Shown here piece after piece: positions 1-64,000 of a stretch of DNA of 64,000 nucleotides. Both the position numbers and the translations under genes were made by a program. The stretch is taken from NCBI GenBank assembly GCA_003151815.1, contig PLYN01000040.1, forward strand, positions 5,859 through 69,858, in the 5' to 3' direction. The notes under the pieces are model-generated. The model saw only the letters and a list, made by a program, of their open reading frames with translations. It was not told the origin of the DNA and searched no databases. Numbering within the stretch: the first letter of the stretch is position 1; each line of letters begins with the position of its first letter. Source of the DNA: Bacteroidota bacterium. GTDB taxonomy: Bacteria; Bacteroidota; Bacteroidia; 2-12-FULL-35-15.

Positions 1-54
1 TTTTTGTACAAGCGAAGACGGTGCAAAAAAAATAGCTACAAAAATTTTATTCAT
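1..54 (-). CDS. First 18 codons of a gene running off the left edge; signal-peptide-like N-terminus
   Basis: Reverse complement of 1-54 reads ATG AAT AAA ATT TTT GTA GCT ... = MNKIFVAIFFAPSSLVQK. Absent from the ORF track because it is cut by the window edge. Confidence 0.3.
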   Translation of the reverse strand, partial: MNKIFVAIFFAPSSLVQK

Positions 55-68
55 CGATTAAGGAAAAT

Positions 69-227
69 AATTTGAGAATTTGAGAATTTGGTAATTTGAA
101 AATTAAAATAATAATACATGATGGTATAATATGATCCCAAAGATGATTTGTAATTATTAAATTTTAGATTATTTTAATGCTTTAACTCTACAATTTTCAA
201 ATTAACGAATTCTCAAATTTTCAAATT
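69..227. repeat. Long imperfect inverted repeat ('word hairpin') built from GAGAATTTG/CAAATTCTC words
   Basis: Left arm 69-104 is aatttgagaatttgagaatttggtaatttgaaaatt. Right arm 193-227 is aattttcaaattaacgaattctcaaattttcaaatt, its reverse complement with about 4 mismatches. The arms flank about 88 nt directly upstream of recO. Confidence 0.7.
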
Positions 228-235
228 GACTTTAG

Positions 236-961
236 ATGCTTCATACAACAAGCGGTATCATTCTACACACCATCAAATACTCTGAAACAAGTTTAATAGC
301 TAAAATATATACCCGCAGTTTTGGTTTACAATCCTATATGGTTAGTGGTGTGCGAAGTAAAAAGTCGAAAAATAAAGCGACGCTTTTTCAGCCTCTTACA
401 TTAGTAGAAATGGTGGTTTCCAATTCCAATAAAGGAACTCTTCAACGCATATCCGAAATAAATATTCTTCATCCTTATGCCGATATACCTTATGACATTG
501 TTAAAAGTTCTATCGTCATTTTTTTAAATGAAATACTGTATAAAGCTTTAAGGGAAGAGCATTCAGATGAAGATATGTTTGAGTTCATAAAAAATTCATT
601 ATTAGTATTGGATTTAAAACACGACAATTGTTCTAATTTTCATATTTTTTTCATGATACAATTAAGTCGTTTTTTAGGTTTTTTTCCACAAGGAAAATAT
701 ACTGCAGAAACACCTATCTTTGATTTGAGAGAAGGTAGATTTATTAATCATTTGCCGGATCATTTTTATTATTTAAGTACGCAAAACAGTATGTTGTTGT
801 ATGATTTTATTTCTTCAGGCTACGAAACAATTCATCAGTTGAAAATGGATAATAGTGAACGAAAAGACTTGTTACAGTCGATGATAGTGTTTTATCAATT
901 GCATATAGCTTCGTTTAAAGAAATAAAATCACAAGAAATATTGGAGGAAGTATTAGGGTAA
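236..961 (+). CDS. recO: DNA repair protein RecO
   Basis: 241 aa. The N-terminal OB-fold region (GIILHTIKYSETSLIAKIYTRSFGLQSY) and overall length are typical of RecO. Confidence 0.8.
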   Translation: MLHTTSGIILHTIKYSETSLIAKIYTRSFGLQSYMVSGVRSKKSKNKATLFQPLTLVEMVVSNSNKGTLQRISEINILHPYADIPYDIVKSSIVIFLNEILYKALREEHSDEDMFEFIKNSLLVLDLKHDNCSNFHIFFMIQLSRFLGFFPQGKYTAETPIFDLREGRFINHLPDHFYYLSTQNSMLLYDFISSGYETIHQLKMDNSERKDLLQSMIVFYQLHIASFKEIKSQEILEEVLG

Positions 962-980
962 AATAGTATGATTATTCTGA

Positions 981-1060
981 TGCCATCGCACATATTTCGA
1001 CAAGCTCAATATGACGCCAAGCGTGGTCAGTCTGAGCCTGTCGAAGACTAAGTGTGGCAA
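981..1060. repeat. REP-like palindromic element (TCGACnnGCTCAnnnTGAC family), probable terminator after recO
   Basis: tcgacaagctcaatatgac (997-1015) pairs with gtcagtctgagcctgtcga (1026-1044). Related palindromes occur at 23424-23482 and 31272-31333. Confidence 0.6.
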
Positions 1061-1090
1061 TGAGAAAATTTTGAACAAAATGTAATCATT

Positions 1091-2842
1091 ATGAAATTTA
1101 AAAAACACACATTACTAATTTTGTCGCTACTGCTTTTTCAAATTGGGTTTTCGCAACTTGATGGAAGAGAAAATAAAAAATTTTCAAAAGCAGATACCTT
1201 GCGTGGAATGTTATCACCTGAGCGTGCGTGTTACAATGTGTTATCGTATGATTTGGATGTGAAAGTTGACATTGATGATAAATTTATTTCAGGCAGTAAT
1301 ACAATTAAATTTATTTCTGAACAAGATTTTCAAAAGCTTCAGATTGATTTATTTGCAAATATGAAAATCGAAAAAATTGAACTGGATGGGATAGAACTTA
1401 AGTATACCCGTGAGTATAATGCTGTATTCGTTACGTTTCTTGAAACAATTAAAAAAGGCCAAGTAGAATCTATTAAAATTTATTATTCCGGTCATCCTCA
1501 ATCTGCAAAAAATGCTCCCTGGGATGGTGGTTTTTCCTGGAAAAAAGATCAGGATGAAAATCCATGGGTTGGCGTCTCCTGCCAAGGAACAGGAGCAAGT
1601 TGTTGGTGGCCATGCAAGGATCATCAGAGTGATGAACCGGAAAATATGTTCATACGCATTACTGTTCCACCTGATTTAGTTGAGGTTTCAAATGGTCGGT
1701 TGAAACAAACAACAGCTTTGCCTAATGGTTGGACAAAATACGAATGGTATGTTTCTTACCCGATTAACAGTTATGACGTAACTCTCAATATCGCTAAATA
1801 CAAACATCTTAGTGATTCATATATTAATCCTGTTTATAAGGATACGCTCACTTTGGATTATTATGTGTTGTCGGCTAATTATAACAAAGCGAAAGAACAT
1901 TTTAAACAGATAAAACCAATGTTGGATTGTTATTCTAAATTATTCGGCGAATATCCTTTTGTACGTGATGGTTATAAACTGGTGGAAACACCCTATCTTG
2001 GTATGGAACACCAAAGTTGTGTTTCTTATGGTAACAAATATTTGAACGGATATTTGGGTAAAGATATGTCGGGAACAGGTTATCATTTTGATTATATTAT
2101 TATTCATGAATCGGCGCATGAGTGGTGGGGAAATAGCGTTACCACTAATGATATTGCTGATATGTGGATACATGAAGGCTTTGCAACTTATTCGGAAGCA
2201 TTGTATATTGAGTGTTTATACGGTTACGATGCTTATTTGAAGTATATAAATTCAGAAAAAAAGAGTGTCAAAAACACTGAACCAATTATCGGGAAGTATG
2301 GCTTGAACAATAAAGGTTCGGACGATATGTATCCGAAAGGCTCATTATTATTGCATACCATACGCGGCATAATAAATAATGATACATTATTTTTCAAAAT
2401 AATAAATGGAATTCAGGATACATTTCGTTACCATAATGTGAACTCCGGTGACATAGAAAAATATATTAGTCAAAAGTCGGGTATTGATTTTTCCGATATT
2501 TTCGATTTGTATTTACGTGGTACTTCCATACCAAAATTAATTTTCAAAATTGAAGTAGATTCAGTGGATTTAAAAATAGAATATCGTTATAAATTGAGTG
2601 GTGCCGATGTTTTTGAAAGTACTGAATATCAAAATAAACATGGACTATTTAAGATGCCTGTGAAAATTACATTTAAAAAAGACGAGTTCCATTTCATCTA
2701 TCCAACTACTTTATGGAAAACAATTATCATTCATAATATGAAAAAAGAAGATTTTAAAGTGGCTGACGATTTATTTTACATGGATACAGAATTGAATTTT
2801 GTAAATAAAAATAAGGTTCAACCGATCAATAAACCGAAATAG
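1091..2842 (+). CDS. Secreted M1-family (gluzincin) metallopeptidase
   Basis: Signal peptide; HExxH zinc motif in IIHESAHEWWGN; downstream glutamate in WIHEGFATY. Confidence 0.85.
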   Translation: MKFKKHTLLILSLLLFQIGFSQLDGRENKKFSKADTLRGMLSPERACYNVLSYDLDVKVDIDDKFISGSNTIKFISEQDFQKLQIDLFANMKIEKIELDGIELKYTREYNAVFVTFLETIKKGQVESIKIYYSGHPQSAKNAPWDGGFSWKKDQDENPWVGVSCQGTGASCWWPCKDHQSDEPENMFIRITVPPDLVEVSNGRLKQTTALPNGWTKYEWYVSYPINSYDVTLNIAKYKHLSDSYINPVYKDTLTLDYYVLSANYNKAKEHFKQIKPMLDCYSKLFGEYPFVRDGYKLVETPYLGMEHQSCVSYGNKYLNGYLGKDMSGTGYHFDYIIIHESAHEWWGNSVTTNDIADMWIHEGFATYSEALYIECLYGYDAYLKYINSEKKSVKNTEPIIGKYGLNNKGSDDMYPKGSLLLHTIRGIINNDTLFFKIINGIQDTFRYHNVNSGDIEKYISQKSGIDFSDIFDLYLRGTSIPKLIFKIEVDSVDLKIEYRYKLSGADVFESTEYQNKHGLFKMPVKITFKKDEFHFIYPTTLWKTIIIHNMKKEDFKVADDLFYMDTELNFVNKNKVQPINKPK

Positions 2843-2894
2843 AAAGGTATTAATTTATAATTGTTGGTTTGCTTAAACAAAATTGATTATACCT

Positions 2895-2902
2895 TATATT
2901 TG
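2895..2902 (+). promoter_or_regulatory. Candidate Bacteroidetes -7 promoter box (TAnnTTTG) for the 2968-9780 operon
   Basis: TATATTTG lies 66 nt upstream of the TTG start at 2968. Confidence 0.35.
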
Positions 2903-2967
2903 CGTTTGTTCGTTTAGATTTTTTTATTAATATCAATTAATTACAACAGAAATTAAGATTAATTAAT

Positions 2968-3687
2968 TTGCAGCTAAGTATAATCATACCATCTTTTAAA
3001 GGAGCTGAAGTTTTAAAAAACAACGTACCCGGCTTGATCAACTATTTTAAACAAAAAAATAGATTGTTCGAAATTATTATTGTTGATGATGGTTCTGACG
3101 ACGACGGTGCAACTGAAAAAGTTGCTATAGAATTGAATTGTTTGTTTTTGCAAAACGAAAAAAATTTAGGGAAAGGTGCGGCTGTGAGAAAGGGCATGCA
3201 ACATGCCAAGGGTGATTATAGGATTTTTACCGATGTAGATATACCTTTTGAGTATGATGCATTCGATCGGTTTTTACATTATTTAGAAGCGAAGGAGTTT
3301 GATGTTGTGATTGGCGATCGTACCTTGCCCGGTTCCAGCTATTTTACAGAAATATCACGATTGAGAAAAATTGGAAGCAATATTTTTTCCTTTATTGTCG
3401 GGCGTTTTGTAGCCGGAGGGCATTTTGATACACAATGCGGAATGAAAGGATTCAGAGCATTTGTAGCGAATGATTTATTTTCTGTCAGTAAGGTAAACGG
3501 GTTTGCTTTTGATGTAGAGTTGTTATACATTTCATTAAAACGAAATTATGATATAAAGCGTTTGCCTGTCGTGTTGAGGTGTCAGGAAGGCTCCAGCGTT
3601 AGTGTGCTTCGTCATGGTATCGGAATGCTTTTCGATCTTTATAAAATAAAATTGAATCATGTAAAAGGATTATACAATAAACATTAG
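2968..3687 (+). CDS. Family 2 glycosyltransferase (polyprenyl-phosphate sugar synthase-like)
   Basis: SIIIPSF...IIIVDDGSDD and a DxD-like FTDVDIPF motif; 239 aa, soluble; TTG start. Confidence 0.8.
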   Translation: MQLSIIIPSFKGAEVLKNNVPGLINYFKQKNRLFEIIIVDDGSDDDGATEKVAIELNCLFLQNEKNLGKGAAVRKGMQHAKGDYRIFTDVDIPFEYDAFDRFLHYLEAKEFDVVIGDRTLPGSSYFTEISRLRKIGSNIFSFIVGRFVAGGHFDTQCGMKGFRAFVANDLFSVSKVNGFAFDVELLYISLKRNYDIKRLPVVLRCQEGSSVSVLRHGIGMLFDLYKIKLNHVKGLYNKH

Positions 3688-3694
3688 TTATAAA

Positions 3695-4447
3695 ATGAGT
3701 CAACCAACCATATTAGATAAATTTCCGAAAAAAAGAATAGACCTTCCGGAAGCATATCAAAAAATATATAACCAGCACTACGTTATTAATCGGGAAGGAA
3801 AATCAGCCACCACTTCTTTGTCACAAAAATTAGAGTCCTGGATGCATAAAAAAGTGGCGCAGGATGTTCTAGGTAATAAAAAGCTATCTACACTTGAAAT
3901 AGGCGCAGGTACGCTCAACCAATTAAGATATGAGCCTGAACAAGAAATTTATGACATTGTAGAACCATTTACTGAGCTGTTTGAAAACTCTCCATTGTTA
4001 AAAAAAGTTCGCAATGTATATAAAGATATCAATGATTTAAACGACAATAAATACGATAGAATTACCACCATTGCTACATTTGAACATATCATGGATTTGC
4101 CTTTTGTTGTTGGAAAGGCGGCTACCTTATTGAACGAAAAAACAGGACATTTAAGAGTTGCCATACCTAACGAAGGAACCATCATGTGGAGACTCGGTAC
4201 TGAAATTACCGGATTTGAATTTAAAAAGAAATACGGTTTGGATTATCAAATTTTGATGCAATATGAGCATGTAAATACTGCTAATGAAATTGAACAAGTC
4301 CTTGAGCATTTCTTTGAAAAAACAAAATATTCTGTTTTTGGAATAAGCAAAAGCTTCGCCTTTTATCGATTTTATGATTGCAGTATTCCTCGAATGGAAA
4401 ATGTAAATAATTATTTTCTAAAGAAGAATATTTCAACGAAAGCGTAA
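3695..4447 (+). CDS. Class I SAM-dependent methyltransferase
   Basis: Motif I LEIGAGTLNQL; 7-nt gap from the GT2 gene. Confidence 0.6.
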   Translation: MSQPTILDKFPKKRIDLPEAYQKIYNQHYVINREGKSATTSLSQKLESWMHKKVAQDVLGNKKLSTLEIGAGTLNQLRYEPEQEIYDIVEPFTELFENSPLLKKVRNVYKDINDLNDNKYDRITTIATFEHIMDLPFVVGKAATLLNEKTGHLRVAIPNEGTIMWRLGTEITGFEFKKKYGLDYQILMQYEHVNTANEIEQVLEHFFEKTKYSVFGISKSFAFYRFYDCSIPRMENVNNYFLKKNISTKA

Positions 4448-4467
4448 TAATAATCTTCAAATTAAGA

Positions 4468-6144
4468 ATGATAAACTTTTGCAACAGAAATAAAACTCAC
4501 TTATTGAATAGCCTTTCAGTTCTTGTTTTATTATTGGTTGCTGTTTTATATTATTCCGCTTGTTCGCAGGGGCAATTAGAAAATTTATTTAATTCCGATT
4601 CTCTTCAAATTGCCTCTATGTATAAGGATCTTTTTGTTGATAACAACAGTATCAATGGTTGGGGATTAAGTACTTCAGCATCTTTTTTTCCGGATATGTT
4701 TTTTTATTTCTTACTGAATTTTATTTTTGGAAGTTTTATTAAGGCAACAATTTATTATGGTTTTTTACAAATTATTATTTTAACCTTTTTGCTCAATAGG
4801 ATATATCGGCTTGTTAATCCTTCATTACCGGAATCATTAACAACTATTTCTATCCTTTTATTATCCTTATTTTTCCTTTGTAATATTCTTTTTGGATACA
4901 ATCTATATGCTTTTCTTTTAATCAGTAATAATTATCATGTTGGCACATTTAATTGTGCTTTGCTTTCCTATTGGCTATTATTATTGTATTTCAAAAACAA
5001 CAAATCAATTTATTTAATACTCTTGTTTGTTGTGCTTTTTTTAGCACAAATTTCTGATCGTTTATTTTTGGTTTTGTTTTACCTTCCTGTTGTAAGTATT
5101 ATTGTTATTGTTTGGATCACTAAGCCAAAGACAATAAAAATAGTGAGAATAGGATTGCTTTTTTTGCTTTTCATTTCTGCGATAGCAATTTCAGAATACG
5201 GACATTATAAAATAGCAACAAGTGGAATAGTAGAGTTTCCTAAATCAACTCTGACCAACTTTGGTTTTTTAACAGAAAAGGTTGGCAATACTGTTACTTT
5301 GGAATTTATTTGGTCTTTAATAAAAGATTACATTGATATTATTTCTGCTTTTAGTGTGCGTTCTATATTAATATCAATGATTGGAGTATCATTTATTTTA
5401 TCTGTTGTTGTTGCCATTAAAAATGTTAAGCGCATTCGTAAAACGAATGAAGAAATAACCGCATTTTATTATTATAATTGTTTTTCTGTTTTGTTTTTTA
5501 TCATCGTAATATTAGCGCCGCTTTCTCATTGGCACCATACAACAGAGAACGATTGGACGAGATTTTATTTTTCAGCATATATTTTAGCGCTATTTAATTT
5601 ACCAATTTGGATCGCTTTTTTATTTAAAAATAAGCTTCAGAAAATAATATTTTTCAACAAATTTATTTTGTTTGTTCTTGTAATGTCATTTGTTTTAACG
5701 GTTATAACATTGATTAAAAATGAGTCATTCACAAAATTCAGAGCCCTTCTGAATTATTATCCTGAAAATGTCAAAGAAATTGATAAAATGGCAGAACAAA
5801 ATAAACTTCACTATGGTGTTGCGGATTATTGGGACGCTAAGGTTATCAATATGTTTACCCGGAAAAATCTTCACGTATACGCTGTTCACTTTAGCATGTG
5901 TCCGTATGAGGTATTGGCCAATAACAATTGGTTTTATCAGTCTATTGAAAACAAAAATGAGGCACCCGTTTTTAATTTTATTGTAATGAATAGATTTGAG
6001 AGAAGAGATTACATCGAAGATAGTTTTTGTGATTCCATTGTTAAAATAAAAAGTAGAACTACTGAAATATGGAAAGTGCCTGATTTTTATTACATTCGGA
6101 CAGAATGGAAACCACAATTAATCGATAAACAGAAGAATAAATAG
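4468..6144 (+). CDS. Polytopic membrane protein, possibly a GT-C-fold glycosyltransferase
   Basis: 558 aa with many hydrophobic helices and a soluble C-terminal segment; located in the operon with the GT2 gene. Confidence 0.5.
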   Translation: MINFCNRNKTHLLNSLSVLVLLLVAVLYYSACSQGQLENLFNSDSLQIASMYKDLFVDNNSINGWGLSTSASFFPDMFFYFLLNFIFGSFIKATIYYGFLQIIILTFLLNRIYRLVNPSLPESLTTISILLLSLFFLCNILFGYNLYAFLLISNNYHVGTFNCALLSYWLLLLYFKNNKSIYLILLFVVLFLAQISDRLFLVLFYLPVVSIIVIVWITKPKTIKIVRIGLLFLLFISAIAISEYGHYKIATSGIVEFPKSTLTNFGFLTEKVGNTVTLEFIWSLIKDYIDIISAFSVRSILISMIGVSFILSVVVAIKNVKRIRKTNEEITAFYYYNCFSVLFFIIVILAPLSHWHHTTENDWTRFYFSAYILALFNLPIWIAFLFKNKLQKIIFFNKFILFVLVMSFVLTVITLIKNESFTKFRALLNYYPENVKEIDKMAEQNKLHYGVADYWDAKVINMFTRKNLHVYAVHFSMCPYEVLANNNWFYQSIENKNEAPVFNFIVMNRFERRDYIEDSFCDSIVKIKSRTTEIWKVPDFYYIRTEWKPQLIDKQKNK

Positions 6145-8474
6145 TGTTACAAAAATTAAAATATCGTATTTCGGAACGAGGCTTTTTGCTGACACTTGGA
6201 TTGGCTTTGTTTTTCCTGTTTTTATTTTACGGTAATCTTCTTCAACACCCAAATCAGGTTTATTTTGGTGCAAACGGTGATGGCTTACAGTCTTATTATT
6301 CGGCAGTATATCATGTTAAATACGATGATTCTTATTGGCACATGAATGGGATGAATTATCCTTATGGAGAACAGGTTTTTTTTACGGGCTGCCAACCTTT
6401 TGTCACCAACATCATAAAATGTATCAGTACGCTAGTGGATATTTCAGATTCTACTATTGGGATATTAAATATCATCATGCTTTTTTCCATAGTCTTGTCG
6501 GCTATTTTTCTCTATTTAATTTTTAAAGGTTTACAATTACCTGACGTATATTCCGCTATTGCTTCAGTTGCTGTAGCCTTTCTTTCCCCTCAAACAGAGC
6601 GTCTTGGAGGCCACTATTCATTGACATATCAGTTTGCGATTCCGCTTTTTTTGTTACTTCTGTTTAAATTTTATCAGAATCCATCAATAAAAAAATCACT
6701 ATTAATTAGCGTCCTTGTTTTTTTTATGGCAGGCACTCATTTTTATTTTTATGGTTTTTTTGCGCTTATCGCTTCATTTTATTGGATGTTTTTATTTTTC
6801 TCCAAAGAAGGAGAATTTGGTAAAATAACATTTTTAATAAAGCATTATTTCATTCAAATAATTACGCCCTATTTACTTTTTAGATTCATTGTATTTTTAA
6901 TTGATAATGTTCAGGACAGAACAAATAATCCCTGGGGTTATCTGGAGTATGTTTCTAATCTGACAGGTGTATTTTTTCCTGTAGGAAAACCCTATTCTTT
7001 TATTTTTGAAACGGTCATAAAGCCTGTATATCCTGATTGGGAAGGCTATTCCTTTGTTGGAATTGTCGCCTCTATAGTTACAGTTGGTATTGGAATAGCA
7101 ATGATCCGAAAATTATTGAAGAAGCAATTGAAGTCGCTTTTTTTTGTTACTGATAACATCCTGTTAAATTCATTTTTTTGGGCAGGGATTATTGCACTTT
7201 TATTGTCGTTCGGGTTTCCATTTATTATTAAAGGCTGTGGTGGATTATTTAATTATGCCGGACTTTTAAAGCAGATGCGCGGAATTGCCCGTTTTTCCTG
7301 GGTATTTTATTATATCATTAATATTATTGCTTTTTATAAAATATTTCAATGGACATCTGACAAGAAAAATGTTGTGAAATATTTCTGGATTGGGATCTCT
7401 TTATTTTTTGTTTGTTACGATGCTTATACTATGTCAATCAATAAACAAGACAGATTTAATAATCGTATTGAGCAGTTGGAAGATACGAAAAACCAGTTGC
7501 CGGAGGACAAGTGGATAAACCAAATAAACCTCGATAAATACCAAGCTATAATTACTTTACCTTATTTTCATGTGGGCTCGGAAAATATTTGGATGAATAC
7601 CCAATCTGAAATTGTAAAAGATGTATTTATTGCTTCCATGAAAACCGGATTACCAACTACATCTCTTATTCTTAGTAGGGTTTCATTAGGACAAACCTAT
7701 AAAAATATTCAAATAGTAAAAGAGCCATATCGCCCTTTGGAGATTGTAAATGATTTTAAAAACGCGAAACCTTTTTTAGTATTGGTGCGCGAAAAGGAAT
7801 TAAATAACAATGAACTCAGGTTGTTAAAGAAATGTAAAATGATAATAGAAACTCCACGTTATTCTATTTATGAATTAGAAGTGAGTACACTGCAACATAT
7901 AATTGATAACTTGTTTGATGATGTTATGGAAGAATCAAGTAAAATAAAGACCTTTGATATAGATGGATTTAAATATACCGATTCGATAAAAAGTTTTGTG
8001 TATAATGGATTTGAAAATAATTTATCTCCCGGTTGCTTTGTTGGAAACGGTTGTTATGAAGGTAAAATAAAAGATTATAACGTTTTATTCAAAGGCTCGT
8101 TACCTGATTTTAAAGCCGATACAACCTATACTATTTCTTTTTGGATGGATAATTTTACCACCGACGTATATCCACGTTCAACTGTAGAAATTGCTTTTTT
8201 AGATTCTACAGGTACTGTTTACGGAACAGATTATTTTGAAGCCGGGAAAAATTTTTGTGTATTGGATGGTAATTGGGCATTAATTGAACGAACTTTTCAG
8301 TTAAAAAATAAAGCAGATCAATTGACGGTGACACTTTGGAATCAAAATATTGTTGATGATAAAAAAATGTTTAGAGCAGATGAATTACTTATTAAACCGA
8401 ATGGAATCAGCATTTACAAGAACATTTCAATTAATAAAGTTTTTAAAAACAATAGAACGTATATAAGGCGATAA
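6144..8474 (+). CDS. Polytopic membrane protein with a ~350-aa soluble C-terminal domain (YfhO/ArnT-like GT-C candidate)
   Basis: 776 aa. GTG start overlaps the upstream stop by 1 nt. The first loop contains GANGDGLQSYY (Asp-containing loop as in GT-C enzymes). Confidence 0.5.
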   Translation: MLQKLKYRISERGFLLTLGLALFFLFLFYGNLLQHPNQVYFGANGDGLQSYYSAVYHVKYDDSYWHMNGMNYPYGEQVFFTGCQPFVTNIIKCISTLVDISDSTIGILNIIMLFSIVLSAIFLYLIFKGLQLPDVYSAIASVAVAFLSPQTERLGGHYSLTYQFAIPLFLLLLFKFYQNPSIKKSLLISVLVFFMAGTHFYFYGFFALIASFYWMFLFFSKEGEFGKITFLIKHYFIQIITPYLLFRFIVFLIDNVQDRTNNPWGYLEYVSNLTGVFFPVGKPYSFIFETVIKPVYPDWEGYSFVGIVASIVTVGIGIAMIRKLLKKQLKSLFFVTDNILLNSFFWAGIIALLLSFGFPFIIKGCGGLFNYAGLLKQMRGIARFSWVFYYIINIIAFYKIFQWTSDKKNVVKYFWIGISLFFVCYDAYTMSINKQDRFNNRIEQLEDTKNQLPEDKWINQINLDKYQAIITLPYFHVGSENIWMNTQSEIVKDVFIASMKTGLPTTSLILSRVSLGQTYKNIQIVKEPYRPLEIVNDFKNAKPFLVLVREKELNNNELRLLKKCKMIIETPRYSIYELEVSTLQHIIDNLFDDVMEESSKIKTFDIDGFKYTDSIKSFVYNGFENNLSPGCFVGNGCYEGKIKDYNVLFKGSLPDFKADTTYTISFWMDNFTTDVYPRSTVEIAFLDSTGTVYGTDYFEAGKNFCVLDGNWALIERTFQLKNKADQLTVTLWNQNIVDDKKMFRADELLIKPNGISIYKNISINKVFKNNRTYIRR

Positions 8475-8484
8475 GATTATTGGA

Positions 8485-9780
8485 TTGTTAAAAAGATTTA
8501 TAACTATGAAAAAATCAACAGTAATTCAGTTTTTTGTTTTTGGTGTTTTATTTGTTTTTATTAACTTAAAGATTGCTGAATATTATCACACGAAAGGCTT
8601 TGCAAGTATTGTTAAATCAGGGTCTGATTCAGAAGGCTATTACCAATATCTACCATACTTATTTATTAATAAAGATATTCTCCATCAGCCTTATGGTGTT
8701 TGGTTGGAAAATAGTTTTATATTAAATAAATACACGTGTGGGGTTGCTATTTTAGAGACTCCATTTTTCTTTGTAGCTCATATTCTATCAAATATGAAAG
8801 GTCAAAGTACCACTGGTTTTGATAACATTTATGGGTATTTTATTGTAATGGCAGCATGTGTTTACATGTATATTGCATTGTTTGTTTTGTATCGGTTGCT
8901 TTCAAAACAGTTTCGTGAATCAATTGCTTTTATTAGCATTGCTGCAATTTATCTTGCCACCAATCTTTTTTATTATACAATTATTGAGTCCGGAATGTCT
9001 CATGTATATTCGTTTTTTTGCTTTACTATGTTTATTTATTATGTGGATAAATATTATGAAGAGGAAAAGTTAAAAGATATTATTGTGCTTGGTTTTTTTC
9101 TTGCCCTTGCAACACTTATTCGCCCAACTAATCTATTATTGATTCTTCTTTTTATTTTTTATAAAACGTATAATTTTTCAGACTTTAAAGAAAGAATTAT
9201 CTTTCATCTTAAACGGTATTATCATTTTATCATCTTCCTGATCATCGGGCTAATTGTGTTTTCGCCTCAAATGTATTATTGGCAACAGCTAACAGGTAAA
9301 TATATTTTTTATTCCTACCAAAACGAAACATTTATTAATTGGAGTTCACCAAAAATTTTAGAGGTTCTTGTCGGACATAAAAGTGGCTGGCTGCTGTATA
9401 GTCCTATAATGCTTTTTAGCATCATAGGATTAACAATGGCAATGAAGCAAAAGGTTTTAAGCGCCCCGGCAATTAGCTTGATTTTTATATTGATATTATA
9501 CATCTGCGCCAGCTGGTGGGCATATACGTTTGGTTGTGGTTTCGGCTATAGAAGTTTTTCGGAGTATTCTGCGATCTTAATTTTTCCGATGGCTTTGTTT
9601 TTGAATCAGGGACTTATAAACAAAAAAATGCTATTACGATTATTTATTATTTTTGGATTGATTGTATTTACATATTACAACTTAAAAATTACCCGACTGT
9701 ATTATCTGTCCGGTGGTTGTTGGGATGGTCCGAATTGGCATTGGACTGACTATTTGGAGGTGTTGAAGAAAGTTTTCTGA
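8485..9780 (+). CDS. Polytopic membrane protein (PMT_2/ArnT-like GT-C candidate)
   Basis: 431 aa, about 11 hydrophobic helices, first loop SGSDSEGYYQYLPY. The true start may be the ATG at 8506 (MKKSTV...). Confidence 0.5.
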   Translation: MLKRFITMKKSTVIQFFVFGVLFVFINLKIAEYYHTKGFASIVKSGSDSEGYYQYLPYLFINKDILHQPYGVWLENSFILNKYTCGVAILETPFFFVAHILSNMKGQSTTGFDNIYGYFIVMAACVYMYIALFVLYRLLSKQFRESIAFISIAAIYLATNLFYYTIIESGMSHVYSFFCFTMFIYYVDKYYEEEKLKDIIVLGFFLALATLIRPTNLLLILLFIFYKTYNFSDFKERIIFHLKRYYHFIIFLIIGLIVFSPQMYYWQQLTGKYIFYSYQNETFINWSSPKILEVLVGHKSGWLLYSPIMLFSIIGLTMAMKQKVLSAPAISLIFILILYICASWWAYTFGCGFGYRSFSEYSAILIFPMALFLNQGLINKKMLLRLFIIFGLIVFTYYNLKITRLYYLSGGCWDGPNWHWTDYLEVLKKVF

Positions 9781-9966
9781 ATAGATTGTTATCATTTAAT
9801 ATTTAAAATTATGCATAGTTTCATTTTCCACTACTGAGTGGTAAACACTTATAATATCTGATATGAAACCCTAAGATTTTAATGTAGCTACTGATTTGTT
9901 TTTTATTAATAAAGAACCTATTTTTATAAAAGATATTAATTCGGAAACCCAATCACACGATAACCA

Positions 9967-10917
9967 ATGAAAAAAATATTTACACTAGTATTGATAGTAA
10001 TGCTAACAGTAAATTTATTTGCACAAGTGCCGCAAAAAATGAGTTATCAATCGGTAGTGAGAGATACTGCTGGTAAATTGGTCTTAACCCATGCTGTGGG
10101 ATTACAAATAAGCATATTGAAGGGTAATGCGAATGGTAATGCAGTGTTTGTAGAAACACATAATTTATCTACCAATGCCAATGGATTAATGAGTTTAGAA
10201 ATAGGTGGGGGAACACAAGTAGGTGCAAATAGTTTTGCAAGTATTAATTGGAGTACAGGTCCTTATTTTATAAAAACAGAAACGGATCCAACCGGTGGAA
10301 CGAACTATACCATTTCAGGTACCAGCGAATTATTAAGTGTGCCTTATGCTTTGTTTGCAGCTAACGGCGGAGTTACCGGTCCGCAAGGGCCTCCGGGGAT
10401 AGGCGGTTTTGCCCACTATATAGGCGAATTGTTTGGGGGAGGTATAGTTGCTAATGTTTGGAAAGAAGCAGGAGTGGAACACGCGTTAATAGCTTCTTTA
10501 AATGATTTAAGTACCGGAATAGCATGGAGTAATTTGGATACAACATTAATTGGTCCAACTGCAAGTAGTGCTATTAATGGACAGACCAATACAACTGCTA
10601 TTATCGCGCAAGCTGGGCATACTACCAGCCCAGCTGCCTTATGCGATGCATATACAGCTGGGGGCTTTAGTGATTGGTACTTACCTTCAATTTGGGAGTT
10701 AGAAAAATTTTTTATCTCTGCTTTTGAGATTAATACTGCGCTGGAAAATGATGGGAATAATTCAACTGTCGGATTTCAGCAGATAAACGATCCTTACTAT
10801 TGGAGTTCAACTGAAGGCGGGAATACCAGTGCATGGAATCAGAACTTTAACAGTGGTCATGCGAGCAACTCCGGTAAAAACTGGCTTTATTTAGTTAGGG
10901 CCGTTCGGAGAATTTAG
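9967..10917 (+). CDS. Secreted protein with a C-terminal DUF1566 (Lcl C-terminal-like) domain
   Basis: Signal peptide; short collagen-like GPQGPPGIGG; GFSDWYLPSIWELEKF resembles the DWRLPT..EL core of DUF1566. Confidence 0.6.
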   Translation: MKKIFTLVLIVMLTVNLFAQVPQKMSYQSVVRDTAGKLVLTHAVGLQISILKGNANGNAVFVETHNLSTNANGLMSLEIGGGTQVGANSFASINWSTGPYFIKTETDPTGGTNYTISGTSELLSVPYALFAANGGVTGPQGPPGIGGFAHYIGELFGGGIVANVWKEAGVEHALIASLNDLSTGIAWSNLDTTLIGPTASSAINGQTNTTAIIAQAGHTTSPAALCDAYTAGGFSDWYLPSIWELEKFFISAFEINTALENDGNNSTVGFQQINDPYYWSSTEGGNTSAWNQNFNSGHASNSGKNWLYLVRAVRRI

Positions 10918-10925
10918 ATACTTTA

Positions 10926-11015
10926 TTAAGATCGCTCTTCGCAGATGATGCAAAGGTTCACAATTGTATCAACAGCTTTTTGCATAACAGATTCTTGAAA
11001 TCGGCTTTACCATGA
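10926..11015 (-). pseudogene. Orphan duplicate of the pepT 3' end
   Basis: The minus strand encodes ...VMQKAVDTIVNLCIICEERS*, versus the pepT C-terminus DMQKAVETIVNLCIIWEERS*. 10945-10988 matches 11674-11717 with 4 mismatches at an offset of 729 nt. Confidence 0.75.
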
Positions 11016-11025
11016 GAATGTTTCT

Positions 11026-11325
11026 CTACCCTTTCATTTTTTTAGGGTTCTGGCGGCTATCGAAAATATCAGTTATGTATATAGTTCGGTCTATTACACG
11101 ATATACAATTTTGTAATGGGATTCGATTACTCTTCGGTGATTGAGTCCTAAATGTTCAAGATATTCTTCCCTTCTTCCGGAAGATGGATTTTTAATAAGT
11201 TTATCTGCGCGATCCAATATACTGTTACGTATAATTTCCAAAGTTTCGATATTTACATGTGGGGCAATAAATTCTAAAGATTCTGTTAGACTTTTTAATG
11301 CCTGTTCTGTATAAACTAATTTCAT
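11026..11325 (-). CDS. Type II toxin, ParE/RelE family
   Basis: 99 aa. 4-nt overlap with the upstream small gene. The C-terminal YKIVYRVIDRTIYITDIFDSRQNP pattern is typical of ParE/RelE toxins. Confidence 0.7.
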   Translation of the reverse strand: MKLVYTEQALKSLTESLEFIAPHVNIETLEIIRNSILDRADKLIKNPSSGRREEYLEHLGLNHRRVIESHYKIVYRVIDRTIYITDIFDSRQNPKKMKG

Positions 11326-11549
11326 TTTCTGATTAGCTTATTTGTTTGCCGAATGATTTCAGCTCTACTTAATACCCGTCCAACCTTTATATCTTCCTCT
11401 GACCGAATTGCCCTTCGGGTAAGCTTTTCCCGTAAGACAGTATCAAGGGTGGTTTTTTTTAGCAGAGCCTTAATGGCTTTTAATATGGTCAAATCCCTTT
11501 CCCTTTCTATAAGCTCTTTTAACTCTGTTTTGATAGTTATTGCACTCAT
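11322..11549 (-). CDS. Cognate antitoxin (small helical protein)
   Basis: 75 aa, directly upstream of and overlapping the toxin gene. Confidence 0.55.
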   Translation of the reverse strand: MSAITIKTELKELIERERDLTILKAIKALLKKTTLDTVLREKLTRRAIRSEEDIKVGRVLSRAEIIRQTNKLIRK

Positions 11550-11654
11550 GATTTTTAATTTTTAGTTTTCCCAAAGTTAACGATTTTTTACCGAAAATTA
11601 TTATCTTATTAGGTGATTTATTAGGTGATATTTTTATATCGTCTCGCAAATCTC

Positions 11655-12896
11655 CTAACTCCTTTCTTCCCAAATGATACAAAGGTTCACAATTGTTTCA
11701 ACAGCCTTTTGCATATCCTGAACCGATACCCATTCATGCTTTGAATGGAAAGCATGTTCGCCTGCAAAAATATTCGGACAAGGTAAACCCATATACGAAA
11801 ATCGTGAGCCATCGGTACCTCCTCTGATGCTTGATAATACAGGTTCAACGCCCGCTCTGCGAATTGCTTCCAAAGCATTATTTATGATCTCCGGGTTTTT
11901 ATCCAACACTTGTTTCATGTTGCGGTATTGCTGTTTCACAATAAAATCATATTTAGATTTCGAATATTTTTTGATGACACCTTCAGTAATATCTTTTAAA
12001 AAATCTTCTTGTGTTTTTAATGTTTCTTCTTCAAATGCACGAATAATAAATTGAATGGATGTTTCTTCAATGCCTCCTGAAATGCTTACAGGATGGATAA
12101 ATCCTTGCATTTTATCGGTGCTTTCCGGACTCATTTTATTTTTTGGCAATGTGTTAATTATTTCACTCGCAATTTTTATTGCACTCTCCATTTTGTTTTT
12201 TGCAAATCCGGGATGTGTGCTTACACCATGAATATTTATGGTGACAGCATCGGCTGAAAAGGTTTCATTCTCGAGGTGTCCCAACTCTTCACCATCAATG
12301 GTATATGCATAATTAGCTGCAATTTTTCGTAGGTCTGCTTTATCAGCACCACGTCCGATCTCTTCATCAGGAGTGAATAATATTTTGATCGTTCCATGAA
12401 TTATTTCCGGATGTTTCATTAAGTGATGGGCTGCATCCATGATCTCTGCCAGTCCTGCTTTGTTATCTGCGCCAAGCAAAGTAGTACCATCCGTTGTAAT
12501 AATATCATTGCCAATTTGTTTCAGCAAAGAAGGATGTTCACTGGTTTTAATTATTTGTGTTTTATCGTTGGGCAATACAATATCTTTACCATCGTAATTC
12601 TTGTGAACTTGTGGGTTCACGCCTTTCCCGGAGCAGTCGGGTGAAGTATCCATGTGAGAACAAAAACAAATCACAGGGACTTTTTTGTTAGAATTGCCGG
12701 GAATAGCAGCATATACATAACCATTCTCATCCATGTGTGCATCGTTCATGCCCATTTCCAAAAGTTCTTTTACCAAAATACGACCTAAGTCTTTTTGTTT
12801 TTCAGTGGATGGACATGTTGTAGAATTGGGATCGCTTTGCGTATCAATTTTTACATATCGTAAAAAGCGTTCGGTAACAGTATGGTTGATTTTCAT
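11655..12896 (-). CDS. pepT: Peptidase T (tripeptide aminopeptidase, M20B)
   Basis: 413 aa. ERFLRYVKIDTQSD, CSHMDTSPD and GADNKAG motifs are characteristic of PepT. Confidence 0.9.
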   Translation of the reverse strand: MKINHTVTERFLRYVKIDTQSDPNSTTCPSTEKQKDLGRILVKELLEMGMNDAHMDENGYVYAAIPGNSNKKVPVICFCSHMDTSPDCSGKGVNPQVHKNYDGKDIVLPNDKTQIIKTSEHPSLLKQIGNDIITTDGTTLLGADNKAGLAEIMDAAHHLMKHPEIIHGTIKILFTPDEEIGRGADKADLRKIAANYAYTIDGEELGHLENETFSADAVTINIHGVSTHPGFAKNKMESAIKIASEIINTLPKNKMSPESTDKMQGFIHPVSISGGIEETSIQFIIRAFEEETLKTQEDFLKDITEGVIKKYSKSKYDFIVKQQYRNMKQVLDKNPEIINNALEAIRRAGVEPVLSSIRGGTDGSRFSYMGLPCPNIFAGEHAFHSKHEWVSVQDMQKAVETIVNLCIIWEERS

Positions 12897-12999
12897 GGAT
12901 GAATGGTTTTAAAAATACCGTGATCAAAATATTTCATTCTTTCCACGAATTACAGTATTTTTGAGGAATATTCAAAATTAAAAACAGCGTTCCAATAAT

Positions 13000-13467
13000 A
13001 TGAAATATAAACGCCTTACAACAGAGGAGTTACAACAATTAGAAAAAGAGTTCGTTAACTTTTTAGCATCTGCTCAGATAACCGGTCCGGATTGGGAAAA
13101 AATGAAAAAAAATGAGGTAGAAAAGGCCGAAGAATTAATTGATGTTTTTAGTGATGTGGTATATGATAAAGTAATGAGCAAAATAAAATTTGTTGATTAT
13201 CGCGATGAAAAAACGTTGAATATATTTAATTGCACAGAAGATAAAATTATTTTAATTGGGTTGAGAGTGAAGGAGCACAGTTCGCTAGATCTGACTGCTG
13301 CGGATGTATTTACTCAATGGAATGATAACAATACAAGTGCAGTAAATGTGATTAGAAGCGAAAAAAAATATATGAAGGAAAGAGGAATGGAAGTGTTTGA
13401 ATTATTACAAAACGGTTGTTTGATAACGGATGATAGATTATTTAATTTGTTGAATGGAATGCTGTAA
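13000..13467 (+). CDS. Conserved hypothetical protein
   Basis: 155-aa ORF with clean codon usage; no motif recognised. Confidence 0.5.
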   Translation: MKYKRLTTEELQQLEKEFVNFLASAQITGPDWEKMKKNEVEKAEELIDVFSDVVYDKVMSKIKFVDYRDEKTLNIFNCTEDKIILIGLRVKEHSSLDLTAADVFTQWNDNNTSAVNVIRSEKKYMKERGMEVFELLQNGCLITDDRLFNLLNGML

Positions 13468-13494
13468 ATTTGCTTTGCGATTTTTGTGGTAATT

Positions 13495-13689
13495 TAACCA
13501 CATAGAAACATAGTTTATTGTTGAATATTTAAAAAAAGAATTAAGATTTACATAATTTTGAAGCAAAACTTCAAATATTTAGATTGTTCTTAAATTGCCA
13601 AATGTTTATCTATGTTAAAAATTTATTTTTCTATTTGATCTTATAAAGTATTCTGTTTAACTTGGTTTAACTATGTTTCTATGTGGTTA
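13495..13689. repeat. MITE-like unit bounded by a perfect 21-bp terminal inverted repeat
   Basis: taaccacatagaaacatagtt (13495-13515) and aactatgtttctatgtggtta (13669-13689) are exact reverse complements. Confidence 0.7.
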
Positions 13690-13708
13690 GATTTTAAAAA
13701 TAATTAAT

Positions 13709-15313
13709 ATGTCTGAGCCCCTGTATAAAAAAACCTGGTTTGCAATAAGTGCTGTTGCCGTGTCAATTGCTGCGATGGTTTATTTGAGTAAAAATCCAAC
13801 TAACAGTAAAGATCAAATTACGTCAGGAAAAGACAGTCTGGCTTTAGAAGAATTTTATAAAAAAGAAGAATCAAAACCGTGCATCAATCCTCCATTAGAA
13901 GGAGTTAATATCCTCTATACTACTTATAAAGTAAATGCTAAAAATGGTGGAGTATTTGATTTTAAAACAGGATCAAAAATTGTTATTCCAAAAAATGCTT
14001 TTGTAGATGAAAAAGGAAAGTTACTGAAAGGTGAAATTGAATTGCGTTACCGCGAGTTTCATGATGCAGTCGATTTTTTTGTTGCCGGAATTCCAATGAC
14101 GTATGATAGTGCCGGAGTTCGTTATCAGTTTGAATCGGCCGGTATGATGGAAATGTTGGCGTATCAAAATGATAAAAAAGTAAATATGGCAAGGGGTAAG
14201 TCAATTAATATTGAACTTGCTTCTAATTATAAAGGCACAGAATACAATTTGTATAAACTGGATACCTTGAAAAATAATTGGTCGTGTATGGGTAAGGATA
14301 GAGTGGTTGAACAAGTTGCTACTAAAGGTGTGCATGAACTTGAATCGGCGGAAAATATAACTTCTGTTGATGAAACTCCTGCATATAAAACTATTGAAAT
14401 AAAAAAAGTAGAGATACAAAAAGAGAAAGAAATAAAAATTGCTGCTATCCCTAAAGCTATTGTTAAACCTATAAAGCCGGAAGAAGCAAATAAGGATAAA
14501 TTTAACTTTAACATTGAAGTCGATCCTAAAGAATTTCCTGAATTAGCTGTTTTTAAAGGCGCTATATTTGAAGTAGGTCCTGAAAATAAAAATTTTAACA
14601 AAGCGATGTATAATATTACATGGGATGAAGCCATTATAAAAGAAGGAAATAAGAAGGGCGATAATTATATGTTGACATTGAAAAAAGCGTCAAAGAAATA
14701 CGACTTGATCGTTTATCCGGTATTTGAAGGTAAAAATTATGAAATTGCCTTAAAGGATTATGCTGATAAATTTAGCAAATACAATGTGGTACTTGAAAAG
14801 CATAAGGTAGAAGAAAAAAGAATTGAAGATGAATATCAGGTAAAATTGGCTGAATTAAAAAAGCAACAAAAAGAAATTGAGTTAAAATGGAAAGAAGAAG
14901 AAGCTCGACAATTTGTGACAATGGAAACGGAGCAAAAAGTAAAACGGATGTTTGCAATTAATAGTTTTGGTGTTTACAACTGTGATAATCCAGTAGCTTA
15001 TCCAACGGGCATTACATGCATTGCAAATTTATTGAATGAAAAAAAAGAGAAGGTGATATGTTATGATGTTTTTTTAGTCGATAAAGCTAAAAATGCCTTA
15101 TTCAGTTATGCGAAGAATCCGATCACTAAATTTTCATTCAATCCTCAATCTTCTAATCTATTATGGACAGTGGATAATGGCGTGTTGTTCTGGTTAAAGC
15201 CGGAGCAGTTTTCTGATATCAAAGTTTCAGAAGGAATGAGTAATTTGCAGATGAACAGGGTGGATCAGAAATTCAAAACGGTAGAAGAACTAAAAACGTT
15301 TTTTAATTTTTAA
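13709..15313 (+). CDS. Membrane-anchored hypothetical protein with a K/E-rich coiled-coil segment
   Basis: 534 aa; N-terminal TM helix (WFAISAVAVSIAAMVYL); central EKHKVEEKRIEDEYQVKLAELKKQQKEIELKWKEEE. Confidence 0.55.
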   Translation: MSEPLYKKTWFAISAVAVSIAAMVYLSKNPTNSKDQITSGKDSLALEEFYKKEESKPCINPPLEGVNILYTTYKVNAKNGGVFDFKTGSKIVIPKNAFVDEKGKLLKGEIELRYREFHDAVDFFVAGIPMTYDSAGVRYQFESAGMMEMLAYQNDKKVNMARGKSINIELASNYKGTEYNLYKLDTLKNNWSCMGKDRVVEQVATKGVHELESAENITSVDETPAYKTIEIKKVEIQKEKEIKIAAIPKAIVKPIKPEEANKDKFNFNIEVDPKEFPELAVFKGAIFEVGPENKNFNKAMYNITWDEAIIKEGNKKGDNYMLTLKKASKKYDLIVYPVFEGKNYEIALKDYADKFSKYNVVLEKHKVEEKRIEDEYQVKLAELKKQQKEIELKWKEEEARQFVTMETEQKVKRMFAINSFGVYNCDNPVAYPTGITCIANLLNEKKEKVICYDVFLVDKAKNALFSYAKNPITKFSFNPQSSNLLWTVDNGVLFWLKPEQFSDIKVSEGMSNLQMNRVDQKFKTVEELKTFFNF

Positions 15314-15322
15314 AATTATTTC

Positions 15323-15422
15323 TCGCAAAGGGCGCTAAGAAGAGACATACGCAAAGGTTGCAAAGCATTTTGTTTTATTTATTTTTCTGAGTTCTTTGCG
15401 AAATTCTTTGTGTTCTTTGCGT
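15323..15422. terminator. Word hairpin (CAAAG words / CTTTG words) between convergent genes; probable bidirectional terminator
   Basis: tcgcaaag (15323), acgcaaag (15349) and tgcaaag (15359) face ctttgcga (15394), ctttgtg (15405) and ctttgcgt (15415). Confidence 0.5.
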
Positions 15423-15448
15423 GAAATTATTTTACAGACAGATACTAA

Positions 15449-15994
15449 TTATAATCTAAAATTCATTCCAACTCTAATAACCGGATTTTGATAAGGTGTA
15501 TAATAGGACTCGGTGAAATTGTATAATATCATGGCTACAAGAGCAGATCTGCGACCAAATTGTTGTATATATCCGCCACCGGCCAATAAACTTCCAACAT
15601 CAACTCTTCTTCTTGGAAAAAAATCAAATGCTTCCAGATTCAAATATTCATACTCAGCATGTGCGAATAAAAAATTTGTTAGCATGTACCTGCCGAATAC
15701 TCTGGCTCCATATACATTTGTTTGAATGTTGAAATATTGATCTTTGTATTGATAGTATTGATAAGTGATACCAATGCCAACCGAAAATTTCTTTGTGATC
15801 TTATATCCCACCAATGGAGACACAGCTAAAAATGTTGAAGTACCAAACTGTAAACCGACATTTCCTCCAAAATATACTCTATTCCAAAATGGTTGTTTGG
15901 GTGGAGTTCTTCGTATTTTAATGCTATCCGCTTGTGCGATAACACCTGTGGAGAGAAGTAACAGGAGCGCAAAGATTTTGAATTTTATTTTCAA
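15449..15994 (-). CDS. Small outer-membrane beta-barrel protein
   Basis: Signal peptide, alternating aromatic/hydrophobic strands, C-terminal ...VGMNFRL. Confidence 0.55.
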   Translation of the reverse strand: MKIKFKIFALLLLLSTGVIAQADSIKIRRTPPKQPFWNRVYFGGNVGLQFGTSTFLAVSPLVGYKITKKFSVGIGITYQYYQYKDQYFNIQTNVYGARVFGRYMLTNFLFAHAEYEYLNLEAFDFFPRRRVDVGSLLAGGGYIQQFGRRSALVAMILYNFTESYYTPYQNPVIRVGMNFRL

Positions 15995-16064
15995 TGGATT
16001 AATTTATTAGTTTTTGGAATTTAGATAAAAATACGTTTCTTTGAGTTAAATCAAAAATAAAATT

Positions 16065-16775
16065 ATGAATATTATAGTTACAGGAGCAAGCAGAGGAATA
16101 GGTTATGAATTGGTTAAATTACTAAGTGCCGATCCCAACAATACTATAATCGCTATTTCCCGCAATTCTCAGAAATTAGAACAACTAAAAAAAGATTGTA
16201 CCTCTCTTAATATTTCATCAAAAGTTATACCAATAGCATGTGATTTAAGTGATAAAAGTGCAATTGATAATTTACATTCTGAAATAACAAAACATATTAA
16301 AACAGTAACTGTTTTAATAAACAACGCCGGAGCTATCGTAAATAAGCCATTTGCAGAAATCACCTCAGAAGATCTGGAGTATATATACAATGTAAATGTT
16401 TTTTCAGTAGTTCGGCTTATTCAGAAAATATTGCCCATCATCGATACCGATCAAAGATCACATATTGTGAATATTAGCAGTATTGGCGGATTTCAGGGAA
16501 GTTTAAAATTCGCAGGTCTTTCGGCATACAGCTCAAGTAAGGCGGCATTGGCATGTTTAACAGAGTGCTTGGCAGAAGAGTTCAAAGAAAAAAATATAGC
16601 TTTCAATTGTTTGGCATTGGGAGCCACACAAACTGAAATGTTAAACGAAGCTTTTCCGGGCTATAAAGCACCACTAACTGCGGCTCAAATGGCAGCGTTT
16701 ATCGCTCATTTTTCATTAACAGCACATCAGTATATGAATGGTAAAATTATTCCGGTGTCATTAAGTAATCCTTAA
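16065..16775 (+). CDS. Short-chain dehydrogenase/reductase (SDR)
   Basis: TGASRGIG cofactor motif, NNAG, and catalytic YSSSK. Confidence 0.85.
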   Translation: MNIIVTGASRGIGYELVKLLSADPNNTIIAISRNSQKLEQLKKDCTSLNISSKVIPIACDLSDKSAIDNLHSEITKHIKTVTVLINNAGAIVNKPFAEITSEDLEYIYNVNVFSVVRLIQKILPIIDTDQRSHIVNISSIGGFQGSLKFAGLSAYSSSKAALACLTECLAEEFKEKNIAFNCLALGATQTEMLNEAFPGYKAPLTAAQMAAFIAHFSLTAHQYMNGKIIPVSLSNP

Positions 16776-16831
16776 TTTAGTCTTAAGTCATTAGTTTTTT
16801 AACTTCTACCTTCTCTCTTCTGACTTCTAAT

Positions 16832-18907
16832 CTACCTCGGATACTCCACTCTCACATGATACACATTCATCAATTTTTTCTTGAATATTTTTTTAATAGT
16901 ATTGATGTCTTTAAAAGTAATATCCGAATTCAGGAATTGATTTTGTTCAATTTGTTTGGTGATGATCAGTTCTACTAAATTATCAATACTGTCGGCATCG
17001 TATTGTTGTAAACTTCTGGATGCAGCTTCTACAGAGTCCGCCATCATTAATACTGCGGTTTCTTTTGAAAACGGAATAGGTCCAGGATAACGAAATTTTT
17101 CTTCATTAATTTTTTCTTCCGGGAATGCTTTTTGAAAAGAACGATAGAAATAGGCAGTCATCCCTGTTCCGTGATGGGTGCGGATGAAATCAATAATTTG
17201 TTCCGGTAAATTATATTTTTTCGCAATTTCAATTCCTTTAATAACGTGTCCGATAATGATTACAGCACTCTCTTCAAAATTCAGATCTTCATGCGGATTA
17301 ATTCCACTCGCCTGATTTTCTATAAAATACATGGGCGATTCCATTTTTCCAATATCGTGATAAAGCGCGCCTGTACGAACGAGTAGAGCATTTCCGCCAA
17401 TGGTGTAAATTGCTTCTTCGGCGAGGTTGGCAACCTGTAATGAATGCTGAAACGTGCCGGGAGCGCGTGATGCCAGTTCTCTCAATAGCTTTCCGTTGGT
17501 GTCGGAAAGTTCCAATAAGGATACATCAGAAATAAATCCAAATATTTTTTCAAAAATAAAGATCAGAGGATAGGAGAATAAGGTGAGCATGGCGCTAACG
17601 CCAAACCAGGCGAAATCATGCCAGGTGATAACATCGCCGCCACCTTCCTGAACAAGGTTGATGCCAATGAATGCAAAACTGTATGTTAAGAAGATGAGTG
17701 CCGCAGAAATAAAAATTTGCGAACGATTGCGTGTATTCACAATACTAAAAATAGTTACGATGCCGCCAAGCAGTTGAATAAATACAAATTCAAATCTGTT
17801 GGATGCCATAAAGGAGATGATAAGTATTGTCATGATATGTACAAATAGTGCGACACGTGTATCATAGAAGGCGCGAATGATGATCGTTAACATGCAAAAC
17901 GGCAACAAATAAATGCTGAACGATTGGGAGTTTACAGCAAGCCGCGCCATCAATACAGAGAGGATAATTAAAAGAAGTATGAAGGTGATCTTCGCATTGT
18001 CTAAAAATATTTCTTTTCGGAAAAAGGATAGAAACACCATCAATACAGATAGACACTGGGTAACAATTATTATTTGTCCCAATAAAATAAAAAAATAATT
18101 ACCTGTTCCTCCTGATTGTTCTTCGTATTCGGATTTTAAAGATTCAAGTATTTGAAATTTTTTTGCATCAATAATATCTCCTTTTGAAACTATGCTTTGG
18201 TCCTTTAAAATAATGTCACGCGATGGGGCAATATCGTCAATAGCCTGTTTGAACACTTTATCGGATGTGATTTTATCATAAAAAATAGTGTGAGCAATAC
18301 TGTTTTCGAGTAATGGTAAAAGCAATTTGGTATCTGCATTTTTCTTATTGTTATTGAGTTGTTGCTTTACATATTCATAAGCAGATGTGATGGTATAAAA
18401 ATCTTTTAGATCATGTTCTTCGGCAACATTATTATACAAGATATATATTGAATAATCACCGGGTCGGTTTTCAATGTTCTCGGTTGGTTCAATGATTCCT
18501 TTGCTATAAATAGAATCTATTATTTTATTGCCAAGTGCGAATGTTCGTTCTTTGAGCGTTTTATTTTTGTCGTCCGCTTTTGCTTTCCATTTATTTTCAA
18601 AATCTATTTCAAAATCATATTTTTTAGAGATGGGGATCGTCTTGTCGACTTTGAAGTAAGGCTTAGTATTCTTAATAACTTCCGCCTTTTCATTTGCTAA
18701 TTCTTTATTTGTTTTTTTTATTGCAAAATCAAATGGTGCTACCAGGTTTTCGTGGTACCAAGGTTTTCCCTTCAGATTTTGGAACTCGTATTTGAATTTT
18801 CCTTGTTTGGGTAATATGTAAACAATGGCAGTAATAGCAATAAAAAAAAGCACCCCTTTGTAAACTTCCGGATGGCTGTGACGAATAAATGAAATGATTT
18901 TTTTCAT
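16832..18907 (-). CDS. 7TM-receptor-type HDIG-domain phosphohydrolase
   Basis: 691 aa; extracellular N-domain, about 7 TM helices, C-terminal HD domain (HSLQVANLAEEA ... GALYHDIGK). Confidence 0.8.
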   Translation of the reverse strand: MKKIISFIRHSHPEVYKGVLFFIAITAIVYILPKQGKFKYEFQNLKGKPWYHENLVAPFDFAIKKTNKELANEKAEVIKNTKPYFKVDKTIPISKKYDFEIDFENKWKAKADDKNKTLKERTFALGNKIIDSIYSKGIIEPTENIENRPGDYSIYILYNNVAEEHDLKDFYTITSAYEYVKQQLNNNKKNADTKLLLPLLENSIAHTIFYDKITSDKVFKQAIDDIAPSRDIILKDQSIVSKGDIIDAKKFQILESLKSEYEEQSGGTGNYFFILLGQIIIVTQCLSVLMVFLSFFRKEIFLDNAKITFILLLIILSVLMARLAVNSQSFSIYLLPFCMLTIIIRAFYDTRVALFVHIMTILIISFMASNRFEFVFIQLLGGIVTIFSIVNTRNRSQIFISAALIFLTYSFAFIGINLVQEGGGDVITWHDFAWFGVSAMLTLFSYPLIFIFEKIFGFISDVSLLELSDTNGKLLRELASRAPGTFQHSLQVANLAEEAIYTIGGNALLVRTGALYHDIGKMESPMYFIENQASGINPHEDLNFEESAVIIIGHVIKGIEIAKKYNLPEQIIDFIRTHHGTGMTAYFYRSFQKAFPEEKINEEKFRYPGPIPFSKETAVLMMADSVEAASRSLQQYDADSIDNLVELIITKQIEQNQFLNSDITFKDINTIKKIFKKKLMNVYHVRVEYPR

Positions 18908-19074
18908 TTGGAAATTATTGTTTTTACGAAATTAATTAATATTTACCTTTATTCTACAATATGTTTGTAAATTGAGAATAGTAAATAGTAATTATTAAAT
19001 AGTAAATTAGTTTTATTAGAAATAAATTCCTGATAAAATTATTGAAAATCATTTCTATATCCAGCTAATAAAGT

Positions 19075-19082
19075 TAAATTTG
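19075..19082 (+). promoter_or_regulatory. Candidate -7 promoter box for the thiolase gene
   Basis: TAAATTTG lies 35 nt upstream of the ATG at 19117. Confidence 0.4.
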
Positions 19083-19116
19083 AACTTGATTATTAAAAAT
19101 TAAATAAATTAAAGAG

Positions 19117-20295
19117 ATGAAGGAAGTTTATATTATATCAGCAGTTCGTACAGCAATAGGAAGTTTTGGCGGTTCGCTTGCAGGAGTTCCGGCTACGGGG
19201 CTTGGTGCTATGGCAATCAGAGGAGCAATTGCTAAAGCGGGTATTAAAGGACATGAGGTTCAGGAAGTATACATGGGTTGTGTTTTGCAAGCTAATTTGG
19301 GACAGGCTCCTGCGCGTCAGGCTTCTAAATATGCCGGTTTGCCTGATAATGTACAAGCTACAACCATCAATAAGGTTTGCGCTTCAGGAATGAAGTCCGT
19401 AATGATCGGCGCACAAAGTATCATGTGCGGTGATGCGGATGTAGTGGTGGCAGGCGGAATGGAGAACATGAGCAAAACACCTTTTTATTCCGAACACATG
19501 CGTTGGGGAAATAAATACGGTAATGTTACCATGATTGATGGTGTTGCTAAAGATGGTTTAATAGATTGTTATCATAATTATCCGATGGGTAACGCGTCTG
19601 ATTTTGGCGCGCGCGAATATAATATTACTCGTGAAGAACAAGATGCTTTCGCGATCCAGTCCTATAAACGATCTCAAGCTGCATGGGCCGAGGGGAGATT
19701 CAGGGACGAAATTGTTCCCATAGAAATTCCACAACGCAATGGAACTACAATTACGTTCAACGAAGACGAAGAATATAAAAATGTAAAGTTTGATAAATTG
19801 GCCGGATTAAAACCTGCATTTTCTAAGGAAGGAACTGCCACTGCTGCAAATTCATCAACAATGAATGATGGTGCTGCTGCACTTGTTTTGATGAGCAAAG
19901 AAAAAGCGAATGTGCTGGGACTTAAGCCCATTGCGATACTTCGCGGATATGCGGATGCAGAACAAGCTCCCGAATGGTTCACAACAACACCATCTATCGC
20001 TATTCCAAAAGCAGTTGCGAAAGCCGGTTTAAAAATGGAAGACATAGAATATTTTGAGTTGAACGAAGCATTTTCTTTTGTCGGATTGATAAATATCCAA
20101 AAGATGAAATTAGATCCTGAAAAAGTAAATGTGAATGGTGGTGCTGTTTCATTAGGTCATCCATTGGGATGTTCCGGTGCAAGAATTATTGTTACCCTGA
20201 TAAATGTATTGAAACAAAACAATGCAAAATATGGCGCTGCCGCGATATGCAATGGTGGAGGTGGAGCAAGCGCTGTTGTTATAGAATTAGTTTAA
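19117..20295 (+). CDS. Acetyl-CoA C-acetyltransferase (thiolase II)
   Basis: Active-site NKVCASGMKS, C-terminal NGGGGASAVVIE. Confidence 0.9.
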   Translation: MKEVYIISAVRTAIGSFGGSLAGVPATGLGAMAIRGAIAKAGIKGHEVQEVYMGCVLQANLGQAPARQASKYAGLPDNVQATTINKVCASGMKSVMIGAQSIMCGDADVVVAGGMENMSKTPFYSEHMRWGNKYGNVTMIDGVAKDGLIDCYHNYPMGNASDFGAREYNITREEQDAFAIQSYKRSQAAWAEGRFRDEIVPIEIPQRNGTTITFNEDEEYKNVKFDKLAGLKPAFSKEGTATAANSSTMNDGAAALVLMSKEKANVLGLKPIAILRGYADAEQAPEWFTTTPSIAIPKAVAKAGLKMEDIEYFELNEAFSFVGLINIQKMKLDPEKVNVNGGAVSLGHPLGCSGARIIVTLINVLKQNNAKYGAAAICNGGGGASAVVIELV

Positions 20296-20468
20296 AGTTC
20301 AAAGTTGGAAAGTTTAAAGTTGCAGCTCATTATTAAACTCGTTTGTCATTTCTACTTTTAGGGACAGAACTTTAAACTTTGAACTTTTCAACTTTAAACT
20401 AAATATTACCCAAAACATTAAACTTTCCAACTTTGAACTTTAAACTAAATACAACTTTAAACTAAAGA
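20290..20468. repeat. Word hairpin of the GTTTAAAGTT/AACTTTAAAC family
   Basis: Left arm gtttaaagttcaaagttggaaagtttaaagttg (20290-20322). Right arms aactttaaactttgaacttttcaactttaaact (20368-20400) and 20419-20468. The thiolase stop TAA (20293-20295) lies inside the left arm. Confidence 0.75.
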
Positions 20469-21245
20469 ATGTACGGAATTTGTAACTTAAGTATAGTGCC
20501 TTGCCGCAAGGAACCATCCGACAAAAGTGAAATGGTAACGCAGCTTTTGTTTGGTGAACATTTTCGGGTCTTGGAAACACAAGGTTCCTGGTGCCGAATA
20601 AAAATTGCTTATGATAATTATGAATGCTGGATCGATAAAAAACAATTTTTACCGATAGAGCAACATACCTTCGATATTCTTGATTCCACAGAAACGTTTA
20701 TCAGTAATGAACTTGTACAAATTATTACTGATAATAAAACAGGAATACTTTTTCCAATAGTTATAGCGAGTTCACTTCCCAATTTCGATAATGGTGAGTG
20801 TGTAGTTGAAAATCAAAGTTTTGTTTATGAAGGTGCATACATCAATGGCTATTTGCCTTTCACTAAAAATGGCATTATAGATATTGCATTGATGTATTTG
20901 AATACCCCTTATTTATGGGGTGGTAAAACACCTTTCGGTATCGACTGTTCCGGTTTTACACAAATGGTATATAAACTGAATGGCATTAAAATTCTGCGTG
21001 ACGCATTCCTGCAAGCACAACAAGGTGAAACATTAAGTTTTGTTGAAGAGGCCGAACCTGGTGACTTAGCTTTTTTTGATAATGAAGAAGGGCATATTGT
21101 TCATGTTGGTATTGTAATGGACGATAATAAAATTATCCACGCTTCCGGTAAAGTACGCATTGATGGTTTTGATCATCAAGGTATCTTTAATAATGAAAAA
21201 GGAAGTTATTCCCATCGTTTAAGACTGTTGAAGAGGATTGTGTGA
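20469..21245 (+). CDS. NlpC/P60 (C40) cell-wall peptidase with an N-terminal SH3b-like domain
   Basis: Catalytic GIDCSGFTQMVYK ... HVGIV ... IHAS. Confidence 0.85.
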   Translation: MYGICNLSIVPCRKEPSDKSEMVTQLLFGEHFRVLETQGSWCRIKIAYDNYECWIDKKQFLPIEQHTFDILDSTETFISNELVQIITDNKTGILFPIVIASSLPNFDNGECVVENQSFVYEGAYINGYLPFTKNGIIDIALMYLNTPYLWGGKTPFGIDCSGFTQMVYKLNGIKILRDAFLQAQQGETLSFVEEAEPGDLAFFDNEEGHIVHVGIVMDDNKIIHASGKVRIDGFDHQGIFNNEKGSYSHRLRLLKRIV

Positions 21246-21281
21246 GTATGAAAAAGATTTAGATAAACTTCGCCTATAAAT

Positions 21282-21902
21282 ATGTTAGGCAAAATATTAA
21301 AATCCGTATTAACATTAAAAAAACACCCATTGACAAGAATTACAATCATAATAATTTCATTATTTCTTTCTAGTTGTATGTTCCATTTTAAAGAGAAAGA
21401 CTTATTAACTTATAACATTTATAATGTAAATAAGATCTTGATATTTAAGAATAAAATAGGAGACTTAGACACTTTTATAATTTCCTCAAAGACAATTATA
21501 AATAAAGGTTGGGATGAAAATACAGGTTGGTATAATCCTCCAATTGCAAATGTAACATTCAAAGACCTACCTTATAACAAATATGGATTAACCGTTATTC
21601 GATGGGCAACAGCGGACACAATAATTCAAGACCAATCACTAATTACCATCTATAAAGACCAACCAAATGCTGAAGTTGAGGAGATAATTGGTTTTAAGGG
21701 GTTTATTGGGACAATTGACTGTAGAAATCAAAAAATAAATGAGCTTGATTCATTAAACTTAGATGTAATTTTTAAAGTGCCTTCATTTGACTTAACAACC
21801 GTTCGTGACTCGACTGAAATAACAAATATATATTGGTCAGACAAATTTGGAATCGTTGGTTATGATTATAAAAATGGCGACCACTGGAAATTGAAAAATT
21901 AA
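21282..21902 (+). CDS. Hypothetical lipoprotein
   Basis: Signal sequence ending in LSSC; 206 aa. Confidence 0.5.
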   Translation: MLGKILKSVLTLKKHPLTRITIIIISLFLSSCMFHFKEKDLLTYNIYNVNKILIFKNKIGDLDTFIISSKTIINKGWDENTGWYNPPIANVTFKDLPYNKYGLTVIRWATADTIIQDQSLITIYKDQPNAEVEEIIGFKGFIGTIDCRNQKINELDSLNLDVIFKVPSFDLTTVRDSTEITNIYWSDKFGIVGYDYKNGDHWKLKN

Positions 21903-21910
21903 AACGCTCA

Positions 21911-22066
21911 GTTCGTGCCGCCGCTCGGCGTAATGTTTCAACATAAATTTTAGTACGGAGTAGCTAAGCGGCAATTGCATTGCCCCCGCTCGGCGTAATG
22001 TTCATCGTTAGAGAATAAATAAATTTACGGAGCAGCTGATCGGTCAATTGTATTGCCGCTCGGAAC
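21911..22066. repeat. About 2.3 tandem copies of a ~71-bp relatively GC-rich unit
   Basis: ccgctcggcgtaatgtt appears at 21921 and 21986. tacggagtagctaagcggcaattgcattgcc (21955) matches tacggagcagctgatcggtcaattgtattgcc (22026). Hairpins follow at 22070-22088 and 22124-22150. Confidence 0.65.
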
Positions 22067-22239
22067 ACAGCAGAATTTGTAATTCTGCAAATCTAAGAAG
22101 GATAATTTAAATTATTAAAATGTTTAAGCGGCATTGCAAATGCCGCTTAGCGGAGCTTAGGTTGTTTTTGTAAAATGTAAGCTATGCTTACAATCAGATA
22201 AAAATAAACCAAACATTATAAAAACGAATCAAAAAGCCT

Positions 22240-22247
22240 TAACTTTG
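22240..22247 (+). promoter_or_regulatory. Candidate -7 promoter box for the TA pair
   Basis: TAACTTTG lies 26 nt upstream of the ATG at 22273. Confidence 0.4.
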
Positions 22248-22272
22248 TGATAACGCTTAATAAAAAAACAAC

Positions 22273-22512
22273 ATGAATATACAGGCAGCAAAACTGGACA
22301 TAGTGCAAAAAATACTGGCGGTAAAAAAAGAATCTATCATCGAAAAGATCAATAAAATATTGGATAAAGAAATGATAGTAGGATATACAGTAGATGGTAA
22401 GCCATTAACAAAAGAAGCCTATAATAAGCGACTGAAAAAAGCGGAAGAACAAATCCAATCTGGAGAATTCCTTACTCAAGAAGAAATAGAAAAGGAATCA
22501 GAAAACTGGTAA
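22273..22512 (+). CDS. Antitoxin (small helical protein) of a type II TA pair
   Basis: 79 aa; its stop overlaps the toxin ATG (TAATG). Confidence 0.55.
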   Translation: MNIQAAKLDIVQKILAVKKESIIEKINKILDKEMIVGYTVDGKPLTKEAYNKRLKKAEEQIQSGEFLTQEEIEKESENW

Positions 22513-22805
22513 TGGAAGCAGTAAAAATTATCTGGTCGAAACAAGCCAAAGCAGCAGTAAAAGATATTTATAATTTTTACAAAGAAAAATCTTTACAAGG
22601 AGCAAAAAATGTAAAGTCAGATATATTGCAAAGTCCCAAAGCAATCCATTTTTCTAAACAATATCAAATAGACGATATTAATCCCAACTACCGAAGAATG
22701 GTAATAAGAGATTATAAATTATTGTATAAAGAAAAAGGAAATACAATTCAAATACTGGATGTTGTCAGTACCAAACAATCACCCGAAAAATTAAAAAGTA
22801 AATAG
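22512..22805 (+). CDS. Type II toxin, RelE/ParE family
   Basis: 97 aa; the YRRMVIRDYKLLYKEKGNTIQILDVVSTKQ core is typical of Bacteroidetes ParE/RelE toxins. Confidence 0.7.
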   Translation: MEAVKIIWSKQAKAAVKDIYNFYKEKSLQGAKNVKSDILQSPKAIHFSKQYQIDDINPNYRRMVIRDYKLLYKEKGNTIQILDVVSTKQSPEKLKSK

Positions 22806-22820
22806 TTCTGTCTTCTTAAA

Positions 22821-23267
22821 TTATGCCATCACAGCCGCCTTACTTATATTTCTATAAGTATACGTGCCGGAAATATGTCGGCGGACAAACCTGCCTTGTG
22901 AATCAGCATTCACTAATTTAACATAAGTGTTTTTTGGAACTTCAAAGTATTCATAAGCGCTTCCATCAATGAAGTCAATTCTAAGCGTTGTTCCGGTATA
23001 TTTAAAGTCGGCAATGCCGGAAGTAGTTATTGTTAGCGTATAATCAGGAAGTGTTTGAGCAATGGTTTCAGGAGCGATGCTTACTAAAAAGTGATACGCC
23101 GCAATAATTTGTTTGCTTTTTTCTTCAGCTTCTAATCTAAGTTCATCATCTTGAAATTTATCAGGATGATATTCCTTCATAAAATTTCTGTAAATGGTTT
23201 TTAATTCATTCAAACTAGCTGTCTTCGTTACACCTAAAAGTTTTCTGTAATCACCAATTTTTTTCAT
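22821..23267 (-). CDS. J-domain protein fused to a KTSC domain
   Basis: N-terminal J-domain with HPD (FMKEYHPDKF). The C-terminal IDFIDGSAYEYFEVPKNTYVKLVNADSQGRFVRRHI is KTSC-like. Confidence 0.7.
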   Translation of the reverse strand: MKKIGDYRKLLGVTKTASLNELKTIYRNFMKEYHPDKFQDDELRLEAEEKSKQIIAAYHFLVSIAPETIAQTLPDYTLTITTSGIADFKYTGTTLRIDFIDGSAYEYFEVPKNTYVKLVNADSQGRFVRRHISGTYTYRNISKAAVMA

Positions 23268-23423
23268 GAGATGTTTATTATTCGTTTCCGATTTTTTTGC
23301 AAAGATAGGCTTTTTTCTGTACGAACGGCACTTATGTTCGTGTGTAAGGCTTCGTCATTCTGAACTTGATTCAGAATCTGTGGGTAGGTTTGCAGCGAAA
23401 ATCATTGTCCTGAGGCCTCGCTC

Positions 23424-23482
23424 GTTTCTCGACTACGCTCAAAATGACAGTCCACATGCCATTTCGAGCGTAGTCGAGAAAC
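23424..23482. repeat. REP-like palindrome (TTTCTCGACnnCGCTCnAAATG family)
   Basis: gtttctcgactacgctcaaaatg pairs with catttcgagcgtagtcgagaaac. A second hairpin, attctgaa/ttcagaat, lies at 23357-23377. Confidence 0.7.
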
Positions 23483-23603
23483 TGTGATAGGTTTTGAAAG
23501 TCTTTCTAAATACTTCGTATATTCGTGGTATTAATTTAATGATTATTGTTAAAGCTGAACATTCATTCTCAAATTTCCAAATTAATAAATTCTCAAATTA
23601 CCA

Positions 23604-24068
23604 ATGAAACGTATCGCCATATTTCCCGGTTCATTCGACCCGATTACAAAAGGTCATGAAAATATTTTGCTTAGGGCACTTCCATTATTTGACGAAGTGA
23701 TCATTGCTATCGGAATAAACAGTAGCAAGCAAAGTTATTTTACATTGGAGCAACGTGAAAATTGGATAAAACAAGTGTTTGCAAACGAGCCGAAAGTACG
23801 TGTAGAAACATATACCGGACTCACCATTAATTTTTGTAAAAAAGTAGGAGCCAATTATATTTTAAGAGGATTAAGAACATCTACCGATTTTGAATTTGAA
23901 AATCTCATTGCACAAAACAATAAGGTGATGGCTCCCGAAATAGAAAGTGTATTTATGATTCCTGTTTCAGAACTTTCCGCAATAAATTCAACCGTAGTGC
24001 GCGACATAATTAGAAATGGCGGCGATCCAACACCATTCATACCGGCATCTATTAAGATAGAAAAATAA
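23604..24068 (+). CDS. coaD: Phosphopantetheine adenylyltransferase
   Basis: AIFPGSFDPITKGH nucleotidyltransferase motif; 154 aa. Confidence 0.9.
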   Translation: MKRIAIFPGSFDPITKGHENILLRALPLFDEVIIAIGINSSKQSYFTLEQRENWIKQVFANEPKVRVETYTGLTINFCKKVGANYILRGLRTSTDFEFENLIAQNNKVMAPEIESVFMIPVSELSAINSTVVRDIIRNGGDPTPFIPASIKIEK

Positions 24069-24117
24069 ATAATATATCTTTCCTTTTTGCGTTTGCGATA
24101 ATTCGAATCCATTCATT

Positions 24118-25542
24118 ATGAATAATAAAACCCTTTTGTTTCTTTTAGCATTTTTAATTCATTTTTTTTCACAGGCACAAAATGTGATAATTAAAGGTCA
24201 GGCTGAAACATATGAAAACAGGGAGATTGGAGTTTGGGTTGATAAAGATTTTATTTCAAATACAGAAAAGCAACTCACCTTTTCCACGATCGATTCCACA
24301 GGCAATTTTCTTTTAGAATTCAATAGTAAAGAAATTCAATACATTACGTTGAAGATCGACAAAAACATTGCATCCATGTATGGTGAACCCAATGCAACAT
24401 ATGAAATAATAATAATGCCGCCCGATTCCACTACTTATCAGAATCCAAATTTAGAACACGATGTAAATATCTCCATTAATCTAAAAAGTAAAACGGAGAT
24501 CAATGCACTCACGATGGATTATGATAAACGCTTTGATGATTTTTTATCAAAGGAATACCGTTCATTCGTCAGCCGCAGTCCGCAAGCAAAGATAGACTCG
24601 TTTAAAGTGGCGATGCATAATTATTATTCAGATGTAAAAAATGATTATTTCGAAGCATATAGAACATACACCATCGCTGCTTTGGAAGAAAAAACCAAGG
24701 TTAGCAGAAAAAAATTATTTGATAATTATTTGAACCAAAAGCCTATTCTTTACCACAATCAGGAATATTTTAATTTTTTCAATACGTTCTATAAACAAGT
24801 TCTTCGAAATTTTTCTCAAACTCAGGGACATGAACTTGTAAATCAAATTGAAATTCAAAGCAACTTTAAAGGTGCGATGGATATTTTGAAGAAGGACGAT
24901 TTTTTAAAGAATGATACTATTCGGGAATTGGTATTAATAAAGGGTTTGTATGAAAGTTATTATGATGGCACTTTTAAAAAAGCAGGAATAGTTAAATTGT
25001 TGGAACACATTACCGAAGAAAGTACAATTGCTGAAGATCAGCAAATAGCACAAAATATTTTAAATTCATTTTCTAAATTAAAACCTGGCGTTTCCGCTCC
25101 GTATTTTGAATTGCCTGATAAAACAGGACTTACACATAACCTCGACGAATTACGTTCCAAGAAATTTGTTTATGTTTTCTTTTTCGATCAGCAATGCATT
25201 TCTTGCTTACAGCAAATGAAAATTATCACTTCATTAAAGAAACAATATGGTACACGCATTGAATTTGTTGGTGTTTCGGTAGATAAAGCCAACGCAGATC
25301 TCAAAAATTTCTGTTTAAAAAATCCGGATTACGATTGGTTATTTTTATTTGATAATAGTGGAACAAAACTGAAAAATAATTATGAGATCAAATCCTTGCC
25401 GGCATATTTTTTAATTGATATGGATGGTAAATTTGTGCAAGCTCCTGCCGAAAGTCCTGATGGCGATATCGATCGTGCGTTTTATGACATCACCAAACCC
25501 AAAGGAAAAAAACACAATGTTGGTGATAAGAGTAATCGCTAA
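24118..25542 (+). CDS. Secreted TlpA-like thiol:disulfide oxidoreductase with a long N-terminal domain
   Basis: Signal peptide; C-terminal thioredoxin fold with CxxC (FDQQCISCLQQ). Confidence 0.7.
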   Translation: MNNKTLLFLLAFLIHFFSQAQNVIIKGQAETYENREIGVWVDKDFISNTEKQLTFSTIDSTGNFLLEFNSKEIQYITLKIDKNIASMYGEPNATYEIIIMPPDSTTYQNPNLEHDVNISINLKSKTEINALTMDYDKRFDDFLSKEYRSFVSRSPQAKIDSFKVAMHNYYSDVKNDYFEAYRTYTIAALEEKTKVSRKKLFDNYLNQKPILYHNQEYFNFFNTFYKQVLRNFSQTQGHELVNQIEIQSNFKGAMDILKKDDFLKNDTIRELVLIKGLYESYYDGTFKKAGIVKLLEHITEESTIAEDQQIAQNILNSFSKLKPGVSAPYFELPDKTGLTHNLDELRSKKFVYVFFFDQQCISCLQQMKIITSLKKQYGTRIEFVGVSVDKANADLKNFCLKNPDYDWLFLFDNSGTKLKNNYEIKSLPAYFLIDMDGKFVQAPAESPDGDIDRAFYDITKPKGKKHNVGDKSNR

Positions 25543-25585
25543 TCTTCCTTTTCCCTTGGGAGAATGTGCCGCAGGCGGATGAGGG

Positions 25586-26194
25586 CTACTTAATTTCCTT
25601 CAACACTTCCTTCACCGACTCAAAAGTATTATCATACACTTTTTTCAAATTTTTGGCGGCGATCCATTTCACATCGGTAATTCCTTCTTCCGTTTGCGGA
25701 ACCAATTCAGTAGCATCATTACATTCCATTTCAAACCAATAGGTGCGTTTTAAAATAGCTTGGTTTTCCATGAAATAAATGTGATAGGTGGATATTAAAT
25801 CTCTTACAATACTAAGTTTTTCAACACCGCACTCCTCTTGAACTTCCCGGATTGCTGCAGTTTTTATTTTTTCACCTTTTTCTATTTTCCCTTTGGGGAG
25901 ATCCCATTTTCCGTTTCTGAAAATAAACAGCCATTCACCTTTTTCATTTTTCACCAAGCCACCCGCAGCTTCAATAACATGAAATAATGCAGAAAAATAA
26001 CTGAACAAATGTTTAAGATCAGGGTTAAAAAAATAAATTTCCTTTAAATCTTTTTTATGCATTAGTTCAAAGTACATTAAACGCAATTCGTCTTTGGATT
26101 GAATGTCAGCTAAAACAGCATTTTTCTTAAGTTTAATAGTAGATTTAGAGTTAATTAAGTAAATTATTTTGGATGGAGAAAATATTTTTATCAT
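25586..26194 (-). CDS. NUDIX hydrolase
   Basis: Nudix box GKIEKGEKIKTAAIREVQEECGV. Confidence 0.85.
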   Translation of the reverse strand: MIKIFSPSKIIYLINSKSTIKLKKNAVLADIQSKDELRLMYFELMHKKDLKEIYFFNPDLKHLFSYFSALFHVIEAAGGLVKNEKGEWLFIFRNGKWDLPKGKIEKGEKIKTAAIREVQEECGVEKLSIVRDLISTYHIYFMENQAILKRTYWFEMECNDATELVPQTEEGITDVKWIAAKNLKKVYDNTFESVKEVLKEIK

Positions 26195-26251
26195 TTTTTT
26201 GTTTGATTAAAATTTCTGCGTTTAATTTAAATAGTTTAATATATTTGTGCC

Positions 26252-26893
26252 ATGAAACTGAATGATGAATCTGCGTTAAAAGTTGCCGAATTCCTACTGC
26301 AAATTAAAGCAATTAAATTACAACCGAACAAACCTTTTACATGGGCATCGGGCTGGAAGTCGCCAATCTATTGCGATAATCGTGTTACGCTTTCTTATCC
26401 AAAGATACGTACTTATATCCGCCAACAATTTGTGAATGTAATTAATGATCAATTTGGAAAACCTGATGTTATTGCCGGCGTTGCTACCGGTGGAATTGCT
26501 CATGGTGCTTTGGTAGCAGAGGAGATGGGCTTACCATTTGTTTACATTCGCTCCGAGGCAAAAAAACACGGTTTGACCAATATGATTGAAGGCGTGGTGG
26601 AAAAAGGACAATCAGTAATAATAATTGAAGACCTTATTTCAACAGGAGGTAGCAGTCTAAAAGCCTTGGATGCTTTACGGATAGCAGGATGCGATGTGAA
26701 AGGAATGGCTGCCATTTTTACCTATGGGTTTAAAGCAGCAACGGATAATTTCAAAAAAGAAAAATGCAAATTGGTTACTTTAAGTGATTATGAAACTTTA
26801 ATCAAGCAAGCTTTAAAATCAAATTATATCACTGAAAAAGATTTAAAATCCTTAAAAGAATGGCGCGAAGAGCCTTCTGAATGGGGACGATAA
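26252..26893 (+). CDS. pyrE: Orotate phosphoribosyltransferase
   Basis: PRPP-binding loop VIIIEDLISTGGS; 213 aa. Confidence 0.9.
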   Translation: MKLNDESALKVAEFLLQIKAIKLQPNKPFTWASGWKSPIYCDNRVTLSYPKIRTYIRQQFVNVINDQFGKPDVIAGVATGGIAHGALVAEEMGLPFVYIRSEAKKHGLTNMIEGVVEKGQSVIIIEDLISTGGSSLKALDALRIAGCDVKGMAAIFTYGFKAATDNFKKEKCKLVTLSDYETLIKQALKSNYITEKDLKSLKEWREEPSEWGR

Positions 26894-26897
26894 ATAA

Positions 26898-27020
26898 GTT
26901 TAAAGTTCAAAGTTGAAAAGTTTAAAGTTTTGTTACGATATGATTTTCAATTTTCCATTTTATTTTTACTTCTCCCTAGTCTTCAACTTTGAACTTTAAA
27001 CTAACAAACTTTAAACTAAA
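26898..27020. repeat. Word hairpin, GTTTAAAGTT/AACTTTAAAC family
   Basis: gtttaaagttcaaagttgaaaagtttaaagttt (26898-26930) faces tcaactttgaactttaaactaacaaactttaaactaaa (26983-27020). Confidence 0.75.
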
Positions 27021-27023
27021 ATT

Positions 27024-27422
27024 ATGACTAAAATAGAAAGCGAAAAAGTTGAGATCAACAATTCTGCTGAAAATATTTATAACTACCTAAGTAATTTCAG
27101 TAATTTCGAAATGTTAATGCCCCCACAGGTTACCAACTGGGAAGCGACTTCCGAAGATTGTTCATTTACCATTAATGGGATGGCAACCATCGGAATGAAA
27201 ATAGTTGAAAAAATTCCTTTCTCAAAAATAATCATCAGCTCGAATGGAAAAGTTCCTTTCGATTTTCAATTATTTGTATATATTACTGAAAAAGGCGCTA
27301 CCAGTTCAGTTGGACAAATTACATTTGAGTCCAATTTAAATCCGATGATGAAAATGATGGTGGAGAAACCGCTAAGTAACTTTTTTAATATGTTGGCTAA
27401 AAAAATGGCGGATATTAAATAA
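27024..27422 (+). CDS. SRPBCC-superfamily protein
   Basis: 132 aa; size and secondary-structure pattern fit a START/Bet v1-like fold. Weak call. Confidence 0.5.
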   Translation: MTKIESEKVEINNSAENIYNYLSNFSNFEMLMPPQVTNWEATSEDCSFTINGMATIGMKIVEKIPFSKIIISSNGKVPFDFQLFVYITEKGATSSVGQITFESNLNPMMKMMVEKPLSNFFNMLAKKMADIK

Positions 27423-27570
27423 GTTTAAAGTTTAAAGTACATGATAATTACCTCAAATATATAGTCCCAACAGGACTTTTAAAACCAAGTTATAAATTGC
27501 TCTTTGTAGACAATTTGTTTATATTCAGAATCAGCCAACTTTAAACTTTGAACTTTCCAACTTTGAACTA
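27423..27570. repeat. Word hairpin, GTTTAAAGTT/AACTTTAAAC family, between convergent genes
   Basis: gtttaaagtttaaagta (27423-27439) faces caactttaaactttgaactttccaactttgaacta (27536-27570). The birA stop (27568-27570) lies inside the right arm. Confidence 0.7.
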
Positions 27571-28326
27571 AAATTTGATCTCATTCAAATAAAACTCCTT
27601 TACTTCATCCGATCTTAACTGCACTTGTAGTTTTCCAAAAGTAGAAACACCAATTATTTTTCCTTCAAAAGTATCGTTGTTAGAAGTATAATTTTTCCAT
27701 TCGTTCAGCTGATAAAGTTTTTGTAAATACTCCGTATTAATACTTTCCAGTTTATTGGCTTTTAACTGTAGATAACGGGCTTCCATAAACTCACAAAGAC
27801 GTTCAATAAATTGTATTAAATCATACGTTGCATTAGTTAACAGAGCAATTGATGTAGCGTTAATGTTTGTTTTAAAAGTGGTCTGGTTTATATTTAATCC
27901 AATGCCTGTAACGGTATTTTTTATAGTATTTTCACGCAACGTATTTTCAATTAAGATACCGGCAATTTTCTTATTGCCAACGTATATATCATTGGGCCAT
28001 TTGATCTTAATATTCTGTGCTTTATCAGATGATTTTAAAGTTTCTGCCATTAAGTCAGAAACAGCTAAGCAAGTGATTTTGTTAAGTAAAAATTGCTTAT
28101 CGGCTTGCAAAAAAGTAGGATATAAAATATAGCTCAAAGTAGCATTTTTATTAGGCTCGCTATCCCATGTGTTACCACGTTGGCCTCTTCCATTTTGTTG
28201 GTCGAATGTATAAATTAGTGTTCCATCATGTGGCTTAATTTGGCGTAGCAATTCACTGGCATAACTGTTGGTAGAGTCTATTGATTTTAAAACAATAGCG
28301 TTTTGCCCTATAAATAATGTTTTCAT
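27568..28326 (-). CDS. birA: Biotin--[acetyl-CoA-carboxylase] ligase (group I, no HTH)
   Basis: QQNGRGQRGNTW (GRGRxG-type biotin-binding loop); 252 aa. Confidence 0.85.
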   Translation of the reverse strand: MKTLFIGQNAIVLKSIDSTNSYASELLRQIKPHDGTLIYTFDQQNGRGQRGNTWDSEPNKNATLSYILYPTFLQADKQFLLNKITCLAVSDLMAETLKSSDKAQNIKIKWPNDIYVGNKKIAGILIENTLRENTIKNTVTGIGLNINQTTFKTNINATSIALLTNATYDLIQFIERLCEFMEARYLQLKANKLESINTEYLQKLYQLNEWKNYTSNNDTFEGKIIGVSTFGKLQVQLRSDEVKEFYLNEIKF

Positions 28327-28352
28327 AGATAGTTAAATGCAAAAGATTTTAT

Positions 28353-28360
28353 TATTTTTG
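28353..28360 (+). promoter_or_regulatory. Candidate -7 promoter box for rsfS-ftsH
   Basis: TATTTTTG lies 58 nt upstream of the ATG at 28418. Confidence 0.4.
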
Positions 28361-28417
28361 TACATATTCAGCAAAACAATTTTGCAAAGAACGAAATAAA
28401 ACAGATAATTTCAATTA

Positions 28418-29077
28418 ATGGTTACTAAGAAAGCAAGTCCTGTTAAAACCGACCGATCATCTGGCGGAAAAAAAGCAGCAAAAAAAATCACAAAAAAATC
28501 CGATGCTACATCCGCCGGAAAAGTTCCAGCAAAAAAAATAGCAGCTAAAAAAGTGGTTGTTATTAAAAAAGTTGCTGTGGTTAAAAAGACTGCAGCTCCT
28601 AAAAAAATTGCAACAAAAACTACAAAAGCGGTTCCGGAAAAATCAGTTAAAAATACCCACCTGAAAAAAGGAGATAAAAACACTTCAAAGGCAAAAGAAA
28701 AACCTCAGTTAAAGGTTAAGAAGGACGCTAATCAATTACTTGTAGATGCTGCTGTTGAAGGTATTTTAGAAGTAAAAGGAAGAGATATTTCTATTCTGGA
28801 TCTAAGAGGCATTAATAATCGTGTATGTGATTATTATATTATTTGCCAGGCTGATTCATCCACGCAAGTGAATGCCATTGCAGGTTCTGTTGATGTAATG
28901 GTGAAAAAACGAATAGGTGAAAAACCGTATCATTCCGAAGGATTTCAAAATTCAGAATGGATTTTAGTTGATTATGTTACTGTGGTAGTGCATGTTTTCC
29001 AATCGGAAGTACGTGAATTTTATAACTTGGAATCATTATGGGCCGATGCTGAAGTGACCAAGATTGCATTTGATTAA
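28418..29077 (+). CDS. rsfS: Ribosome silencing factor RsfS with a ~100-aa Lys/Ala-rich N-terminal extension
   Basis: The C-terminal ~115 aa (LLVDAAVEGILEVKGRDISILDL ... EFYNLESLWADA) is RsfS. The N-terminus is KKAAKK/AAKKVVV low complexity. Confidence 0.75.
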   Translation: MVTKKASPVKTDRSSGGKKAAKKITKKSDATSAGKVPAKKIAAKKVVVIKKVAVVKKTAAPKKIATKTTKAVPEKSVKNTHLKKGDKNTSKAKEKPQLKVKKDANQLLVDAAVEGILEVKGRDISILDLRGINNRVCDYYIICQADSSTQVNAIAGSVDVMVKKRIGEKPYHSEGFQNSEWILVDYVTVVVHVFQSEVREFYNLESLWADAEVTKIAFD

Positions 29078-29102
29078 ACTATATTATTAAGAACGAACGA
29101 AT

Positions 29103-31235
29103 ATGAGCGAACAACCGGAAAAAAATAATTCTTCTTTGAAGGATAAATTTTCAAAGAAACCGAATATGCCAAAAAATCCATTTAATTTTTACTGGATCTA
29201 TGGAATAATTGCCGTAGCATTAATTGCTATGCAGATGATGAATTTTAATAATCCGTTAAAAGAAGTTCAGCAAGATGAATTTTATAACGACATGCTTAAG
29301 CAACATCATGTTTCAAAAATTGTGGTGATCCCAAACGAGCAGATTGCTGAAATTTATATCAATAGAGATAACTTAGAGCTTCCTCAATATAAAAAAGATG
29401 GGCTTGATAAACATCCAAACGGACCACATTATAAAATGAAAATTTTAGATGTAGCAAGTTTCAAAACCGACTTAGACAAGGTTCAAGGAGATACTACCTA
29501 TTTCCCTGCGAATGTAAAAAAAATATATCCGATAACCGAAATGCGTACCAGTTGGTCAGATCAGTTGAGTTGGATTTTGCCGATCGTATTAATGGTTGTT
29601 ATCTGGATTATTATTATGCGCAGGATGGGCGGTGGTGCAGGTGGCGGACAAATTTTCAATATTGGAAAATCAAAAGCTACATTGTTTGATAAAGACTCCA
29701 ACGTAAACATAAATTTTAATGATGTTGCAGGATTAGAAGGTGCAAAAATTGAAATTAAAGAAATCGTCGATTTTCTTAAAAGTCCCACAAAATATACCGC
29801 TTTGGGTGCTAAAATACCTAAAGGAGCATTGTTGGTTGGACCTCCGGGTACCGGTAAAACCCTTTTGGCGAAAGCTGTTGCAGGTGAAGCGAAGGTTCCG
29901 TTCTTTTCATTATCGGGTTCTGATTTCGTAGAAATGTTTGTAGGGGTCGGCGCATCACGTGTAAGAGATTTATTCCGTCAGGCAAAAGAAAAATCTCCTT
30001 GTATTATTTTTATTGATGAGATAGATGCTATCGGTCGTGCTCGCGGTAAAAATCCTGCACAAGGTGCAAATGATGAACGTGAAAACACATTGAACCAGTT
30101 ACTAACTGAGATGGATGGATTTGGTACGAACAGCGGTGTAATTATTCTTGCAGCAACTAATCGTGCTGATATTCTGGATAGAGCATTGATGCGTGCCGGT
30201 CGTTTTGATCGCCAGATCTATGTGGATATGCCTGATTTAAATGAACGTAAAGATATTTTTAAAGTTCATTTGAAACCATTAAAAACAGATTCTTCAGTTG
30301 AAGTAGAATTTTTGGCAAAACAAACTCCGGGATTCTCCGGTGCTGATATCGCCAATATTTGTAACGAAGCTGCTTTAATTGCTGCTCGATACGATAAAAA
30401 AGTAATTCAAAAACAAGATTTTTTAGATGCTGTTGATCGTATCATCGGTGGATTGGAAAAGAAAAATAAAATTATTTCTGTTCATGAAAAGAAAGTAATT
30501 GCATATCATGAAGCAGGACATGCTGCAACAAGTTGGTTGCTGGAACATGCATCTCCATTGGTAAAAGTTACGATTGTGCCTCGTGGACATTCATTAGGTG
30601 CTGCCTGGTATTTACCTGAAGAACGACAAATCACAACCACCGAACAATTGTTGGATGAGATGTGTGCAACCCTTGGTGGACGTGCTGCTGAGGAAGTTAT
30701 TTTCGGTCAGATCTCAACAGGTGCATTAAGCGATTTGGAAAAAGTTACCAAGCAAGCCTACGCCATGATTACTATTTATGGCTTGAACAGTAAAATTGGT
30801 AACATTAGTTATTATGATTCTACCGGTGCTAATGAGTATGGTTTTACAAAACCTTACAGCGAAAAAACAGCGCAAATAATTGATGAAGAAGTAAGTAAAT
30901 TAATTGAAACAGCTTATATTCGTGCGAAAGACATACTTACTAAAAATATTTCTTTATTAAAATTGTTAGCTGAAAAATTACTGGAAAAAGAAGTTATTTT
31001 TAAAGAAGATTTGGAACTTATTTTCGGTAAACGCCCTTTTGATAAAGATGAATTACCGATACCCAAAGCGGTTGAGCTGGAATCAATCATTGCAGAGGCA
31101 AAGGCAGAAGCAAAAGCAGAAGTAAATGTAGAACTGAAAATTGAATCAAAGTCGGAATCAAAACCTGAAGATAAAAAAGAGGACGATAAAAAAAATGACA
31201 AAGAGCCTGAGCAACCGCTAAGCACGTTGTTTTAA
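29103..31235 (+). CDS. ftsH: ATP-dependent zinc metalloprotease FtsH
   Basis: Walker [12 protein letters not shown] region, zinc site HEAGHA. Acidic/Lys-rich C-terminal tail. Confidence 0.95.
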
Positions 31236-31271
31236 TAAATAGAACTCAGATGACCAGATTGTTATCCCTCG

Positions 31272-31333
31272 CACTTTCTCGACTTCGCTCGAAATGACCC
31301 ACGCGCTGTCATTCGAGCGAAGTCGAGAAAGTG
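31272..31333. repeat. REP-like palindrome (TTTCTCGACnnCGCTCGAAATGAC family), probable ftsH terminator
   Basis: cactttctcgacttcgctcgaaatgac (31272-31298) pairs with gtcattcgagcgaagtcgagaaagtg (31308-31333). Confidence 0.7.
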
Positions 31334-31382
31334 TGTTAGCTTTGAAATATTAGACTAAAATATATTTACAAATGGTTTAAAT

Positions 31383-32036
31383 ATGCAAAACAGCACCACT
31401 TCAAAAGAAAAAATATTAAAACAGATCCGAAAGGCGTTAACTCATAAATCATCTCAGGAAATTGGTGATGTAGATAAAGAGTCTGAAATATTTAACGTTT
31501 CTGAAGAGCCTCTTGAAATTCAATTTGCACAAAATTTTTTGGCACTCAATGGTAAATTTATTTTTTGTGAAAACTCAACTGAATTTATTGAAAATTTCGA
31601 TTTTATTTCCAAAGACAATAATTGGAAAAATCTATTCTGCCTGGAACCAACTATCAAAGACCTGCTTAACAAAGCCAGCATAAAATTTTCTGATCAGGAA
31701 GCCGATTTTTTAGCGACAGATATTGGTATCACACTTTGTGAGTGCCTTGTTGCACGTACAGGGAGCGTGATGATAACATCCAAACAGGCTTCCGGGCGTA
31801 GGTTACCTATTTACCCGAACGAACATGTTGTAATAGCGTTTACATCGCAATTAGTTTATAATATTAAAGATGCATTAAAATTCATCCGCGAAAAATATAA
31901 CAATCAAATCCCATCAATGATCGCAACAATTTCTGGTCCCAGCCGAACTGCTGATATAGAAAAAACATTGGTTCAGGGCGCACATGGTCCCAAAGAAATT
32001 TATGTTTTTTTAATTGATGATTTGACTGCGGAATAA
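31383..32036 (+). CDS. LUD-domain (LutC/YkgG-like) protein
   Basis: 217 aa; ITLCECLVARTGSVMITS ... SGPSRTADIE pattern. Confidence 0.65.
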   Translation: MQNSTTSKEKILKQIRKALTHKSSQEIGDVDKESEIFNVSEEPLEIQFAQNFLALNGKFIFCENSTEFIENFDFISKDNNWKNLFCLEPTIKDLLNKASIKFSDQEADFLATDIGITLCECLVARTGSVMITSKQASGRRLPIYPNEHVVIAFTSQLVYNIKDALKFIREKYNNQIPSMIATISGPSRTADIEKTLVQGAHGPKEIYVFLIDDLTAE

Positions 32037-32199
32037 TAAGTTATGGTCTTTTTTTGTTATGCTGAATGCTCGCTTGAATGAATGGCGAAAGGAAAGTCGG
32101 GCAGGCAATGAAGCATTTTTTCCTGATTGAAAGGTAAGATTTTTCGTTGCACTCAAAATGACATAATTTTTTGTAAATGAAATATAATTTAAAATCAAC

Positions 32200-33015
32200 G
32201 TGAATAATTTCGTAAAACGAACTCTTACAGGAATAGTATTTGTAGCTGTACTTTTAGGCTGCACCTTTTGGAATCAAATTTCATTTTCGATTTTGTTTTT
32301 TATAATTACCATTTTAGGTGTTTGGGAGTTTTATACTTTATCTGAAAAAGGTGGCAATCAACCTCAAAAAATATTCGGAACTATTGCAGGTGCTATTTTA
32401 TTTGGAAGTACCGCTCTGGTATGTATGGGTTTTTTTGATCCTCGGATTTTACTGATTAATATCCCCATTATTTTTATAATCTTTATTTTTGAATTGTATT
32501 CAAAAGCCGCAAATCCATTTGGCAATATTGCCTTCACCCTATTGGGATTAATTTACGTAGCTCTTCCTTTTTCATTGTTGAATTACATTACTACCTATAG
32601 TGTATCTTACAGTTATCAACTACTTTTTGGGATTTTCTTTATTGTTTGGAGCAGTGATTCAGGCGCTTATTTGGCAGGTTCAGCATTTGGTAAACATAAA
32701 TTATTTCTTCGTGTATCACCGGGTAAAACATGGGAAGGCAGCATCGGAGGAGCTATCGCAAGTTATTTTGTGGCATATCTTATTTCCAGTTGGTTCACTA
32801 GCATCAGCATGATCGACTGGATGGTGCTCGCTACAATTATTGTTATTATAGGCACCTTAGGCGATTTAGTAAAATCACTTTTAAAACGCAGTGTCAATGT
32901 GAAAGATTCGGGTAATATTCTTCCGGGACATGGTGGTATTTTAGATCGTTTCGACAGCCTGATCATGGCAACTCCCTTTGTATTTATATATTTGTATCTG
33001 ATCAAATTATTTTAA
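32200..33015 (+). CDS. cdsA: Phosphatidate cytidylyltransferase
   Basis: Signature GDLVKSLLKRSVNVKDSGNILPGHGGILDRFDS; GTG start. Confidence 0.9.
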   Translation: MNNFVKRTLTGIVFVAVLLGCTFWNQISFSILFFIITILGVWEFYTLSEKGGNQPQKIFGTIAGAILFGSTALVCMGFFDPRILLINIPIIFIIFIFELYSKAANPFGNIAFTLLGLIYVALPFSLLNYITTYSVSYSYQLLFGIFFIVWSSDSGAYLAGSAFGKHKLFLRVSPGKTWEGSIGGAIASYFVAYLISSWFTSISMIDWMVLATIIVIIGTLGDLVKSLLKRSVNVKDSGNILPGHGGILDRFDSLIMATPFVFIYLYLIKLF

Positions 33016-33140
33016 TTTTATTAATATTAATAAATGTGACTTCAATCAATGATGTATTTAACATTTTTTGTATCAGAAATATTTATTTTTACGAAACATA
33101 AAAGGGTTTTTTAAGTTAAAGAGAACAAAACAAAAATATT

Positions 33141-34421
33141 ATGACAGCCAGAAAAAATGTTCCAATAATAAAACCTACCGAAGGCAGCATGTTTGATGCT
33201 GTTTTGGCCAGATTAGACATCGCTTCCAAAATATATGGTTTATCAGAAGATGTGACTATGATATTGAGGAGTCCGCAAAAGGCTGTGAAGGTGAGTTTGC
33301 CGATCATGATGGACGACGGAAAGATGCACATGTTCGAAGGCTATAGAACAATTCATTCCACAATTTTGGGCCCCTCAAAAGGAGGTATCCGTTATGCGAT
33401 GGATGTGAACGATGAAGAAGTAAAAGCATTGTCGGCATGGATGACTTTTAAATGTGCTATAGCAAATCTTCCATACGGTGGCGCTAAAGGCGGTATCACC
33501 TGCGACCCGCGCACCATGAGTGAGGGAGAGTTGGAACGTTTAACCAGAGGATATACTGTTGCTTTGGCCGATGTATTTGGTGTTGATCATGATATTCCGG
33601 CTCCTGACATGGGAACCAGCGCCCGCGAAATGGCTTGGATATTAGATGCCTATAATAAAGTTCATCGTAGTGATTTTCCAGGTGTTGTTACAGGTAAACC
33701 TGTTGGTTTGGGAGGATCCTTAGGACGCGAAACAGCAACCGGAAGAGGTATTATGGTGGCTACATTTGCAGCTTTAAAAAAAATGAACTTAGATCCTAAA
33801 AAAGTAACTGCTGCTGTTCAGGGTTTTGGTAATGTTGGATTAAATTCTGCTCGTTTTTTACACGAACATGGAATTAAAGTATGTGCTATTGGAGACCATA
33901 CTGTAACCTTATGGAACCCAAAAGGAATTGATATTGCTGCCGCAATAAAATATACAAAAGAAAATAAGGGTGTGTTAAAAGGCTTTACCGGCGGAGTGGA
34001 AATAAAAAATTCAGAACTCTTAACTGCTGATGTGGATGTGTTGGTTCCGGCAGCTCTTCAAAATGTAATAACTAAAGAAATTGCAGTTGACATAAAAGCG
34101 AAACTGATCGTTGAAGGTGCCAATGGACCTACAACTCCCGAAGCAGATGAGATCTTACAGAAAAAAGGAATCATTGTTGTTCCTGATGTTTTAGCAAACA
34201 GTGGAGGTGTTACCGTATCTTATTTCGAATGGATACAAAATAAATATGGAAATTACTGGACAGAAGAAGAAGTGAATATCAAACATGATGCATCTATGAA
34301 TGCAGCTTTTGAAACTGTTTGGAACAATGGACAACAGTATAAAACAACGATGCGTATTGGTGCATACATTACCGCTTTAAAGAAACTGGAAATGGGTATC
34401 AACGCGAAGGGACACTATTGA
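33141..34421 (+). CDS. Glu/Leu/Phe/Val-family dehydrogenase (glutamate dehydrogenase-like)
   Basis: Catalytic Lys region LPYGGAKGGI; Rossmann motif QGFGNVG. Confidence 0.9.
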   Translation: MTARKNVPIIKPTEGSMFDAVLARLDIASKIYGLSEDVTMILRSPQKAVKVSLPIMMDDGKMHMFEGYRTIHSTILGPSKGGIRYAMDVNDEEVKALSAWMTFKCAIANLPYGGAKGGITCDPRTMSEGELERLTRGYTVALADVFGVDHDIPAPDMGTSAREMAWILDAYNKVHRSDFPGVVTGKPVGLGGSLGRETATGRGIMVATFAALKKMNLDPKKVTAAVQGFGNVGLNSARFLHEHGIKVCAIGDHTVTLWNPKGIDIAAAIKYTKENKGVLKGFTGGVEIKNSELLTADVDVLVPAALQNVITKEIAVDIKAKLIVEGANGPTTPEADEILQKKGIIVVPDVLANSGGVTVSYFEWIQNKYGNYWTEEEVNIKHDASMNAAFETVWNNGQQYKTTMRIGAYITALKKLEMGINAKGHY

Positions 34422-34427
34422 TTTATG

Positions 34428-34530
34428 GATGTGCTGATTAGTAGATGTGCTGATTAGAAAATGTATTGATATGAGTTCTCACATCAGCACATTTTTTAAT
34501 CAGCAAATTAGCACATCTTCTAATCAGCAA
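34428..34530. terminator. Word hairpin (GATGTGCTGATTAG words) between convergent gdh and der; probable bidirectional terminator
   Basis: gatgtgctgattagtagatgtgctgattag (34428-34457) faces ...cacatcagcac...taatcagcaaattagcacatcttctaatcagca (34480-34530). Confidence 0.6.
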
Positions 34531-34550
34531 TCAGAACATCAACACATCGA

Positions 34551-35855
34551 TTATTTCTTCCTCATAAAGATCTGAATCGGAACACCCGAAAGGTCAAACT
34601 GCTCCCGCATTCTGTTTTCAAGAAAACGAATATATGCTTCAGTAACATATTGCGGAAGATTGCAATAAAACGCGAAGGTAGGAGCATGCGTAGGTAGTTG
34701 ATTGATGAATTTTATTTTTACATGTTTTCCTTTGATCGCTGCCGGAGGTTGATTCTCAATGATTGGTAACATCACATCATTGAGATGACGGGTTTTAATT
34801 GTTTGAGTACGATTTATATTTACTTTTTCAGCAGCTTCGATCGCTTTTAAAACACGTTGTTTGGTTAATGTTGATGTAAATACAATGGGTACATCTTTAA
34901 AAGGCATCAGTTTCTCACGAATTTTTTCTTCATACTCTTTTGTGGAGTTAGTTGTTTTTTCTACTAAGTCCCATTTGTTTACGAGTATTACAATGCCCTT
35001 ACGGTTACTTTCAGCCAAATGGAAAATGTTGATATCCTGCGCTTCTAATCCTAAAGTAGCATCAATTAAAAGTAAGATCACATCGCAATCTTCAATGGCA
35101 CGAATGGAACGCATCACCGAATAAAACTCAAGATCTTCTTCTACTTTTGATTTTTTACGGATACCGGCAGTGTCGATCAATAAAAAGTCGTGGCCGAAAG
35201 AAGTGTATCTCGTATTGATGGAATCACGTGTTGTTCCGGCGATTGGTGTTACAATGTTGCGTTCTTTGCCCAGCAATGTATTGATGAAAGATGATTTACC
35301 AACGTTAGGGCGACCAACAACAGCAAATTTGGGAATGTTCAATTCTTCTATTTCCAGATCTGGCTCCAATGCTTTTACAACATCATCTAATAATTCACCG
35401 GTGCCGCTTCCACTGATGGCAGAAATGTTATAAGGCTCTCCAAGACCTAATGCATAAAACTCGCCCGACAAACCCTGACGTTCGTAATTATCCACTTTGT
35501 TAGAAACCAGAAATACTTTCTTTTTACCACGCCTTAATATATCAGCAACTACTTTATCGTCTTCCGTAATGCCTTCTGATACATCTAAAACAAATAAAAT
35601 TACATTCGCTTCATCAATGGCGAGTTTCACTTGTTTACGAATTTCACCTTCAAAAACATCGTCCGAACCTTTCACGTATCCACCGGTATCGATCACCGAA
35701 AATTCCAAGCCGTTCCATTCCGATTTTCCGTAATGTCTGTCGCGTGTTACTCCTGATTCCGCATCAACTATTGCTTTTCTACTATCGGTCAACCGATTGA
35801 AAAGTGTTGATTTTCCAACATTCGGGCGACCTACTATTGCTACTATATTTGCCAT
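34551..35855 (-). CDS. der: Ribosome-associated GTPase Der (EngA)
   Basis: Two tandem G domains (GRPNVGKST and GRPNVGKSS) plus a KH-like C-terminus. Confidence 0.95.
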
Positions 35856-35938
35856 TTTTTTTAATTGGAGATTTGTTGAAGTAAAGATTTGTTGATTTGG
35901 CTTTATTTAATTCTCGAGCTCTTCATTTCTCTAATTCA

Positions 35939-36820
35939 CTAATTGGTATATCCGTATTTCTTCAATTGGTTATCGCTATCACGCCAGTCTTTGTTAACTT
36001 TTACGAAGAGCTCCAGGAACACTTGTTTTTGTAAAAATATCTCCATGTCCTTACGCGCTTCGGTGCCTACTTTTTTAAGAGCTTTGCCCTGATGCCCAAT
36101 GATGATACCCTTTTGAGAATCACGAACCACAAATATTTCAGCACGTATCTTCACTATTTTTTCTTCTTCTTTAAATGATTCTACAACCACTTCAACAGAA
36201 TATGGAATTTCTTTTTTGTAGTTCATCAATATTTTTTCACGAATGATTTCCGAGATAAAAAACTTTTCGGGTTTATCCGTTAATTGATCTTTATCATAAA
36301 AACCGGGGCCTTCAGGCAACAGCGCAAGTATGCGATCAAAAATATAGCTGACATTAAATTTTTCTAATGCCGATACAGGAATCACTTCAGCATTGGGTAC
36401 TTCTGTTTTCCATTTATTTACTTTCTCTTCCAGCTTAGTTTGATCGGCTAAATCAATTTTATTTATCAGTAATAAAACAGGCACTTTCGCATTTTTAATT
36501 TTATGCAGTACTTTTTCTTCAATGGCAATATCCTCATAAATATCTGTAACAAAAAGCATGATATCAGCATCGGTGATGGCAGTATATACAAAATCCATCA
36601 TAGATTCCTGCATTTTATAATGCGGTTGTAAAACACCTGGGGTATCGGAATAAACAATTTGAAAATCCTCACCATTCACAATCCCCATGATACGGTGGCG
36701 GGTAGTTTGTGCTTTGGACGTAATAATGGAAAGACGTTCGCCCACCAGAACATTCATAAGGGTTGACTTACCTACGTTTGGACTACCTATAATGTTTACA
36801 AAACCGGCTTTGTGTGCCAT
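35939..36820 (-). CDS. era: GTPase Era
   Basis: GSPNVGKST, DTPG and NKID G-motifs plus a C-terminal KH domain. Confidence 0.95.
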   Translation of the reverse strand: MAHKAGFVNIIGSPNVGKSTLMNVLVGERLSIITSKAQTTRHRIMGIVNGEDFQIVYSDTPGVLQPHYKMQESMMDFVYTAITDADIMLFVTDIYEDIAIEEKVLHKIKNAKVPVLLLINKIDLADQTKLEEKVNKWKTEVPNAEVIPVSALEKFNVSYIFDRILALLPEGPGFYDKDQLTDKPEKFFISEIIREKILMNYKKEIPYSVEVVVESFKEEEKIVKIRAEIFVVRDSQKGIIIGHQGKALKKVGTEARKDMEIFLQKQVFLELFVKVNKDWRDSDNQLKKYGYTN

Positions 36821-36945
36821 CTGATAATTTGTTAATAAAATTTATTTGGAGTACAAAGAAACAAAATATATCTTTGTGCTCTTAAATTAAACGACAAACG
36901 GTTGTTTTTAACAAGGTTTTGATTTACTAAATACCAACGATATAT

Positions 36946-38598
<1,653 letters not shown>

Positions 38599-38618
<20 letters not shown>

Positions 38619-38877
38619 AATTGAAAATATTATATGATATTATTGATAATTTATATAGTCCGTCAATTAATTCTTTTGCGTCTTGTTCACTAATATCAGC
38701 AAATACTTCATTGCTTTTCACTTGTTTAATAGTTAACTTTTTAGGATTCTCAAAATTATCCATACGAGAATAGAAAAATGTACTCGCTGCTGATGCTTCT
38801 TTATCCGCAAAATTTTCAAATTGTTTTTCTTGTTTTAACCCTTCATCTGTTAGTTTTTCATGTTTAAAATTTGACAT
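38599..38877 (-). CDS. Hypothetical small protein, overlaps the recombinase start
   Basis: 92 aa; 20-nt overlap with the recombinase start. Confidence 0.45.
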
Positions 38878-38985
38878 TTTAGTTACAAATCAGGTGCAGG
38901 TCTGACTTGTGATTCAGTGGCTGCACTATTTGTAATATCCTGCTTGTATCAGGTCATTTAATAAATCTTTTTAAAAATATTTTTA

Positions 38986-39888
38986 TTAATCAAATATTAC
39001 TTTTACAGTATTTGAAATTTTTGTTATCATTCCCTTATGGCTCTTTAATTCAATATCCTGATATGAACCTTCCTGTAAAATATCTACGATTCGTTTTTTT
39101 GGATTTTCAGATTTTGTTAGTTTAAGATGTTTCATCTTTTTGTCTAAAAAGCTAATTGAAATAGTATCATAATTACCATTATGAATTAGTTCCATTAATC
39201 TAATTTCATTGGGTTCTAATAATTTTAATTCAGGAAATAGATAAACACAATTTTTATCAAGTAAAAAATCTTTAATTATTTTTGAAATAGATATGTTAAT
39301 ATGAGATTCGTAAAGTTTTAATTCTCTAATTTCCTTATCATAAAGCTCCTCTTTCCCTTCATACCAAATTACTACACCGCCGTTTTTAAATAAAAGAATT
39401 GAAGTCGGTATTTTTTGAAGTATGGAGTGAATTATTGCTATATAAAAATGTGTTAATCCTTCTTCATTAACTTTTTTTTCTCCGTCCAACATTAGTTGTA
39501 TTATTTCATCTTTTTCTGCTTCGGCAAAGGACATTGTCTTTTTTAATTCATTAATATTCTTTTTAAACTCTTTGTATAATGGCTTTGAATCTATCAATTC
39601 AAATAAAAAATCTTTGGATTCCTTTATTAATTCAATAGGAACACCTAAGTCCCTCATTTCAGAAATTACCCTTATCCAAGCATAATCTATGAAACTGAAA
39701 TTTCGCCATTGAGGTTCATTTTTTCTCTGTGAACTTAATATTCCTTTTTTATCCCAATAGTTAATATTAGTATATGTTACACCGACATCTTTCGGATTAA
39801 ATATTTCTTTATTCATTGACATAGCCAATTCAATTGACTTTTCAAATGTTTTTGCTCCAAAAAACGGGTCAAGAATTAATTTGTTCAT
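38986..39888 (-). CDS. MerR-like HTH protein (candidate island regulator/excisionase)
   Basis: N-terminal DVGVTYTNINYWDKKGILS...WRNFSFIDYAWIRVISEMRDLGVPIELIKE follows the MerR-type HTH/wing pattern; 300 aa. Confidence 0.5.
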   Translation of the reverse strand: MNKLILDPFFGAKTFEKSIELAMSMNKEIFNPKDVGVTYTNINYWDKKGILSSQRKNEPQWRNFSFIDYAWIRVISEMRDLGVPIELIKESKDFLFELIDSKPLYKEFKKNINELKKTMSFAEAEKDEIIQLMLDGEKKVNEEGLTHFYIAIIHSILQKIPTSILLFKNGGVVIWYEGKEELYDKEIRELKLYESHINISISKIIKDFLLDKNCVYLFPELKLLEPNEIRLMELIHNGNYDTISISFLDKKMKHLKLTKSENPKKRIVDILQEGSYQDIELKSHKGMITKISNTVKVIFD

Positions 39889-40172
39889 TTCTCTTATTTT
39901 TAATATTGTGTAATATTACATAATTTAATTAATATGGACAAATAATTTTAATGAATAATTTTTCAGCGAGAACTAATTTATGCAGTCCGTCAATTTTAAT
40001 CGTCATTTGACGAATTTTACAGGAATAAAAAAATCTTTATGTAGGAATTAAGAAGTAATTGAAAATGATTGAAAATAATTGAAATTCATTTAAAAATGTG
40101 TAGTTTTTAATTGTTCTCCTTAATCCTACCAAGTAAAATATCGATGAATCAAAAAAGGTTTCAGCATATCAA

Positions 40173-40577
40173 TCAATTTTTACAATTATTGGACATTAAA
40201 AATATTACAATAGAAACAATTATACCTAACAATGTGAATATAATAGTATATATCATTAAACTATTATTCTTTTTAGATAACGAAATACTTTCTTTGCTAT
40301 TGTCATATATTTCAATTTCTTTTTTCTTTGCATCTATATACCTTTCGGATTTTCTGCCTTTCAATTGTATTGATTGAGCATTATTTAAAAAAGATAAAAT
40401 TTTTAAATCGTTTTCAAATATTGCTATGTATTCATTTAATTCAGTAAAATGTAAAGTTTTTTTTGGAGAAAGTTTTTTATTTACTTCAACTAATACATCT
40501 TTTATGAGTACTGCATTTCCATTACTCATTTGTTGTATTGTTTCTAAAATCAAAATTTCCATATTTAGCATTTTCAC
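40173..40577 (-). CDS. Hypothetical protein with a C-terminal TM helix
   Basis: 134 aa; LMIYTIIFTLLGIIVSIVIFLM near the C-terminus. Same strand as its neighbours; the competing plus-strand ORF 40111-40377 is less plausible. Confidence 0.35.
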   Translation of the reverse strand: MKMLNMEILILETIQQMSNGNAVLIKDVLVEVNKKLSPKKTLHFTELNEYIAIFENDLKILSFLNNAQSIQLKGRKSERYIDAKKKEIEIYDNSKESISLSKKNNSLMIYTIIFTLLGIIVSIVIFLMSNNCKN

Positions 40578-40725
40578 AAATATAGAATTATTTAGTAACT
40601 TAGTTTAAATAGCAAATCGGTTCTGACCGTAAATAGGGAGATAATAAAAAAAACATTTATTAATTTGTAATTAAGAGCTAAAATTCCAGAATGGACTAAT
40701 AAATTATTGAAAAATTGACACCTTT

Positions 40726-43700
40726 TCACGGTGATAGATCTTTAATTTTAAATTGGAAGTAGTAATCTTTTGGTCGGGCTAAAAATCTTGGATTATCTTC
40801 AAAACTTTCTCCTTTATCAAAGGAAAATAAATCTTTTATAATATAGATGTTTTCATCTTGTACCAAAGCCATTTCGTATTTGTCAGGTTCAGACAATCCT
40901 TTATCTTTTTCAGAATTAGAAATAATAAAGTAATCGTCAGATATAGCTTTAACTTCCAAATATTTCCAATCGCCTTTATCGTTTTTATATTCAATGTCAT
41001 AATGCAGCTTATCGTTTTTATCAGGTGTTGTGGAGTTTCCTGATACCCACTTCACATGATCAACTCCATGTTGTTTGACAAGCGTATTGTAAACTAATAC
41101 CTCTGCATTTTTTCCTTTTCGTTTTTTCCCTTGTTCACCTTGTCCAGAATGAACCCAACTACCGCCACCGTTCGAACCTCCGCCAAATGAAATCAACTTT
41201 CCGTTTTTGCTCAATGATGCGTCAATTATTTTACCAGTTACTTTTGCATTATCTCCACTATTATTTGAATCGGTCTCATTGTCGGTTGCGAAATTGATTT
41301 TTAAATACTCCTCAACTAATTCCGAATTGCCTTTAAAAAACATAATACTACGAACAGCTTGGTCTGTAATGTCTGTTTCTTCAATGCCGTATTTTTTCAA
41401 AAGGTCGGTGTAGTAATTCTTTATCTCTGTATTGTCAGAAAGGGAATCGTCAATAGTGATTTGAAAATATTTTTTTATTAATCCCTTTAACTCTTTTAAA
41501 TATTCAACATTCAACTCAAATTGCATAGAAATAATTTTGTCTTCAATTAAAAAAATGAATTCAAGATTGTATTTGTTAAGTGTTGAAATAAATTTTGCTT
41601 GTTCGCCTTGCTCTGCATTTAATTTTTTCCAAAGCGATTGCTTAAATTTATTCTCAATATCTTTTAGTGTTTCTTTAAATCTTTCTTGATGCCAATTAAA
41701 TAATCCCTGTGGTAAAATCTTTTTTACACCAAGCGAAAGTTTAGTGGATATAATTTGGATGAGTTCAAAACTTGTTTTGTTTTTGAAATTTTCAAAATCA
41801 ACATGCTTATAATCTTCAGATAGTTCTATTCCTAAAACTTTCAAAATATTTTGTTTTAGCTTTTTTGTGTTTTCAATTGGTTCGTGGAGTTGTTTTCCTT
41901 TCAGGGCAAAAATTGTTTTCCAAAAGTCAATTTCAATTCTTGAAATTCCAAGCAATTGAAATGCTTGTTCAACTTTTTCTTTACCGAAATCTTGTGTAGC
42001 TAAATGATGAGTATCTTGAAAATCATTTTTAAAAATTTGTCTGAAATCATTTTTCAAATCGTTCACCTTAAAAACAATACACATCATTTCTGCGAAAGCA
42101 TCACAGAAGATTGAATCTTTTCTTAATTCGCTAAGTGAAGTTAAGTTATTGTCCCTGTAATAAAATTCGTCTTTCACATTGATAAACTCTTTTTCTTCAA
42201 CTGGAATTTTTTCGTTGTCGCCAAATTTGAAATAGCATTCGTTTACGATATGAATTCTACATTGCCTTAAAGTTTTTGCCTCTTTCCCTTTTGTATCGGT
42301 ATCTGTTATTTTTTTTTTAAGGTTTGGTGCATCTAATCTGTATGCTAAAATGTATGGCTTTATTTGGTCAAATAGTTTATTGAGTTCTGCATCGCATGGG
42401 CTATGCTTAATAGTGCTTTCGTCAATTTCAATTTTAAATTCTCGTAAACTTTTTACGCCAAAATATTTCTCTACATTATCTTCCCCAACTCTTTTGGGAA
42501 GGTTTAGTATGTGTAAAGTATCAAGAATTTTTCGTGGTAGAATATTGTTGTCGGTGTAGTAAATACTATCACTCTTTTTATATTCTTCAACTGCCCCTTT
42601 TTTAGAAAAAAAAATCAAATCATCAGGAACAGGAAATTCTGATTCCTGCTTTACCAAACTTTCTAATGCCATTTTGTAAATACTCTGTGTCGCCTTTCCT
42701 TTCTTGGTTGCATCTCTTTCAGGAATGGCATTAATAATTTCATAAATATTTTCAGGTGAAATTTCATTGAAAGATTCTTTAGCACCTAATTTAATCAGAA
42801 TGGATTTTACTTCTGTTTTATTAATTCCGTATTGATTTAGAAACTCATAATCAATTTCAAAATTTTCATTGATAAGTTTGTTTAGTTCTTCTCCACCTTC
42901 TTCCATTACATACTTTGTGAAAATATCAGAAGAAATAAATTGATAGCGTATGTATGAATATTCAGGGAATATTGTTGGTCGCCACCTTGTAAAATACCAA
43001 TCAATCTTTTCACTATTGGATTCCAATCTTAATCTAATCTGCTCATCTTTTAGAGTAAGAAGTATTAAATGAGTTATTGGAATTTTTAGTAGTTGTTCAA
43101 AGTTCATAATTTTTGAAAAGAAAATATTCTTTGCGAATGTTCCTCTATCAAAATCATCGGGCTTATCTAATCCAGTAGCAAAAATGAAATTGAAATAATT
43201 TTGCTCTGACCAGTTGCTTACCACATTAACTAATTCAATTTTGGAAAATTTATTTACACCCAACCATATAAAAAAAGTTTCTACAAGAGTTTGTTCTTCG
43301 TCTTCCAAACTCCAAAAATCAACTGATGCTAAATATTCGTTTGCTTTTATCGTATTACTATAAATGGCTTCTGTTAATAGTCCGCTTGGATATGTTTTGC
43401 TTAAAAACAAATCCTCCGAATCAATAATTTGTTTGGTTTTTGAAACTAATGGAACTGTAATTTTTAATTTCTCTTGTCTGTTCTCTATGTGCTTAAAATT
43501 AGCATATAACGCAATTATCATTTCTCTGATGCAAACGAGTTTCTCTTTATTGTTGCGAAAGGACTTTAAAGCGTCTTTAGTACCAGTAATAATTTTGTCA
43601 ATTACATTGTTGCTGTCGTATGGTTGTAAATTGACAACGGATTTTATTGCTCGTTGAAGTTCTCTTGATTTTGGTTCTTTTTTATCAAACGAACTTTCAA

Positions 43701-45294
43701 AGTTTGAGATAAGCAAATCAAACAATGCTGATTTCATAAAATCAACTTTCACCGATTTCGGAATACTAAATTTTTCATCTGACCTTATAACCGGAGTAAA
43801 AGCTAAGTCATCTTTGGGTATAACCTTATCCGATTCGTTGACAAGCAATGAAAAACGCAAAGCATCGTCAGTAAATGAAATGACTTTTGAAAGTTGAATT
43901 ATTAATGTAGCACGATTGGGAATTGAAATATCTGTTAGTGATAGCTCGTCAATTTTTTGAACTAAGTATTCCGAATTGAATTTATCGTTTGCAAATTTCC
44001 CTTTTAGTACTTCTCCTAATGGTAAAATTAGCCCAGGTAATGTTGTGGGAAAATTTTCTTGAAAAAACGAATTGAATTCATCGCTGTAATAAACTGCTTC
44101 ACTCAATGCTTGATATTGGTTACTAATGCAGGGGTAAATAGTTGCTTCCTTTTTTACTGTTTCCAAATCATTATAGAATGCCTCAATTAATTTTGAATCA
44201 GAAGTTCTTTGCGTAGGAGTTAGTAATTTATATGGTCTCCAGTCTATTTTTTCGGTAGTGAGAAACAAAGCACAATCTTTTAATAACTTAACCAATTGTT
44301 TCAGGATGTATTCATTCTTTTTGGAAGCGTTCAAGTGATTTCTTGAACTGTTTAATTCAAATGTGCCGTGAATGATACAAGGCAGTGAAATTGATAATTG
44401 AGTAGGAAAATAATTGAATAGTTTCTTATAATCGTCTGATAAATTATCACGAAGGGCAACCTTTAAATTGAAGGACTGTTTTTCGTTTTGGTTTTTATCC
44501 TGATACTCATCAGGCAATATATTATCTCTTGAAAAAACCTTCCACGACTTGTCTTTTATTTTTACGGATTCGTAATCACTCTTTGGCTTTTTAATGCTTG
44601 CTAATTCTATGTTTTCATTTTCGGCAGTATGAATTGTTATTTTTTGAATGTTGTTTAGGAATAAAAGAATTTCTTCTTTGATTTCTGCAAGTTGGTTTTC
44701 AATATCAGTTTCAAATTCCTGTTTGCAAAAAATCTCAATACTGGTTGTCCATTTCGTTTTTGTATCATCGTCTTGAACACTTGGAATAGCTAATGTTGGA
44801 AAAGGCAGAGCTTCTTTTGTTAGGTTTCTTTCCTCTCTAATTTTTTCCTTGTCGCTTTGCGACAAGTTTAATTTATTATTGAAAACATCTTTCGCAATAG
44901 CATCAGAGAAAGATAGTTTACAACCATTGGTGCAAATGTTTATGAGTGTTGCCCAGTTGAGAATTGACCTAAAGCCCAGTCCTTTATTTCCAATATAACT
45001 TACTTTAGTTTTTGTGCTGAGATTGGCAAGCATCAATGACTTTATTCCCCCAACTGAAAATGCTTCACCTTTATTTGAAATGATTAGTTGAGAAGTGGTT
45101 TTGTTCCAACTTATTTCAACTTCTTTAGAACCTGCATCATCTGCATTTTGCAGAAGTTCTAATAACTGCCTGCCGTTATATTCTTTTGTAAGTTCTACCT
45201 CCCTGTTATAATCAGATAAAAACCTATCGGGGTTATCACAATAGGTTTTAAGGTTACTATCAATCAACTTTGCTATTTCCTTTTTAAAATTCAT
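40726..45294 (-). CDS. 1522-aa GHKL (sacsin/NO VEIN-type) ATPase with a C-terminal DUF3883-like PD-(D/E)xK nuclease domain
   Basis: N-box ELLQNADDA (aa 46-54) and G-box GNKGLGFRS (aa 102-110). Gly-rich linker GGGSNGGGS. C-terminal GKNAEVLV...HYD(1433)IEY...LE(1447)VK(1449)...SNSEKD. Confidence 0.7.
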   Translation of the reverse strand: MNFKKEIAKLIDSNLKTYCDNPDRFLSDYNREVELTKEYNGRQLLELLQNADDAGSKEVEISWNKTTSQLIISNKGEAFSVGGIKSLMLANLSTKTKVSYIGNKGLGFRSILNWATLINICTNGCKLSFSDAIAKDVFNNKLNLSQSDKEKIREERNLTKEALPFPTLAIPSVQDDDTKTKWTTSIEIFCKQEFETDIENQLAEIKEEILLFLNNIQKITIHTAENENIELASIKKPKSDYESVKIKDKSWKVFSRDNILPDEYQDKNQNEKQSFNLKVALRDNLSDDYKKLFNYFPTQLSISLPCIIHGTFELNSSRNHLNASKKNEYILKQLVKLLKDCALFLTTEKIDWRPYKLLTPTQRTSDSKLIEAFYNDLETVKKEATIYPCISNQYQALSEAVYYSDEFNSFFQENFPTTLPGLILPLGEVLKGKFANDKFNSEYLVQKIDELSLTDISIPNRATLIIQLSKVISFTDDALRFSLLVNESDKVIPKDDLAFTPVIRSDEKFSIPKSVKVDFMKSALFDLLISNFESSFDKKEPKSRELQRAIKSVVNLQPYDSNNVIDKIITGTKDALKSFRNNKEKLVCIREMIIALYANFKHIENRQEKLKITVPLVSKTKQIIDSEDLFLSKTYPSGLLTEAIYSNTIKANEYLASVDFWSLEDEEQTLVETFFIWLGVNKFSKIELVNVVSNWSEQNYFNFIFATGLDKPDDFDRGTFAKNIFFSKIMNFEQLLKIPITHLILLTLKDEQIRLRLESNSEKIDWYFTRWRPTIFPEYSYIRYQFISSDIFTKYVMEEGGEELNKLINENFEIDYEFLNQYGINKTEVKSILIKLGAKESFNEISPENIYEIINAIPERDATKKGKATQSIYKMALESLVKQESEFPVPDDLIFFSKKGAVEEYKKSDSIYYTDNNILPRKILDTLHILNLPKRVGEDNVEKYFGVKSLREFKIEIDESTIKHSPCDAELNKLFDQIKPYILAYRLDAPNLKKKITDTDTKGKEAKTLRQCRIHIVNECYFKFGDNEKIPVEEKEFINVKDEFYYRDNNLTSLSELRKDSIFCDAFAEMMCIVFKVNDLKNDFRQIFKNDFQDTHHLATQDFGKEKVEQAFQLLGISRIEIDFWKTIFALKGKQLHEPIENTKKLKQNILKVLGIELSEDYKHVDFENFKNKTSFELIQIISTKLSLGVKKILPQGLFNWHQERFKETLKDIENKFKQSLWKKLNAEQGEQAKFISTLNKYNLEFIFLIEDKIISMQFELNVEYLKELKGLIKKYFQITIDDSLSDNTEIKNYYTDLLKKYGIEETDITDQAVRSIMFFKGNSELVEEYLKINFATDNETDSNNSGDNAKVTGKIIDASLSKNGKLISFGGGSNGGGSWVHSGQGEQGKKRKGKNAEVLVYNTLVKQHGVDHVKWVSGNSTTPDKNDKLHYDIEYKNDKGDWKYLEVKAISDDYFIISNSEKDKGLSEPDKYEMALVQDENIYIIKDLFSFDKGESFEDNPRFLARPKDYYFQFKIKDLSP

Positions 45295-45333
45295 TCCACG
45301 TTGGCTTCTTTTGGTTATTTTTTCATTTGAATT

Positions 45334-45570
45334 TTAAATTTCACGGAGCCAAGGCAATTTCTTAAGTTGGTATTTTCCAAATTCCTTTAAATAATTATTT
45401 GCCCATTCTATCCCACTATCTATTTGGTTTTCCAAATTAGCATTTTTGTATTCAAATTTTTTTATGTTTGTTAGGTGATGGTATAAATCATCAAACATCC
45501 AAGTCGCTCCTTTACCTTCTTTTTGCATGTTCCGCACCGCCTCTAAATAAAACTCCGTGTGGTAAAACAA
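45334..45570 (-). CDS. 78-aa ORF overlapping the end of the truncated hsdM in another frame; doubtful gene
   Basis: Non-ATG start; no HsdM C-terminal motifs (no LP.nlF-type strand). Confidence 0.2.
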   Translation of the reverse strand: MFYHTEFYLEAVRNMQKEGKGATWMFDDLYHHLTNIKKFEYKNANLENQIDSGIEWANNYLKEFGKYQLKKLPWLREI

Positions 45571-46639
45571 TTGCCATAGTTCCGTTCTCCGCCAAATGAT
45601 GTATCATGTGTTGCACAAAAGCAAAATCAGCTTTGCTGCTTGGTGCAAGTTTACCATATTGGCTAAAGCGGTCATCACTTGTAAACAAAGGGTTGGCACT
45701 CCACTGTGCGGAGAATGGGGGATTGGCTACAATGGCTTCAAAAGTTTTGTTTAAATGCTGTGGGTGTTCAAGTGTGTCCTCTTGTTTAATATCAAACTTG
45801 CGATAATGCACACCGTGCAAAATCATATTCATTCGTGCAAGGTTGTATGTAGTCCTATTCATTTCCTGTCCGTAAAAGTTGCTTACTTCTTTTACTTCCT
45901 TAGCCACACGGAGCAATAAAGAACCTGAACCACAAGTGGGGTCGTAAACAGATTTTAATTTGCTCTTTCCTGTGGTTACAATTTTTGCCAACACTTTACT
46001 TACCTCTTGCGGTGTATAAAATTCTCCCGCAACCTTTCCCGCCCCACTTGCAAACTTTCCGATTAGATATTCATAAGCATCACCCAATACATCCAATTCA
46101 GTTTGCTCCAATTTAAAATCAATTTTATCAAGGTGTGATAGCACTTTTGCAATAATTTCATTTCTCGCTTCGGGTGTTTTTCCCAGTTTCGTACTGTTCA
46201 AATCCATATCCTCAAAAAGATTGTCGAAATCTTCTTCGCTATCAGTTCCCATTGTACTGAGTTGGATATTAGTCAGAATTTTTTGTAAGTCTTCAATAAT
46301 GAAATTATTTACTTCTTCAATATCACTATTGCCACGTTTAGCAACTTCACTAAACAGTTCGGACGGTTTTAAAAAGTACCCTAATTTTTCTAATGCTTCT
46401 TCTTTGATTGCTTCAATGTATTCTTTGCCTTGCTTGGTATTTTCTTTAATGGATTTGTAAGTGATTTTATCAGTTTTCAAAATGGTATTTGCATAAATCT
46501 CCATTTTTTCTGCAAGGTATTTATAGAAAATAAAGCCCAAAATATAATCACGGAATTCGTCCGCATTCATTTTACCTCTTAGCGTATTGGCTATATTCCA
46601 AAGCTGTTGTTCAAGTTGTTTTTTTTGGTCTTCTGACAT
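45512..46639 (-). pseudogene. hsdM: C-terminally truncated type I R-M methylase subunit (HsdM-like), orphan
   Basis: HsdM_N-type N-terminus (LWNIANTLRGKMNADEFRDYILGFIFYKYL); motif I VYDPTCGSGS (aa 231-240); motif IV NPPF (306-309). Ends 5 aa after LPHGVLFRGGAE. No hsdS or hsdR nearby. Confidence 0.65.
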
Positions 46640-46684
46640 CTATTTTGTGTATTATTTGGTAATATAATATGTGTTAGATGCTGT

Positions 46685-49600
46685 TTAATGCACCAATATT
46701 TCTGAAATTCTTTTCCATTCCTGACCGGAAAGCTTTGAATTCTTTGGGGCAAGATTATCCCAATCTTGGTTAGTCAAAGATTTAATTGTACTACGGATTT
46801 CTTTAAGGGAAGTAGGTTTACTTTGGTCTATTATAGGTGTTAATGTGAATGCTAATCGCCTTGGAATACCTGCCATTCTCATTAATAAAGCATCTTTATT
46901 ATCAACTCCAAAATAAACCAAAGATGGAACAAATGAATTTTCTTTAATGTCAAATTCACTTCCATTAACAATGCCTTCTAATGCACTTAACCCCCAAGAT
47001 GCTTTAAATCTTGAATCGTTAATGTATTTGATAAATTTATTTATTCTATCAGATTCGCTTGCAATATTTGCAAAGGTTTGATGATATGAAGAAATATTAA
47101 ATAAGTTCTCCCCTTTAACCCAACCAATTAAAACATTTGCAACTGATTCAGGGCTGAATTGCGCACTTCTGTTTTCAGTACCTAATTTCGTTTCTCTTAG
47201 CTGTGCAATTACTCTTATTTTTTCAGTGAGGTAATCATTATTGAAGTTAAATAAATTACTCGGCTCCCAACTTTCTGGTGATGAAATTTTAGGATTGCTT
47301 GAGTTTTCAGCCATAATTGCTAATACAGAGGGAACAGAGAACCCTGTTTTATCTGCATAAACCAAAACCCCCTTTTTATATTTATTTTGAAGATGTACAA
47401 AAATTGCTTTACAAACTTCAATAAATTTTTTACGTTTATCATTATCGGTTATTTGAAAATAACCTAAACTATCTTTAAATAAATCTTCTATTTGAAGAAC
47501 TGAACTTTCATTCGTACTGTTCAATAAATGGATTAAATATTGAATGAGTGGAGCTAAAGAATTATGATATTTTTCTGACAAAACATTAATTGCACTTCTT
47601 TCGGAGTTAGCAATTATATATAATATGTCATCAGCTTCATTTAAAAACTCCAATAATACACTTACAATATCAGTTGTGCTTTTTGTAATTATTTCTTTGG
47701 CTTTATTTGCATTTTCAGTAGAATTAAACGGAAATATTAACTTACCATAATTATCTACTAATGTTCTCCCTGCTCGCCCTGCAATATTCCAAAAATCACT
47801 TGAGCTTAACTCACCTCCCTGCCCTTTTTGATAGGAATCAAAGTAAACTGCCGAAACAGGAAAATTAACCCCTTCAGCTAAAGTGCTTGTAGAGAAAATA
47901 TATTTAATTTCTTTTTGGCGAATAAGGTGTTCAATTAACAACTTTGTTTCATCAGATAAACCTGCGTGATGAACTGCAATTCTTTTCGATAATACATCTG
48001 ATAAAATAGTAGGTCGTCCAACTTCATCTTCAATGTATTTTTTAACAAGAGATATACTCTCAGATACATTATTTTCAGTTAATTTTGATGCTATATACTG
48101 TGCTTGAGTATCTGTTGTTCCAGCACCTTTGCAAAGGAATAGGATAGATTTATTATCCTGTGTAAAATGCTTGGCACTAAATTCCATCAAATTCTGTTTG
48201 TCCGTACCTGTTAAATCATAAGGATTATTCATTATCGGCAACTCCCTTTCTATTACTTCAGGGTCAAAAACAGAAGGAAGATGCGTAAACGATATTTGTT
48301 TAAACTTGTTTTTTTGTTTAATCCCAATTAATAACTTCTCGGCAGGTTTCCAATCTATTTGAATTGGAACTTTAATTTTATTTCCACCAATCCAGTTGGC
48401 TAATAATTCTCCTGAATTTTTTAAAAATGGAGAAAGGAACATAAACTTTGATTCAGGTCTTTCCCTTTTTAATATTGACAATAGTAATTCCAATCTTGCA
48501 CCACGACTTCCGTTCTGAATGGAGTGAGCTTCATCAATTATGAAAAGGGATACATCTTCAACCGATTTATGTTTTCTACGAATTAACAAATCAATTTTTT
48601 CAGGGGTTGAAACAAGTATATCAATTTTATCGCTTAATATTTCATTTTCTGATGGGTCAACCTCAATTGCTCCCGATGTTTTTTCGATTGCGAAATCTAA
48701 TCCTTCAAAATCAGTTTTGAGGTCATTATATATTTGATTAACTAATGCACGAGATGGAACAATATAAATAACCTTAGATTCATTATTTAGCGCCTTTGTT
48801 ACAATGATGTTAAACTCAGCCAATAATGTTTTACCTGCACTTGTTGGCATTTGTACAACCGTTACATTAGACGCAATATCTAATAGGTTTTTATTAAGTG
48901 CCTCCCTTTGTGATGGTAATAACTCTATGATTCCATTTTCAATTTGATTTTTCTTGACACAAAACTCTTTGAGTTTTTTTATTTGAATAGAATTCGTAGA
49001 ATACCAAATTGAATTTCGTTCAATTGTAAGCAGATTTGATTCTAAAATATTTATTATCGAAGAAAATCTTGGTAACGCTTTAAAAATTTCACGAGCAACG
49101 CTTGTGTGAATTCTAATTTCGCTATCTAATCTGTTTTTATAATTGTATCCTTCAATTAAAAATTCGGATGTTTCAGTTATTGGTTTTGTTAAATGATATA
49201 ACCCAAGCAAGTATTGAGCTTGTTCGATAACCTCAATTTCATTATTTAATTTACTTAAATATTTCTCTTCAAATTCCTTTTGTTCACTTTTTAATTTAGA
49301 TATAATTTCTAAACCAGTTTTAATATCTGTATATCCTTTATCTTTTCTAACTAATAAAATGAACGCTTGAAATAAATTATTTAAAACACGTTCTTCCCAA
49401 TCATTTCTTGAATAATCCTTTACATCGAACTCCCTTAAATCAAGCCTAATTTTAATTGTTTTATCTGAAAGTAGAGCCAAAGAGGATAAAAAGAAATAAT
49501 ATAACAACTCGTCATCTAACTTTTGAATTCCAAAAACAGAGTTGAATGTTTTTTTAAAGTCATTGCTTTTTATATCGTATGATTTCAATAAGGTATAAGC

Positions 49601-49807
49601 AGTTTGAATATACTTTTTCTCTGCAATTGAATCTGAAAATATATGATTTAATAAAACGGAAGCTAATCGAAGATTTTTAATAACACTTTCTGGACTTTCC
49701 TCTATTTGACTAAATCCTAATTCTGATTCCAAATAAATATCCTCCCTATCATTAATACATTTAATGATTTCAGAGTCGTTTAAAATAATATCTATTAGGT
49801 CTGCCAT
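46685..49807 (-). CDS. hamB: Ski2-like DExH helicase (HamB-like)
   Basis: Walker A MPTSAGKT (aa 320-327); DEAH (425-428) followed by SRGARLE; motif VI-like GRAGR; ~300-aa N-terminal and ~400-aa C-terminal extensions. Confidence 0.6.
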   Translation of the reverse strand: MADLIDIILNDSEIIKCINDREDIYLESELGFSQIEESPESVIKNLRLASVLLNHIFSDSIAEKKYIQTAYTLLKSYDIKSNDFKKTFNSVFGIQKLDDELLYYFFLSSLALLSDKTIKIRLDLREFDVKDYSRNDWEERVLNNLFQAFILLVRKDKGYTDIKTGLEIISKLKSEQKEFEEKYLSKLNNEIEVIEQAQYLLGLYHLTKPITETSEFLIEGYNYKNRLDSEIRIHTSVAREIFKALPRFSSIINILESNLLTIERNSIWYSTNSIQIKKLKEFCVKKNQIENGIIELLPSQREALNKNLLDIASNVTVVQMPTSAGKTLLAEFNIIVTKALNNESKVIYIVPSRALVNQIYNDLKTDFEGLDFAIEKTSGAIEVDPSENEILSDKIDILVSTPEKIDLLIRRKHKSVEDVSLFIIDEAHSIQNGSRGARLELLLSILKRERPESKFMFLSPFLKNSGELLANWIGGNKIKVPIQIDWKPAEKLLIGIKQKNKFKQISFTHLPSVFDPEVIERELPIMNNPYDLTGTDKQNLMEFSAKHFTQDNKSILFLCKGAGTTDTQAQYIASKLTENNVSESISLVKKYIEDEVGRPTILSDVLSKRIAVHHAGLSDETKLLIEHLIRQKEIKYIFSTSTLAEGVNFPVSAVYFDSYQKGQGGELSSSDFWNIAGRAGRTLVDNYGKLIFPFNSTENANKAKEIITKSTTDIVSVLLEFLNEADDILYIIANSERSAINVLSEKYHNSLAPLIQYLIHLLNSTNESSVLQIEDLFKDSLGYFQITDNDKRKKFIEVCKAIFVHLQNKYKKGVLVYADKTGFSVPSVLAIMAENSSNPKISSPESWEPSNLFNFNNDYLTEKIRVIAQLRETKLGTENRSAQFSPESVANVLIGWVKGENLFNISSYHQTFANIASESDRINKFIKYINDSRFKASWGLSALEGIVNGSEFDIKENSFVPSLVYFGVDNKDALLMRMAGIPRRLAFTLTPIIDQSKPTSLKEIRSTIKSLTNQDWDNLAPKNSKLSGQEWKRISEILVH

Positions 49808-49809
49808 TC

Positions 49810-50643
49810 TTATTTAGAACATATCTCTTGAACCTTGTTGTAAAAAAGATCAACCGTATTTTCTATACTTTGATTAAAATTAACTATACAAAAACTTATT
49901 TGATGTGGGTCAAAATCTGTTTTTTGAGTAAAAAATTTCCCGTAATCATCATCAACTTTAACGCAATTTATATCTCGAATTAAGGCACAACCAAAAACTA
50001 AATCATATTTGTCATTCTTATCAAACTCTATTAAAAGCAATGCTATGCCAATTTTTGTAGCATCTTCGCCCGATAATTTACGAGTATAATCACTTAATTT
50101 ATTTAGTAACTCTTGCTTGTTGTTTTTAAATTTAAGTTGTGTTGTGTGCATTGAATCCTTAGTGTAATCAACTACATCGGGTGGATTTTTAACTTGATGA
50201 GACACTTTAGCTTCGCCAATAAGTAGCTCAATTTTATCATTAATTAATCTATATCCAACTGCATCAATTCCTCTTCCCGGTAGCTGCGCTAATTCTCGAT
50301 TGGTAATATTTTTGTAGGGAATTTTAAACCTTTCTTTTTCGGGAAGTTTCTTTTCAAAAAAAGAAGTCAGAAGCATTTCGCCTAAATCACTTCTGTATAT
50401 ATCATTAATTACAGCAGGTGTTTTACCCGCATCTCTATTAATATCTTTTGCAACCGAATTTCGTGTAATAATTTTTTCTAATTGTTCTCCATTAAATCCG
50501 TGTGATTGAAACAATAAAGATTTCTCAATTGAATTGTAATCGAATTTGGTTTCCGAACGCTGTTTTATATATAAATTAGAAATACGTTCTATGTATTCGT
50601 CATTTACAGTTACGTCTAATTTTTGAAAATTGTGCTTTGACAT
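49810..50643 (-). CDS. hamA: DUF1837-like PD-(D/E)xK nuclease (HamA-like)
   Basis: 277 aa. GID(127)AVGY...LLIGE(144)AK(146)VS nuclease triad. Sits 2 nt upstream of the helicase gene, the Hachiman gene order. Confidence 0.55.
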   Translation of the reverse strand: MSKHNFQKLDVTVNDEYIERISNLYIKQRSETKFDYNSIEKSLLFQSHGFNGEQLEKIITRNSVAKDINRDAGKTPAVINDIYRSDLGEMLLTSFFEKKLPEKERFKIPYKNITNRELAQLPGRGIDAVGYRLINDKIELLIGEAKVSHQVKNPPDVVDYTKDSMHTTQLKFKNNKQELLNKLSDYTRKLSGEDATKIGIALLLIEFDKNDKYDLVFGCALIRDINCVKVDDDYGKFFTQKTDFDPHQISFCIVNFNQSIENTVDLFYNKVQEICSK

Positions 50644-50661
50644 TGATGTAATACTATAAAT

Positions 50662-50694
50662 TGACCAACAAACTAAATATTAGTTTGCTGGTCA
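50662..50694. promoter_or_regulatory. 14-bp-arm inverted repeat just upstream of the hamA-like start
   Basis: tgaccaacaaacta-aatat-tagtttgctggtca (1 mismatch), 19 nt from the start codon at 50643. Confidence 0.45.
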
Positions 50695-51072
50695 GTAAAT
50701 GTAAAAAAAAATCTCATTTAGATTTCATTTAGAGGGAGGGTATTTTAACACGCACCCTCTAATAACTCTATAAGCCTGTGTTAATAAGCCTCTTAAAAGA
50801 CATTTAGCTCTCCATTCCGTTTAAATCTGCCATTTTGAATTGGAACTTTTGAATGAATCAGGGGGAATATCATTCACTAAATATCCGAATTTCTCCTTCC
50901 TGATTAAACCTGCCATTTTGAATTGCTTTACCTTTTTCAGCTTAAAAAAGAAGACGATATGAATGATAGTGATATTGCCTATCTAAAGAATGGTTATGTT
51001 ATCATAGATTTATCTACTTGTCTAAACCAAAAAGAAAACATAATTTGGGGGAAATCCAATATAACGTATTAG

Positions 51073-51555
51073 CTATGATGGAACAGACAACAGTTGTCTA
51101 TTCATCTTGTTATTAATATGAATTGTAAAATCTTTATTTATAACTTCAATGCAAGCACCTTTAAAATCAACATATAAGTCTTCGCACCTTAAATTTATTT
51201 TAGGTGTGCCATTTTGTTCGTATTCAATCATGTGTTTCATTTCGTTTTTGCTTGAAAGTCCAAGATGTTTTTTGGGAACAAAAGAATGGGCAAAACCATT
51301 TCTTAAACTATCCCATAATTTATATTTAACCCTTATTGGTGTTCTATATTTTTTAAAGGAATTTAAGGTGTCAATTGCTTTATTGAAATTTTTTTCAGAA
51401 CCGCCTTTATTCCAATCTTTCTGGTTTACATCTAAACATTTGCCCAAAAACTCAATTCCAATACCCATTAAAGCAAATGTTATGTATGGGTTAGTTTCGG
51501 TTAGTTTTTCAAATTCAGTAATAAAAACTTGTTGGATAAATTGTTTAGGATACAT
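51073..51555 (-). CDS. Small helical protein with an Rx4H motif (HEPN-like candidate)
   Basis: 160 aa; LWDSLRNGFAHSF matches the HEPN R-N-x-x-x-H signature. Confidence 0.35.
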   Translation of the reverse strand: MYPKQFIQQVFITEFEKLTETNPYITFALMGIGIEFLGKCLDVNQKDWNKGGSEKNFNKAIDTLNSFKKYRTPIRVKYKLWDSLRNGFAHSFVPKKHLGLSSKNEMKHMIEYEQNGTPKINLRCEDLYVDFKGACIEVINKDFTIHINNKMNRQLLSVPS

Positions 51556-51681
51556 TAGTTTTTATCTTTTTCACAAAAATAAGAAACAAAATAACAAAGT
51601 ATATAAATACGAGTAATTAAAGGGATATTAAAAAATAATCATAGGGATAGGTGCATTGTTTTTTATTTTACAAAGTAAAAA

Positions 51682-52308
51682 CTATTCAAACATTTCCTTT
51701 AAGTATTTTGCGGTTTTTGCAAGTTGTTTATTGACTTTGTCCATGTCAAAAAGGAAAGGGTCGTATTTCTTTCCGAGCCATGTGATAATTTCTCTATATT
51801 CAGGATGGTGTTCATCCTGTATGATTTCTAATTTTTCATAAAAGCCATGTAAGCCACCGCTATCTTCGTGCGGGCAATTCATAGCCCCTGCCACACAAAC
51901 TGGATACTTCATATCTTTCTGTATCGGAACGGTTTTTTCCAATACGACTTGATGTTCCCAGCTATCACCAAAATCATATAGATAAGTGATTTCATCGCCC
52001 GCTTCTTTAAAATAGTTTTCAATTCGTTCTTCGGATGCGTTCAATTTTTCTTTATCAAACAAATCATTTTCTTCACTTGGTAAGCAAAAAGTTTTTTCTC
52101 TATCCATAAACTCAAACAGGTGGCTGTTTGTCCAACCCATCGCTAATTGTATGGCTATGTGTAATTCTAAAAACGTAGCGTTGCTTTCTACCTGTATGCG
52201 CCGCCAAATAAGAGGTTTGCTGTGGTTCAGCGTTATTCTAAACTGAAGTATTTTGTTCATGGCTGTTATTTTACTTGTCAAATGTAGGAAAAAGATTAAT
52301 TTTTCCAA
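51682..52308 (-). CDS. pRiA4b ORF-3-like family protein
   Basis: FRITLNHSKPLIWRRIQVESNATFLELHIAIQLAMGWTNSHLFEF is the hallmark N-terminal block of this family. Confidence 0.7.
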   Translation of the reverse strand: MEKLIFFLHLTSKITAMNKILQFRITLNHSKPLIWRRIQVESNATFLELHIAIQLAMGWTNSHLFEFMDREKTFCLPSEENDLFDKEKLNASEERIENYFKEAGDEITYLYDFGDSWEHQVVLEKTVPIQKDMKYPVCVAGAMNCPHEDSGGLHGFYEKLEIIQDEHHPEYREIITWLGKKYDPFLFDMDKVNKQLAKTAKYLKEMFE

Positions 52309-53067
52309 TCATATTTAGTGCTACCGCAACCACATCTTATTTTGTTTTCAACGTTGTCAAAATATTTTTTAGAAACAGGTTTTTTACAATCTATATTTCT
52401 TATACAGAGTGTAAAAAAATTACTATGCTATGGAAAACACCTAAAATTATTACCGTTACCAAGCCCACCTTAGTGAATTGAAATAACTGATTTTAACCCA
52501 TATATCGTTTTAAATTGATAAAATTTGAACTTCGGCAGATTCGCTCCACAGTGTAGAGCGAATTGCAGGAAAGGTTGAATAAAACTGCCTGAAACTCCGC
52601 AGTCAGAACCCTATAACTGCTCAGAAACAAAAGAAAATGGTAGTCAGGATAAAGGCAAAGCAATGGCAAGAAAGCCGAAACCTCTATAACCTCTATTTTT
52701 CCGTAACTTTCTCAACTTAGTTTTTTCAACTTTTCCCAACTTTCCGTTTAGTTTTACAAACTATTTTCAAACTTAAATTAACTTTTACAAACTTTTTTGT
52801 TATTTTTTACAGATAACATAAACTTTGACGTTGTTTTTGCAAAGTCTTTTATACATAATTATCAAATACTAATCTGAAAAACCATAACACTATGAAATTT
52901 TTTTAAAATATAAAGTTATTTATGAATCTTGCTCAAAGTATTACTTTTACGCGATATTTTAGGATGAATTTAGTTATTTGCACATACAATTAAAAACAAT
53001 TTACTTTGCCGGATGAAGAAATATCACGGACAATAAGAACATTTTCGGTTTTTACTGTAATTTTAAT

Positions 53068-53367
53068 ATGAGCGATTTAGTTTACGACATAGAAAAAGTT
53101 TTTTCAAGCTATCTTTCTGAAGATGGAAAAACGCATTACAATATCCCCGAGTATCAACGAGGGTATAAATGGTCGTCTGTCGAAGTAGAAAAAATGCTCA
53201 AGGATATTAAAAGGTTCAAACCGGAAGAAGATAAATTTTATTGCCTACAAAACATTACAATCGTTCCAAAAGAAAATTACACTTACTACAGTCAGGATGC
53301 ACAATTCTATCCGGCATTGTCCCCGATAGAAAATGCAATTAAATCGGTTCCTGTAATTACGAATTAA
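53068..53367 (+). pseudogene. N-terminal fragment of a DUF262 (GmrSD-like) gene
   Basis: YNIPEYQRGYKWS motif. The ORF ends at 99 aa, before the expected DGQQR block; the remainder is absent. Confidence 0.6.
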
Positions 53368-53411
53368 TCACATTATGTTGTGATATTTGTTGATAATTGA
53401 AATGAAATACG

Positions 53412-53419
53412 TAATTTTG
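53412..53419 (+). promoter_or_regulatory. Candidate -7 promoter box for the hipB/S/T-like operon
   Basis: TAATTTTG lies 20 nt upstream of the ATG at 53439. Confidence 0.45.
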
Positions 53420-53438
53420 CATAAATAATCACACTATA

Positions 53439-53651
53439 ATGTTAGCCAAAATAATAGGACAAATCATCCAACAACGCAGAAAAGAGCTGGGAATAACACA
53501 GCCCGACTTAGCCGAGTTAGCCAGTGTGAGCAAAAATACGCTCTACAAATTAGAGCGAGGACAAGGCAATCCATCTTTGGATGTTTTAACTAAGTTAGCA
53601 GAAGTATTAGGTTTGGAATTGAAATTAGAAGTAAAAAAAAATAAACTTTAG
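53439..53651 (+). CDS. hipB: XRE-family HTH protein (HipB-like)
   Basis: RRKELGITQPDLAELASVSKNTLYKLERGQGNPSLDVL is a classic Cro/C1 HTH. Confidence 0.8.
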   Translation: MLAKIIGQIIQQRRKELGITQPDLAELASVSKNTLYKLERGQGNPSLDVLTKLAEVLGLELKLEVKKNKL

Positions 53652-53681
53652 ACAATATTTCTTTAGGAATTAATATGATCC

Positions 53682-54011
53682 ATGAGAAAAGCAGAAGTAT
53701 ATCGTAACAGAGAATTAGCAGGAGTACTTTCAGAAGAAGTACCCGGACGGAATTATACATTCCGTTATGAGGATACCTACTTTGCTGATAAGGATAAACC
53801 CGCCATCAGCTTAACATTACCTAAAATACAACAGGAATACCGCAGTAAATTTTTATTTCCATTCTTCAGCAACATGCTTAGTGAAGGGGCTATTAGAAAA
53901 CTGCAAAGCCAATTACTTAAAATAGATGAAAGAGACGATTTTGGAATTATGCTGGCAACTGCACAGTATGATACCATTGGAGCCGTTACCGTAAAACCAA
54001 TCAATAATTAA
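53682..54011 (+). CDS. hipS: HipA N-terminal subdomain protein (HipS-like)
   Basis: 109 aa; ELAGVL...FRY...ISLTLP...PFFSNMLSEG...DTIGAVTV matches the HipA N-subdomain pattern. Confidence 0.75.
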   Translation: MRKAEVYRNRELAGVLSEEVPGRNYTFRYEDTYFADKDKPAISLTLPKIQQEYRSKFLFPFFSNMLSEGAIRKLQSQLLKIDERDDFGIMLATAQYDTIGAVTVKPINN

Positions 54012-55016
54012 ATGAGTTTACCAACTATAAAATATTGTCCGGGAACATTAGCAGAAGGATTTACAACATACAGTACAACATGTCTGCGAAGTACGTTTAA
54101 TGGAAAAAAAGTAAGTCATGTATTGCCGTTTGAATCACCACAACAAAGTGAAGAAATAGTAGCGTTGTTTATGGAAAATATGAAACACATTTCTATTTCA
54201 GGTGTGCAACAGAAACTAAGTTTGGTGCAGGAGAAAAACTTACTTCGCTTAACGAATGAAAATGAACAAGGCACGCATATTTTAAAACCAATTCCATCTT
54301 TGTTGAAAAAAGCCGGTATGCTTCCGGCAAATGAACACCTCAGTATGCAAATAGCACGACAGGTATATGGAATAAACACGGCTGAAAATGCTATGATATT
54401 TTTTAAGGACGGCACACCTGCATATATTACCAAACGCTTTGATGTAAAGCCAGATGGTGGTAAGTTGGGTAAAGAAGATTTTGCAACATTGGCTGGTAAA
54501 ACCAAAAATATTTCAAATGAAAATTATAAGTACGAATTCAGTTATGAAGAATTAGGTTTACTCATTCAGAAAAATGTTCCGGCATGGGTAGTAGAAATTG
54601 AAAAATATTTTTCGTTGGTACTTTTCAATTTTCTTTTCAGCAATGGCGATGCACACCTGAAAAATTTTTCACTTTTAGAAACTTCAAAAGGAGATTATAA
54701 GCTCAGTCCTGCTTATGATTTGATAAATTCAAGGATGCACGTGGACGATAGCGACTTTGCTTTTAATAAAGGATTATTTGCTGATGGTTTCAAGTCTGAA
54801 AAATTCAAAAAGAACAATCACCCATATAAAAAAGATTTTGCGGTGTTTGGAAAAAGAATAGGTATGCAGGAAAATAGGATGGAGCGGATAATTCAGTCAT
54901 TTATAGAAAAACAGAAAATGGTTGAAATACTCATAAATCATTCATTTTTGGATGATGCGGGCAAGAGAGGATATTTATTGCAATACAAAACGCGAAGGAA
55001 TTTTTTAATTGGCTAA
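54012..55016 (+). CDS. hipT: HipA-family Ser/Thr kinase lacking the N-subdomain (HipT-like toxin)
   Basis: Gly-rich loop S61-I-S63-GVQQK; catalytic loop NGDAHLKNFSLL. The ATG directly follows the hipS-like stop. Confidence 0.8.
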   Translation: MSLPTIKYCPGTLAEGFTTYSTTCLRSTFNGKKVSHVLPFESPQQSEEIVALFMENMKHISISGVQQKLSLVQEKNLLRLTNENEQGTHILKPIPSLLKKAGMLPANEHLSMQIARQVYGINTAENAMIFFKDGTPAYITKRFDVKPDGGKLGKEDFATLAGKTKNISNENYKYEFSYEELGLLIQKNVPAWVVEIEKYFSLVLFNFLFSNGDAHLKNFSLLETSKGDYKLSPAYDLINSRMHVDDSDFAFNKGLFADGFKSEKFKKNNHPYKKDFAVFGKRIGMQENRMERIIQSFIEKQKMVEILINHSFLDDAGKRGYLLQYKTRRNFLIG

Positions 55017-55099
55017 TATAATAATTGATTATTGGTATAAAGATTAGGAATGAAAAAATGTTTTAAGTAATCCTTTAAAGCACTTTGTATTTCGATTGA

Positions 55100-55146
55100 T
55101 TAAATTTGCCCCAATTATTTATATCATAACAAATTTTTAAAAATCA
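55100..55146 (+). repeat. Left copy of an imperfect direct repeat bracketing the EamA gene (contains TAAATTTG)
   Basis: ttaaatttgccccaattatttatatc is identical at 55100-55125 and 56171-56196. Weaker similarity continues for a further ~60 nt. Confidence 0.75.
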
Positions 55147-55211
55147 CATTAGAGTATTAAAATCGTTGATAAATTGGATGCAATTTACATTAAAGAAGAA
55201 AGGGATAAATA

Positions 55212-56129
55212 ATGAAACACATAAAAAAGAATGGCGTATTTCAAGCATTTATAGCCGCTTTTCTATTTAGTGCCAGTGCTCCATTATCCAAATTATTGCT
55301 CAATGGAATTTCTCCTATTATGCTTGCTGGATTAATTTATTTTGGAAGTGGGATTGCTCTTTTAACAATTAAAGGTGTTAAAATATTATTAAATAAACAG
55401 CAATTGAATAATGACTTTAACCGAAGAGAAATATTATATCTAATAGGAAGCGTATTGATTGGAGGGGTAATTGCTCCCATTATATTAATGATAAGTTTAA
55501 AAAATAGTCCGGCAGCTACTGCTTCACTTCTATTAAACTTTGAATGTGTCTCAACAACATTTTTAGCGTTTTTATTTTTTAGGGAAAAAATAGGAAAAAG
55601 AATTTGGATTTCTGTATTCTTAATAACAGTTGCAAGTATTTTATTGACAATAGATTTAAAAGATAATTGGGGATTCTCTTTAGGTTCAGTAGGAATAATT
55701 TTTGCAAGCATTTTATGGGGATTGGATAATAATTTTACAAGGAATATATCTGAGAAAGACCCATTGACTATTGTGGGAATTAAAGGATTGGGAGCTGGCA
55801 TAATTTCAATAGTCATATCACGGATATACAATAACCCAATTCCAGTAATGAATAATATTTTATTGGCAATGTTATTAGGATTATTTTGTTACGGTTTAAG
55901 TATCGTTTCTTTTGTTTTAGCACTCAGGAGGCTTGGAAGTTCAAGGACAAGCATAATTTTTGGAACAGCTCCATTTATTGGAGTAATAGTATCATTTTTA
56001 ATATTTAAGGAGATACCCAATATTTATTTTTTTATTTCTTTACCACTCATGATTTATGGAACATACCTTATGTTAACTGAAAACTATGAACTTCAAAAAA
56101 AAGCAATTAGCCATAGTTCGCTCCAATAA
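55212..56129 (+). CDS. EamA/DMT-superfamily transporter
   Basis: 305 aa; about ten TM helices arranged as two EamA-like halves. Confidence 0.75.
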   Translation: MKHIKKNGVFQAFIAAFLFSASAPLSKLLLNGISPIMLAGLIYFGSGIALLTIKGVKILLNKQQLNNDFNRREILYLIGSVLIGGVIAPIILMISLKNSPAATASLLLNFECVSTTFLAFLFFREKIGKRIWISVFLITVASILLTIDLKDNWGFSLGSVGIIFASILWGLDNNFTRNISEKDPLTIVGIKGLGAGIISIVISRIYNNPIPVMNNILLAMLLGLFCYGLSIVSFVLALRRLGSSRTSIIFGTAPFIGVIVSFLIFKEIPNIYFFISLPLMIYGTYLMLTENYELQKKAISHSSLQ

Positions 56130-56170
56130 ACGAAATTTTAAAAAATTAGACAATCACTTGGCAACAGTTA

Positions 56171-56217
56171 TTAAATTTGCCCCAATTATTTATATCCTCG
56201 CAAATTTTTTAAAATCA
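56171..56217 (+). repeat. Right copy of the direct repeat bracketing the EamA gene
   Basis: See the 55100-55146 entry. Confidence 0.75.
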
Positions 56218-56614
56218 ACTATTGCTTGCAAATCTCTAATAAAATTGTTTGATATAGCTGGGTCGAGGGCTACAAAGCCAAAAGGCAAGTCCCTCTGAGT
56301 AAAATACTTAGGGGGATTTTTATTTTTCGGGGGACAGTTTTATCTCTTTAAACTTCAAAAAAAACACTTTCTGTTAATGATTTTCGATTGTGGGTAAGAG
56401 CTTTATTTATGGATAGATATTCGGTAGCGTGTCGTTTTGAACATACCAAAAAAATAGGATGATGGTGTGTGCTTAAAAACAATTTACAAAAATCAAATAG
56501 ATTTTTACAATCTATTATGAGTCGAAATATTTTTGCAAATCTGTTGAAATATTGAACTTATTCATAAGGCTTTAATCATACTATTAAATAACTTTAATCA
56601 TATTATTTTATTGA

Positions 56615-57685
56615 TCAAGTCCTTTTCTTAGCTCGTTCATATTGAACAGGCCAAGGGATATTCATTCCTAATTTTATTGCAGCACTTAGTGGAAAATAAG
56701 GGTCACGCAGGAATTCACATGCTAATAAAACTACATCCGCTTTATTTTCCTCTATTATGTTGTTCGCTTCTTCCGGAGTGGTAATAAAGCCTACAGCTCC
56801 CGTTAGGATTCCTGTAGATTTTTTTATACTGTCTGCGAAGGTCACTTGAAAAAGTGGCTTTGCAGGTATTTTTGCATCCGGTGAATTCCCCCCTGAAGAA
56901 CAATCTATCAGGTCGATTGTTTTTGTTTTTAAAAGGTCCGCGAGTTTAATAGAATCATCGATTGTCCATCCACCCTCCATCCAGTCGGTAGCCGATATTC
57001 TTAAAAACAAAGGATTGTCTTCCTTCCATACTTTCCTGACGCTTTCGATTATTTCAAGTAAAAAACGTATACGGTTCTCGAATGATCCACCATACTCGTC
57101 AATCCGTTTATTACTCAAGGGCGAAAGAAACTCATTAATAAGATACCCATGTGCTCCGTGTAATTCGATAACTTTAAAGCCGGCTTTTTTTGCTCTTAGA
57201 GCTGCGTTTTGGAAATCCTGTATTACTTTTTTTATTTCTTCAATACTTAGATTTTTTGGAACGACATCTCCCTCTTTAAATGCAATAGAACTGGGCGCAT
57301 AGGTTTGCCAGGCTCCATCTTCTTTGGTTAGCGCTCTATTCCCATCCCAAGGGCGCAACTGACTGGATTTTCTGCCTGCATGTGCCAATTGAATACCTGG
57401 TATTGAATTTTGTTTTTCAATAAATTCAGTTATTCGTTTTAAAAAGGGGATGTGTTCGTCTTTCCAAATGCCTAGATCTCCTTGAGTTATCCGTCCTTCG
57501 GGTGAAATAGCAGTAGCTTCTGCAATTATCAAAGCGGCACCACCAACTGCTCTGCTGCCTAAATGAACCAAATGCCAGTCATTGGCAAAACCGTCTTCGC
57601 TTGAGTATTGGCACATCGGCGATACAATGATCCTGTTTTTGAGTTCAATATTTTTAATTTTTAAGGGTGAAAATAAATTAGCCAT
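56615..57685 (-). CDS. NADH:flavin oxidoreductase (Old Yellow Enzyme, YqjM-like)
   Basis: SPMCQYS, HGAHGYL, and a TIM-barrel OYE pattern. Confidence 0.9.
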   Translation of the reverse strand: MANLFSPLKIKNIELKNRIIVSPMCQYSSEDGFANDWHLVHLGSRAVGGAALIIAEATAISPEGRITQGDLGIWKDEHIPFLKRITEFIEKQNSIPGIQLAHAGRKSSQLRPWDGNRALTKEDGAWQTYAPSSIAFKEGDVVPKNLSIEEIKKVIQDFQNAALRAKKAGFKVIELHGAHGYLINEFLSPLSNKRIDEYGGSFENRIRFLLEIIESVRKVWKEDNPLFLRISATDWMEGGWTIDDSIKLADLLKTKTIDLIDCSSGGNSPDAKIPAKPLFQVTFADSIKKSTGILTGAVGFITTPEEANNIIEENKADVVLLACEFLRDPYFPLSAAIKLGMNIPWPVQYERAKKRT

Positions 57686-57731
57686 ATTATTTTTATTTTA
57701 AATAGTGAATATTCCGAATTTAGAAACAATA

Positions 57732-57938
57732 AGAGCCTGTTTAAATTTTATTCGTAGAAATTTATATCACCCCTAAAGGTTTTATAATTATTCTATTATT
57801 CTTTCTACCAAGATCGTCCCTACAGAATTTTTTAAAGCTCCAGAGGAGCATTCTGTTTGTAGAAAATAGTATCACGTAAATATAAAGCCCTATCGGGGCG
57901 ACCTGTATAAAAAAAACATAAAAATTTAAACAGGCTCT
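57732..57938. repeat. MITE-like unit with a perfect 18-bp terminal inverted repeat
   Basis: agagcctgtttaaatttt (57732-57749) faces aaaatttaaacaggctct (57921-57938). The interior contains ctacaaacagaatgctcctctgg-type repeat modules. Confidence 0.7.
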
Positions 57939-57962
57939 AAATTAATGTAAAAACATAAACTT

Positions 57963-57996
57963 CAAAAAAAAGAAAAGCGAGTATTAACTCGCTTTT
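57963..57996 (-). terminator. Rho-independent terminator (minus strand)
   Basis: On the minus strand, a aaaagcgagt-taat-actcgctttt stem-loop is followed by cttttttttg. Confidence 0.55.
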
Positions 57997-58444
57997 CCGA
58001 TGAGATAGTTTAGTGCATTTATAGCATTAACGCTATCAAATTCTTTCTTAATTGAATTTTCCATGATTACATTCATAGTTCAAATTTAATTGACTACCTG
58101 TCGCTTATACAATTTCTCATTTTTGACGATGATTAATCCTATCCAGCCCACCGAATGGTTTGTTTCAATCTTGACAATGCAAATATATTTTATATGACAA
58201 TTTTTTACAATGAAGTAAATCATTTGCTTACAAAATTAATGTCATTTAAAAATAAGAGAATGGCTAAGAAAAATTCCATAATTAAATTTTATTTTAAATA
58301 TAAAAATTGTCAATTTATTTTACAGAATGAGTAGTGAAACAGGTATGATAGCGATTTATTTAACATAAAATGAAATCTTGTGAAATGTGACAGAAATCAT
58401 TTTGATTATTCACTTTTATCATTGTTCTATGGGGAAAATGAAAA

Positions 58445-58452
58445 TATTTTTG
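58445..58452 (+). promoter_or_regulatory. Candidate -7 promoter box for the 58498-59762 genes
   Basis: TATTTTTG lies 46 nt upstream of the ATG at 58498. Confidence 0.4.
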
Positions 58453-58497
58453 CAACCATAAATCTGAAAAGTATTTTACTCTAAAAAAATAAAACTT

Positions 58498-58971
58498 ATG
58501 GAATCCTTATCATCAAAAGAGTTTTTTGATCAACTCAAAACAAACGCCTTGAAACCCGCAATGGTTCTCAAAGGAATCGTAAAGAAGTCTGATAAAGATT
58601 CAGAAGTACTATTTACTAAAAAAGGTGACTTTACCAATTGGGTAAAAATTCCTTCATCAATGATTAAATCAGTATTTGTAATTAAAACTTTTTCGAAAGC
58701 AGAAGAAAGATTTACAGTTGTTAAACTTCATTTAAATACTCCTGAAACTCCTGAAGGGACAGTTTTATTTGAACTTCTTTCCTTAAAAGGAAAAGAGGAA
58801 ATGGGTGATGAAAACTGGAATAAAGAAGGATCCGGGCATTGTTGTCATAGTGAATTCGGGTATTCCGGGATGAAAGGTAAATCCTGCGATATGGGAGCAG
58901 GTCATTTCTGTCCGCATTGTGGATGTTATCATAGTCATTATGGCGGACATGGAGGAGGTTCTCAGTTTTAA
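58498..58971 (+). CDS. Hypothetical protein with a Cys/His-rich C-terminal tail (putative metal binding)
   Basis: C-terminus GSGHCCHSEFGYSGMKGKSCDMGAGHFCPHCGCYHSHYGGHGGG. Confidence 0.5.
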   Translation: MESLSSKEFFDQLKTNALKPAMVLKGIVKKSDKDSEVLFTKKGDFTNWVKIPSSMIKSVFVIKTFSKAEERFTVVKLHLNTPETPEGTVLFELLSLKGKEEMGDENWNKEGSGHCCHSEFGYSGMKGKSCDMGAGHFCPHCGCYHSHYGGHGGGSQF

Positions 58972-59012
58972 ATTAATAATCTAAATAATTTAATAATCTA
59001 AATAAAAACAAA

Positions 59013-59762
59013 ATGACAACAGAAAACAACTTTACAGCAACAGCAGAAACTATTAAGGAAAATATAACTAATGGTATGCGATGGATGTTAGATGCTAACG
59101 GAAAATTAGTTGAAACGCAACAGCAACAAATGAAAACCGCAACCGATCTATTAAACGAAGCTTTAAAAACTTCTCAACTGGACGGTTCTTTAAATCTTGA
59201 TAATTCTTTCGGTGCTTCAAGTAAAGCTTTGGCTGAACTTTTAAGAAAAAACAATGAATCTTTTACAAATTTGTTGAGTACAACTATGAAGCCGGTGGCT
59301 GAGTTTGCCAGTAATTCCGGTAGAGAATCATTTACAAAAGAAATCAAAAAACAAATTGATTCTTTAAATAAACAAACATCTGAATTGGCTGAAGTTAATC
59401 AAGCCAATTTTGATATTATAATTAAACAATTAGAGGCGAATACAAAATCTTTCACTCCTTTAACTGAGCAATTTCAAAAAGAATTGCAAACCATCGTTTC
59501 GTCTTCCAATGAAACAATGAAAAAAATAATTGATTCATATACTTCTTTCGTATCTCCCTTAATTGCTTCCAATAAAGATATATTTGAGAAATTTAATGAT
59601 CAAATTAAAACGAATATGAATGCTAATATTAAATTTTGGTCTGATACTATGAATTTAAATATTCCATCAAAAGAAAAAACGAACGAAACCAAAGCAGATA
59701 AAGAGAAATTAGAAAATTCTGAAAGTCTTAGCAAAAGAAAACATGCAAATATGGCTGTTTGA
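59013..59762 (+). CDS. Hypothetical helical protein rich in N/Q/S/T/K
   Basis: 249-aa ORF, 41 nt after the previous gene. Confidence 0.45.
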   Translation: MTTENNFTATAETIKENITNGMRWMLDANGKLVETQQQQMKTATDLLNEALKTSQLDGSLNLDNSFGASSKALAELLRKNNESFTNLLSTTMKPVAEFASNSGRESFTKEIKKQIDSLNKQTSELAEVNQANFDIIIKQLEANTKSFTPLTEQFQKELQTIVSSSNETMKKIIDSYTSFVSPLIASNKDIFEKFNDQIKTNMNANIKFWSDTMNLNIPSKEKTNETKADKEKLENSESLSKRKHANMAV

Positions 59763-59906
59763 TTTAGTGATTTGATTTAATTTTTTCAAAATAAATTTCA
59801 AGTTTTTCTTTTTTGTAAAAATGGCAATAGGATTTCCTGTTGCCATTTTTACCTTCTTATACTAACCTTTTCAGTTATTCTTTATCAATAATATCTTGAA
59901 CGAAAA

Positions 59907-60161
59907 ATGAAAAAAATATCATTATTTCTTTTTGTCATACTTATTTCAATGTTGAATTCGAAAATTGCAGATGCACAATATGATAGTTTCTCCAATTCGC
60001 CTGTTGCAGTTTTCCCTCCTTCAGGAGTTTTTTTGCATCGTAAAGCTAAGCCAGAGCCACAAAAAGAGAAAAAAGACGCGATGAAGGAGAAGAAAGAAAT
60101 AAAGAAGGAGAAAAAAGATGAAAAAAAAGCTGAAAAGAAACCTGAGCCGGCTAAAAATTAA
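59907..60161 (+). CDS. Small secreted Lys/Glu-rich protein
   Basis: Signal peptide, then AQYDSFSNSPVAVFPP, then KEKK repeats. Confidence 0.5.
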   Translation: MKKISLFLFVILISMLNSKIADAQYDSFSNSPVAVFPPSGVFLHRKAKPEPQKEKKDAMKEKKEIKKEKKDEKKAEKKPEPAKN

Positions 60162-60230
60162 AGTTGTAATGCCTGTTAAATTTTAGTAAGTCATTCGCAG
60201 TTCGCTTCTTTGTTTTTTTTTTATTAATTT

Positions 60231-60390
60231 ATACCAAAGTGAATTATAAAATAGTTTTTTATTTTTGACCTCAGCCCAATCCCTATCAGCCTCATCCGTC
60301 CTTCGGACACCTTCTCCTTTTGGAGAAGGGAATCGGAATTAATTTTCTGGAGAAGGGGAAATTAGATTATTTTATAATTCACATTGGTAT
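60231..60390. repeat. MITE-like unit with a 23-bp terminal inverted repeat (1 mismatch)
   Basis: ataccaaagtgaattataaaata (60231-60253) faces tattttataattcacattggtat (60368-60390). An internal hairpin ctccttttggagaagg is present. Confidence 0.7.
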
Positions 60391-60420
60391 TAAATATTTT
60401 TAGTAGAAGGAAATTTAAAA

Positions 60421-60999
60421 TTATATCTTATTATCAGCACACCATTTTTCTATATTAATCACATCGGCTTGCCTTGGAAAAATTTTGGTTGTAAGCACAC
60501 GATGAACTTCCTCGTCCATATCTGCACAGCAATCAGAAAAAACAGTTATTACATAATCCTTGTCAGCTGCTTCACGCAAGGTCGATAATACGACTCCGCT
60601 AGTTGAAATGCCGGAAAGCAAAAGATGTTTTATTCCAAACGACCTGAGTATTATTTCCAGATCACTGCCTGTAAAAGCACTCGTTCTTTTTTTTGTTATG
60701 ATAACATCGCCCGGTTGTGGTGCAACGGATGCATGAACTTGAAAAGCCTCTTCCATATCTAAATTCATAGTTCCATTTTTTAACAGCGCAAAAGATTTGT
60801 TATTCGGACTAACTTCAGGATACCCTTTTCTAAAACCTATTACTATATATATAACAGGTATTTTATTGCTACGTGCCGTTTGTATGGCTTTGGTAATAGA
60901 ATTAATAAAAGGCATGGCATCCTTTAGCATCTTTACGGTAGCACTCTGAACGTCCATCACTAACAATGCTGTGTTTTGATTCTTATTGTTTTGTTCCAT
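60421..60999 (-). CDS. Isochorismatase-family hydrolase
   Basis: ALLVMDVQ ... KKRTSAFTGSDL ... LLLSGISTSGVVLST. The usual catalytic Cys position is not Cys. Confidence 0.75.
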   Translation of the reverse strand: MEQNNKNQNTALLVMDVQSATVKMLKDAMPFINSITKAIQTARSNKIPVIYIVIGFRKGYPEVSPNNKSFALLKNGTMNLDMEEAFQVHASVAPQPGDVIITKKRTSAFTGSDLEIILRSFGIKHLLLSGISTSGVVLSTLREAADKDYVITVFSDCCADMDEEVHRVLTTKIFPRQADVINIEKWCADNKI

Positions 61000-61017
61000 G
61001 CTTTATAGTTTTAATTA

Positions 61018-62283
61018 TTAATTTAAATTTACTGAAGGGTCTTCTAATTCTACAAGTTTTATTTTATCTTTTTCTTTTAAAATATCATTTCTAAAAAATG
61101 GAATAAATGAAATAGCGATTAGTATGGCTGCGATTCCTTCGGCTAAAATGGTATTGGGTGCGCCAATATATTGCGAAACTGTTCCGATCAATAATCCACC
61201 CAGGGGCTGCATCCCAAAAAATGCCATTGCAAAATAACTGATAACCCTTCCTCTCATCTCTGCAGATACTGTTGTTTGTATAATGGTATTGCTGATAGTT
61301 GTTTGAGACATCATTCCAAAACCAGCCAACATGGCAAAAAACAAGGCAAGCGGAAAATTAGTCATGTGTGAAAATAAAACCAATCCGGCACCAAAGATGA
61401 ATAAATTGATAAATAAGATCTTTTTTAAATTGACACCTGCCTTTAATGACGCTAAGAAAAAAGCCCCTCCCACAGCTCCAAGCCCGATAAAACTATTCAA
61501 ATAACCGAAAGTGGAAGCATTTCCTTTAAATATAACCTTGGCATAAACAGGAAGCAAAGTGGCAAAAGGCAGGACCAATAAACTGGTACATGCAAGCAAT
61601 AAAATTACAAAACCAATGGAAGGAGTATGCTTTAAATATTCCCACCCTTCTTTAAATTCTTTGATTACTTTTTTTGTATGCACTTGAGGAATAAATTTGG
61701 GAAGTCGCATCAATAATAAGGATGCTATAACTGCTATAAAACTAAAAGCGTTTATCAGAAAACAAATTCCTGCACCAAATTTTTCTAACACAACACCTGA
61801 AATTGCTGGTCCAATGAGCCATGCTAAATTTACCATAGACGAATTGAGTGCAATGGCATTCGGCAAATCGTCCTTATAATCAACTATCTCGTGCACCATA
61901 GATTGCCTTGCAGGTACATCAAAAGCATTGATTATGCCCAGCAATACACTAAGTGCAAATATTTTCCATAAAGTATATTGAGTAAACATCACCATAAAAG
62001 CAAGCAAAGCAGCTTGAATTAAGGAAGCTATTTGTGTAAAAAGCAATACATGATAGCGATTATATCTGTCGGATATTACTCCGCCAATAGGAGAAAATAA
62101 AAAGGATGGGAATTGTGCTGCAAATACAGCTAAGCCTAACATAAAAGCGGAATGGGTTTGTACATAAATAAGCCAGTATATTGCTGTTCGCTGCATCCAT
62201 GTTCCTATCAGCGAAATTGATTGTCCGGAAAAATATAATCTATAGTTGCGGCTGCGAAATGCTTTAAATATATTTATGTCCAT
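61018..62283 (-). CDS. MFS transporter (EntS/YbdA-like subfamily by N-terminal pattern)
   Basis: FRSRNYRLYFSGQSISLIGTWMQ; 12 TM helices. Confidence 0.75.
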   Translation of the reverse strand: MDINIFKAFRSRNYRLYFSGQSISLIGTWMQRTAIYWLIYVQTHSAFMLGLAVFAAQFPSFLFSPIGGVISDRYNRYHVLLFTQIASLIQAALLAFMVMFTQYTLWKIFALSVLLGIINAFDVPARQSMVHEIVDYKDDLPNAIALNSSMVNLAWLIGPAISGVVLEKFGAGICFLINAFSFIAVIASLLLMRLPKFIPQVHTKKVIKEFKEGWEYLKHTPSIGFVILLLACTSLLVLPFATLLPVYAKVIFKGNASTFGYLNSFIGLGAVGGAFFLASLKAGVNLKKILFINLFIFGAGLVLFSHMTNFPLALFFAMLAGFGMMSQTTISNTIIQTTVSAEMRGRVISYFAMAFFGMQPLGGLLIGTVSQYIGAPNTILAEGIAAILIAISFIPFFRNDILKEKDKIKLVELEDPSVNLN

Positions 62284-62397
62284 TTATTTTAAATCAACCA
62301 CTTTTTCTAAAATTACTTTATTATTATTAATCGCACAAATAATAATGTAGTGGTTTATCTGAATATTAGATTCTACAGGTATCAGTCAGTTTTATTT

Positions 62398-62796
62398 TTA
62401 ATTAACAGGAGTGATACCATCAACACCAATGTTAGGCGGTATTGTTGGAACTGTCGGAGGAAAATTTGAAGGCTTTGCGGGCATAGATACCGGAGCAGTT
62501 GTGTTATCTATTTCGGGATTTATTTCAATATTTTCAGAAGGAGGCGTGCTATTTATTAAAGGATTCGGTTCAATATTTTCAAGAGGCGGAGTGGGGCTTA
62601 TTCCCGGATTTACCAGAGTATTATCCGGTGTTGGAGGTACAAAATCAGGCACAGGAGTTGGAGGCACAACAACCGGTGGCGGCGGAGGAAATACCGGAAC
62701 GGGTGAATTATAAAATTCACCATATTGTGCATACGCAACTTTTGGAATGAGTGATGATGTAAATACAATACACACTATTAATAACAATTGTTTCAT
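62398..62796 (-). CDS. Small secreted Pro-rich protein
   Basis: Signal peptide, then AQYGEFYNSPVPVFPPPPP, then Pro-rich repeats (PPLENIEPNP / PPSENIEINP). Confidence 0.5.
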   Translation of the reverse strand: MKQLLLIVCIVFTSSLIPKVAYAQYGEFYNSPVPVFPPPPPVVVPPTPVPDFVPPTPDNTLVNPGISPTPPLENIEPNPLINSTPPSENIEINPEIDNTTAPVSMPAKPSNFPPTVPTIPPNIGVDGITPVN

Positions 62797-62851
62797 CTGA
62801 AAATAATTTGAGATTTGAGTAAAATATATTTTGTTTTATGTTTTATCGATT

Positions 62852-63256
62852 TTAAATTTTATGTTTTTGATTCATCTTCATATTGTTCTCAATATATCTT
62901 CTTACATTTTCATTTTCAATCATTTTTGTACACGTTTTATCACAAACAGCACTATCCGTTCCCATCTTTTTTATCAGGCTATTTGACAAATCTTTAATTA
63001 TTTGTGGATTATTATTTATTAGGCTATCCATCATTTTTTCTGATGTGCAGATCATATTCATTGCTGAACTGTTTGTCATCATCATTTTATTCATAAATTT
63101 TGATAAATGTTCTTTGTTACTAATAATTGCCGAATATATCTCATTTTCAATTTTTGTATTTTCAAGTAATTCTTCAGCGCTTTTTTCCCTTCGAGAATTA
63201 CAACTTATTGTCATAATTTCTATGAATAGAATTAGAATAAAAATAGTTTTTTTCAT
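62852..63256 (-). CDS. Hypothetical Met-rich lipoprotein
   Basis: Signal sequence ending in TISC; 134 aa. Confidence 0.45.
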   Translation of the reverse strand: MKKTIFILILFIEIMTISCNSRREKSAEELLENTKIENEIYSAIISNKEHLSKFMNKMMMTNSSAMNMICTSEKMMDSLINNNPQIIKDLSNSLIKKMGTDSAVCDKTCTKMIENENVRRYIENNMKMNQKHKI

Positions 63257-63565
63257 TTTGATAATGTTTGTAGTTGATTATTCCCTCAAATAAGATTCTG
63301 GAATTTATTCGTATTTAGCTTATGAATATCTGATCTTTGTATCCTGCAAAGATCTCCCTGATTTTTTTATTTAAAAATGATGCATCTCATTAATAGTACT
63401 GATGATTATCATTATTTGGCTACCATACCAAATTATAACATATTTATCCCAATGTTATGATTCCTATCACCTATCGCTTTGACGATTATCATTGGGTCAG
63501 TATGATTTAGGAATTTACTTTGTAAGCATAAATTATTTATTAATTATTAATCAAAAACTAACAAA

Positions 63566-64000
63566 ATGAAAACAGATTCAGAAATTCAAAAAGATGTAAT
63601 GGAAGAGTTAAAATGGGAGCCATTCTTAAATTCTTCAGAAATTGGTGTAGCGGTAAAAAATGGAGTGGTAACCCTTTCCGGGTTGGTTGACACATATTCA
63701 AAAAAGATTTCGGCAGAAAAAGCTGCAAAACGAGTTGCAGGGGTAAAAGCTGTTGCTGAAGATATTAAGATCAGGTTAGCCGGTATGGGAAAAAAGAGTG
63801 ATACAGAAGTTGCTGAAGCATTGCTGAATGCCCTAAAATGGCATAGTGCCCTCCAAGAAGATAAAGTCAAATTAAAAGTAGAAGATGGCTGGGTAACTAT
63901 TGATGGAGAAGTAGAGTGGGAGTTCCAGAAAAATGCTGTAGGTAGCGCAGCAGAAAATTTATTGGGGGTAATTGGAGTAAGTAATAATATTAAAATAATT
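63566..64000 (+). CDS. BON-domain (OsmY-like) protein, 3' end beyond the window
   Basis: Manual translation from the ATG at 63566: MKTDSEIQKDVMEELKWEPFLNSSEIGVAVKNGVVTLSGLVDTYSKKISAEKAAKRVAGVKAVAEDIKI... It stays open to 64000 (145 codons). Missing from the ORF track because no stop lies in the window. Confidence 0.8.
   Translation, partial: MKTDSEIQKDVMEELKWEPFLNSSEIGVAVKNGVVTLSGLVDTYSKKISAEKAAKRVAGVKAVAEDIKIRLAGMGKKSDTEVAEALLNALKWHSALQEDKVKLKVEDGWVTIDGEVEWEFQKNAVGSAAENLLGVIGVSNNIKII

Follow-up and report, generated by a model that had tools for sequence, protein, structure and literature searches.

The window (the whole 64-kb stretch of DNA analysed here) is part of a metagenome scaffold, and its source is a peat bacterium. 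On its minus strand lies pepT (11655-12896), an intact gene for a peptidase T of the M20 family, 413 amino acids long, which carries the Pfam domains Peptidase_M20 and M20_dimer and aligns with orthologues over residues 1-413, that is, over its full length. The last 20 codons of pepT and their TAG stop (11655-11717) occur a second time on the same strand, at 10926-10988, as an orphan of 20 codons and a TAA, in frame with this stop of its own. The repeat is 63 nt long; its copies lie 729 nt apart and agree at 51 of 63 positions, and its core (10936-10986 against 11665-11715) agrees at 46 of 51 (90%). The longest identical run, 17 nt, includes the palindrome ACAATTGT. Within the orphan an invariant tryptophan is replaced by cysteine, and an in-frame stop precedes the copy on its upstream side.

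The match is far above what chance would provide, since 10926 is the sole other plus-strand site of the 64-kb window that agrees with the pepT end at 40 or more of 63 ungapped positions, and a local alignment of the two ends scores 38.5, against a maximum of 12 for shuffled sequences. There are only two copies in the window, and the sequence is therefore not a dispersed repeat. The earlier note on this DNA had described about 90 nt of the pepT end as occurring twice, 729 nt apart. The two copies and their distance stand, as do the peptides quoted for both ends and the count of 4 mismatches in 44 positions between 10945-10988 and the attached copy; the duplication is real, but its extent was overstated, the length being 63 nt. 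The similarity had been followed to 11015-11020, a few nucleotides from the toxin stop, but it ends at 10988, 37 nt short of that stop. Beyond this point 19 of 27 sites (10989-11015) mismatch their pepT counterparts, and a comparison allowing gaps detected no pepT similarity in the 37 nt between orphan and toxin stop (p 0.62), which rules out an orphan that reaches towards the toxin.

The 666 nt (about 0.67 kb) between the copies consist of a toxin-antitoxin (TA) cassette and two spacers of 37 nt each. That a TA-only insertion sits at the very end of pepT, between two copies of the terminus, had been proposed earlier and is borne out. The conserved mobile cassette occupies 11021-11617 of the minus strand, its full extent in the closest copies (L224 and L225), and a core at 11027-11587 is common to all closest copies (82-87% nucleotide identity), except that the copy in L084 shares it only from 11563. 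The toxin gene (11026-11325, minus strand) encodes 99 amino acids of the ParE family (PF05016, 34.4 bits where the cut-off is 23, E 3e-8). An AlphaFold model of the toxin (pLDDT 92) finds solved ParE toxins (TMq 0.72-0.81) among its 21 best PDB matches, such as 5ceg, 8c24, 6xrw, 5czf, 7r5a and 3kxe, along with PfiT (9w3a) and PrpT (7ycs), which I take to be ParE members. The values for RelE, YoeB, YafQ and HigB are 0.34-0.65, and the predicted fold is of the ParE type, not of theirs.

The candidate antitoxin (75 amino acids; 11322-11549, minus strand) lies upstream of the toxin, overlaps its gene by 4 nt (ATGA) and is conserved together with it in L081-L084 and L223. It gave zero matches against Pfam (up to E 10) and NCBIfam, and to judge from these collections the putative partner lies outside ParD and every other described antitoxin family. 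From 23 to 30 nt upstream of its ATG stands a promoter-like box, TAACTTTG (11572-11579, minus strand), that fits TAnnTTTG, the -7 promoter consensus of Bacteroidetes; the box is invariant in four of five aligned cassettes and in every cassette of a further alignment that includes L225. A scan for sigma-70 promoters and terminators gave scores not exceeding those of shuffled sequences. The left edge of the cassette, as read from the sequence and from the alignment with L225, carries the 12-mer ATCACCTAATAA twice in tandem (11607-11630, minus strand), where L225 has one copy.

Of the two spacers, the one right behind the pepT stop (11618-11654, minus strand) is absent from other cassette copies and can form an imperfect hairpin with the pepT stop codon and the first 12-mer (DNA fold z-score -2.3, plus strand). 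The stretch behind pepT of which these 37 nt are the outer part bears a weak likeness to the sequence downstream of pepT in L162 (p 0.01), and it was considered as the native 3' flank of the gene, a reading dropped because the inner 21 nt of the stretch are common to the cassettes of L224 and L225. The other spacer, from the toxin stop to the orphan (10989-11025, minus strand), has no similarity to the flanks of other cassettes. Past the orphan lies a convergent gene for a lipoprotein with an Lcl_C domain (9967-10917, plus strand; PF07603), whose stop is 8 nt from that of the orphan. It belongs to a variable segment whose far border is a DUF6311 gene recognised by Pfam (6144-8477, plus strand).

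pepT and the cassette in other genomes

The nearest relatives of pepT (L162, L163-165 and L166; 89-91% amino acid and 84% nucleotide identity) keep the synteny upstream, possess a single pepT end, lack the TA pair and continue downstream with three different gene sets. Because the downstream genes differ in all of these nearest relatives, pepT borders a variable region. The comparison of related pepT loci that the earlier note had suggested thus finds the nearest ones devoid of both the TA pair and the second copy, and none of them carries both copies where the TA pair is lacking. The loci L001-L016 likewise have a single pepT end and no TA. The Lcl_C gene adjoins pepT in no relative, and its homologues (48% identical at most) were in no case found near pepT or a TA pair; the DUF6311 region is syntenic and collinear with L166 at 77.6% nucleotide identity.

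A search of 5.8 billion clusters gave no pepT above 91% identity. In the 120 best pepT homologues the motif CIIWEERS occurs in no clade but that of the window. A donor of the orphan would be expected to have a pepT end with the codons CGA/TCN/TAA, and GTDB genomes, scanned twice with degenerate patterns for such an end, yielded none. A screen for duplicated ends in the 4 kb downstream of pepT, covering the best 80 of 563 relatives (downstream genes unannotated), returned three alphaproteobacterial loci, in which inserts of about 600 nt separate the copies.

By blastn the cassette itself is found again, at 82-87% nucleotide identity, in 11 or more unrelated contexts within Bacteroidota. The homology stops at the toxin stop on one side and 38-68 nt upstream of the antitoxin ATG on the other (14 nt in L084), and the cassette is a discrete mobile unit. 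Sister cassettes adjoin thrS, leuS, an ATPase gene and others, and the repeats beside them are different or absent. In L223 (toxin 87% identical) the first 83-85 nt of thrS are duplicated, and the orphan thrS start has two frameshifts. In L084 (82%) the end of an ATPase gene is present four times, in an array with TA modules in between, and one of these copies stands 12 nt behind the cassette; L081 (91%) has a repeat of 79 nt. Flanking repeats were absent from P0123 and P0126, two further contexts of the closest cassettes. The same cassette lineage thus lies beside different genes, whose own ends are duplicated there, and no single attachment site is used.

In 16 of 72 genome loci a homologous cassette lies between direct repeats (50-435 nt) peculiar to the locus, as compared with 4 of 371 shifted and 2 of 269 unrelated controls. 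These counts are subject to the qualification that coding sequence is commoner at the shifted positions than around TA cassettes and that REP-like multi-copy repeats abound in some of the loci scored as positive. Among metagenome loci, some of which duplicate genome loci in the repeat counts, the figure is 9 of 57, against 0 of 136 controls. The pepT locus looks like the scar of a recombination event that required no dedicated recombinase, and similar scars appear to exist elsewhere in the cassette family.

Differences between the copies and how they may have arisen

The two copies differ at 12 sites, which fall 2/2/8 on codon positions 1/2/3, and seven of the ten differing codons are synonymous, among them AGG/CGA, AGT/TCT and the stops TAG/TAA. 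Polarisation by outgroups assigns to the orphan branch 8 changes in synonymous codons and 3 that are non-synonymous, an excess over neutral decay at about p 0.003, in a bias that at the window rests on one short repeat and its 12 differences. When the coding repeats of the window and nine other loci are pooled (12 copy pairs), the differences fall 19/14/78 on the three positions, a third-position share of 70%. Since the copies at the window differ mostly at synonymous sites, the orphan looks like the terminus of a different functional pepT allele and not like a local duplicate adrift. A diversity-generating retroelement was also considered as the source of the differences and rejected: the mismatches are not specific to adenine, and no reverse transcriptase is found nearby.

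The explanation I prefer, at about even odds (a probability near 0.5), is that the cassette arrived by an insertion free of any recombinase of its own, or by displacement of the gene end through host recombination, and was held in place by addiction. The location at a gene end and the allele-like duplicated termini suggest that host recombination and addiction acted as vehicle and anchor. [quoted passage not shown] Host homologous recombination between diverged relatives would then have moved the cassette or kept it, the exchange being anchored in pepT while its other end was illegitimate or fell inside the duplicated segment. Displacement of the gene end in this way would leave the cassette between two pepT ends, one from the donor and the other from the recipient. 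The TA pair, lastly, would fix the arrangement: a cell that lost the cassette, whether through a crossover between the repeats or through replacement by an empty allele, would lose its labile antitoxin and be poisoned.

A strict form of insertion with long target duplication would have a single insertion, in this lineage, duplicate the resident 63 nt, after which the two copies diverged in place. I regard it as unlikely, though several points speak for it: the architecture is that of R-M insertions, with repeats of more than 30 bp that lie over a stop codon and no mobility genes, and within the 51-nt core the copies are 90% alike, as compared with 78-90% to most relatives (counted by hand). 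The likeness of the cores might also fit a true local duplication followed by a later exchange of the 3' arm. The two frameshifts in the orphan thrS start of L223 are, moreover, what a decaying local duplicate might be expected to show, and in the alphaproteobacterial pepT-end orphans the differences are spread evenly, 7/7/7, over the codon positions.

An even spread is just what divergence in place should produce, however, and the orphan branch at the window departs from it by its 8 changes to 3. The residues R and S and the stop have been preserved through switches of codon family, and the pooled third-position share exceeds the 45% or so expected if one copy of each pair were constrained and the other free. 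Nor do the copies resemble each other (51 of 63) as closely as the attached copy resembles the ends of insertion-free, species-level relatives (54-56 of 63). The attached copy also turned out to be the one nearer to the orthologues, a point that the earlier note had raised, the orphan matching L162, L163 and L166 at 45-51 of 63, but the margin does not exceed noise if three of the orphan's substitutions are put down to decay.

Site-specific integration, either of a mini-element mobilised in trans or of an island remnant lacking its integrase, like a CIME, appears rather improbable. Integrase islands occupy the 3' ends of tRNA or protein genes, and their classical signature is a direct repeat made of that end, the gene itself staying intact; the 17-nt identical run with its palindrome could serve as a core; and pepT ends are duplicated in the three alphaproteobacterial loci as well. 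The earlier note had been struck by the resemblance to island integration and, at the same time, by the lack of a recombinase. The latter observation holds, since neither the insert nor any of the genes annotated up to about 5 kb away encodes a tyrosine or serine recombinase, but the resemblance weakens on inspection: a search of the site disclosed no tRNA target and no match to an Rfam element, both strands of 10920-11030 gave no attC-like hairpin (z -0.24 and -0.10), and the identical run extends over 17 nt only. Unlike an integrase island, the insert is practically the cassette and its two spacers alone, the repeats in the family (50-435 nt, beside different genes) define no common attachment site, and the screen for duplicated ends among the best 80 of 563 relatives brought up only inserts of about 600 nt, although an integrase island may still lie downstream of pepT in some of these loci.

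It is very improbable that the orphan, though in frame and with its own stop, is all that survives of a decayed second pepT mostly overwritten by the cassette, since no pepT similarity, gapped or ungapped, extends upstream of the 63 nt (the earlier note had named such an extension of a paralogue as grounds for refutation), tandem pepT genes occur in 0 of 84 loci, and the same pattern with other genes elsewhere indicates a process linked to the cassette. Hardly any weight attaches to an assembly artefact joining two strains, although the scaffold comes from a metagenome and its depth is low, at about 4-5x in Logan contigs: two Logan contigs (10660-11034 and 11018-12007) independently reproduce both junctions, the first of them running from the Lcl_C end through the orphan and the 37 nt to the toxin stop, so that in the reads the orphan lies physically apart from any pepT body; positions 11359-11689 are covered by a run from a second sample; no alternative junction was seen in the Logan contigs of four runs; the longest shared run, 17 nt, is shorter than assembler k-mer sizes; and a pepT-end orphan is present in an isolate genome, that of Afipia massiliensis DSM 17498.

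To return to host recombination held by addiction, one may ask how far such an account could be generalised. A tentative and, taken whole, unlikely extension is that a family of ParE-type TA cassettes in Bacteroidota consists of self-sufficient, mobile, recombinase-less units that insert at the very ends of housekeeping genes, make target duplications of 50-200 nt there and then use these as portable homology arms, one arm being the body of the gene and the other, across the cassette, its duplicated end. Host recombination could then bring the cassette to any relative possessing the gene, irrespective of the sequence downstream; addiction would block its loss, and the ParE toxin might even promote insertion. 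ParE toxins are gyrase poisons and thereby cause double-strand breaks, and DNA breakage is an idea that has been put forward for long target duplication by R-M systems; toxin-promoted insertion would echo it. The locus suggests in any case a signature that can be searched for, namely a small cassette beside a stray copy of a gene's end or start whose differences favour synonymous sites. With it one might follow gene flow at hotspot borders and put dates on it, and one could examine whether addiction modules influence the survival of recombinants.

Parallels in known systems

The movement of two-gene TA cassettes that have neither transposase nor integrase is still largely unexplained. By analogy, the closest precedent would be the insertion with long target duplication of R-M systems, reportedly described for R-M gene complexes by Nobusato et al. 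(2000, Gene 259:99). [quoted passage not shown] In the published cases the two repeats are more alike than either is to the allele of the empty site (PMC2853133). The locus described here shares with them a putative addiction module, the lack of a mobility gene, repeats of more than 30 bp and the existence of related genomes that have a single repeat and no insert (here relatives at 84% nucleotide identity). It differs from them in its cargo, a type II TA pair, and in that the copies at the window and at several sister loci differ like alleles under purifying selection. Among the papers of the library searched, none applies long target duplication to type II TA systems, and a phenomenon described only for R-M systems would here extend to them.

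TA cassettes in sedentary chromosomal integrons stabilise their arrays against deletion. The present cassette would be comparable to them in its small size, its own promoter and its direct repeats, between which deletion may likewise be opposed by addiction. Its repeats are coding gene ends, however, and not attC sites; no attC-like fold is present, and no IntI-like gene was found within about 5 kb.

A last parallel is provided by the displacement of C-terminal regions in Rhs, CDI and T6SS effector-immunity loci. Jackson et al. (2009) are said to have described such displacement, together with arrays of orphans, in Rhs-type loci. [quoted passage not shown] 2017, PMC5361080). Unlike those loci, the one considered here has copies that are both the terminus of the same housekeeping gene, no polymorphic toxin domain with an immunity gene, an autonomous TA cargo unrelated to pepT, and a single orphan in the window. 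It is like them in that pepT has a functional 3' end and, beyond the cargo, a displaced end with allele-like differences, and the four gene-end copies with TA modules in L084 are reminiscent of their orphan arrays.

The cassette behind pepT

The gene pepT (11655-12896, minus strand), which encodes an M20 peptidase of full length in comparison with its orthologues, is followed on the same strand by a 75-aa ORF (11322-11549), the antitoxin candidate, and then by a 99-aa ORF (11026-11325) that overlaps it by 4 nt and matches the ParE toxins (PF05016, ParE_toxin) above the curated threshold. Searches of Pfam and NCBIfam placed the 75-aa partner in no described family. The structure predicted for the toxin (pLDDT 92) finds its best matches in solved ParE toxins (TMq 0.72-0.81), as against 0.34-0.65 for RelE, YoeB, YafQ and HigB, and the ParE label therefore stands at the level of the fold. 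Beyond the toxin come 37 unassigned nucleotides and an orphan pepT end (10926-10988), the last 20 codons in frame with their own stop. A convergent gene with an Lcl_C domain (9967-10917) has its stop 8 nt past the orphan. Its G+C content is 0.40-0.42 (0.27-0.35 in its neighbors), and its closest homologues in reference genomes are just 47-48% identical.

The orphan and the end still attached to pepT (11655-11717) agree at 51 of 63 positions, offset by 729 nt, and no further position on the plus strand of the 64-kb window matches the pepT end at 40 or more of 63. Within the repeat lies a core (10936-10986 against 11665-11715) identical at 46 of 51 positions, the longest identical run being 17 nt. 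The claim of the earlier note that the terminus of pepT is present twice around a toxin-antitoxin (TA) pair is thus borne out, but the repeat is shorter than the approximately 90 nt ascribed to it, since 19 of the 27 sites from 10989 to 11015, where similarity was thought to end, are mismatched. The 37 nt between toxin and orphan resemble pepT no better than shuffled sequences do in a gapped comparison (p 0.62), which excludes, as far as the data go, a decayed pepT paralogue. Nor is the two-copy arrangement an artefact of assembly, a possibility excluded to the same extent by independent Logan contigs that carry the junctions: one (10660-11034) passes from the Lcl_C gene end through the orphan and the 37 nt into the toxin stop, and a second spans 11018-12007. 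A run from a second sample also covers the junction of pepT and cassette.

The insert between the pepT ends measures 666 nt (10989-11654). It consists of the cassette and 37 unassigned nucleotides on each side. The locus is a real, cleanly delimited case of a TA cassette placed at the end of a gene whose terminus is duplicated.

The cassette and its flanking repeats in other genomes

Sequences 82-87% identical to 11027-11587 (from 11563 in locus L084) are found in at least 11 other Bacteroidota contigs, and in the closest copies, L224 and L225, the match stretches to 11021-11617. On one side homology runs out at the stop codon of the toxin in every copy, and on the other 38-68 nt before the antitoxin ATG (14 nt in L084). 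The neighboring genes are unrelated from contig to contig: cassettes follow leuS, precede thrS or stand in a TA-rich island, among other settings. These alignments show the cassette to be a discrete, travelling unit. The conserved stretch upstream of the antitoxin contains an invariant TAACTTTG box (present in four of five cassettes in one alignment and in all in another), a putative promoter element that agrees with the Bacteroidetes -7 consensus. A tandem 12-mer, ATCACCTAATAA twice, at the left edge of the cassette is specific to the window; L225, the closest cassette, has one copy. An imperfect hairpin (11607-11658; DNA fold z -2.3) could form from the tandem 12-mer, the left 37 nt and the stop codon of pepT. 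Downstream of pepT in L162, one of the nearest relatives, there is a similar ATATCAC...GATAATA...TAATTT string, though without a cassette.

Loci with homologous toxins (48-91% identity) were screened for repeats by aligning the two 450-nt flanks, the one before the antitoxin and the one after the toxin. A direct repeat was defined as any alignment scoring at least 35. Such repeats flank 16 of 72 genome loci, as against 4 of 371 shifted pseudo-cassettes at the same loci and 2 of 269 unrelated loci. The metagenome set, which has a few loci in common with the genome set, gave 9 of 57 (0 of 136 controls). The repeats are 50-435 nt long, 78-100% identical and specific in sequence to each locus; the cassettes of L082/L302, L304, L225 and L226 lack them.

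What is duplicated in several loci is the end or start of a neighboring gene. In L223 (toxin 87%, cassette 84% identical) the cassette lies just upstream of thrS, whose first 83-85 nt occur on both flanks (2513-2595 and 3219-3303), the orphan start carrying two 1-nt deletions and hence two frameshifts. The end of a convergent lipoprotein gene is duplicated in L136, a gene start in L090, and gene ends or starts in L246, L266 and L248, while in L081 (toxin 91%) a 79-nt repeat encloses an ORF together with the cassette. In L084 (82%) the final ~90 nt of an ATPase-like gene occur four times (913-1010, 1696-1790, 4313-4406 and 6688-6772): still attached to the gene, 12 nt past the ParE toxin, and twice after HigA-like genes. 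HigA-like, BrnT/A-like and two ParE-like TA modules lie between the copies, and the whole forms an array of displaced gene ends.

Some repeat-bearing loci are rich in multi-copy REP-like repeats, at times with IS200/RAYT-like genes close by, and the cassettes there may be chance insertions between repeats. Homologous cassettes stand among such repeats in loci of Marinilabiliales/Prolixibacteraceae type (L113, L132, L156, L116, L138, L122, L141 and L119). The repeats of L132 and L119 end in ...TGCGAAGCA, the cassettes of L122, L141 and L119 adjoin RAYT/IS200-like genes, and L116 has a 64-nt repeat spaced at intervals of about 740 nt, with toxin-like genes in between, resembling a cassette array.

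Relatives and the two pepT ends

The window comes from a peat metagenome scaffold, and the protein collection contains no pepT above 91% amino acid identity to its own. In the nearest relatives (L162, L163-165 and L166), pepT is 84% identical at the nucleotide level. They share with the window the upstream order HD-domain protein, short-chain dehydrogenase, two unnamed genes, DUF6495 and pepT, and differ downstream, with three different gene sets. It follows that pepT marks the edge of a variable segment, and PMT_2, the Lcl_C gene, the orphan and the cassette are its contents in the window. A DUF6311 gene bordering that segment is collinear in L166 (77.6% identity). Each of these relatives has one pepT end and no TA pair, and none of 80 further reference-genome loci (the best 80 of 563 relatives) has the cassette at pepT. 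Neither finding that the earlier note had set against its reading, relatives with both copies but no TA pair or an orphan belonging to a decayed paralogue, was encountered. Among the alphaproteobacterial loci (L024, L032-L080), the pepT of Bradyrhizobium and Afipia is 66-69% identical to the window's, as close as many Bacteroidota orthologues, a likeness that may point to an ancient transfer between the phyla.

The two ends disagree at ten codons, seven of them synonymous (among these Arg AGG/CGA, Ser AGT/TCT and the stop TAG/TAA). Amino acids change at the other three, D>V, E>D and W>C, and the Trp lost is invariant in orthologues. By codon position 1/2/3 the 12 nucleotide differences number 2/2/8, and the five within the core are all at position 3. 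Polarisation against the nearest relatives assigns 11 of the 12 to the orphan branch, 8 of these in synonymous codons, an excess with p of about 0.003 under a 28% synonymous expectation. Free drift of the orphan as a fragment is unlikely on this count. The orphan peptide, ...NLCIIxEERS, is typical only of the window's own pepT clade among the best 120 pepT homologues. The synonymous bias and the clade-typical peptide suggest, then, that the orphan spent most of its history as the end of a functional pepT in a related lineage, and it would have gained a few disabling changes afterwards. AGG AGT TAG is common to the attached copy, L162 and L166. As to which copy is nearer the orthologues, the closest relatives favor the attached one (54-56 of 63 positions against 45-51), but the margin is within sampling noise once the three decay changes are discounted.

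The coding repeats of the window and nine other loci, pooled (12 copy pairs), differ 19/14/78 on positions 1/2/3; one selected and one neutral copy would place about 45% on position 3. Two L084 orphans (1696-1790 and 6688-6772, the only ones counted) differ from the attached end by 0/0/7 and 0/1/10, nearly all at the third position.

Three alphaproteobacterial loci also have an orphan pepT 3' end, ~600 nt downstream of pepT: L052, a MAG (7118-7242 and 7837-7961), L067, Afipia massiliensis DSM 17498 (7151-7233 and 7830-7916), and L077, an Afipia MAG (7206-7232 and 7822-7848). Differences there are even over codon positions (7/7/7 in L052). The Afipia insert is a gene for a secreted protein of ~190 aa, whose ATG overlaps the pepT stop.

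Proposed insertion, recombination and persistence

A strictly local duplication that diverged later would account for the 90% core and for the decayed orphans of L223 and the Alphaproteobacteria; it does not fit the synonymous bias of the differences. Site-specific integration, by an integrase acting in trans or as a relic island, is not the likely mechanism, given no integrase in the insert or within about 5 kb, no tRNA and no common attachment site. The phrase "integration in miniature" used by the earlier note captures the anatomy but not the probable mechanism. An integron cassette is rejected for want of an attC-like fold, and a diversity-generating retroelement because the mismatches are not confined to adenines and no reverse transcriptase lies nearby.

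Since the cassette has defined ends and each neighboring gene has its own end or start duplicated, I favor insertion by a process in which 50-200 nt of target are duplicated and the gene is left unharmed. Restriction-modification systems provide a described case, "insertion with long target duplication", in which the repeats frequently include a start or stop codon, mobility genes are absent and the enzyme is unknown (PMC2853133). The architecture is alike; the cargo here is a type II TA system, to which the concept has not been applied in the literature searched. The cassette would thus enter by an insertion that duplicates its target and leaves the gene intact.

The allele-like differences between the copies call for a second layer, recombination between diverged relatives. 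By one route, a fragment of pepT end and cassette would join by homology in pepT and by an illegitimate joint upstream of the resident end, as in the homology-facilitated illegitimate recombination proposed for displaced 3' ends at T6SS and Rhs loci (PMC5361080). By another, two ordinary crossovers would move an already duplicated unit, one of them within pepT and the other between the donor orphan and the recipient pepT end. Both routes suit a site with one conserved flank and would leave one donor and one recipient copy. Addiction could then keep the cassette: recombinants that lose it, whether the repeats cross over or an empty allele takes its place, would lack the antitoxin gene, and for that reason the repeats may persist and be enriched. 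The locus is best classed with long-target-duplication insertions by its architecture and with gene-end displacement by its allelic content, the carrier being a type II TA cassette.

Elsewhere in the window, a 48-nt direct repeat (55099-55146 and 56170-56217, 92% identical, 1071 nt apart) brackets an EamA-type transporter gene (55212-56129) and directly follows a HipA-like kinase toxin gene (54012-55016); here too a small unit with a long repeat at either side may have inserted. There is also a 46-nt A/T-rich repeat family (AACTTTAAACTTTGAACTTT...), with tandem and dispersed copies at 20365-20456, 26982-27027 and 27534-27579.

Follow-up and report, generated by a model that had tools for sequence, protein, structure and literature searches.

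Five consecutive open reading frames (ORFs) occupy positions 40726 to 50643 on the minus strand of the 64,000-nt stretch of Bacteroidota DNA analyzed here (the window). Their common orientation and tight packing raise the question of whether they form one defense system or several. The initial annotation described a nuclease, a helicase, a truncated methylase, and a giant ATPase, and considered either two stacked systems or one larger sensor/motor/effector system. Our analysis indicates that the block very probably consists of two independent known systems, a PDC-M23 pair and Tiamat, arranged head to tail and split by two gene stumps.

Layout and setting of the block

The coordinates and spacings of the five minus-strand ORFs were re-checked and agree with those first reported. 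In the direction of transcription, the block comprises M23A (49810-50643, 277 aa), M23B (46685-49807, 1,040 aa), the truncated methylase gene hsdM' (45512-46639, 375 aa), an ORF of 78 aa that overlaps hsdM' (45334-45570), and tmtA (40726-45294, 1,522 aa). M23A and M23B are separated by 2 nt (49808-49809), M23B and hsdM' by 45 nt (46640-46684), and the 78-aa ORF and tmtA by 39 nt (45295-45333).

The initial annotation had seen no obvious terminator between these genes, and a terminator scan likewise found no convincing intrinsic terminator among them. The sole terminator-like site between the block genes is a weak 6-bp stem within hsdM', and seven such sites were found across the region versus 5.6 expected by chance. 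The hsdM'-tmtA junction shows no RNA structure (z = +0.85). Upstream of M23A, a σ70-like sequence on the minus strand (TTTACA-17-TAATAT; 50662-50705, including a palindrome) is the probable promoter of the block. Its -10 element sits in the loop of the palindrome, a perfect 15-bp inverted repeat (50662-50694) located 18 nt upstream of the M23A ATG, with an RNA fold z score of -6.0. This element is a possible operator, and no similar palindrome is present upstream of M23A in 72 other M23A loci. The Bacteroidota-type -7 motif TAnnTTTG has no minus-strand copy inside the block and is not enriched in the window. Because no terminator intervenes, the five ORFs may be co-transcribed from the promoter upstream of M23A. 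Such co-transcription, if real, would be a by-product of juxtaposition and no evidence of a single system.

The block is part of a small defense island that spans from a tRNA-Met and serine recombinase gene (~36.9 kb) to a hipBA-like module (~55 kb). A tRNA search located tRNA-Met at 36946-37019 on the plus strand. A gene for a large serine recombinase (36978-38618, minus strand), with Resolvase, Recombinase, and Zn_ribbon_recom domains, extends with its 3' end into this tRNA gene. This region (36946-38618) is the probable island border, and the housekeeping genes era and der lie immediately outside it. A direct repeat of the tRNA-Met 3' end marking the far border was not found, as expected for a serine recombinase. 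In an Rfam scan, tRNA alone was matched. The G+C content of the window is ~32%. At 53068-53367 on the plus strand, a GmrSD_N fragment of 99 aa, covering profile positions 3 to 53 of 199, is a second decayed defense gene in the island.

The two intact modules

The first two genes had been assigned a Hachiman architecture, and this assignment is supported by profile and structural matches to HamA and HamB as well as by the PADLOC models for PDC-M23. M23B matches the PDC-M23B model (PDLC04531) over its full length (E = 1.7e-198) and the HamB1 model over residues 177 to 1014 (E = 4e-70), and contains the Pfam domains DEAD, ResIII, and Helicase_C. When its profile was compared to the PDB, HamB (8vx9_B) was retrieved at E = 3.4e-41. 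The same chain is the top Foldseek match of an AlphaFold2 model of moderate quality (pLDDT 69.7), aligning over the full length with a TMq of 0.51 (E = 4.4e-18), compared with 0.32 for Hel308. The Walker A (GKT) and DEAH motifs are intact, and residues K326 and D425-E426-A427-H428 are invariant. By profile and structural model, M23B is a HamB-type Ski2/Hel308-like SF2 helicase.

The window copy of M23A matches the PADLOC models for PDC-M23A (E = 4e-9) and HamA (E = 3e-4) weakly, at 18 to 34 bits. Two PDC-M23A models were matched, and coverage is partial, at ~106 of 265 positions for the 34-bit match. This copy has no Pfam match, including to the HamA model, and its single-sequence AlphaFold2 model (pLDDT 32.8) was too low in confidence for use. 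The assignment comes from the family as a whole. M23A orthologues match Pfam HamA (PF08878) in 13 of 19 cases (best E = 1.4e-7) and PADLOC HamA1 in 17 of 19, and the family profile retrieves HamA (8vx9_A) as its top PDB match (E = 3e-4), with the catalytic ExK motif aligned. In the family alignment, the catalytic residues D127, E144, and K146 are invariant. At this level, M23A is predicted to be a divergent HamA-type PD-(D/E)xK nuclease.

In 77 of 80 metagenome loci, M23A immediately precedes M23B, and the two genes are 2 to 5 nt apart or overlap slightly; in the window, both components match their own PDC-M23 models and are 2 nt apart. PDC-M23 is a multi-gene phage defense candidate (CAS_00096) from "guilt-by-embedding", defined from cassettes found inside BREX, DISARM, or type I restriction-modification (R-M) systems (Payne et al. 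2024, doi 10.1101/2024.01.29.577857, supplementary table 8). That table was the only source on PDC-M23 in the literature searched, where the main texts held nothing useful and no experimental test of the candidate was found. With a HamA-like and a HamB-like component recognized by profile and structure, the PADLOC candidate PDC-M23 is a divergent Hachiman, an identity that provides this candidate with a testable mechanism. The mechanism of Hachiman has been described (PMC12278908). By homology to Escherichia coli HamAB, M23B would act as a helicase that monitors DNA and keeps the M23A nuclease in check. Damaged or aberrant DNA at infection would elicit ATP-driven M23B activity that frees M23A, whose PD-(D/E)xK nuclease would then degrade DNA.

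At the other end of the block, the 1,522-aa product had been read as a giant ATPase with a nuclease tail. Its domain content agrees with this description, with a GHKL/sacsin-like ATPase at the N terminus and a DUF3883/NOV_C nuclease-like domain at the C terminus, joined by a long middle region (Pfam SACS, 1.9e-10; HATPase_c_3; NOV_C, 2e-7; NCBIfam sacsin N-terminal ATP-binding-like, 4e-18). Among the PADLOC models for TmtA (PDLC03964-72), PDLC03964 is matched by residues 3 to 1518 over profile positions 9 to 1537 of 1538 (E = 0, 1,051.7 bits). There are 1,009 homologues of ~1,520 aa, and residues E46, N50, and D53, the G102-R109 box, and D1433, E1447, and K1449 are invariant in 19 homologues. 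DNA homology to relatives with 83% and 77% protein identity is limited to the ORF, running from 45296 to 40723. Judged by its sequence, 40726-45294 is an intact, full-length tmtA, the gene of Tiamat. The initial annotation had not recognized the combination as a described system; both parts are in fact catalogued, the giant gene as TmtA and the pair as PDC-M23.

The neighbors of 35 full-length TmtA loci vary, comprising an MksE block, pAgo, R-M genes, or nothing. Varied neighbors and homology that ends at the ORF indicate that TmtA has no conserved partner gene, in line with a single-gene system. Millman et al. reportedly catalogued Tiamat as a single-gene anti-phage system in 2022. Among solved structures, the TmtA profile has no match at E ≤ 0.01, the N-terminal 420 aa give a marginal sacsin match alone (0.048), and the C-terminal 140 aa give nothing meaningful; a search for "TmtA" in the main texts searched returned nothing useful. 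Based on the domain content, the GHKL/sacsin-type ATPase would serve as an ATP-dependent sensor or switch for the DUF3883 nuclease-like domain.

The gene stumps between the modules

The ORF between M23B and tmtA (hsdM', 45512-46639) consists of codons 1 to 370 of a 523-aa EcoR124-type HsdM, followed by five junction-derived codons and a stop, with the breakpoint at 45528. In Pfam, it matches HsdM_N and N6_Mtase, the latter ending at profile position 198 of 311. Its match to TIGR00497 covers positions 1 to 383 of 515, and that to the EcoR124II HsdM covers residues 7 to 370 of 520. The protein is 90 to 94% identical to hundreds of HsdMs of 522 to 523 aa (94% over 370 residues), and the DNA is 85% homologous to intact hsdM genes from 46642 to 45528, after which the homology stops abruptly. 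At this junction, GGAE is followed by HAKRR and a stop, versus QHIRKYLIE in full-length proteins. The product lacks the C-terminal ~150 residues of a complete HsdM (~520 aa) and retains an unbroken 370-codon frame with intact AdoMet-binding and NPPF motifs.

As the initial annotation had observed, this truncated HsdM has no HsdS or HsdR partner. A tblastn search with five HsdS and five HsdR queries from five operons detected neither in the 64-kb window, and no Pfam match to Methylase_S or HSDR_N was found in the ~22 scanned ORFs of the island and its immediate flanks. The closest full-length relatives of hsdM' sit in intact hsdM-hsdS-(guests)-hsdR operons. These features indicate that hsdM' is a pseudogene relic and not a component of a system; the small probability of a residual role is weighed below.

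All five ORFs exist as reading frames, but the 78-aa ORF is not a gene of the block: its first 14 codons are out-of-frame hsdM sequence, and the remainder is what is left of the 3' end of an unrelated gene. This remnant (45334-45528, minus strand) comprises the last 63 codons of an uncharacterized gene and preserves no more than the tail of a rare C-terminal domain ("GKGATWMFED...WAE...LPWL"), with no match in Pfam, NCBIfam, or PADLOC. An exhaustive HMMER search yielded 36 representatives of the domain, in which the match always corresponds to the C-terminal ~62 residues of longer proteins. These homologues share a conserved "PHVAKxAECVT" just N-terminal of the point where the window copy starts. 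The domain is absent from ~180 other loci and was not found in the sampled type I operons. A tblastn search of the 64/78-aa ORF against plasmids returned marginal Priestia matches only. An assignment of this ORF as the C terminus of HsdS or HsdM was rejected, as it has no similarity to either. The two stumps would have been joined at 45528 by deletion or illegitimate recombination.

Assortment of the modules, alternative readings, and related systems

The PDC-M23 pair and tmtA assort independently. Assortment was judged from a finite sample of 80 M23 loci, of which 42 extend 2 kb or more past the pair, and of 35 full-length TmtA loci; many of the contigs are short. TmtA occurs in none of the 80 PDC-M23 metagenome loci, and PDC-M23 genes occur in none of the 35 TmtA loci, with the window's own locus left out. 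Similarly, neither M23A nor M23B is present in 80 genome loci retrieved with the TmtA profile. This neighborhood comparison had been set beforehand as a check on the block, and its outcome contradicts a single system. Of the two possibilities raised at the outset, stacked systems are supported and one larger system is not.

Both modules are found as guests in type I R-M operons, consistent with the published "guilt-by-embedding" pattern of guests in defense operons (Payne et al. 2024). In at least 10 of the 80 loci, the PDC-M23 pair occupies the interval from hsdS to hsdR. The order hsdM-hsdS-tmtA-hsdR is found in six of the 35 full-length TmtA loci and in one more locus outside that count, and in another locus tmtA comes right after a type I operon. 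R-M neighbors are absent from ~80% of full-length TmtA loci. In the TmtA clade nearest to the window copy (at least 59% identity), four of seven informative contexts are between hsdS and hsdR, and one more is beside a type I operon; in some embedded cases, hsdS and tmtA overlap by 4 nt. The hosting operons represent at least three unrelated HsdM families, all distinct from that of the window HsdM' (24 to 32% identity). By analogy with these loci, the hsdM stump may be what is left of a type I operon in which tmtA was formerly embedded. The repeated occurrence of Tiamat in the hsdS-hsdR interval of three type I families offers a starting point for asking whether host R-M systems regulate their guests.

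The possibility that all five ORFs make up one new, larger sensor/motor/effector system draws on features compatible with an operon, namely the common strand, the tight spacing, the lack of a predicted terminator, and one promoter-like site, with a palindrome, ahead of the first gene. We consider it extremely unlikely. The pair and the giant gene never occur together in the 80 and 35 related loci and each match a self-sufficient catalogued system over their full length. Between them lies a methylase gene cut off at a mapped breakpoint, of which the 5' part is left, and after it the 3' end of another, unrelated gene. The exact five-ORF arrangement is seen only on copies of this one scaffold. 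The initial annotation had also suggested a resemblance to Hma, which comprises a helicase, a methylase, and an ATPase. An Hma-type system or relative with embedded guests would superficially account for the same-strand triad of helicase, N6-adenine methylase, and ATPase, and Hma systems are known to carry such guests (Payne et al. 2024). However, the resemblance does not extend to the proteins themselves, which makes this reading scarcely credible. In PADLOC, the ATPase matches TmtA models only (six of six families), whereas the best 25 of the 46 families matched by the helicase are M23B, HamB, SngC, and BrxH, with no Hma model among them. The best PADLOC matches of the methylase (best 25 of 44 families) are type I methyltransferases; its gene is truncated, and its product is 94% identical to bona fide HsdM from hsdMSR operons.

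A further alternative accepts separate systems and regards HsdM' as functional, either as a decoy for phage anti-restriction proteins or a sensor of them, or as a negative regulator that keeps TmtA latent. There is a precedent in the EcoprrI type I enzyme, which silences the embedded PrrC nuclease, and PrrC is cited as occurring almost only inside type I R-M systems. The clean 370-codon frame immediately upstream of tmtA would fit such a role, as would the embedded or adjacent contexts in the nearest TmtA clade. However, a recent deletion can explain the clean frame, Tiamat is said to be a single-gene system, and most full-length TmtA loci (~80%, as given above) do without R-M neighbors. Since the hosting operons stem from at least three unrelated HsdM families, a passive cargo site is favored over a specific partnership. 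Moreover, the stump lacks its C-terminal region, and the window has no HsdS, a subunit without which neither type I activity is possible (PMC11411939). A functional HsdM' is thus highly unlikely in our view. The more specific proposal, in which TmtA of this clade would be a PrrC-like guard, silenced by Hsd and freed when a phage inhibits restriction, with HsdM' kept as a minimal silencer or decoy, is likewise a long shot.

Two independent systems separated by gene stumps remain the preferred reading, and the block is a patchwork in an ordinary decayed defense island, rather than a novel system of several genes. The two intact modules both appear in defense-system catalogues and their juxtaposition is not conserved, and the block matters little as a discovery. 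The locus nonetheless illustrates clearly how defense cassettes can outlast the decay of a type I R-M operon and the genes around it, with the breakpoint mapped to the nucleotide.

Among known systems, Hma (Payne et al. 2021 and 2024) resembles the block superficially, in that three enzyme classes are encoded on the same strand, but there is no profile homology. The block can further be compared to type I R-M operons with embedded guests, such as TgvAB in Vibrio cholerae VPI-2 (PMC11411939) and PrrC. Relatives of both intact modules fill the hsdS-hsdR interval, and the window keeps the 5' hsdM stump of an EcoR124-type operon; intact relatives of that operon likewise host guests. It differs from these operons in that no functional R-M system is left, with hsdM cut and hsdS and hsdR absent. 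The PDC-M23 pair resembles the catalogued candidate in that related pairs are embedded between hsdS and hsdR, the mode of the candidate's discovery, but the window pair is not embedded in an intact system. With Hachiman (HamAB; E. coli structures 8VX9, 8VXA, and 8VXY), it shares the two-gene module of nuclease then helicase, here with a 2-nt gap. In contrast, M23B is only ~16% identical to E. coli HamB in the structural alignment, and PADLOC lists the window clade as the separate candidate PDC-M23. The window TmtA is similar to Tiamat in length class (~1,520 aa), architecture, conserved catalytic-type residues, and variable neighbors. It shows no structural difference, and is set apart by its position behind two gene stumps, while many relatives in its clade lie inside type I R-M operons.

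Layout of the block and its modules

Five consecutive minus-strand ORFs occupy positions 40726 to 50643, with the coordinates and gaps of the initial annotation: M23A (277 amino acids [aa], 49810-50643), M23B (1040 aa, 46685-49807), the methylase ORF hsdM' (375 aa, 45512-46639), a fifth ORF that overlaps hsdM' (78 aa, 45334-45570), and tmtA (1522 aa, 40726-45294). From 5' to 3' they are spaced by 2 nt, 45 nt, an overlap, and 39 nt, and the G+C content of the block (~28-34%) is similar to that of the remainder of the window. As had been noted by eye, no convincing terminator was found between the ORFs in a consensus scan. The sole terminator-like match within the block is a weak 6-bp stem inside the methylase ORF, seven terminator-like sites were observed in the region versus 5.6 expected by chance, and the hsdM'-tmtA junction folds no better than shuffled sequence (z = +0.85).

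A σ70-like promoter is predicted 18 nt upstream of the M23A start. A perfect 15-bp palindrome (TGACCAGCAAACTAA-TAT-TTAGTTTGTTGGTCA, 50662-50694, minus strand), which may be an operator and was not found in 72 other M23 loci, is centered on its -10 element and places it in the loop. Two more hairpins precede the palindrome, and the RNA fold of this stretch (50662-50760, minus strand) has z = -6.0. The 430-bp noncoding stretch upstream of M23A also holds two 34-nt direct repeats (50809-50842 and 50892-50925; 85% identical, 83 nt apart). Because no terminator follows the M23A promoter, the whole block may be readable as a single transcript. Such cotranscription, if real, would be a consequence of juxtaposition.

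M23B matches the PADLOC model PDC-M23B over its full length (1.7e-198), as well as many HamB models (best, 4e-70). When a profile of 17 homologues was compared to the PDB, it matched HamB of the Escherichia coli Hachiman complex (8vx9_B, 3.4e-41), which stands among the Ski2, Hel308, and Brr2 helicases in these matches. An AlphaFold2 model built from the 17-homologue alignment (pLDDT, 69.7) has HamB chains as its top three PDB matches (full-length alignment; E = 4.4e-18; TMq, 0.51), followed by Hel308 (TMq, 0.32). By sequence, M23A can be classified as a divergent HamA. The window protein alone matches weakly (PDC-M23A, 4e-9; HamA, 3e-4) and has no match in Pfam. Among 19 orthologues, 13 match Pfam HamA (PF08878, formerly DUF1837) and 17 match PADLOC HamA1, and the best PDB match of the family profile is HamA (8vx9_A, E = 3e-4). 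The family-invariant residues E144 and K146 align with the catalytic HamA residues E138 and K140, and D127 aligns with a HamA aspartate. Together, the profile and model matches identify M23A and M23B as a Hachiman-type nuclease-helicase pair from the clade listed in PADLOC as candidate PDC-M23, in line with the architecture initially proposed. From homology to E. coli HamAB (PMC12278908), we infer that the helicase M23B, scanning intact DNA, would keep the nuclease M23A in check. DNA damage or aberrant ends sensed during infection would then release M23A, leading to DNA degradation.

The 1522-aa product is assigned by its sequence to TmtA: all six PADLOC families that it matches are TmtA models, and the match to PDLC03964 (E = 0, 1051.7 bits) extends from residues 3 to 1518 on profile positions 9 to 1537 of 1538. 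The Tiamat defense system consists of this one protein. Pfam places a sacsin/HATPase_c_3 (GHKL) domain at the N terminus and NOV_C (DUF3883) at the C terminus, and a sacsin-type ATP-binding domain is also detected by NCBIfam, which corroborates the giant GHKL ATPase with a DUF3883-like nuclease tail described at first reading. Approximately 1000 homologues of equal length exist, mostly in Bacteroidota. In a 19-homologue alignment, the GHKL N-box (E46, N50, D53), the glycine box (I101-R109), and a D1433...E1447-x-K1449 motif are invariant; TmtA thus looks catalytically intact. Within this one polypeptide, the GHKL ATPase would act as a switch for the nuclease-like DUF3883 effector.

A broken hsdM joined to an unrelated remnant

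The 375-aa hsdM' product contains HsdM_N and N6_Mtase domains, the latter cut at Pfam profile position 198 of 311. It aligns to residues 7 to 370 of the 520-aa EcoR124II HsdM, covers TIGR00497 positions 1 to 383 of 515, and shares 90-94% identity with a very large number of HsdM proteins of 522-523 aa. The closest of these relatives are encoded in intact hsdM-hsdS-hsdR operons, in one of which the hsdS-hsdR interval houses PDDEXK_3 and Abi_2 guests. DNA identity to intact hsdM (85%) extends from 46642 to 45528 and ends abruptly. At this point the window protein passes from LPHGVLFRGGAE into HAKRR and a stop codon, where intact relatives run on from GGAE into QHIRKYLIEDRNYL. No HsdS or HsdR sequence was detectable within the 64-kb window. 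The ORF is the stump of a broken HsdM, in keeping with the initial annotation of a truncated methylase without partners. Since HsdS is needed for both type I activities (PMC11411939), it could not form a type I enzyme.

Nothing matching the 232 bp beyond the breakpoint (45295-45527) was present in the hsdM and tmtA loci compared. An exhaustive HMMER search of 1.84 billion proteins with the fifth ORF as read from 45528 (64 aa; 45334-45528, minus strand) yielded 36 representative homologues, all of which align with it through their C-terminal ~62 residues. These homologues include ~300-aa proteins without a Pfam domain, some NACHT/STAND NTPases (one with an NCAB2 domain), one pentapeptide-repeat protein, and some short ORFs of 69-130 aa. 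The ORF is the tail of a rare ~62-aa C-terminal domain ('LQexGKGATWMFEDaY...WAE...LPWL') that has no Pfam model. The homologues share a PHVAKxAECVT segment just N-terminal of where the window copy begins, so the window copy is a 5'-truncated remnant. At 45528, the 5' stump of hsdM is joined to the 3' stump of an unrelated gene. Such a junction is what a deletion or illegitimate recombination leaves behind, rather than a designed operon. Both hsdM' and the 64-aa ORF are probably inert.

Independent assortment within a probable, partly decayed island

The initial annotation left open whether the block comprises two stacked systems or one larger sensor/motor/effector system. It named co-occurrence across loci as the test to decide this. 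No PDC-M23A or PDC-M23B homologue adjoins TmtA in 80 genome loci fetched with a TmtA alignment or in several metagenome contexts of closer relatives. Conversely, none of 80 metagenome loci fetched with an M23B alignment (42 with at least 2 kb of downstream sequence) contains a TmtA homologue, and in 77 of them M23A is directly upstream of M23B, 2-5 nt away or slightly overlapping it. DNA similarity of tmtA to relatives with 83% and 77% protein identity is confined to the ORF (45296 to 40723), and the gene arrangement of the window was found only on copies of its own 72-kb metagenome scaffold. The M23 pair and tmtA assort independently, which supports two stacked systems and makes the single larger one highly improbable.

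TmtA neighbors elsewhere vary, including an MksE-containing block, a pAgo pair, restriction-modification (R-M) genes, or nothing recognizable. In four fetched loci (L082-L085), a block of four genes (products of 909, 269, 410, and 172 aa, the final one resembling MksE) precedes tmtA (77% identical). In another (L178), the genes immediately after tmtA (61% identical) encode a Piwi-domain pAgo and a DpnII-MboI-like protein.

The block lies within an ~18-kb stretch. On one flank, era and der are followed by tRNA-Met (36946-37019, plus strand). The gene for a 546-aa large serine recombinase (36978-38618, minus strand) extends into the tRNA with its 3'-terminal ~14 codons, and a MerR-type HTH gene (38986-39888) is nearby. 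The island probably integrated at this site and has its recombination module here. Upstream of the block are a 160-aa ORF (51073-51555, minus strand) without a family match and a PRiA4_ORF3-family gene (51682-52308, minus strand; 2e-59), neither of which was found beside M23 or TmtA in other loci. A 99-aa ORF (53068-53367, plus strand) covers only GmrSD_N profile positions 3 to 53 of 199 and is a second truncated defense gene of the same island. The other flank carries a split hipBA-like toxin-antitoxin module (53400-55016, plus strand; an HTH gene, HipA N-terminal 53682-54011, and HipA C-terminal 54012-55016) and an EamA transporter gene (55212-56129). The latter is flanked by 48-nt direct repeats (55099-55146 and 56170-56217, 92% identical). 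The stretch fits an integrated element with a partly decayed defense island.

Type I operons as hosts and relation to known systems

Relatives of both intact modules are guests in type I R-M operons. TmtA is located between hsdS and hsdR in six of 35 full-length loci (L010, L013, L026, L086, L089, and L176) and, outside that count, in L179/L180. In most embedded loci tmtA lies near locus position 10001-14500, in some with a 4-nt hsdS/tmtA overlap. In L179, PDDEXK_13/REase-ARP and SLFN_AlbA_2/HATPase_c_4 genes occupy this interval as well. L181 has tmtA on a conjugative element, just downstream of a type I operon, with hsdR and a DUF3800 gene preceding it. Among TmtA relatives at least 59% identical to that of the window, four of seven informative contexts are embedded and one is adjacent. 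At least 10 of 80 loci (L114, L091, L117, L095, L105, L093, L102, L120, L119, and L096) have the PDC-M23 pair in the hsdS-hsdR interval, as in L114 (hsdM 5409-6902, hsdS 7929-9143, M23A 9169-9993, M23B 10001-13120, hsdR 13153-16092). BREX, DISARM, Hma, and type I R-M often hold embedded defense genes, an observation from which the PDC candidates were derived (Payne et al. 2024, bioRxiv 10.1101/2024.01.29.577857); 'PDC-M23' is cassette CAS_00096 in supplementary table 8 of that study, with 161 instances. Among such guests in type I operons, TgvAB of Vibrio cholerae has been tested experimentally (PMC11411939).

By analogy, one reading of the window is the wreck of a type I operon that formerly carried tmtA. 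In this scenario, tmtA would have outlasted the loss of hsdS, hsdR, and the 3' third of hsdM. The window HsdM belongs to a family different from those seen around tmtA elsewhere, and the gene remnant between hsdM' and tmtA was not found in any sampled operon. That TmtA guards type I R-M in the manner of PrrC, hsdM' being kept as silencer or decoy, seems highly improbable, given that ~80% of TmtA loci are without R-M genes and that the operons hosting it vary, with HsdM proteins from at least three families (523, 689, and 865-885 aa, with mutual identity of 24-32%).

Hma, to which the initial annotation likened the block, is a real system, of Payne et al. The resemblance does not hold: the ATPase matches no model but TmtA, the best matches of the helicase among those listed are M23B and HamB, and the methylase is a broken HsdM. 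Identity with Hma was rejected on these PADLOC assignments. The initial suggestion of an undescribed system is likewise unsupported. Both intact modules are catalogued (PDC-M23 and Tiamat), the embedding phenomenon is published, and the combination of the modules is not conserved.

Follow-up and report, generated by a model that had tools for sequence, protein, structure and literature searches.

A probable Tiamat-family defence gene, encoding an Hsp90/sacsin-type ATPase module and a NOV_C nuclease domain, on a tRNA-Met island of a Bacteroidota bacterium

The window analysed here, 64,000 nucleotides of a Bacteroidota bacterium, contains a very long minus-strand reading frame, which raises the question of whether its product is a stand-alone defence effector and whether its architecture is new. 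A sequence-only reading had proposed an N-terminal Bergerat ATPase of the sacsin/NO VEIN type, a C-terminal DUF3883 domain with the D/ExK arrangement and about 1280 unassignable residues between them, and it knew of no characterised bacterial function for such a protein. The reading frame is present exactly as described, and every quoted motif (ELLQNADDA, GNKGLGFRS, GGGSNGGGS, GKNAE, HYD, LEVK and SNSE) lies where it had been placed. The gene and the parts of its product are as follows.

40726..45294, minus strand: tmtA (Tiamat) coding sequence, intact, 1522 aa (ORF and full-length PADLOC TmtA match)
44650..45174, minus strand: Bergerat-fold (GHKL) ATP-binding domain of the sacsin/Hsp90 type, about aa 41-215 (SACS, P_loop_sacsin, Foldseek)
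44245..44649, minus strand: beta-rich Hsp90-middle-like domain, about aa 216-350 (invariant HGTFxLxxxR, model)
43195..44244, minus strand: mixed alpha/beta body, about aa 351-700 (pLDDT mostly 90-95, within long Foldseek alignments)
41275..43194, minus strand: family-specific, mainly helical middle region without known fold relative, aa 701-1340
41140..41274, minus strand: variable low-confidence linker including GGGSNGGGS, about aa 1341-1385 (entropy, indels, low pLDDT)
40729..41139, minus strand: NOV_C/DUF3883 PD-(D/E)xK nuclease domain, about aa 1386-1522 (Pfam NOV_C above gathering score, Foldseek)

The PADLOC TmtA model PDLC03964 matches the protein end to end with 1051.7 bits (aa 3-1518 on profile positions 9-1537 of 1538), and the product is collinear with 80 homologues, each of about 1520 aa. 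Pfam SACS PF25794 (aa 35-230, E=1.9e-10, 41.4 bits, cut-off 32.8), NCBIfam P_loop_sacsin (aa 42-120, 65.6 bits, cut-off 50) and Pfam NOV_C PF13020 (E=2e-7, 31.4 bits, cut-off 22.1) exceed their curated cut-offs, which bears out both proposed terminal domains. HATPase_c_3, a MORC/MutL-like model that had been suggested for recognising the ATPase, stayed below its cut-off (19.7 vs 25 bits). Judged from these matches and the full-length PADLOC hit, the gene very probably belongs to the Tiamat defence family. This class assignment is a match to the PDLC03964 subfamily, and the experimentally tested TmtA may be of another one; the PADLOC set (PDLC03964-03972) is heterogeneous, and the similarity of its other models (about 1300-1780 aa) to the window protein is confined to about the first 400 residues. 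The architecture is not new, because the protein belongs to an already named single-gene system. According to reviews crediting Millman et al. 2022, Tiamat has been catalogued since that paper; it appears in a literature list of single-gene PD-(D/E)xK defence systems, and its mechanism is still given as unknown in reviews up to 2026. Like the window gene, it is a single gene of defence islands encoding an N-terminal GHKL-type ATPase and a C-terminal DUF3883/NOV_C nuclease, and the analyses of the window protein found no difference from it.

The polypeptide consists of an Hsp90/sacsin-type ATPase module, a region of about 640 residues found in this family only and a linker-tethered NOV_C nuclease. 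The family shows no variation in either catalytic centre. The active sites appear to be under selection, because their residues do not vary in an alignment of 81 sequences (identity 31-83%), down to 31% identity. The N-box (E46-x3-N50-x2-D53 within ELLQNADDA, aa 46-54, DNA 45133-45159) is accompanied by motif II (N74/G76) and a flexible lid (G102-R109, DNA 44965-44991; GNKGLGFRS is aa 102-110). In this alignment E46, Q49, N50, D53, G102, K104, G105, L106, G107, F108 and R109 are invariant. The best N-box mutation targets are E46, N50 and D53, not the pair N50 and D52 named earlier, since conservation of D52 is lower, at 90% or more.

The model of aa 1-800 is confident (pLDDT 87.9), the lid being lower at 64-70. 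Its top structural matches in Foldseek are full-length Hsp90, TRAP1 and HtpG (E=4e-11 to 8e-9), with alignments of 700-850 columns spanning the N and middle domains. The TM of only 0.2-0.3 means that inter-domain geometry differs and domain-by-domain equivalence is uncertain; together with about 12% identity, it indicates a different domain arrangement. TmtA also differs from these proteostasis proteins in its fused nuclease, its defence context and the lack of a demonstrated C-terminal dimerisation domain. H309, R318 and N327 are invariant, and R318 (codon 44341-44343) lies in the model on a loop leading from strand 307-310 into a long helix, 325-348. Sacsin combines an Hsp90-like N domain with a middle domain bearing a catalytic arginine, and sacsin R474 and Hsp90 R380 are situated on a strand-loop-long-helix element (PMC9880540). 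R318 is a candidate arginine finger that may be equivalent to these two residues. Judging by the model, aa 216-700 or so appear to carry on an Hsp90/sacsin-like body.

Eukaryotic sacsin (HSP-NRD/HSP-MRD repeats) and NO VEIN resemble TmtA in the N-box (ELIQNAEDA vs ELLQNADDA), the short lid, the strand-loop-helix middle-domain arginine and motif II, where the adenine-contacting Asp of canonical GHKL proteins is replaced by Asn (N74 in TmtA). Plant NO VEIN has this ATPase type as well as the NOV_C end, and Tiamat HMMs match plant genomes. Sacsin, which is regarded as a chaperone, differs in having three repeats along with Ubl, DnaJ and HEPN domains; its domains in the PDB align to TmtA via the N-box, at no better than E=0.1. 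Whether sacsin-type domains bind ATP has been debated, and sacsin N-domains may not dimerise like those of Hsp90 (PMC9880540), so that a clamp mechanism is not assured for TmtA.

The part of the protein that had been called unassignable shrinks by the Hsp90-like stretch; for the 640 or so residues at aa 701-1340 no structural match was obtained in PDB or BFVD, where the nuclease domain alone was matched, and no counterpart was detected in sacsin or NO VEIN. A phmmer search with this region against 1.84 billion representatives returned 414 proteins, each either about 1450-1580 aa long or a fragment, in which the region is always placed identically, and none of another architecture. Y913, R935, R986, W1125 and F1320 are invariant within it. 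Alignment entropy is highest, with indels, at aa 1341-1380, and model residues 699-710 and 732-745 (aa 1338-1349 and 1371-1384) have pLDDT values under 50, the latter stretch including GGGSNGGGS (about aa 1371-1379).

The C-terminal motifs are GKNAE (1394-1398), HYD (1431-1433), LEVK (1446-1449) and SNSE (1459-1462), with E1398, D1433, E1447, K1449 and E1462 invariant in the 81 sequences. Foldseek matched this domain to the Hjc resolvases 1gef, 2wj0 and 2wcw (probability 0.9-0.95, target TM about 0.55); the large size of the query keeps the E-values weak, at about 0.4. Further matches were viral NO VEIN C-terminal and VRR-NUC proteins. The residue pattern is the same as the D1084/E1104/K1106/E1121 tetrad of HmaA from the Hma system of Halomonas meridiana, whose Pfam NOV_C domain is a Mn-dependent nickase with Hjc 1GEF as nearest structure and needs the tetrad for defence (PMC11232893). 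HmaA likewise has an NTPase fused N-terminally to NOV_C and shows anti-phage, abortive-type behaviour (PMC11232893). It differs in its Swi2/Snf2 helicase motor and its three-gene locus (HmaABC), and it has no sequence kinship to TmtA beyond the nuclease domain.

Most likely TmtA defends on its own, as an ATP-gated DNA-nicking protein. The ATPase module would act as a sensor or switch, in which ATP binding would bring about lid closure and docking of R318 of the middle domain, as in Hsp90 and sacsin. An infection cue, sensed via the large middle body, would start or stall the conformational cycle and so license the tethered nuclease to nick or cut DNA. By analogy with HmaA, it could nick supercoiled or branched DNA in a Mn/Mg-dependent manner, and this would halt phage replication and probably host growth too (abortive or dormancy-type defence). 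The trigger, substrate and abortive outcome are entirely inferred, and the ATP-gated nickase mechanism is put forward tentatively. Family identity and mechanism together give the best overall explanation, which as a compromise between the two is held to be reasonably probable.

The surroundings of the gene in the window include the following features.

36946-37019, plus strand: tRNA-Met, island boundary (ARAGORN)
36978-38618, minus strand: large serine recombinase gene, its 3' end overlapping tRNA-Met (Resolvase, Recombinase and zinc-ribbon domains)
45512..46639, minus strand: truncated type I methyltransferase (hsdM remnant), 375 aa, directly upstream of tmtA on the same strand
46685-49807, minus strand: Hachiman-like PDC-M23B helicase (PADLOC PDC-M23B 660 bits and HamB models; DEAD, ResIII, Helicase_C)
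49810-50643, minus strand: PDC-M23A, partner in the Hachiman-like pair (weak PDC-M23A and HamA hits)

GC is 0.28 within the island vs 0.34-0.37 outside, and the housekeeping genes era and der lie left of the boundary. A GmrSD fragment and HipBST are further defence genes of the window, and the island includes decayed defence genes. The defence island on which tmtA lies sits at a tRNA-Met gene and is horizontally acquired. The homologues are patchily spread over Bacteroidota, Firmicutes and Proteobacteria. Neither a conserved partner gene nor a conserved housekeeping neighbourhood was found among 37 loci, any one neighbour being common to at most five. Defence or mobile-element genes adjoin the homologue at all but one of the nine loci with annotated neighbours, the exception lying beside an unassigned gene cluster; the defence genes include pAgo, Zorya, AbiE, GmrSD and type I and type IIG R-M, and one homologue is carried by a conjugative element. 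This context, with the full-length TmtA match, agrees with the earlier proposal of a stand-alone effector in a defence island. TmtA would work alone, because no neighbour recurs in more than 5 of 37 loci and the middle region is confined to one architecture.

The linkage to R-M genes could mean functional dependence in place of autonomy. Of 40 loci, 11, spread across at least four lineages of the tree, have tmtA in or beside a same-strand R-M operon: in the order hsdM-hsdS-TmtA-hsdR at L086, L089 and L025 (gaps of 2-11 bp) and at L009 and L012, as M-S-x-x-TmtA-x-R at L090, as M-S-RmuC-R-x-TmtA at L091, and immediately downstream of a type IIG enzyme at L002, L013, L028 and L039. TmtA might accordingly be a second line of defence that the R-M complex keeps inactive or cues, triggered by phage block of restriction or by restriction-made DNA ends or stalled translocation complexes, with the window gene an orphan after operon decay. 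The hsdM remnant fits such decay: it matches HsdM_N and, at profile positions 3-198 of 311 only, N6_Mtase, covers positions 3-373 of 857 of PADLOC MTase_I PDLC03022 and, being of the same long type, shows 37% identity to residues 10-370 of the HsdM (910 aa) of the L089 operon. Precedents are PrrC and PARIS as R-M guardians (PMC12707154) and GHKL ATPases at work in R-M systems, among them prokaryotic MORC/paraMORC, which are linked to nucleases and R-M operons and in which the domain following the ATPase gives a basic finger (Iyer, Abhiman and Aravind 2008, PMC2292703). TmtA differs from the latter in GHKL lineage, its structural neighbours being Hsp90 rather than MutL or MORC, in its nuclease fused in cis and in having no conserved helicase partner. 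PrrC is, as at L025, L086, L089 and L090, an NTPase-nuclease gene inside a type I R-M operon (type IC EcoprrI), but its NTPase is ABC-type, its activity is that of a tRNase and its sequence is unrelated; R-M embedding is facultative for TmtA and the coupling putative. Moreover, 29 of the 40 loci have no adjoining R-M genes, the two R-M types involved are unrelated, and Tiamat is catalogued as a single-gene system. In the window, tmtA is fully intact and retains every catalytic residue, although most of hsdM has been lost and the 3' part of hsdM, hsdS and hsdR are absent from every frame of its flanks. The hsdS-hsdR slot elsewhere houses unrelated cargo (RmuC, PDDEXK_13, SLFN/AlbA_2, DUF3800), which indicates an insertion hotspot rather than a specific partnership. 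Dependence on R-M is thus considered unlikely, and the position of tmtA most likely reflects a shared insertion hotspot with co-expression with first-line restriction.

A variant of the autonomous ATP-gated model differs in its trigger: the body of TmtA would bind a phage protein such as a capsid, portal or DNA-mimic as a chaperone-like client, not DNA, and binding would drive the ATPase cycle and free the nuclease. The nearest folds are Hsp90-family chaperones rather than the MutL, GyrB or MORC DNA clamps, the sequence carries a sacsin-type signature, with HATPase_c_3 below threshold, and the large helical family-specific region could offer a client-binding surface. These data fit DNA sensing equally; the analysis found no client, co-chaperone or protein-binding domain, the Hsp90 dimerisation domain has no demonstrated equivalent, and nuclease-fused GHKL ATPases classically work on DNA (PMC2292703). 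Protein sensing is rated as improbable. A role outside immunity, in DNA repair or recombination or in maintenance or addiction of the integrative element, is very improbable: Hjc-like nucleases resolve branched DNA and the gene lies on an element that has a serine recombinase and adjoins a tRNA gene and, in one homologue, on a conjugative element, but its distribution is patchy and horizontal, no housekeeping neighbourhood is conserved, defence genes make up the overwhelming majority of the annotated neighbours, and the family is within curated defence-system HMM sets.

The claim that the architecture was novel is not supported, and the defence reading of the gene is: tmtA is a further member of the known Tiamat family.

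The open reading frame at 40726-45294 (minus strand) is uninterrupted and encodes 1522 residues, as the sequence-only reading had it, and every motif quoted there was recovered in place: ELLQNADDA at aa 46-54 (DNA 45133-45159), GNKGLGFRS at aa 102-110, the GGGSNGGGS linker near aa 1371-1379, and GKNAE, HYD, LEVK and SNSE within the last 130 residues. Over aa 3-1518, the protein is matched by positions 9-1537 of the 1538 in the PADLOC model PDLC03964 (1051.7 bits, E=0). This model describes TmtA, the protein of the single-gene anti-phage system Tiamat, and from its sequence the window gene, hereafter tmtA, very probably belongs to the Tiamat family of defence genes. Its nearest relatives in public data show 83% and 77% identity.

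The domains proposed earlier, a GHKL ATPase head and a DUF3883 domain, were borne out by three models scoring above their cut-offs. Pfam SACS (PF25794) covers aa 35-230 (E=1.9e-10) and exceeds its gathering score, the NCBIfam model of the sacsin N-terminal ATP-binding region (P_loop_sacsin) reaches 65.6 bits versus a cut-off of 50, and Pfam NOV_C (PF13020, the former DUF3883) covers aa 1400-1480 with E=2e-7 and 31.4 bits versus a cut-off of 22.1. These matches are not due to chance. The HMM check named beforehand gave a divided result: NOV_C and the sacsin-type models matched, whereas HATPase_c_3, at 19.7 bits, stayed below the Pfam cut-off of 25. Membership in the MORC/MutL type of GHKL proteins was ruled out on this score; it is also countered by the fold, whose structural neighbours are Hsp90 and neither MutL nor MORC.

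The architecture is already catalogued as TmtA, and the family is present in defence-system HMM libraries. The earlier statement that no bacterial function had been characterised for it was therefore wrong as to identity and right as to mechanism, which reviews and papers up to March 2026 call unknown. Literature searches found no mechanistic paper on TmtA and phage or on a sacsin-like or Hsp90-like anti-phage protein. One survey places Tiamat among the single-gene PD-(D/E)xK systems, and reviews credit the system to Millman et al. 2022. In the bioRxiv version of the original description, the name Tiamat does not occur, and neither do the terms DUF3883, MutL, HATPase and Hsp90.

Five further PADLOC models of TmtA match the window protein only in its N-terminal ~400 residues, so PADLOC TmtA is a set of subfamilies with a common ATPase head. 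Alphaproteobacterial and Streptomyces proteins of ~1780-1850 aa (L047, L052 and similar ones among the homologous loci L046-L072 of other genomes) fall into the TmtA subfamily PDLC03971 and resemble the window protein in these ~400 residues only; catalogued 'Tiamat' thus comprises several different bodies behind one ATPase head. A Bacillus cereus TmtA reportedly protects E. coli against T5 and T6. PDLC03964 also matches a member from Bacillaceae (L032, 969 bits), which is only suggestive of kinship between this branch and the experimentally validated TmtA.

Among 5.8 billion proteins searched, 1014 are relatives at E<=1e-5. Almost all of the best 120 of these are 1510-1550 aa long and co-linear, and the organisms, where the source names them, are mostly Bacteroidota (Pedobacter, Maribacter, Niastella, Labilibaculum, Xanthomarina). 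The 81 of these relatives that were aligned (31-83% identity) show nearly no indels over the first 1340 residues, the sole variable stretch being aa 1341-1380. GHKL motif I (ExxxNxxD, with the catalytic Glu and the Mg-binding Asn) is present as E46-x3-N50-x2-D53, all three residues being invariant in the 81 sequences, as are Q49, G76 and F79. The same holds for G102, K104, G105, L106, G107, F108 and R109 of the glycine-rich ATP lid (motif III), for H309, R318 and N327, and for G1394, E1398, D1433, E1447, K1449 and E1462 of the nuclease domain. In motif II (DxGxG), the canonical adenine-contacting Asp is replaced by N74 (at least 90% conserved), followed by the invariant G76; the equivalent position of sacsin is Asn as well. 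Because of this pattern of invariance, E46, N50 and D53 are the best targets for mutating the ATPase. Of the two sites suggested before, N50 is kept and D52 is not.

The structure was predicted from the homologue alignment as two overlapping parts, aa 1-800 and aa 640-1522. The model of the first part is a confident one (mean pLDDT 87.9, pTM 0.72); confidence drops at aa 91-110, the stretch of the ATP lid, as expected if the lid is mobile. When this model was compared with the PDB by Foldseek, the 50 best matches were without exception full-length chains of Hsp90, TRAP1 or HtpG (E=4e-11 to 8e-9, probability 1.0, alignments of 700-850 columns), with TM values of only 0.2-0.3. Such strong matches at so low a TM indicate that the N and middle domains of TmtA are Hsp90-like but differently arranged; in the model, the similarity is one of fold and not of geometry. 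At the sequence level, a PDB search with the single TmtA sequence gave nothing at E<=1, and the sole match of the 81-sequence profile was the sacsin ATPase domain (E=0.1, via the N-box).

In sacsin, too, Hsp90-like N and middle domains follow one another, and the catalytic R474, equivalent to Hsp90 R380, lies on an element made of a beta-strand, a loop and a long helix (PMC9880540). In the aa 1-800 model, the invariant R318 lies in a loop between strand 307-310 and a 24-residue helix at 325-348. From this placement, R318 is a candidate arginine finger equivalent to sacsin R474/Hsp90 R380. ATP binding by sacsin-type domains is debated (PMC9880540). Since sacsin N domains may not dimerise (PMC9880540), a clamp mechanism for TmtA is not assured.

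The model of aa 640-1522 has a pLDDT of 85.1, falling below 50 in the linker at aa 1338-1349 and 1371-1384. Its only credible matches in the PDB are the archaeal Hjc Holliday-junction resolvases 1gef, 2wj0 and 2wcw (probability 0.9-0.95, target TM ~0.55) together with AvaII, and in a library of viral structures they are NO VEIN C-terminal, VRR-NUC and Hjc-type proteins. All of these map to the C-terminal domain. The fold search proposed in the sequence-only reading was accordingly productive at both ends, with an Hsp90-like aa 1-800 and an Hjc-like C-terminal domain, and gave no match for aa 640-1340 in either the PDB or the viral structures. When aa 701-1340 were searched against 1.84 billion representatives, 414 proteins were found, all of ~1450-1580 aa or obvious fragments and all matching at the same position. 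The middle region of ~640 residues is therefore exclusive to this protein family and occurs in no other architecture.

The C-terminal domain has a studied counterpart in HmaA, which fuses a Snf2 helicase to NOV_C and gives protection from T4 (PMC11232893). Its residues D1084, E1104, K1106 and E1121 are conserved and required for defence, the isolated NOV_C domain nicks supercoiled plasmid with Mn2+, Hjc 1GEF is the structure closest to that domain, and HmaA shows an abortive or dormancy-like phenotype (PMC11232893). TmtA has the same D...ExK...E pattern in D1433, E1447, K1449 and E1462 and the same structural neighbour, Hjc. Metal-dependent DNA cleavage by the TmtA domain may be expected by analogy, the activity having been seen only in the homologous HmaA domain.

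The genetic setting of tmtA comprises the following features.

Features at the island edge and within the island
Left of 36.9 kb: housekeeping genes birA-like, rsfS, ftsH, cdsA, glutamate dehydrogenase, der and era
36946-37019, plus strand: tRNA-Met, 3' half overlapped by the 3' end of the recombinase gene
36978-38618, minus strand: large serine recombinase, 546 aa
45512-46639, minus strand: hsdM remnant (truncated type I methyltransferase gene), 375 aa, stopping in the middle of the methyltransferase domain (N6_Mtase profile positions 3-198 of 311)
46685-49807, minus strand: PDC-M23B, DEAD-box helicase of 1040 aa (PADLOC, 660 bits; HamB models also match)
49810-50643, minus strand: PDC-M23A, 277 aa, upstream of PDC-M23B (weak PDC-M23A match, also HamA and DUF1837)
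53068-53367, plus strand: GmrSD_N (DUF262) fragment, 99 aa (profile positions 3-53 of 199 only)
53439-55016, plus strand: HipBST-like toxin-antitoxin trio (HTH_3, 70 aa; HipA N-terminal-domain-only protein, 109 aa; HipA_C kinase, 334 aa)

Past tRNA-Met, GC falls from 0.34-0.37 to 0.28-0.30, and the order of the island is a MerR-like gene, tmtA, the hsdM remnant, PDC-M23B/PDC-M23A, a PRiA4_ORF3 gene, the GmrSD_N fragment and the HipB/HipS/HipT-like trio. The recombinase at the tRNA-Met edge, the drop in GC and the defence genes place tmtA in a mobile defence island, in agreement with the setting first proposed. A repeat of the tRNA-Met 3' end, sought as an attachment site marking the far boundary, was not found, as expected for a serine recombinase; the right boundary (~53-55 kb) is thus set by gene content and GC only. 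A scan for sigma-70 promoters and terminators around tmtA gave 33 sites versus 31.9 expected, Bacteroidota promoters lying outside the scope of the tool.

Several smaller observations concern the same region. The recombinase frame runs antisense through a terminator-like hairpin (37020-37066) and enters the 3' half of tRNA-Met; read-through at the junction therefore probably accounts for its final ~30 codons. Two genes adjoin the recombinase: one (38986-39888, minus strand) encodes 300 aa with a MerR-type HTH at the N-terminus, the other (38599-38877, minus strand) a 92-aa protein matching no family. They could be the excisionase/regulator pair of the integrative element. PDC-M23B and PDC-M23A make up a Hachiman-like candidate system of two genes; PDC systems are candidate, not validated, defence systems. 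Just upstream of the PDC-M23A gene, an intergenic 34-nt direct repeat (50809-50842/50892-50925, 85% identical, 83 nt apart) might have an operator or promoter function. The 99-aa GmrSD_N frame is, judged by its partial profile match, a decayed fragment of a type IV restriction gene, and the HipA_C kinase gene begins one base past the 109-aa gene. A 48-nt direct repeat (55099-55146/56170-56217, 92% identical) brackets an EamA-family transporter gene (55212-56129); it may delimit a small inserted cassette or be a regulatory element present twice.

The neighbourhoods of homologues were compared in 37 non-redundant full-length loci, 33 among the one-genome-per-species matches listed and four via look-ups of close relatives; all ORFs within 6 kb in these loci and the window were clustered all against all. 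The largest neighbour family is common to only 5 of the 37 loci, and tmtA therefore has no obligatory partner gene. The 134-aa ORF downstream of tmtA in the window is not conserved in these loci. A 96-aa ORF overlapping the tmtA stop codon in locus L081 was rejected as a partner and taken for a spurious call, being Arg/His-rich and having no counterpart in the window or the other loci.

With three further close relatives (L090, L091 and L092), the sample came to 40 loci. The survey of genomic context foreseen in the sequence-only reading turned out in its favour, as homologues adjoin pAgo and GmrSD (L087), an AbiE/integrase island (L088), Zorya and AbiU2 (L092) and both type I and type IIG restriction-modification (R-M) systems. 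The recurrent neighbours are the R-M genes. Five loci (L009, L012, L025, L086 and L089) carry hsdM-hsdS-tmtA-hsdR on one strand, with gaps of 2-11 bp in the last two; in four others (L002, L013, L028 and L039), a type IIG restriction-methyltransferase of ~1590 aa ends a few bases before tmtA. The order is M-S-x-PDDEXK_13-tmtA-SLFN/AlbA_2-R in L090 and, on a conjugative element, M-S-RmuC-R-DUF3800-tmtA in L091. The gene accordingly lies inside an intact type I R-M operon in 6 of the 40 loci (the first five and L090) and adjacent to one in L091, and tight same-strand linkage to R-M occurs in 11 of the 40. In a rough neighbour-joining tree carrying no support values, the R-M-linked loci spread over at least four lineages, and three of the eight members of the window's own clade are type I-linked.

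Genes other than tmtA also lie between hsdS and hsdR or just after hsdR (L090 6420-14527; L091 2484-7992): RmuC, PDDEXK_13/REase-ARP, SLFN_AlbA_2 with HATPase_c_4, and DUF3800. Such varied cargo suggests that the hsdS-hsdR slot of Bacteroidota type I R-M operons is an insertion hotspot for defence genes. The MksE-containing cluster beside tmtA in L081 (3151-8407) recurs directly upstream of it in L019 (5053-9554) and L022 (3-2026), with members of 909-1218 aa, ~270-290 aa and 410 aa and a 172-aa MksE-domain protein. No member has a PADLOC match and the three larger proteins have no Pfam match; this may be an uncatalogued Wadjet/condensin-like defence cluster.

In the window, tmtA is not inside an intact type I R-M operon. 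The adjacent hsdM remnant is of the long HsdM type found in the tmtA operons, being 37% identical to the HsdM of L089 (Maribacter dokdonensis; 910 aa) over aa 10-370 of the latter. No further hsdM, hsdS or hsdR sequence was found in any frame of the 217 bp that separate the remnant from tmtA (45295-45511), nor any hsdS or hsdR remnant in any frame of the window flanks of tmtA. The truncation has the appearance of a deletion or replacement, not of a frameshift. On the simplest reading, the window locus was once R-M-linked and has decayed, with only tmtA left intact.

The domain order, the invariant catalytic centres, the Hsp90- and Hjc-like folds, the lack of a partner gene and the defence/mobile context were all computed directly. 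For the mechanism we would tentatively propose, at somewhat less than even confidence when taken as a whole, that the Hsp90/sacsin-type module acts as an ATP-driven switch through lid closure and docking of R318, and that the large family-specific body recognises an infection cue. Recognition would license DNA nicking or cutting by the NOV_C domain on its flexible tether, and this would halt phage replication and probably host growth too.

Functional coupling to restriction is an unlikely alternative to this switch-and-nuclease mechanism. TmtA would then be a guardian, as are PrrC in EcoprrI and PARIS for R-M systems (PMC12707154), or would resemble the prokaryotic MORCs, a GHKL component of R-M systems (PMC2292703). 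The embedding of tmtA in R-M operons speaks for a guardian, yet 29 of the 40 loci have no R-M neighbours, the R-M systems concerned are of two unrelated types, the window gene has stayed intact though no working R-M system accompanies it, and unrelated cargo in the same hsdS-hsdR slot points to an insertion hotspot. We also consider it rather improbable that the Bacteroidota-centred PDLC03964 branch is an Hsp90/sacsin-like conformational sensor serving as a back-up to R-M, coupled to restriction complexes and not a simple autonomous nuclease. In that case, the repeated insertion into the hsdS-hsdR gap and directly behind type IIG enzymes would reflect functional coupling, blocked or stalled restriction complexes or the DNA ends made by them would be sensed, and the 640-residue region, which has no known fold, would serve as the platform for sensing. 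A chaperone-like, protein-sensing variant appears quite improbable, and a role outside defence highly so.

The work is not a discovery, being a correct domain reading of a system already catalogued. What it adds for Tiamat is the Hsp90/sacsin-like N-plus-middle module with the candidate finger R318, a nuclease that by analogy would be equivalent to the HmaA nickase, the 640-residue region found nowhere else, and the linkage to type I and type IIG R-M in 11 of 40 loci. If the back-up role in restriction were true, TmtA would be the first immune protein of prokaryotes to use an Hsp90-type ATPase cycle and would offer an experimentally tractable bacterial model of the ATPase-plus-nuclease logic in plant NO VEIN as well as of the sacsin repeat. 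Tiamat HMMs match even plant genomes (PMC12409356). Plant NO VEIN has both the ATPase type and the nuclease domain of TmtA, and human sacsin has the ATPase type; through these common parts, the mechanism of TmtA could inform that of both proteins.
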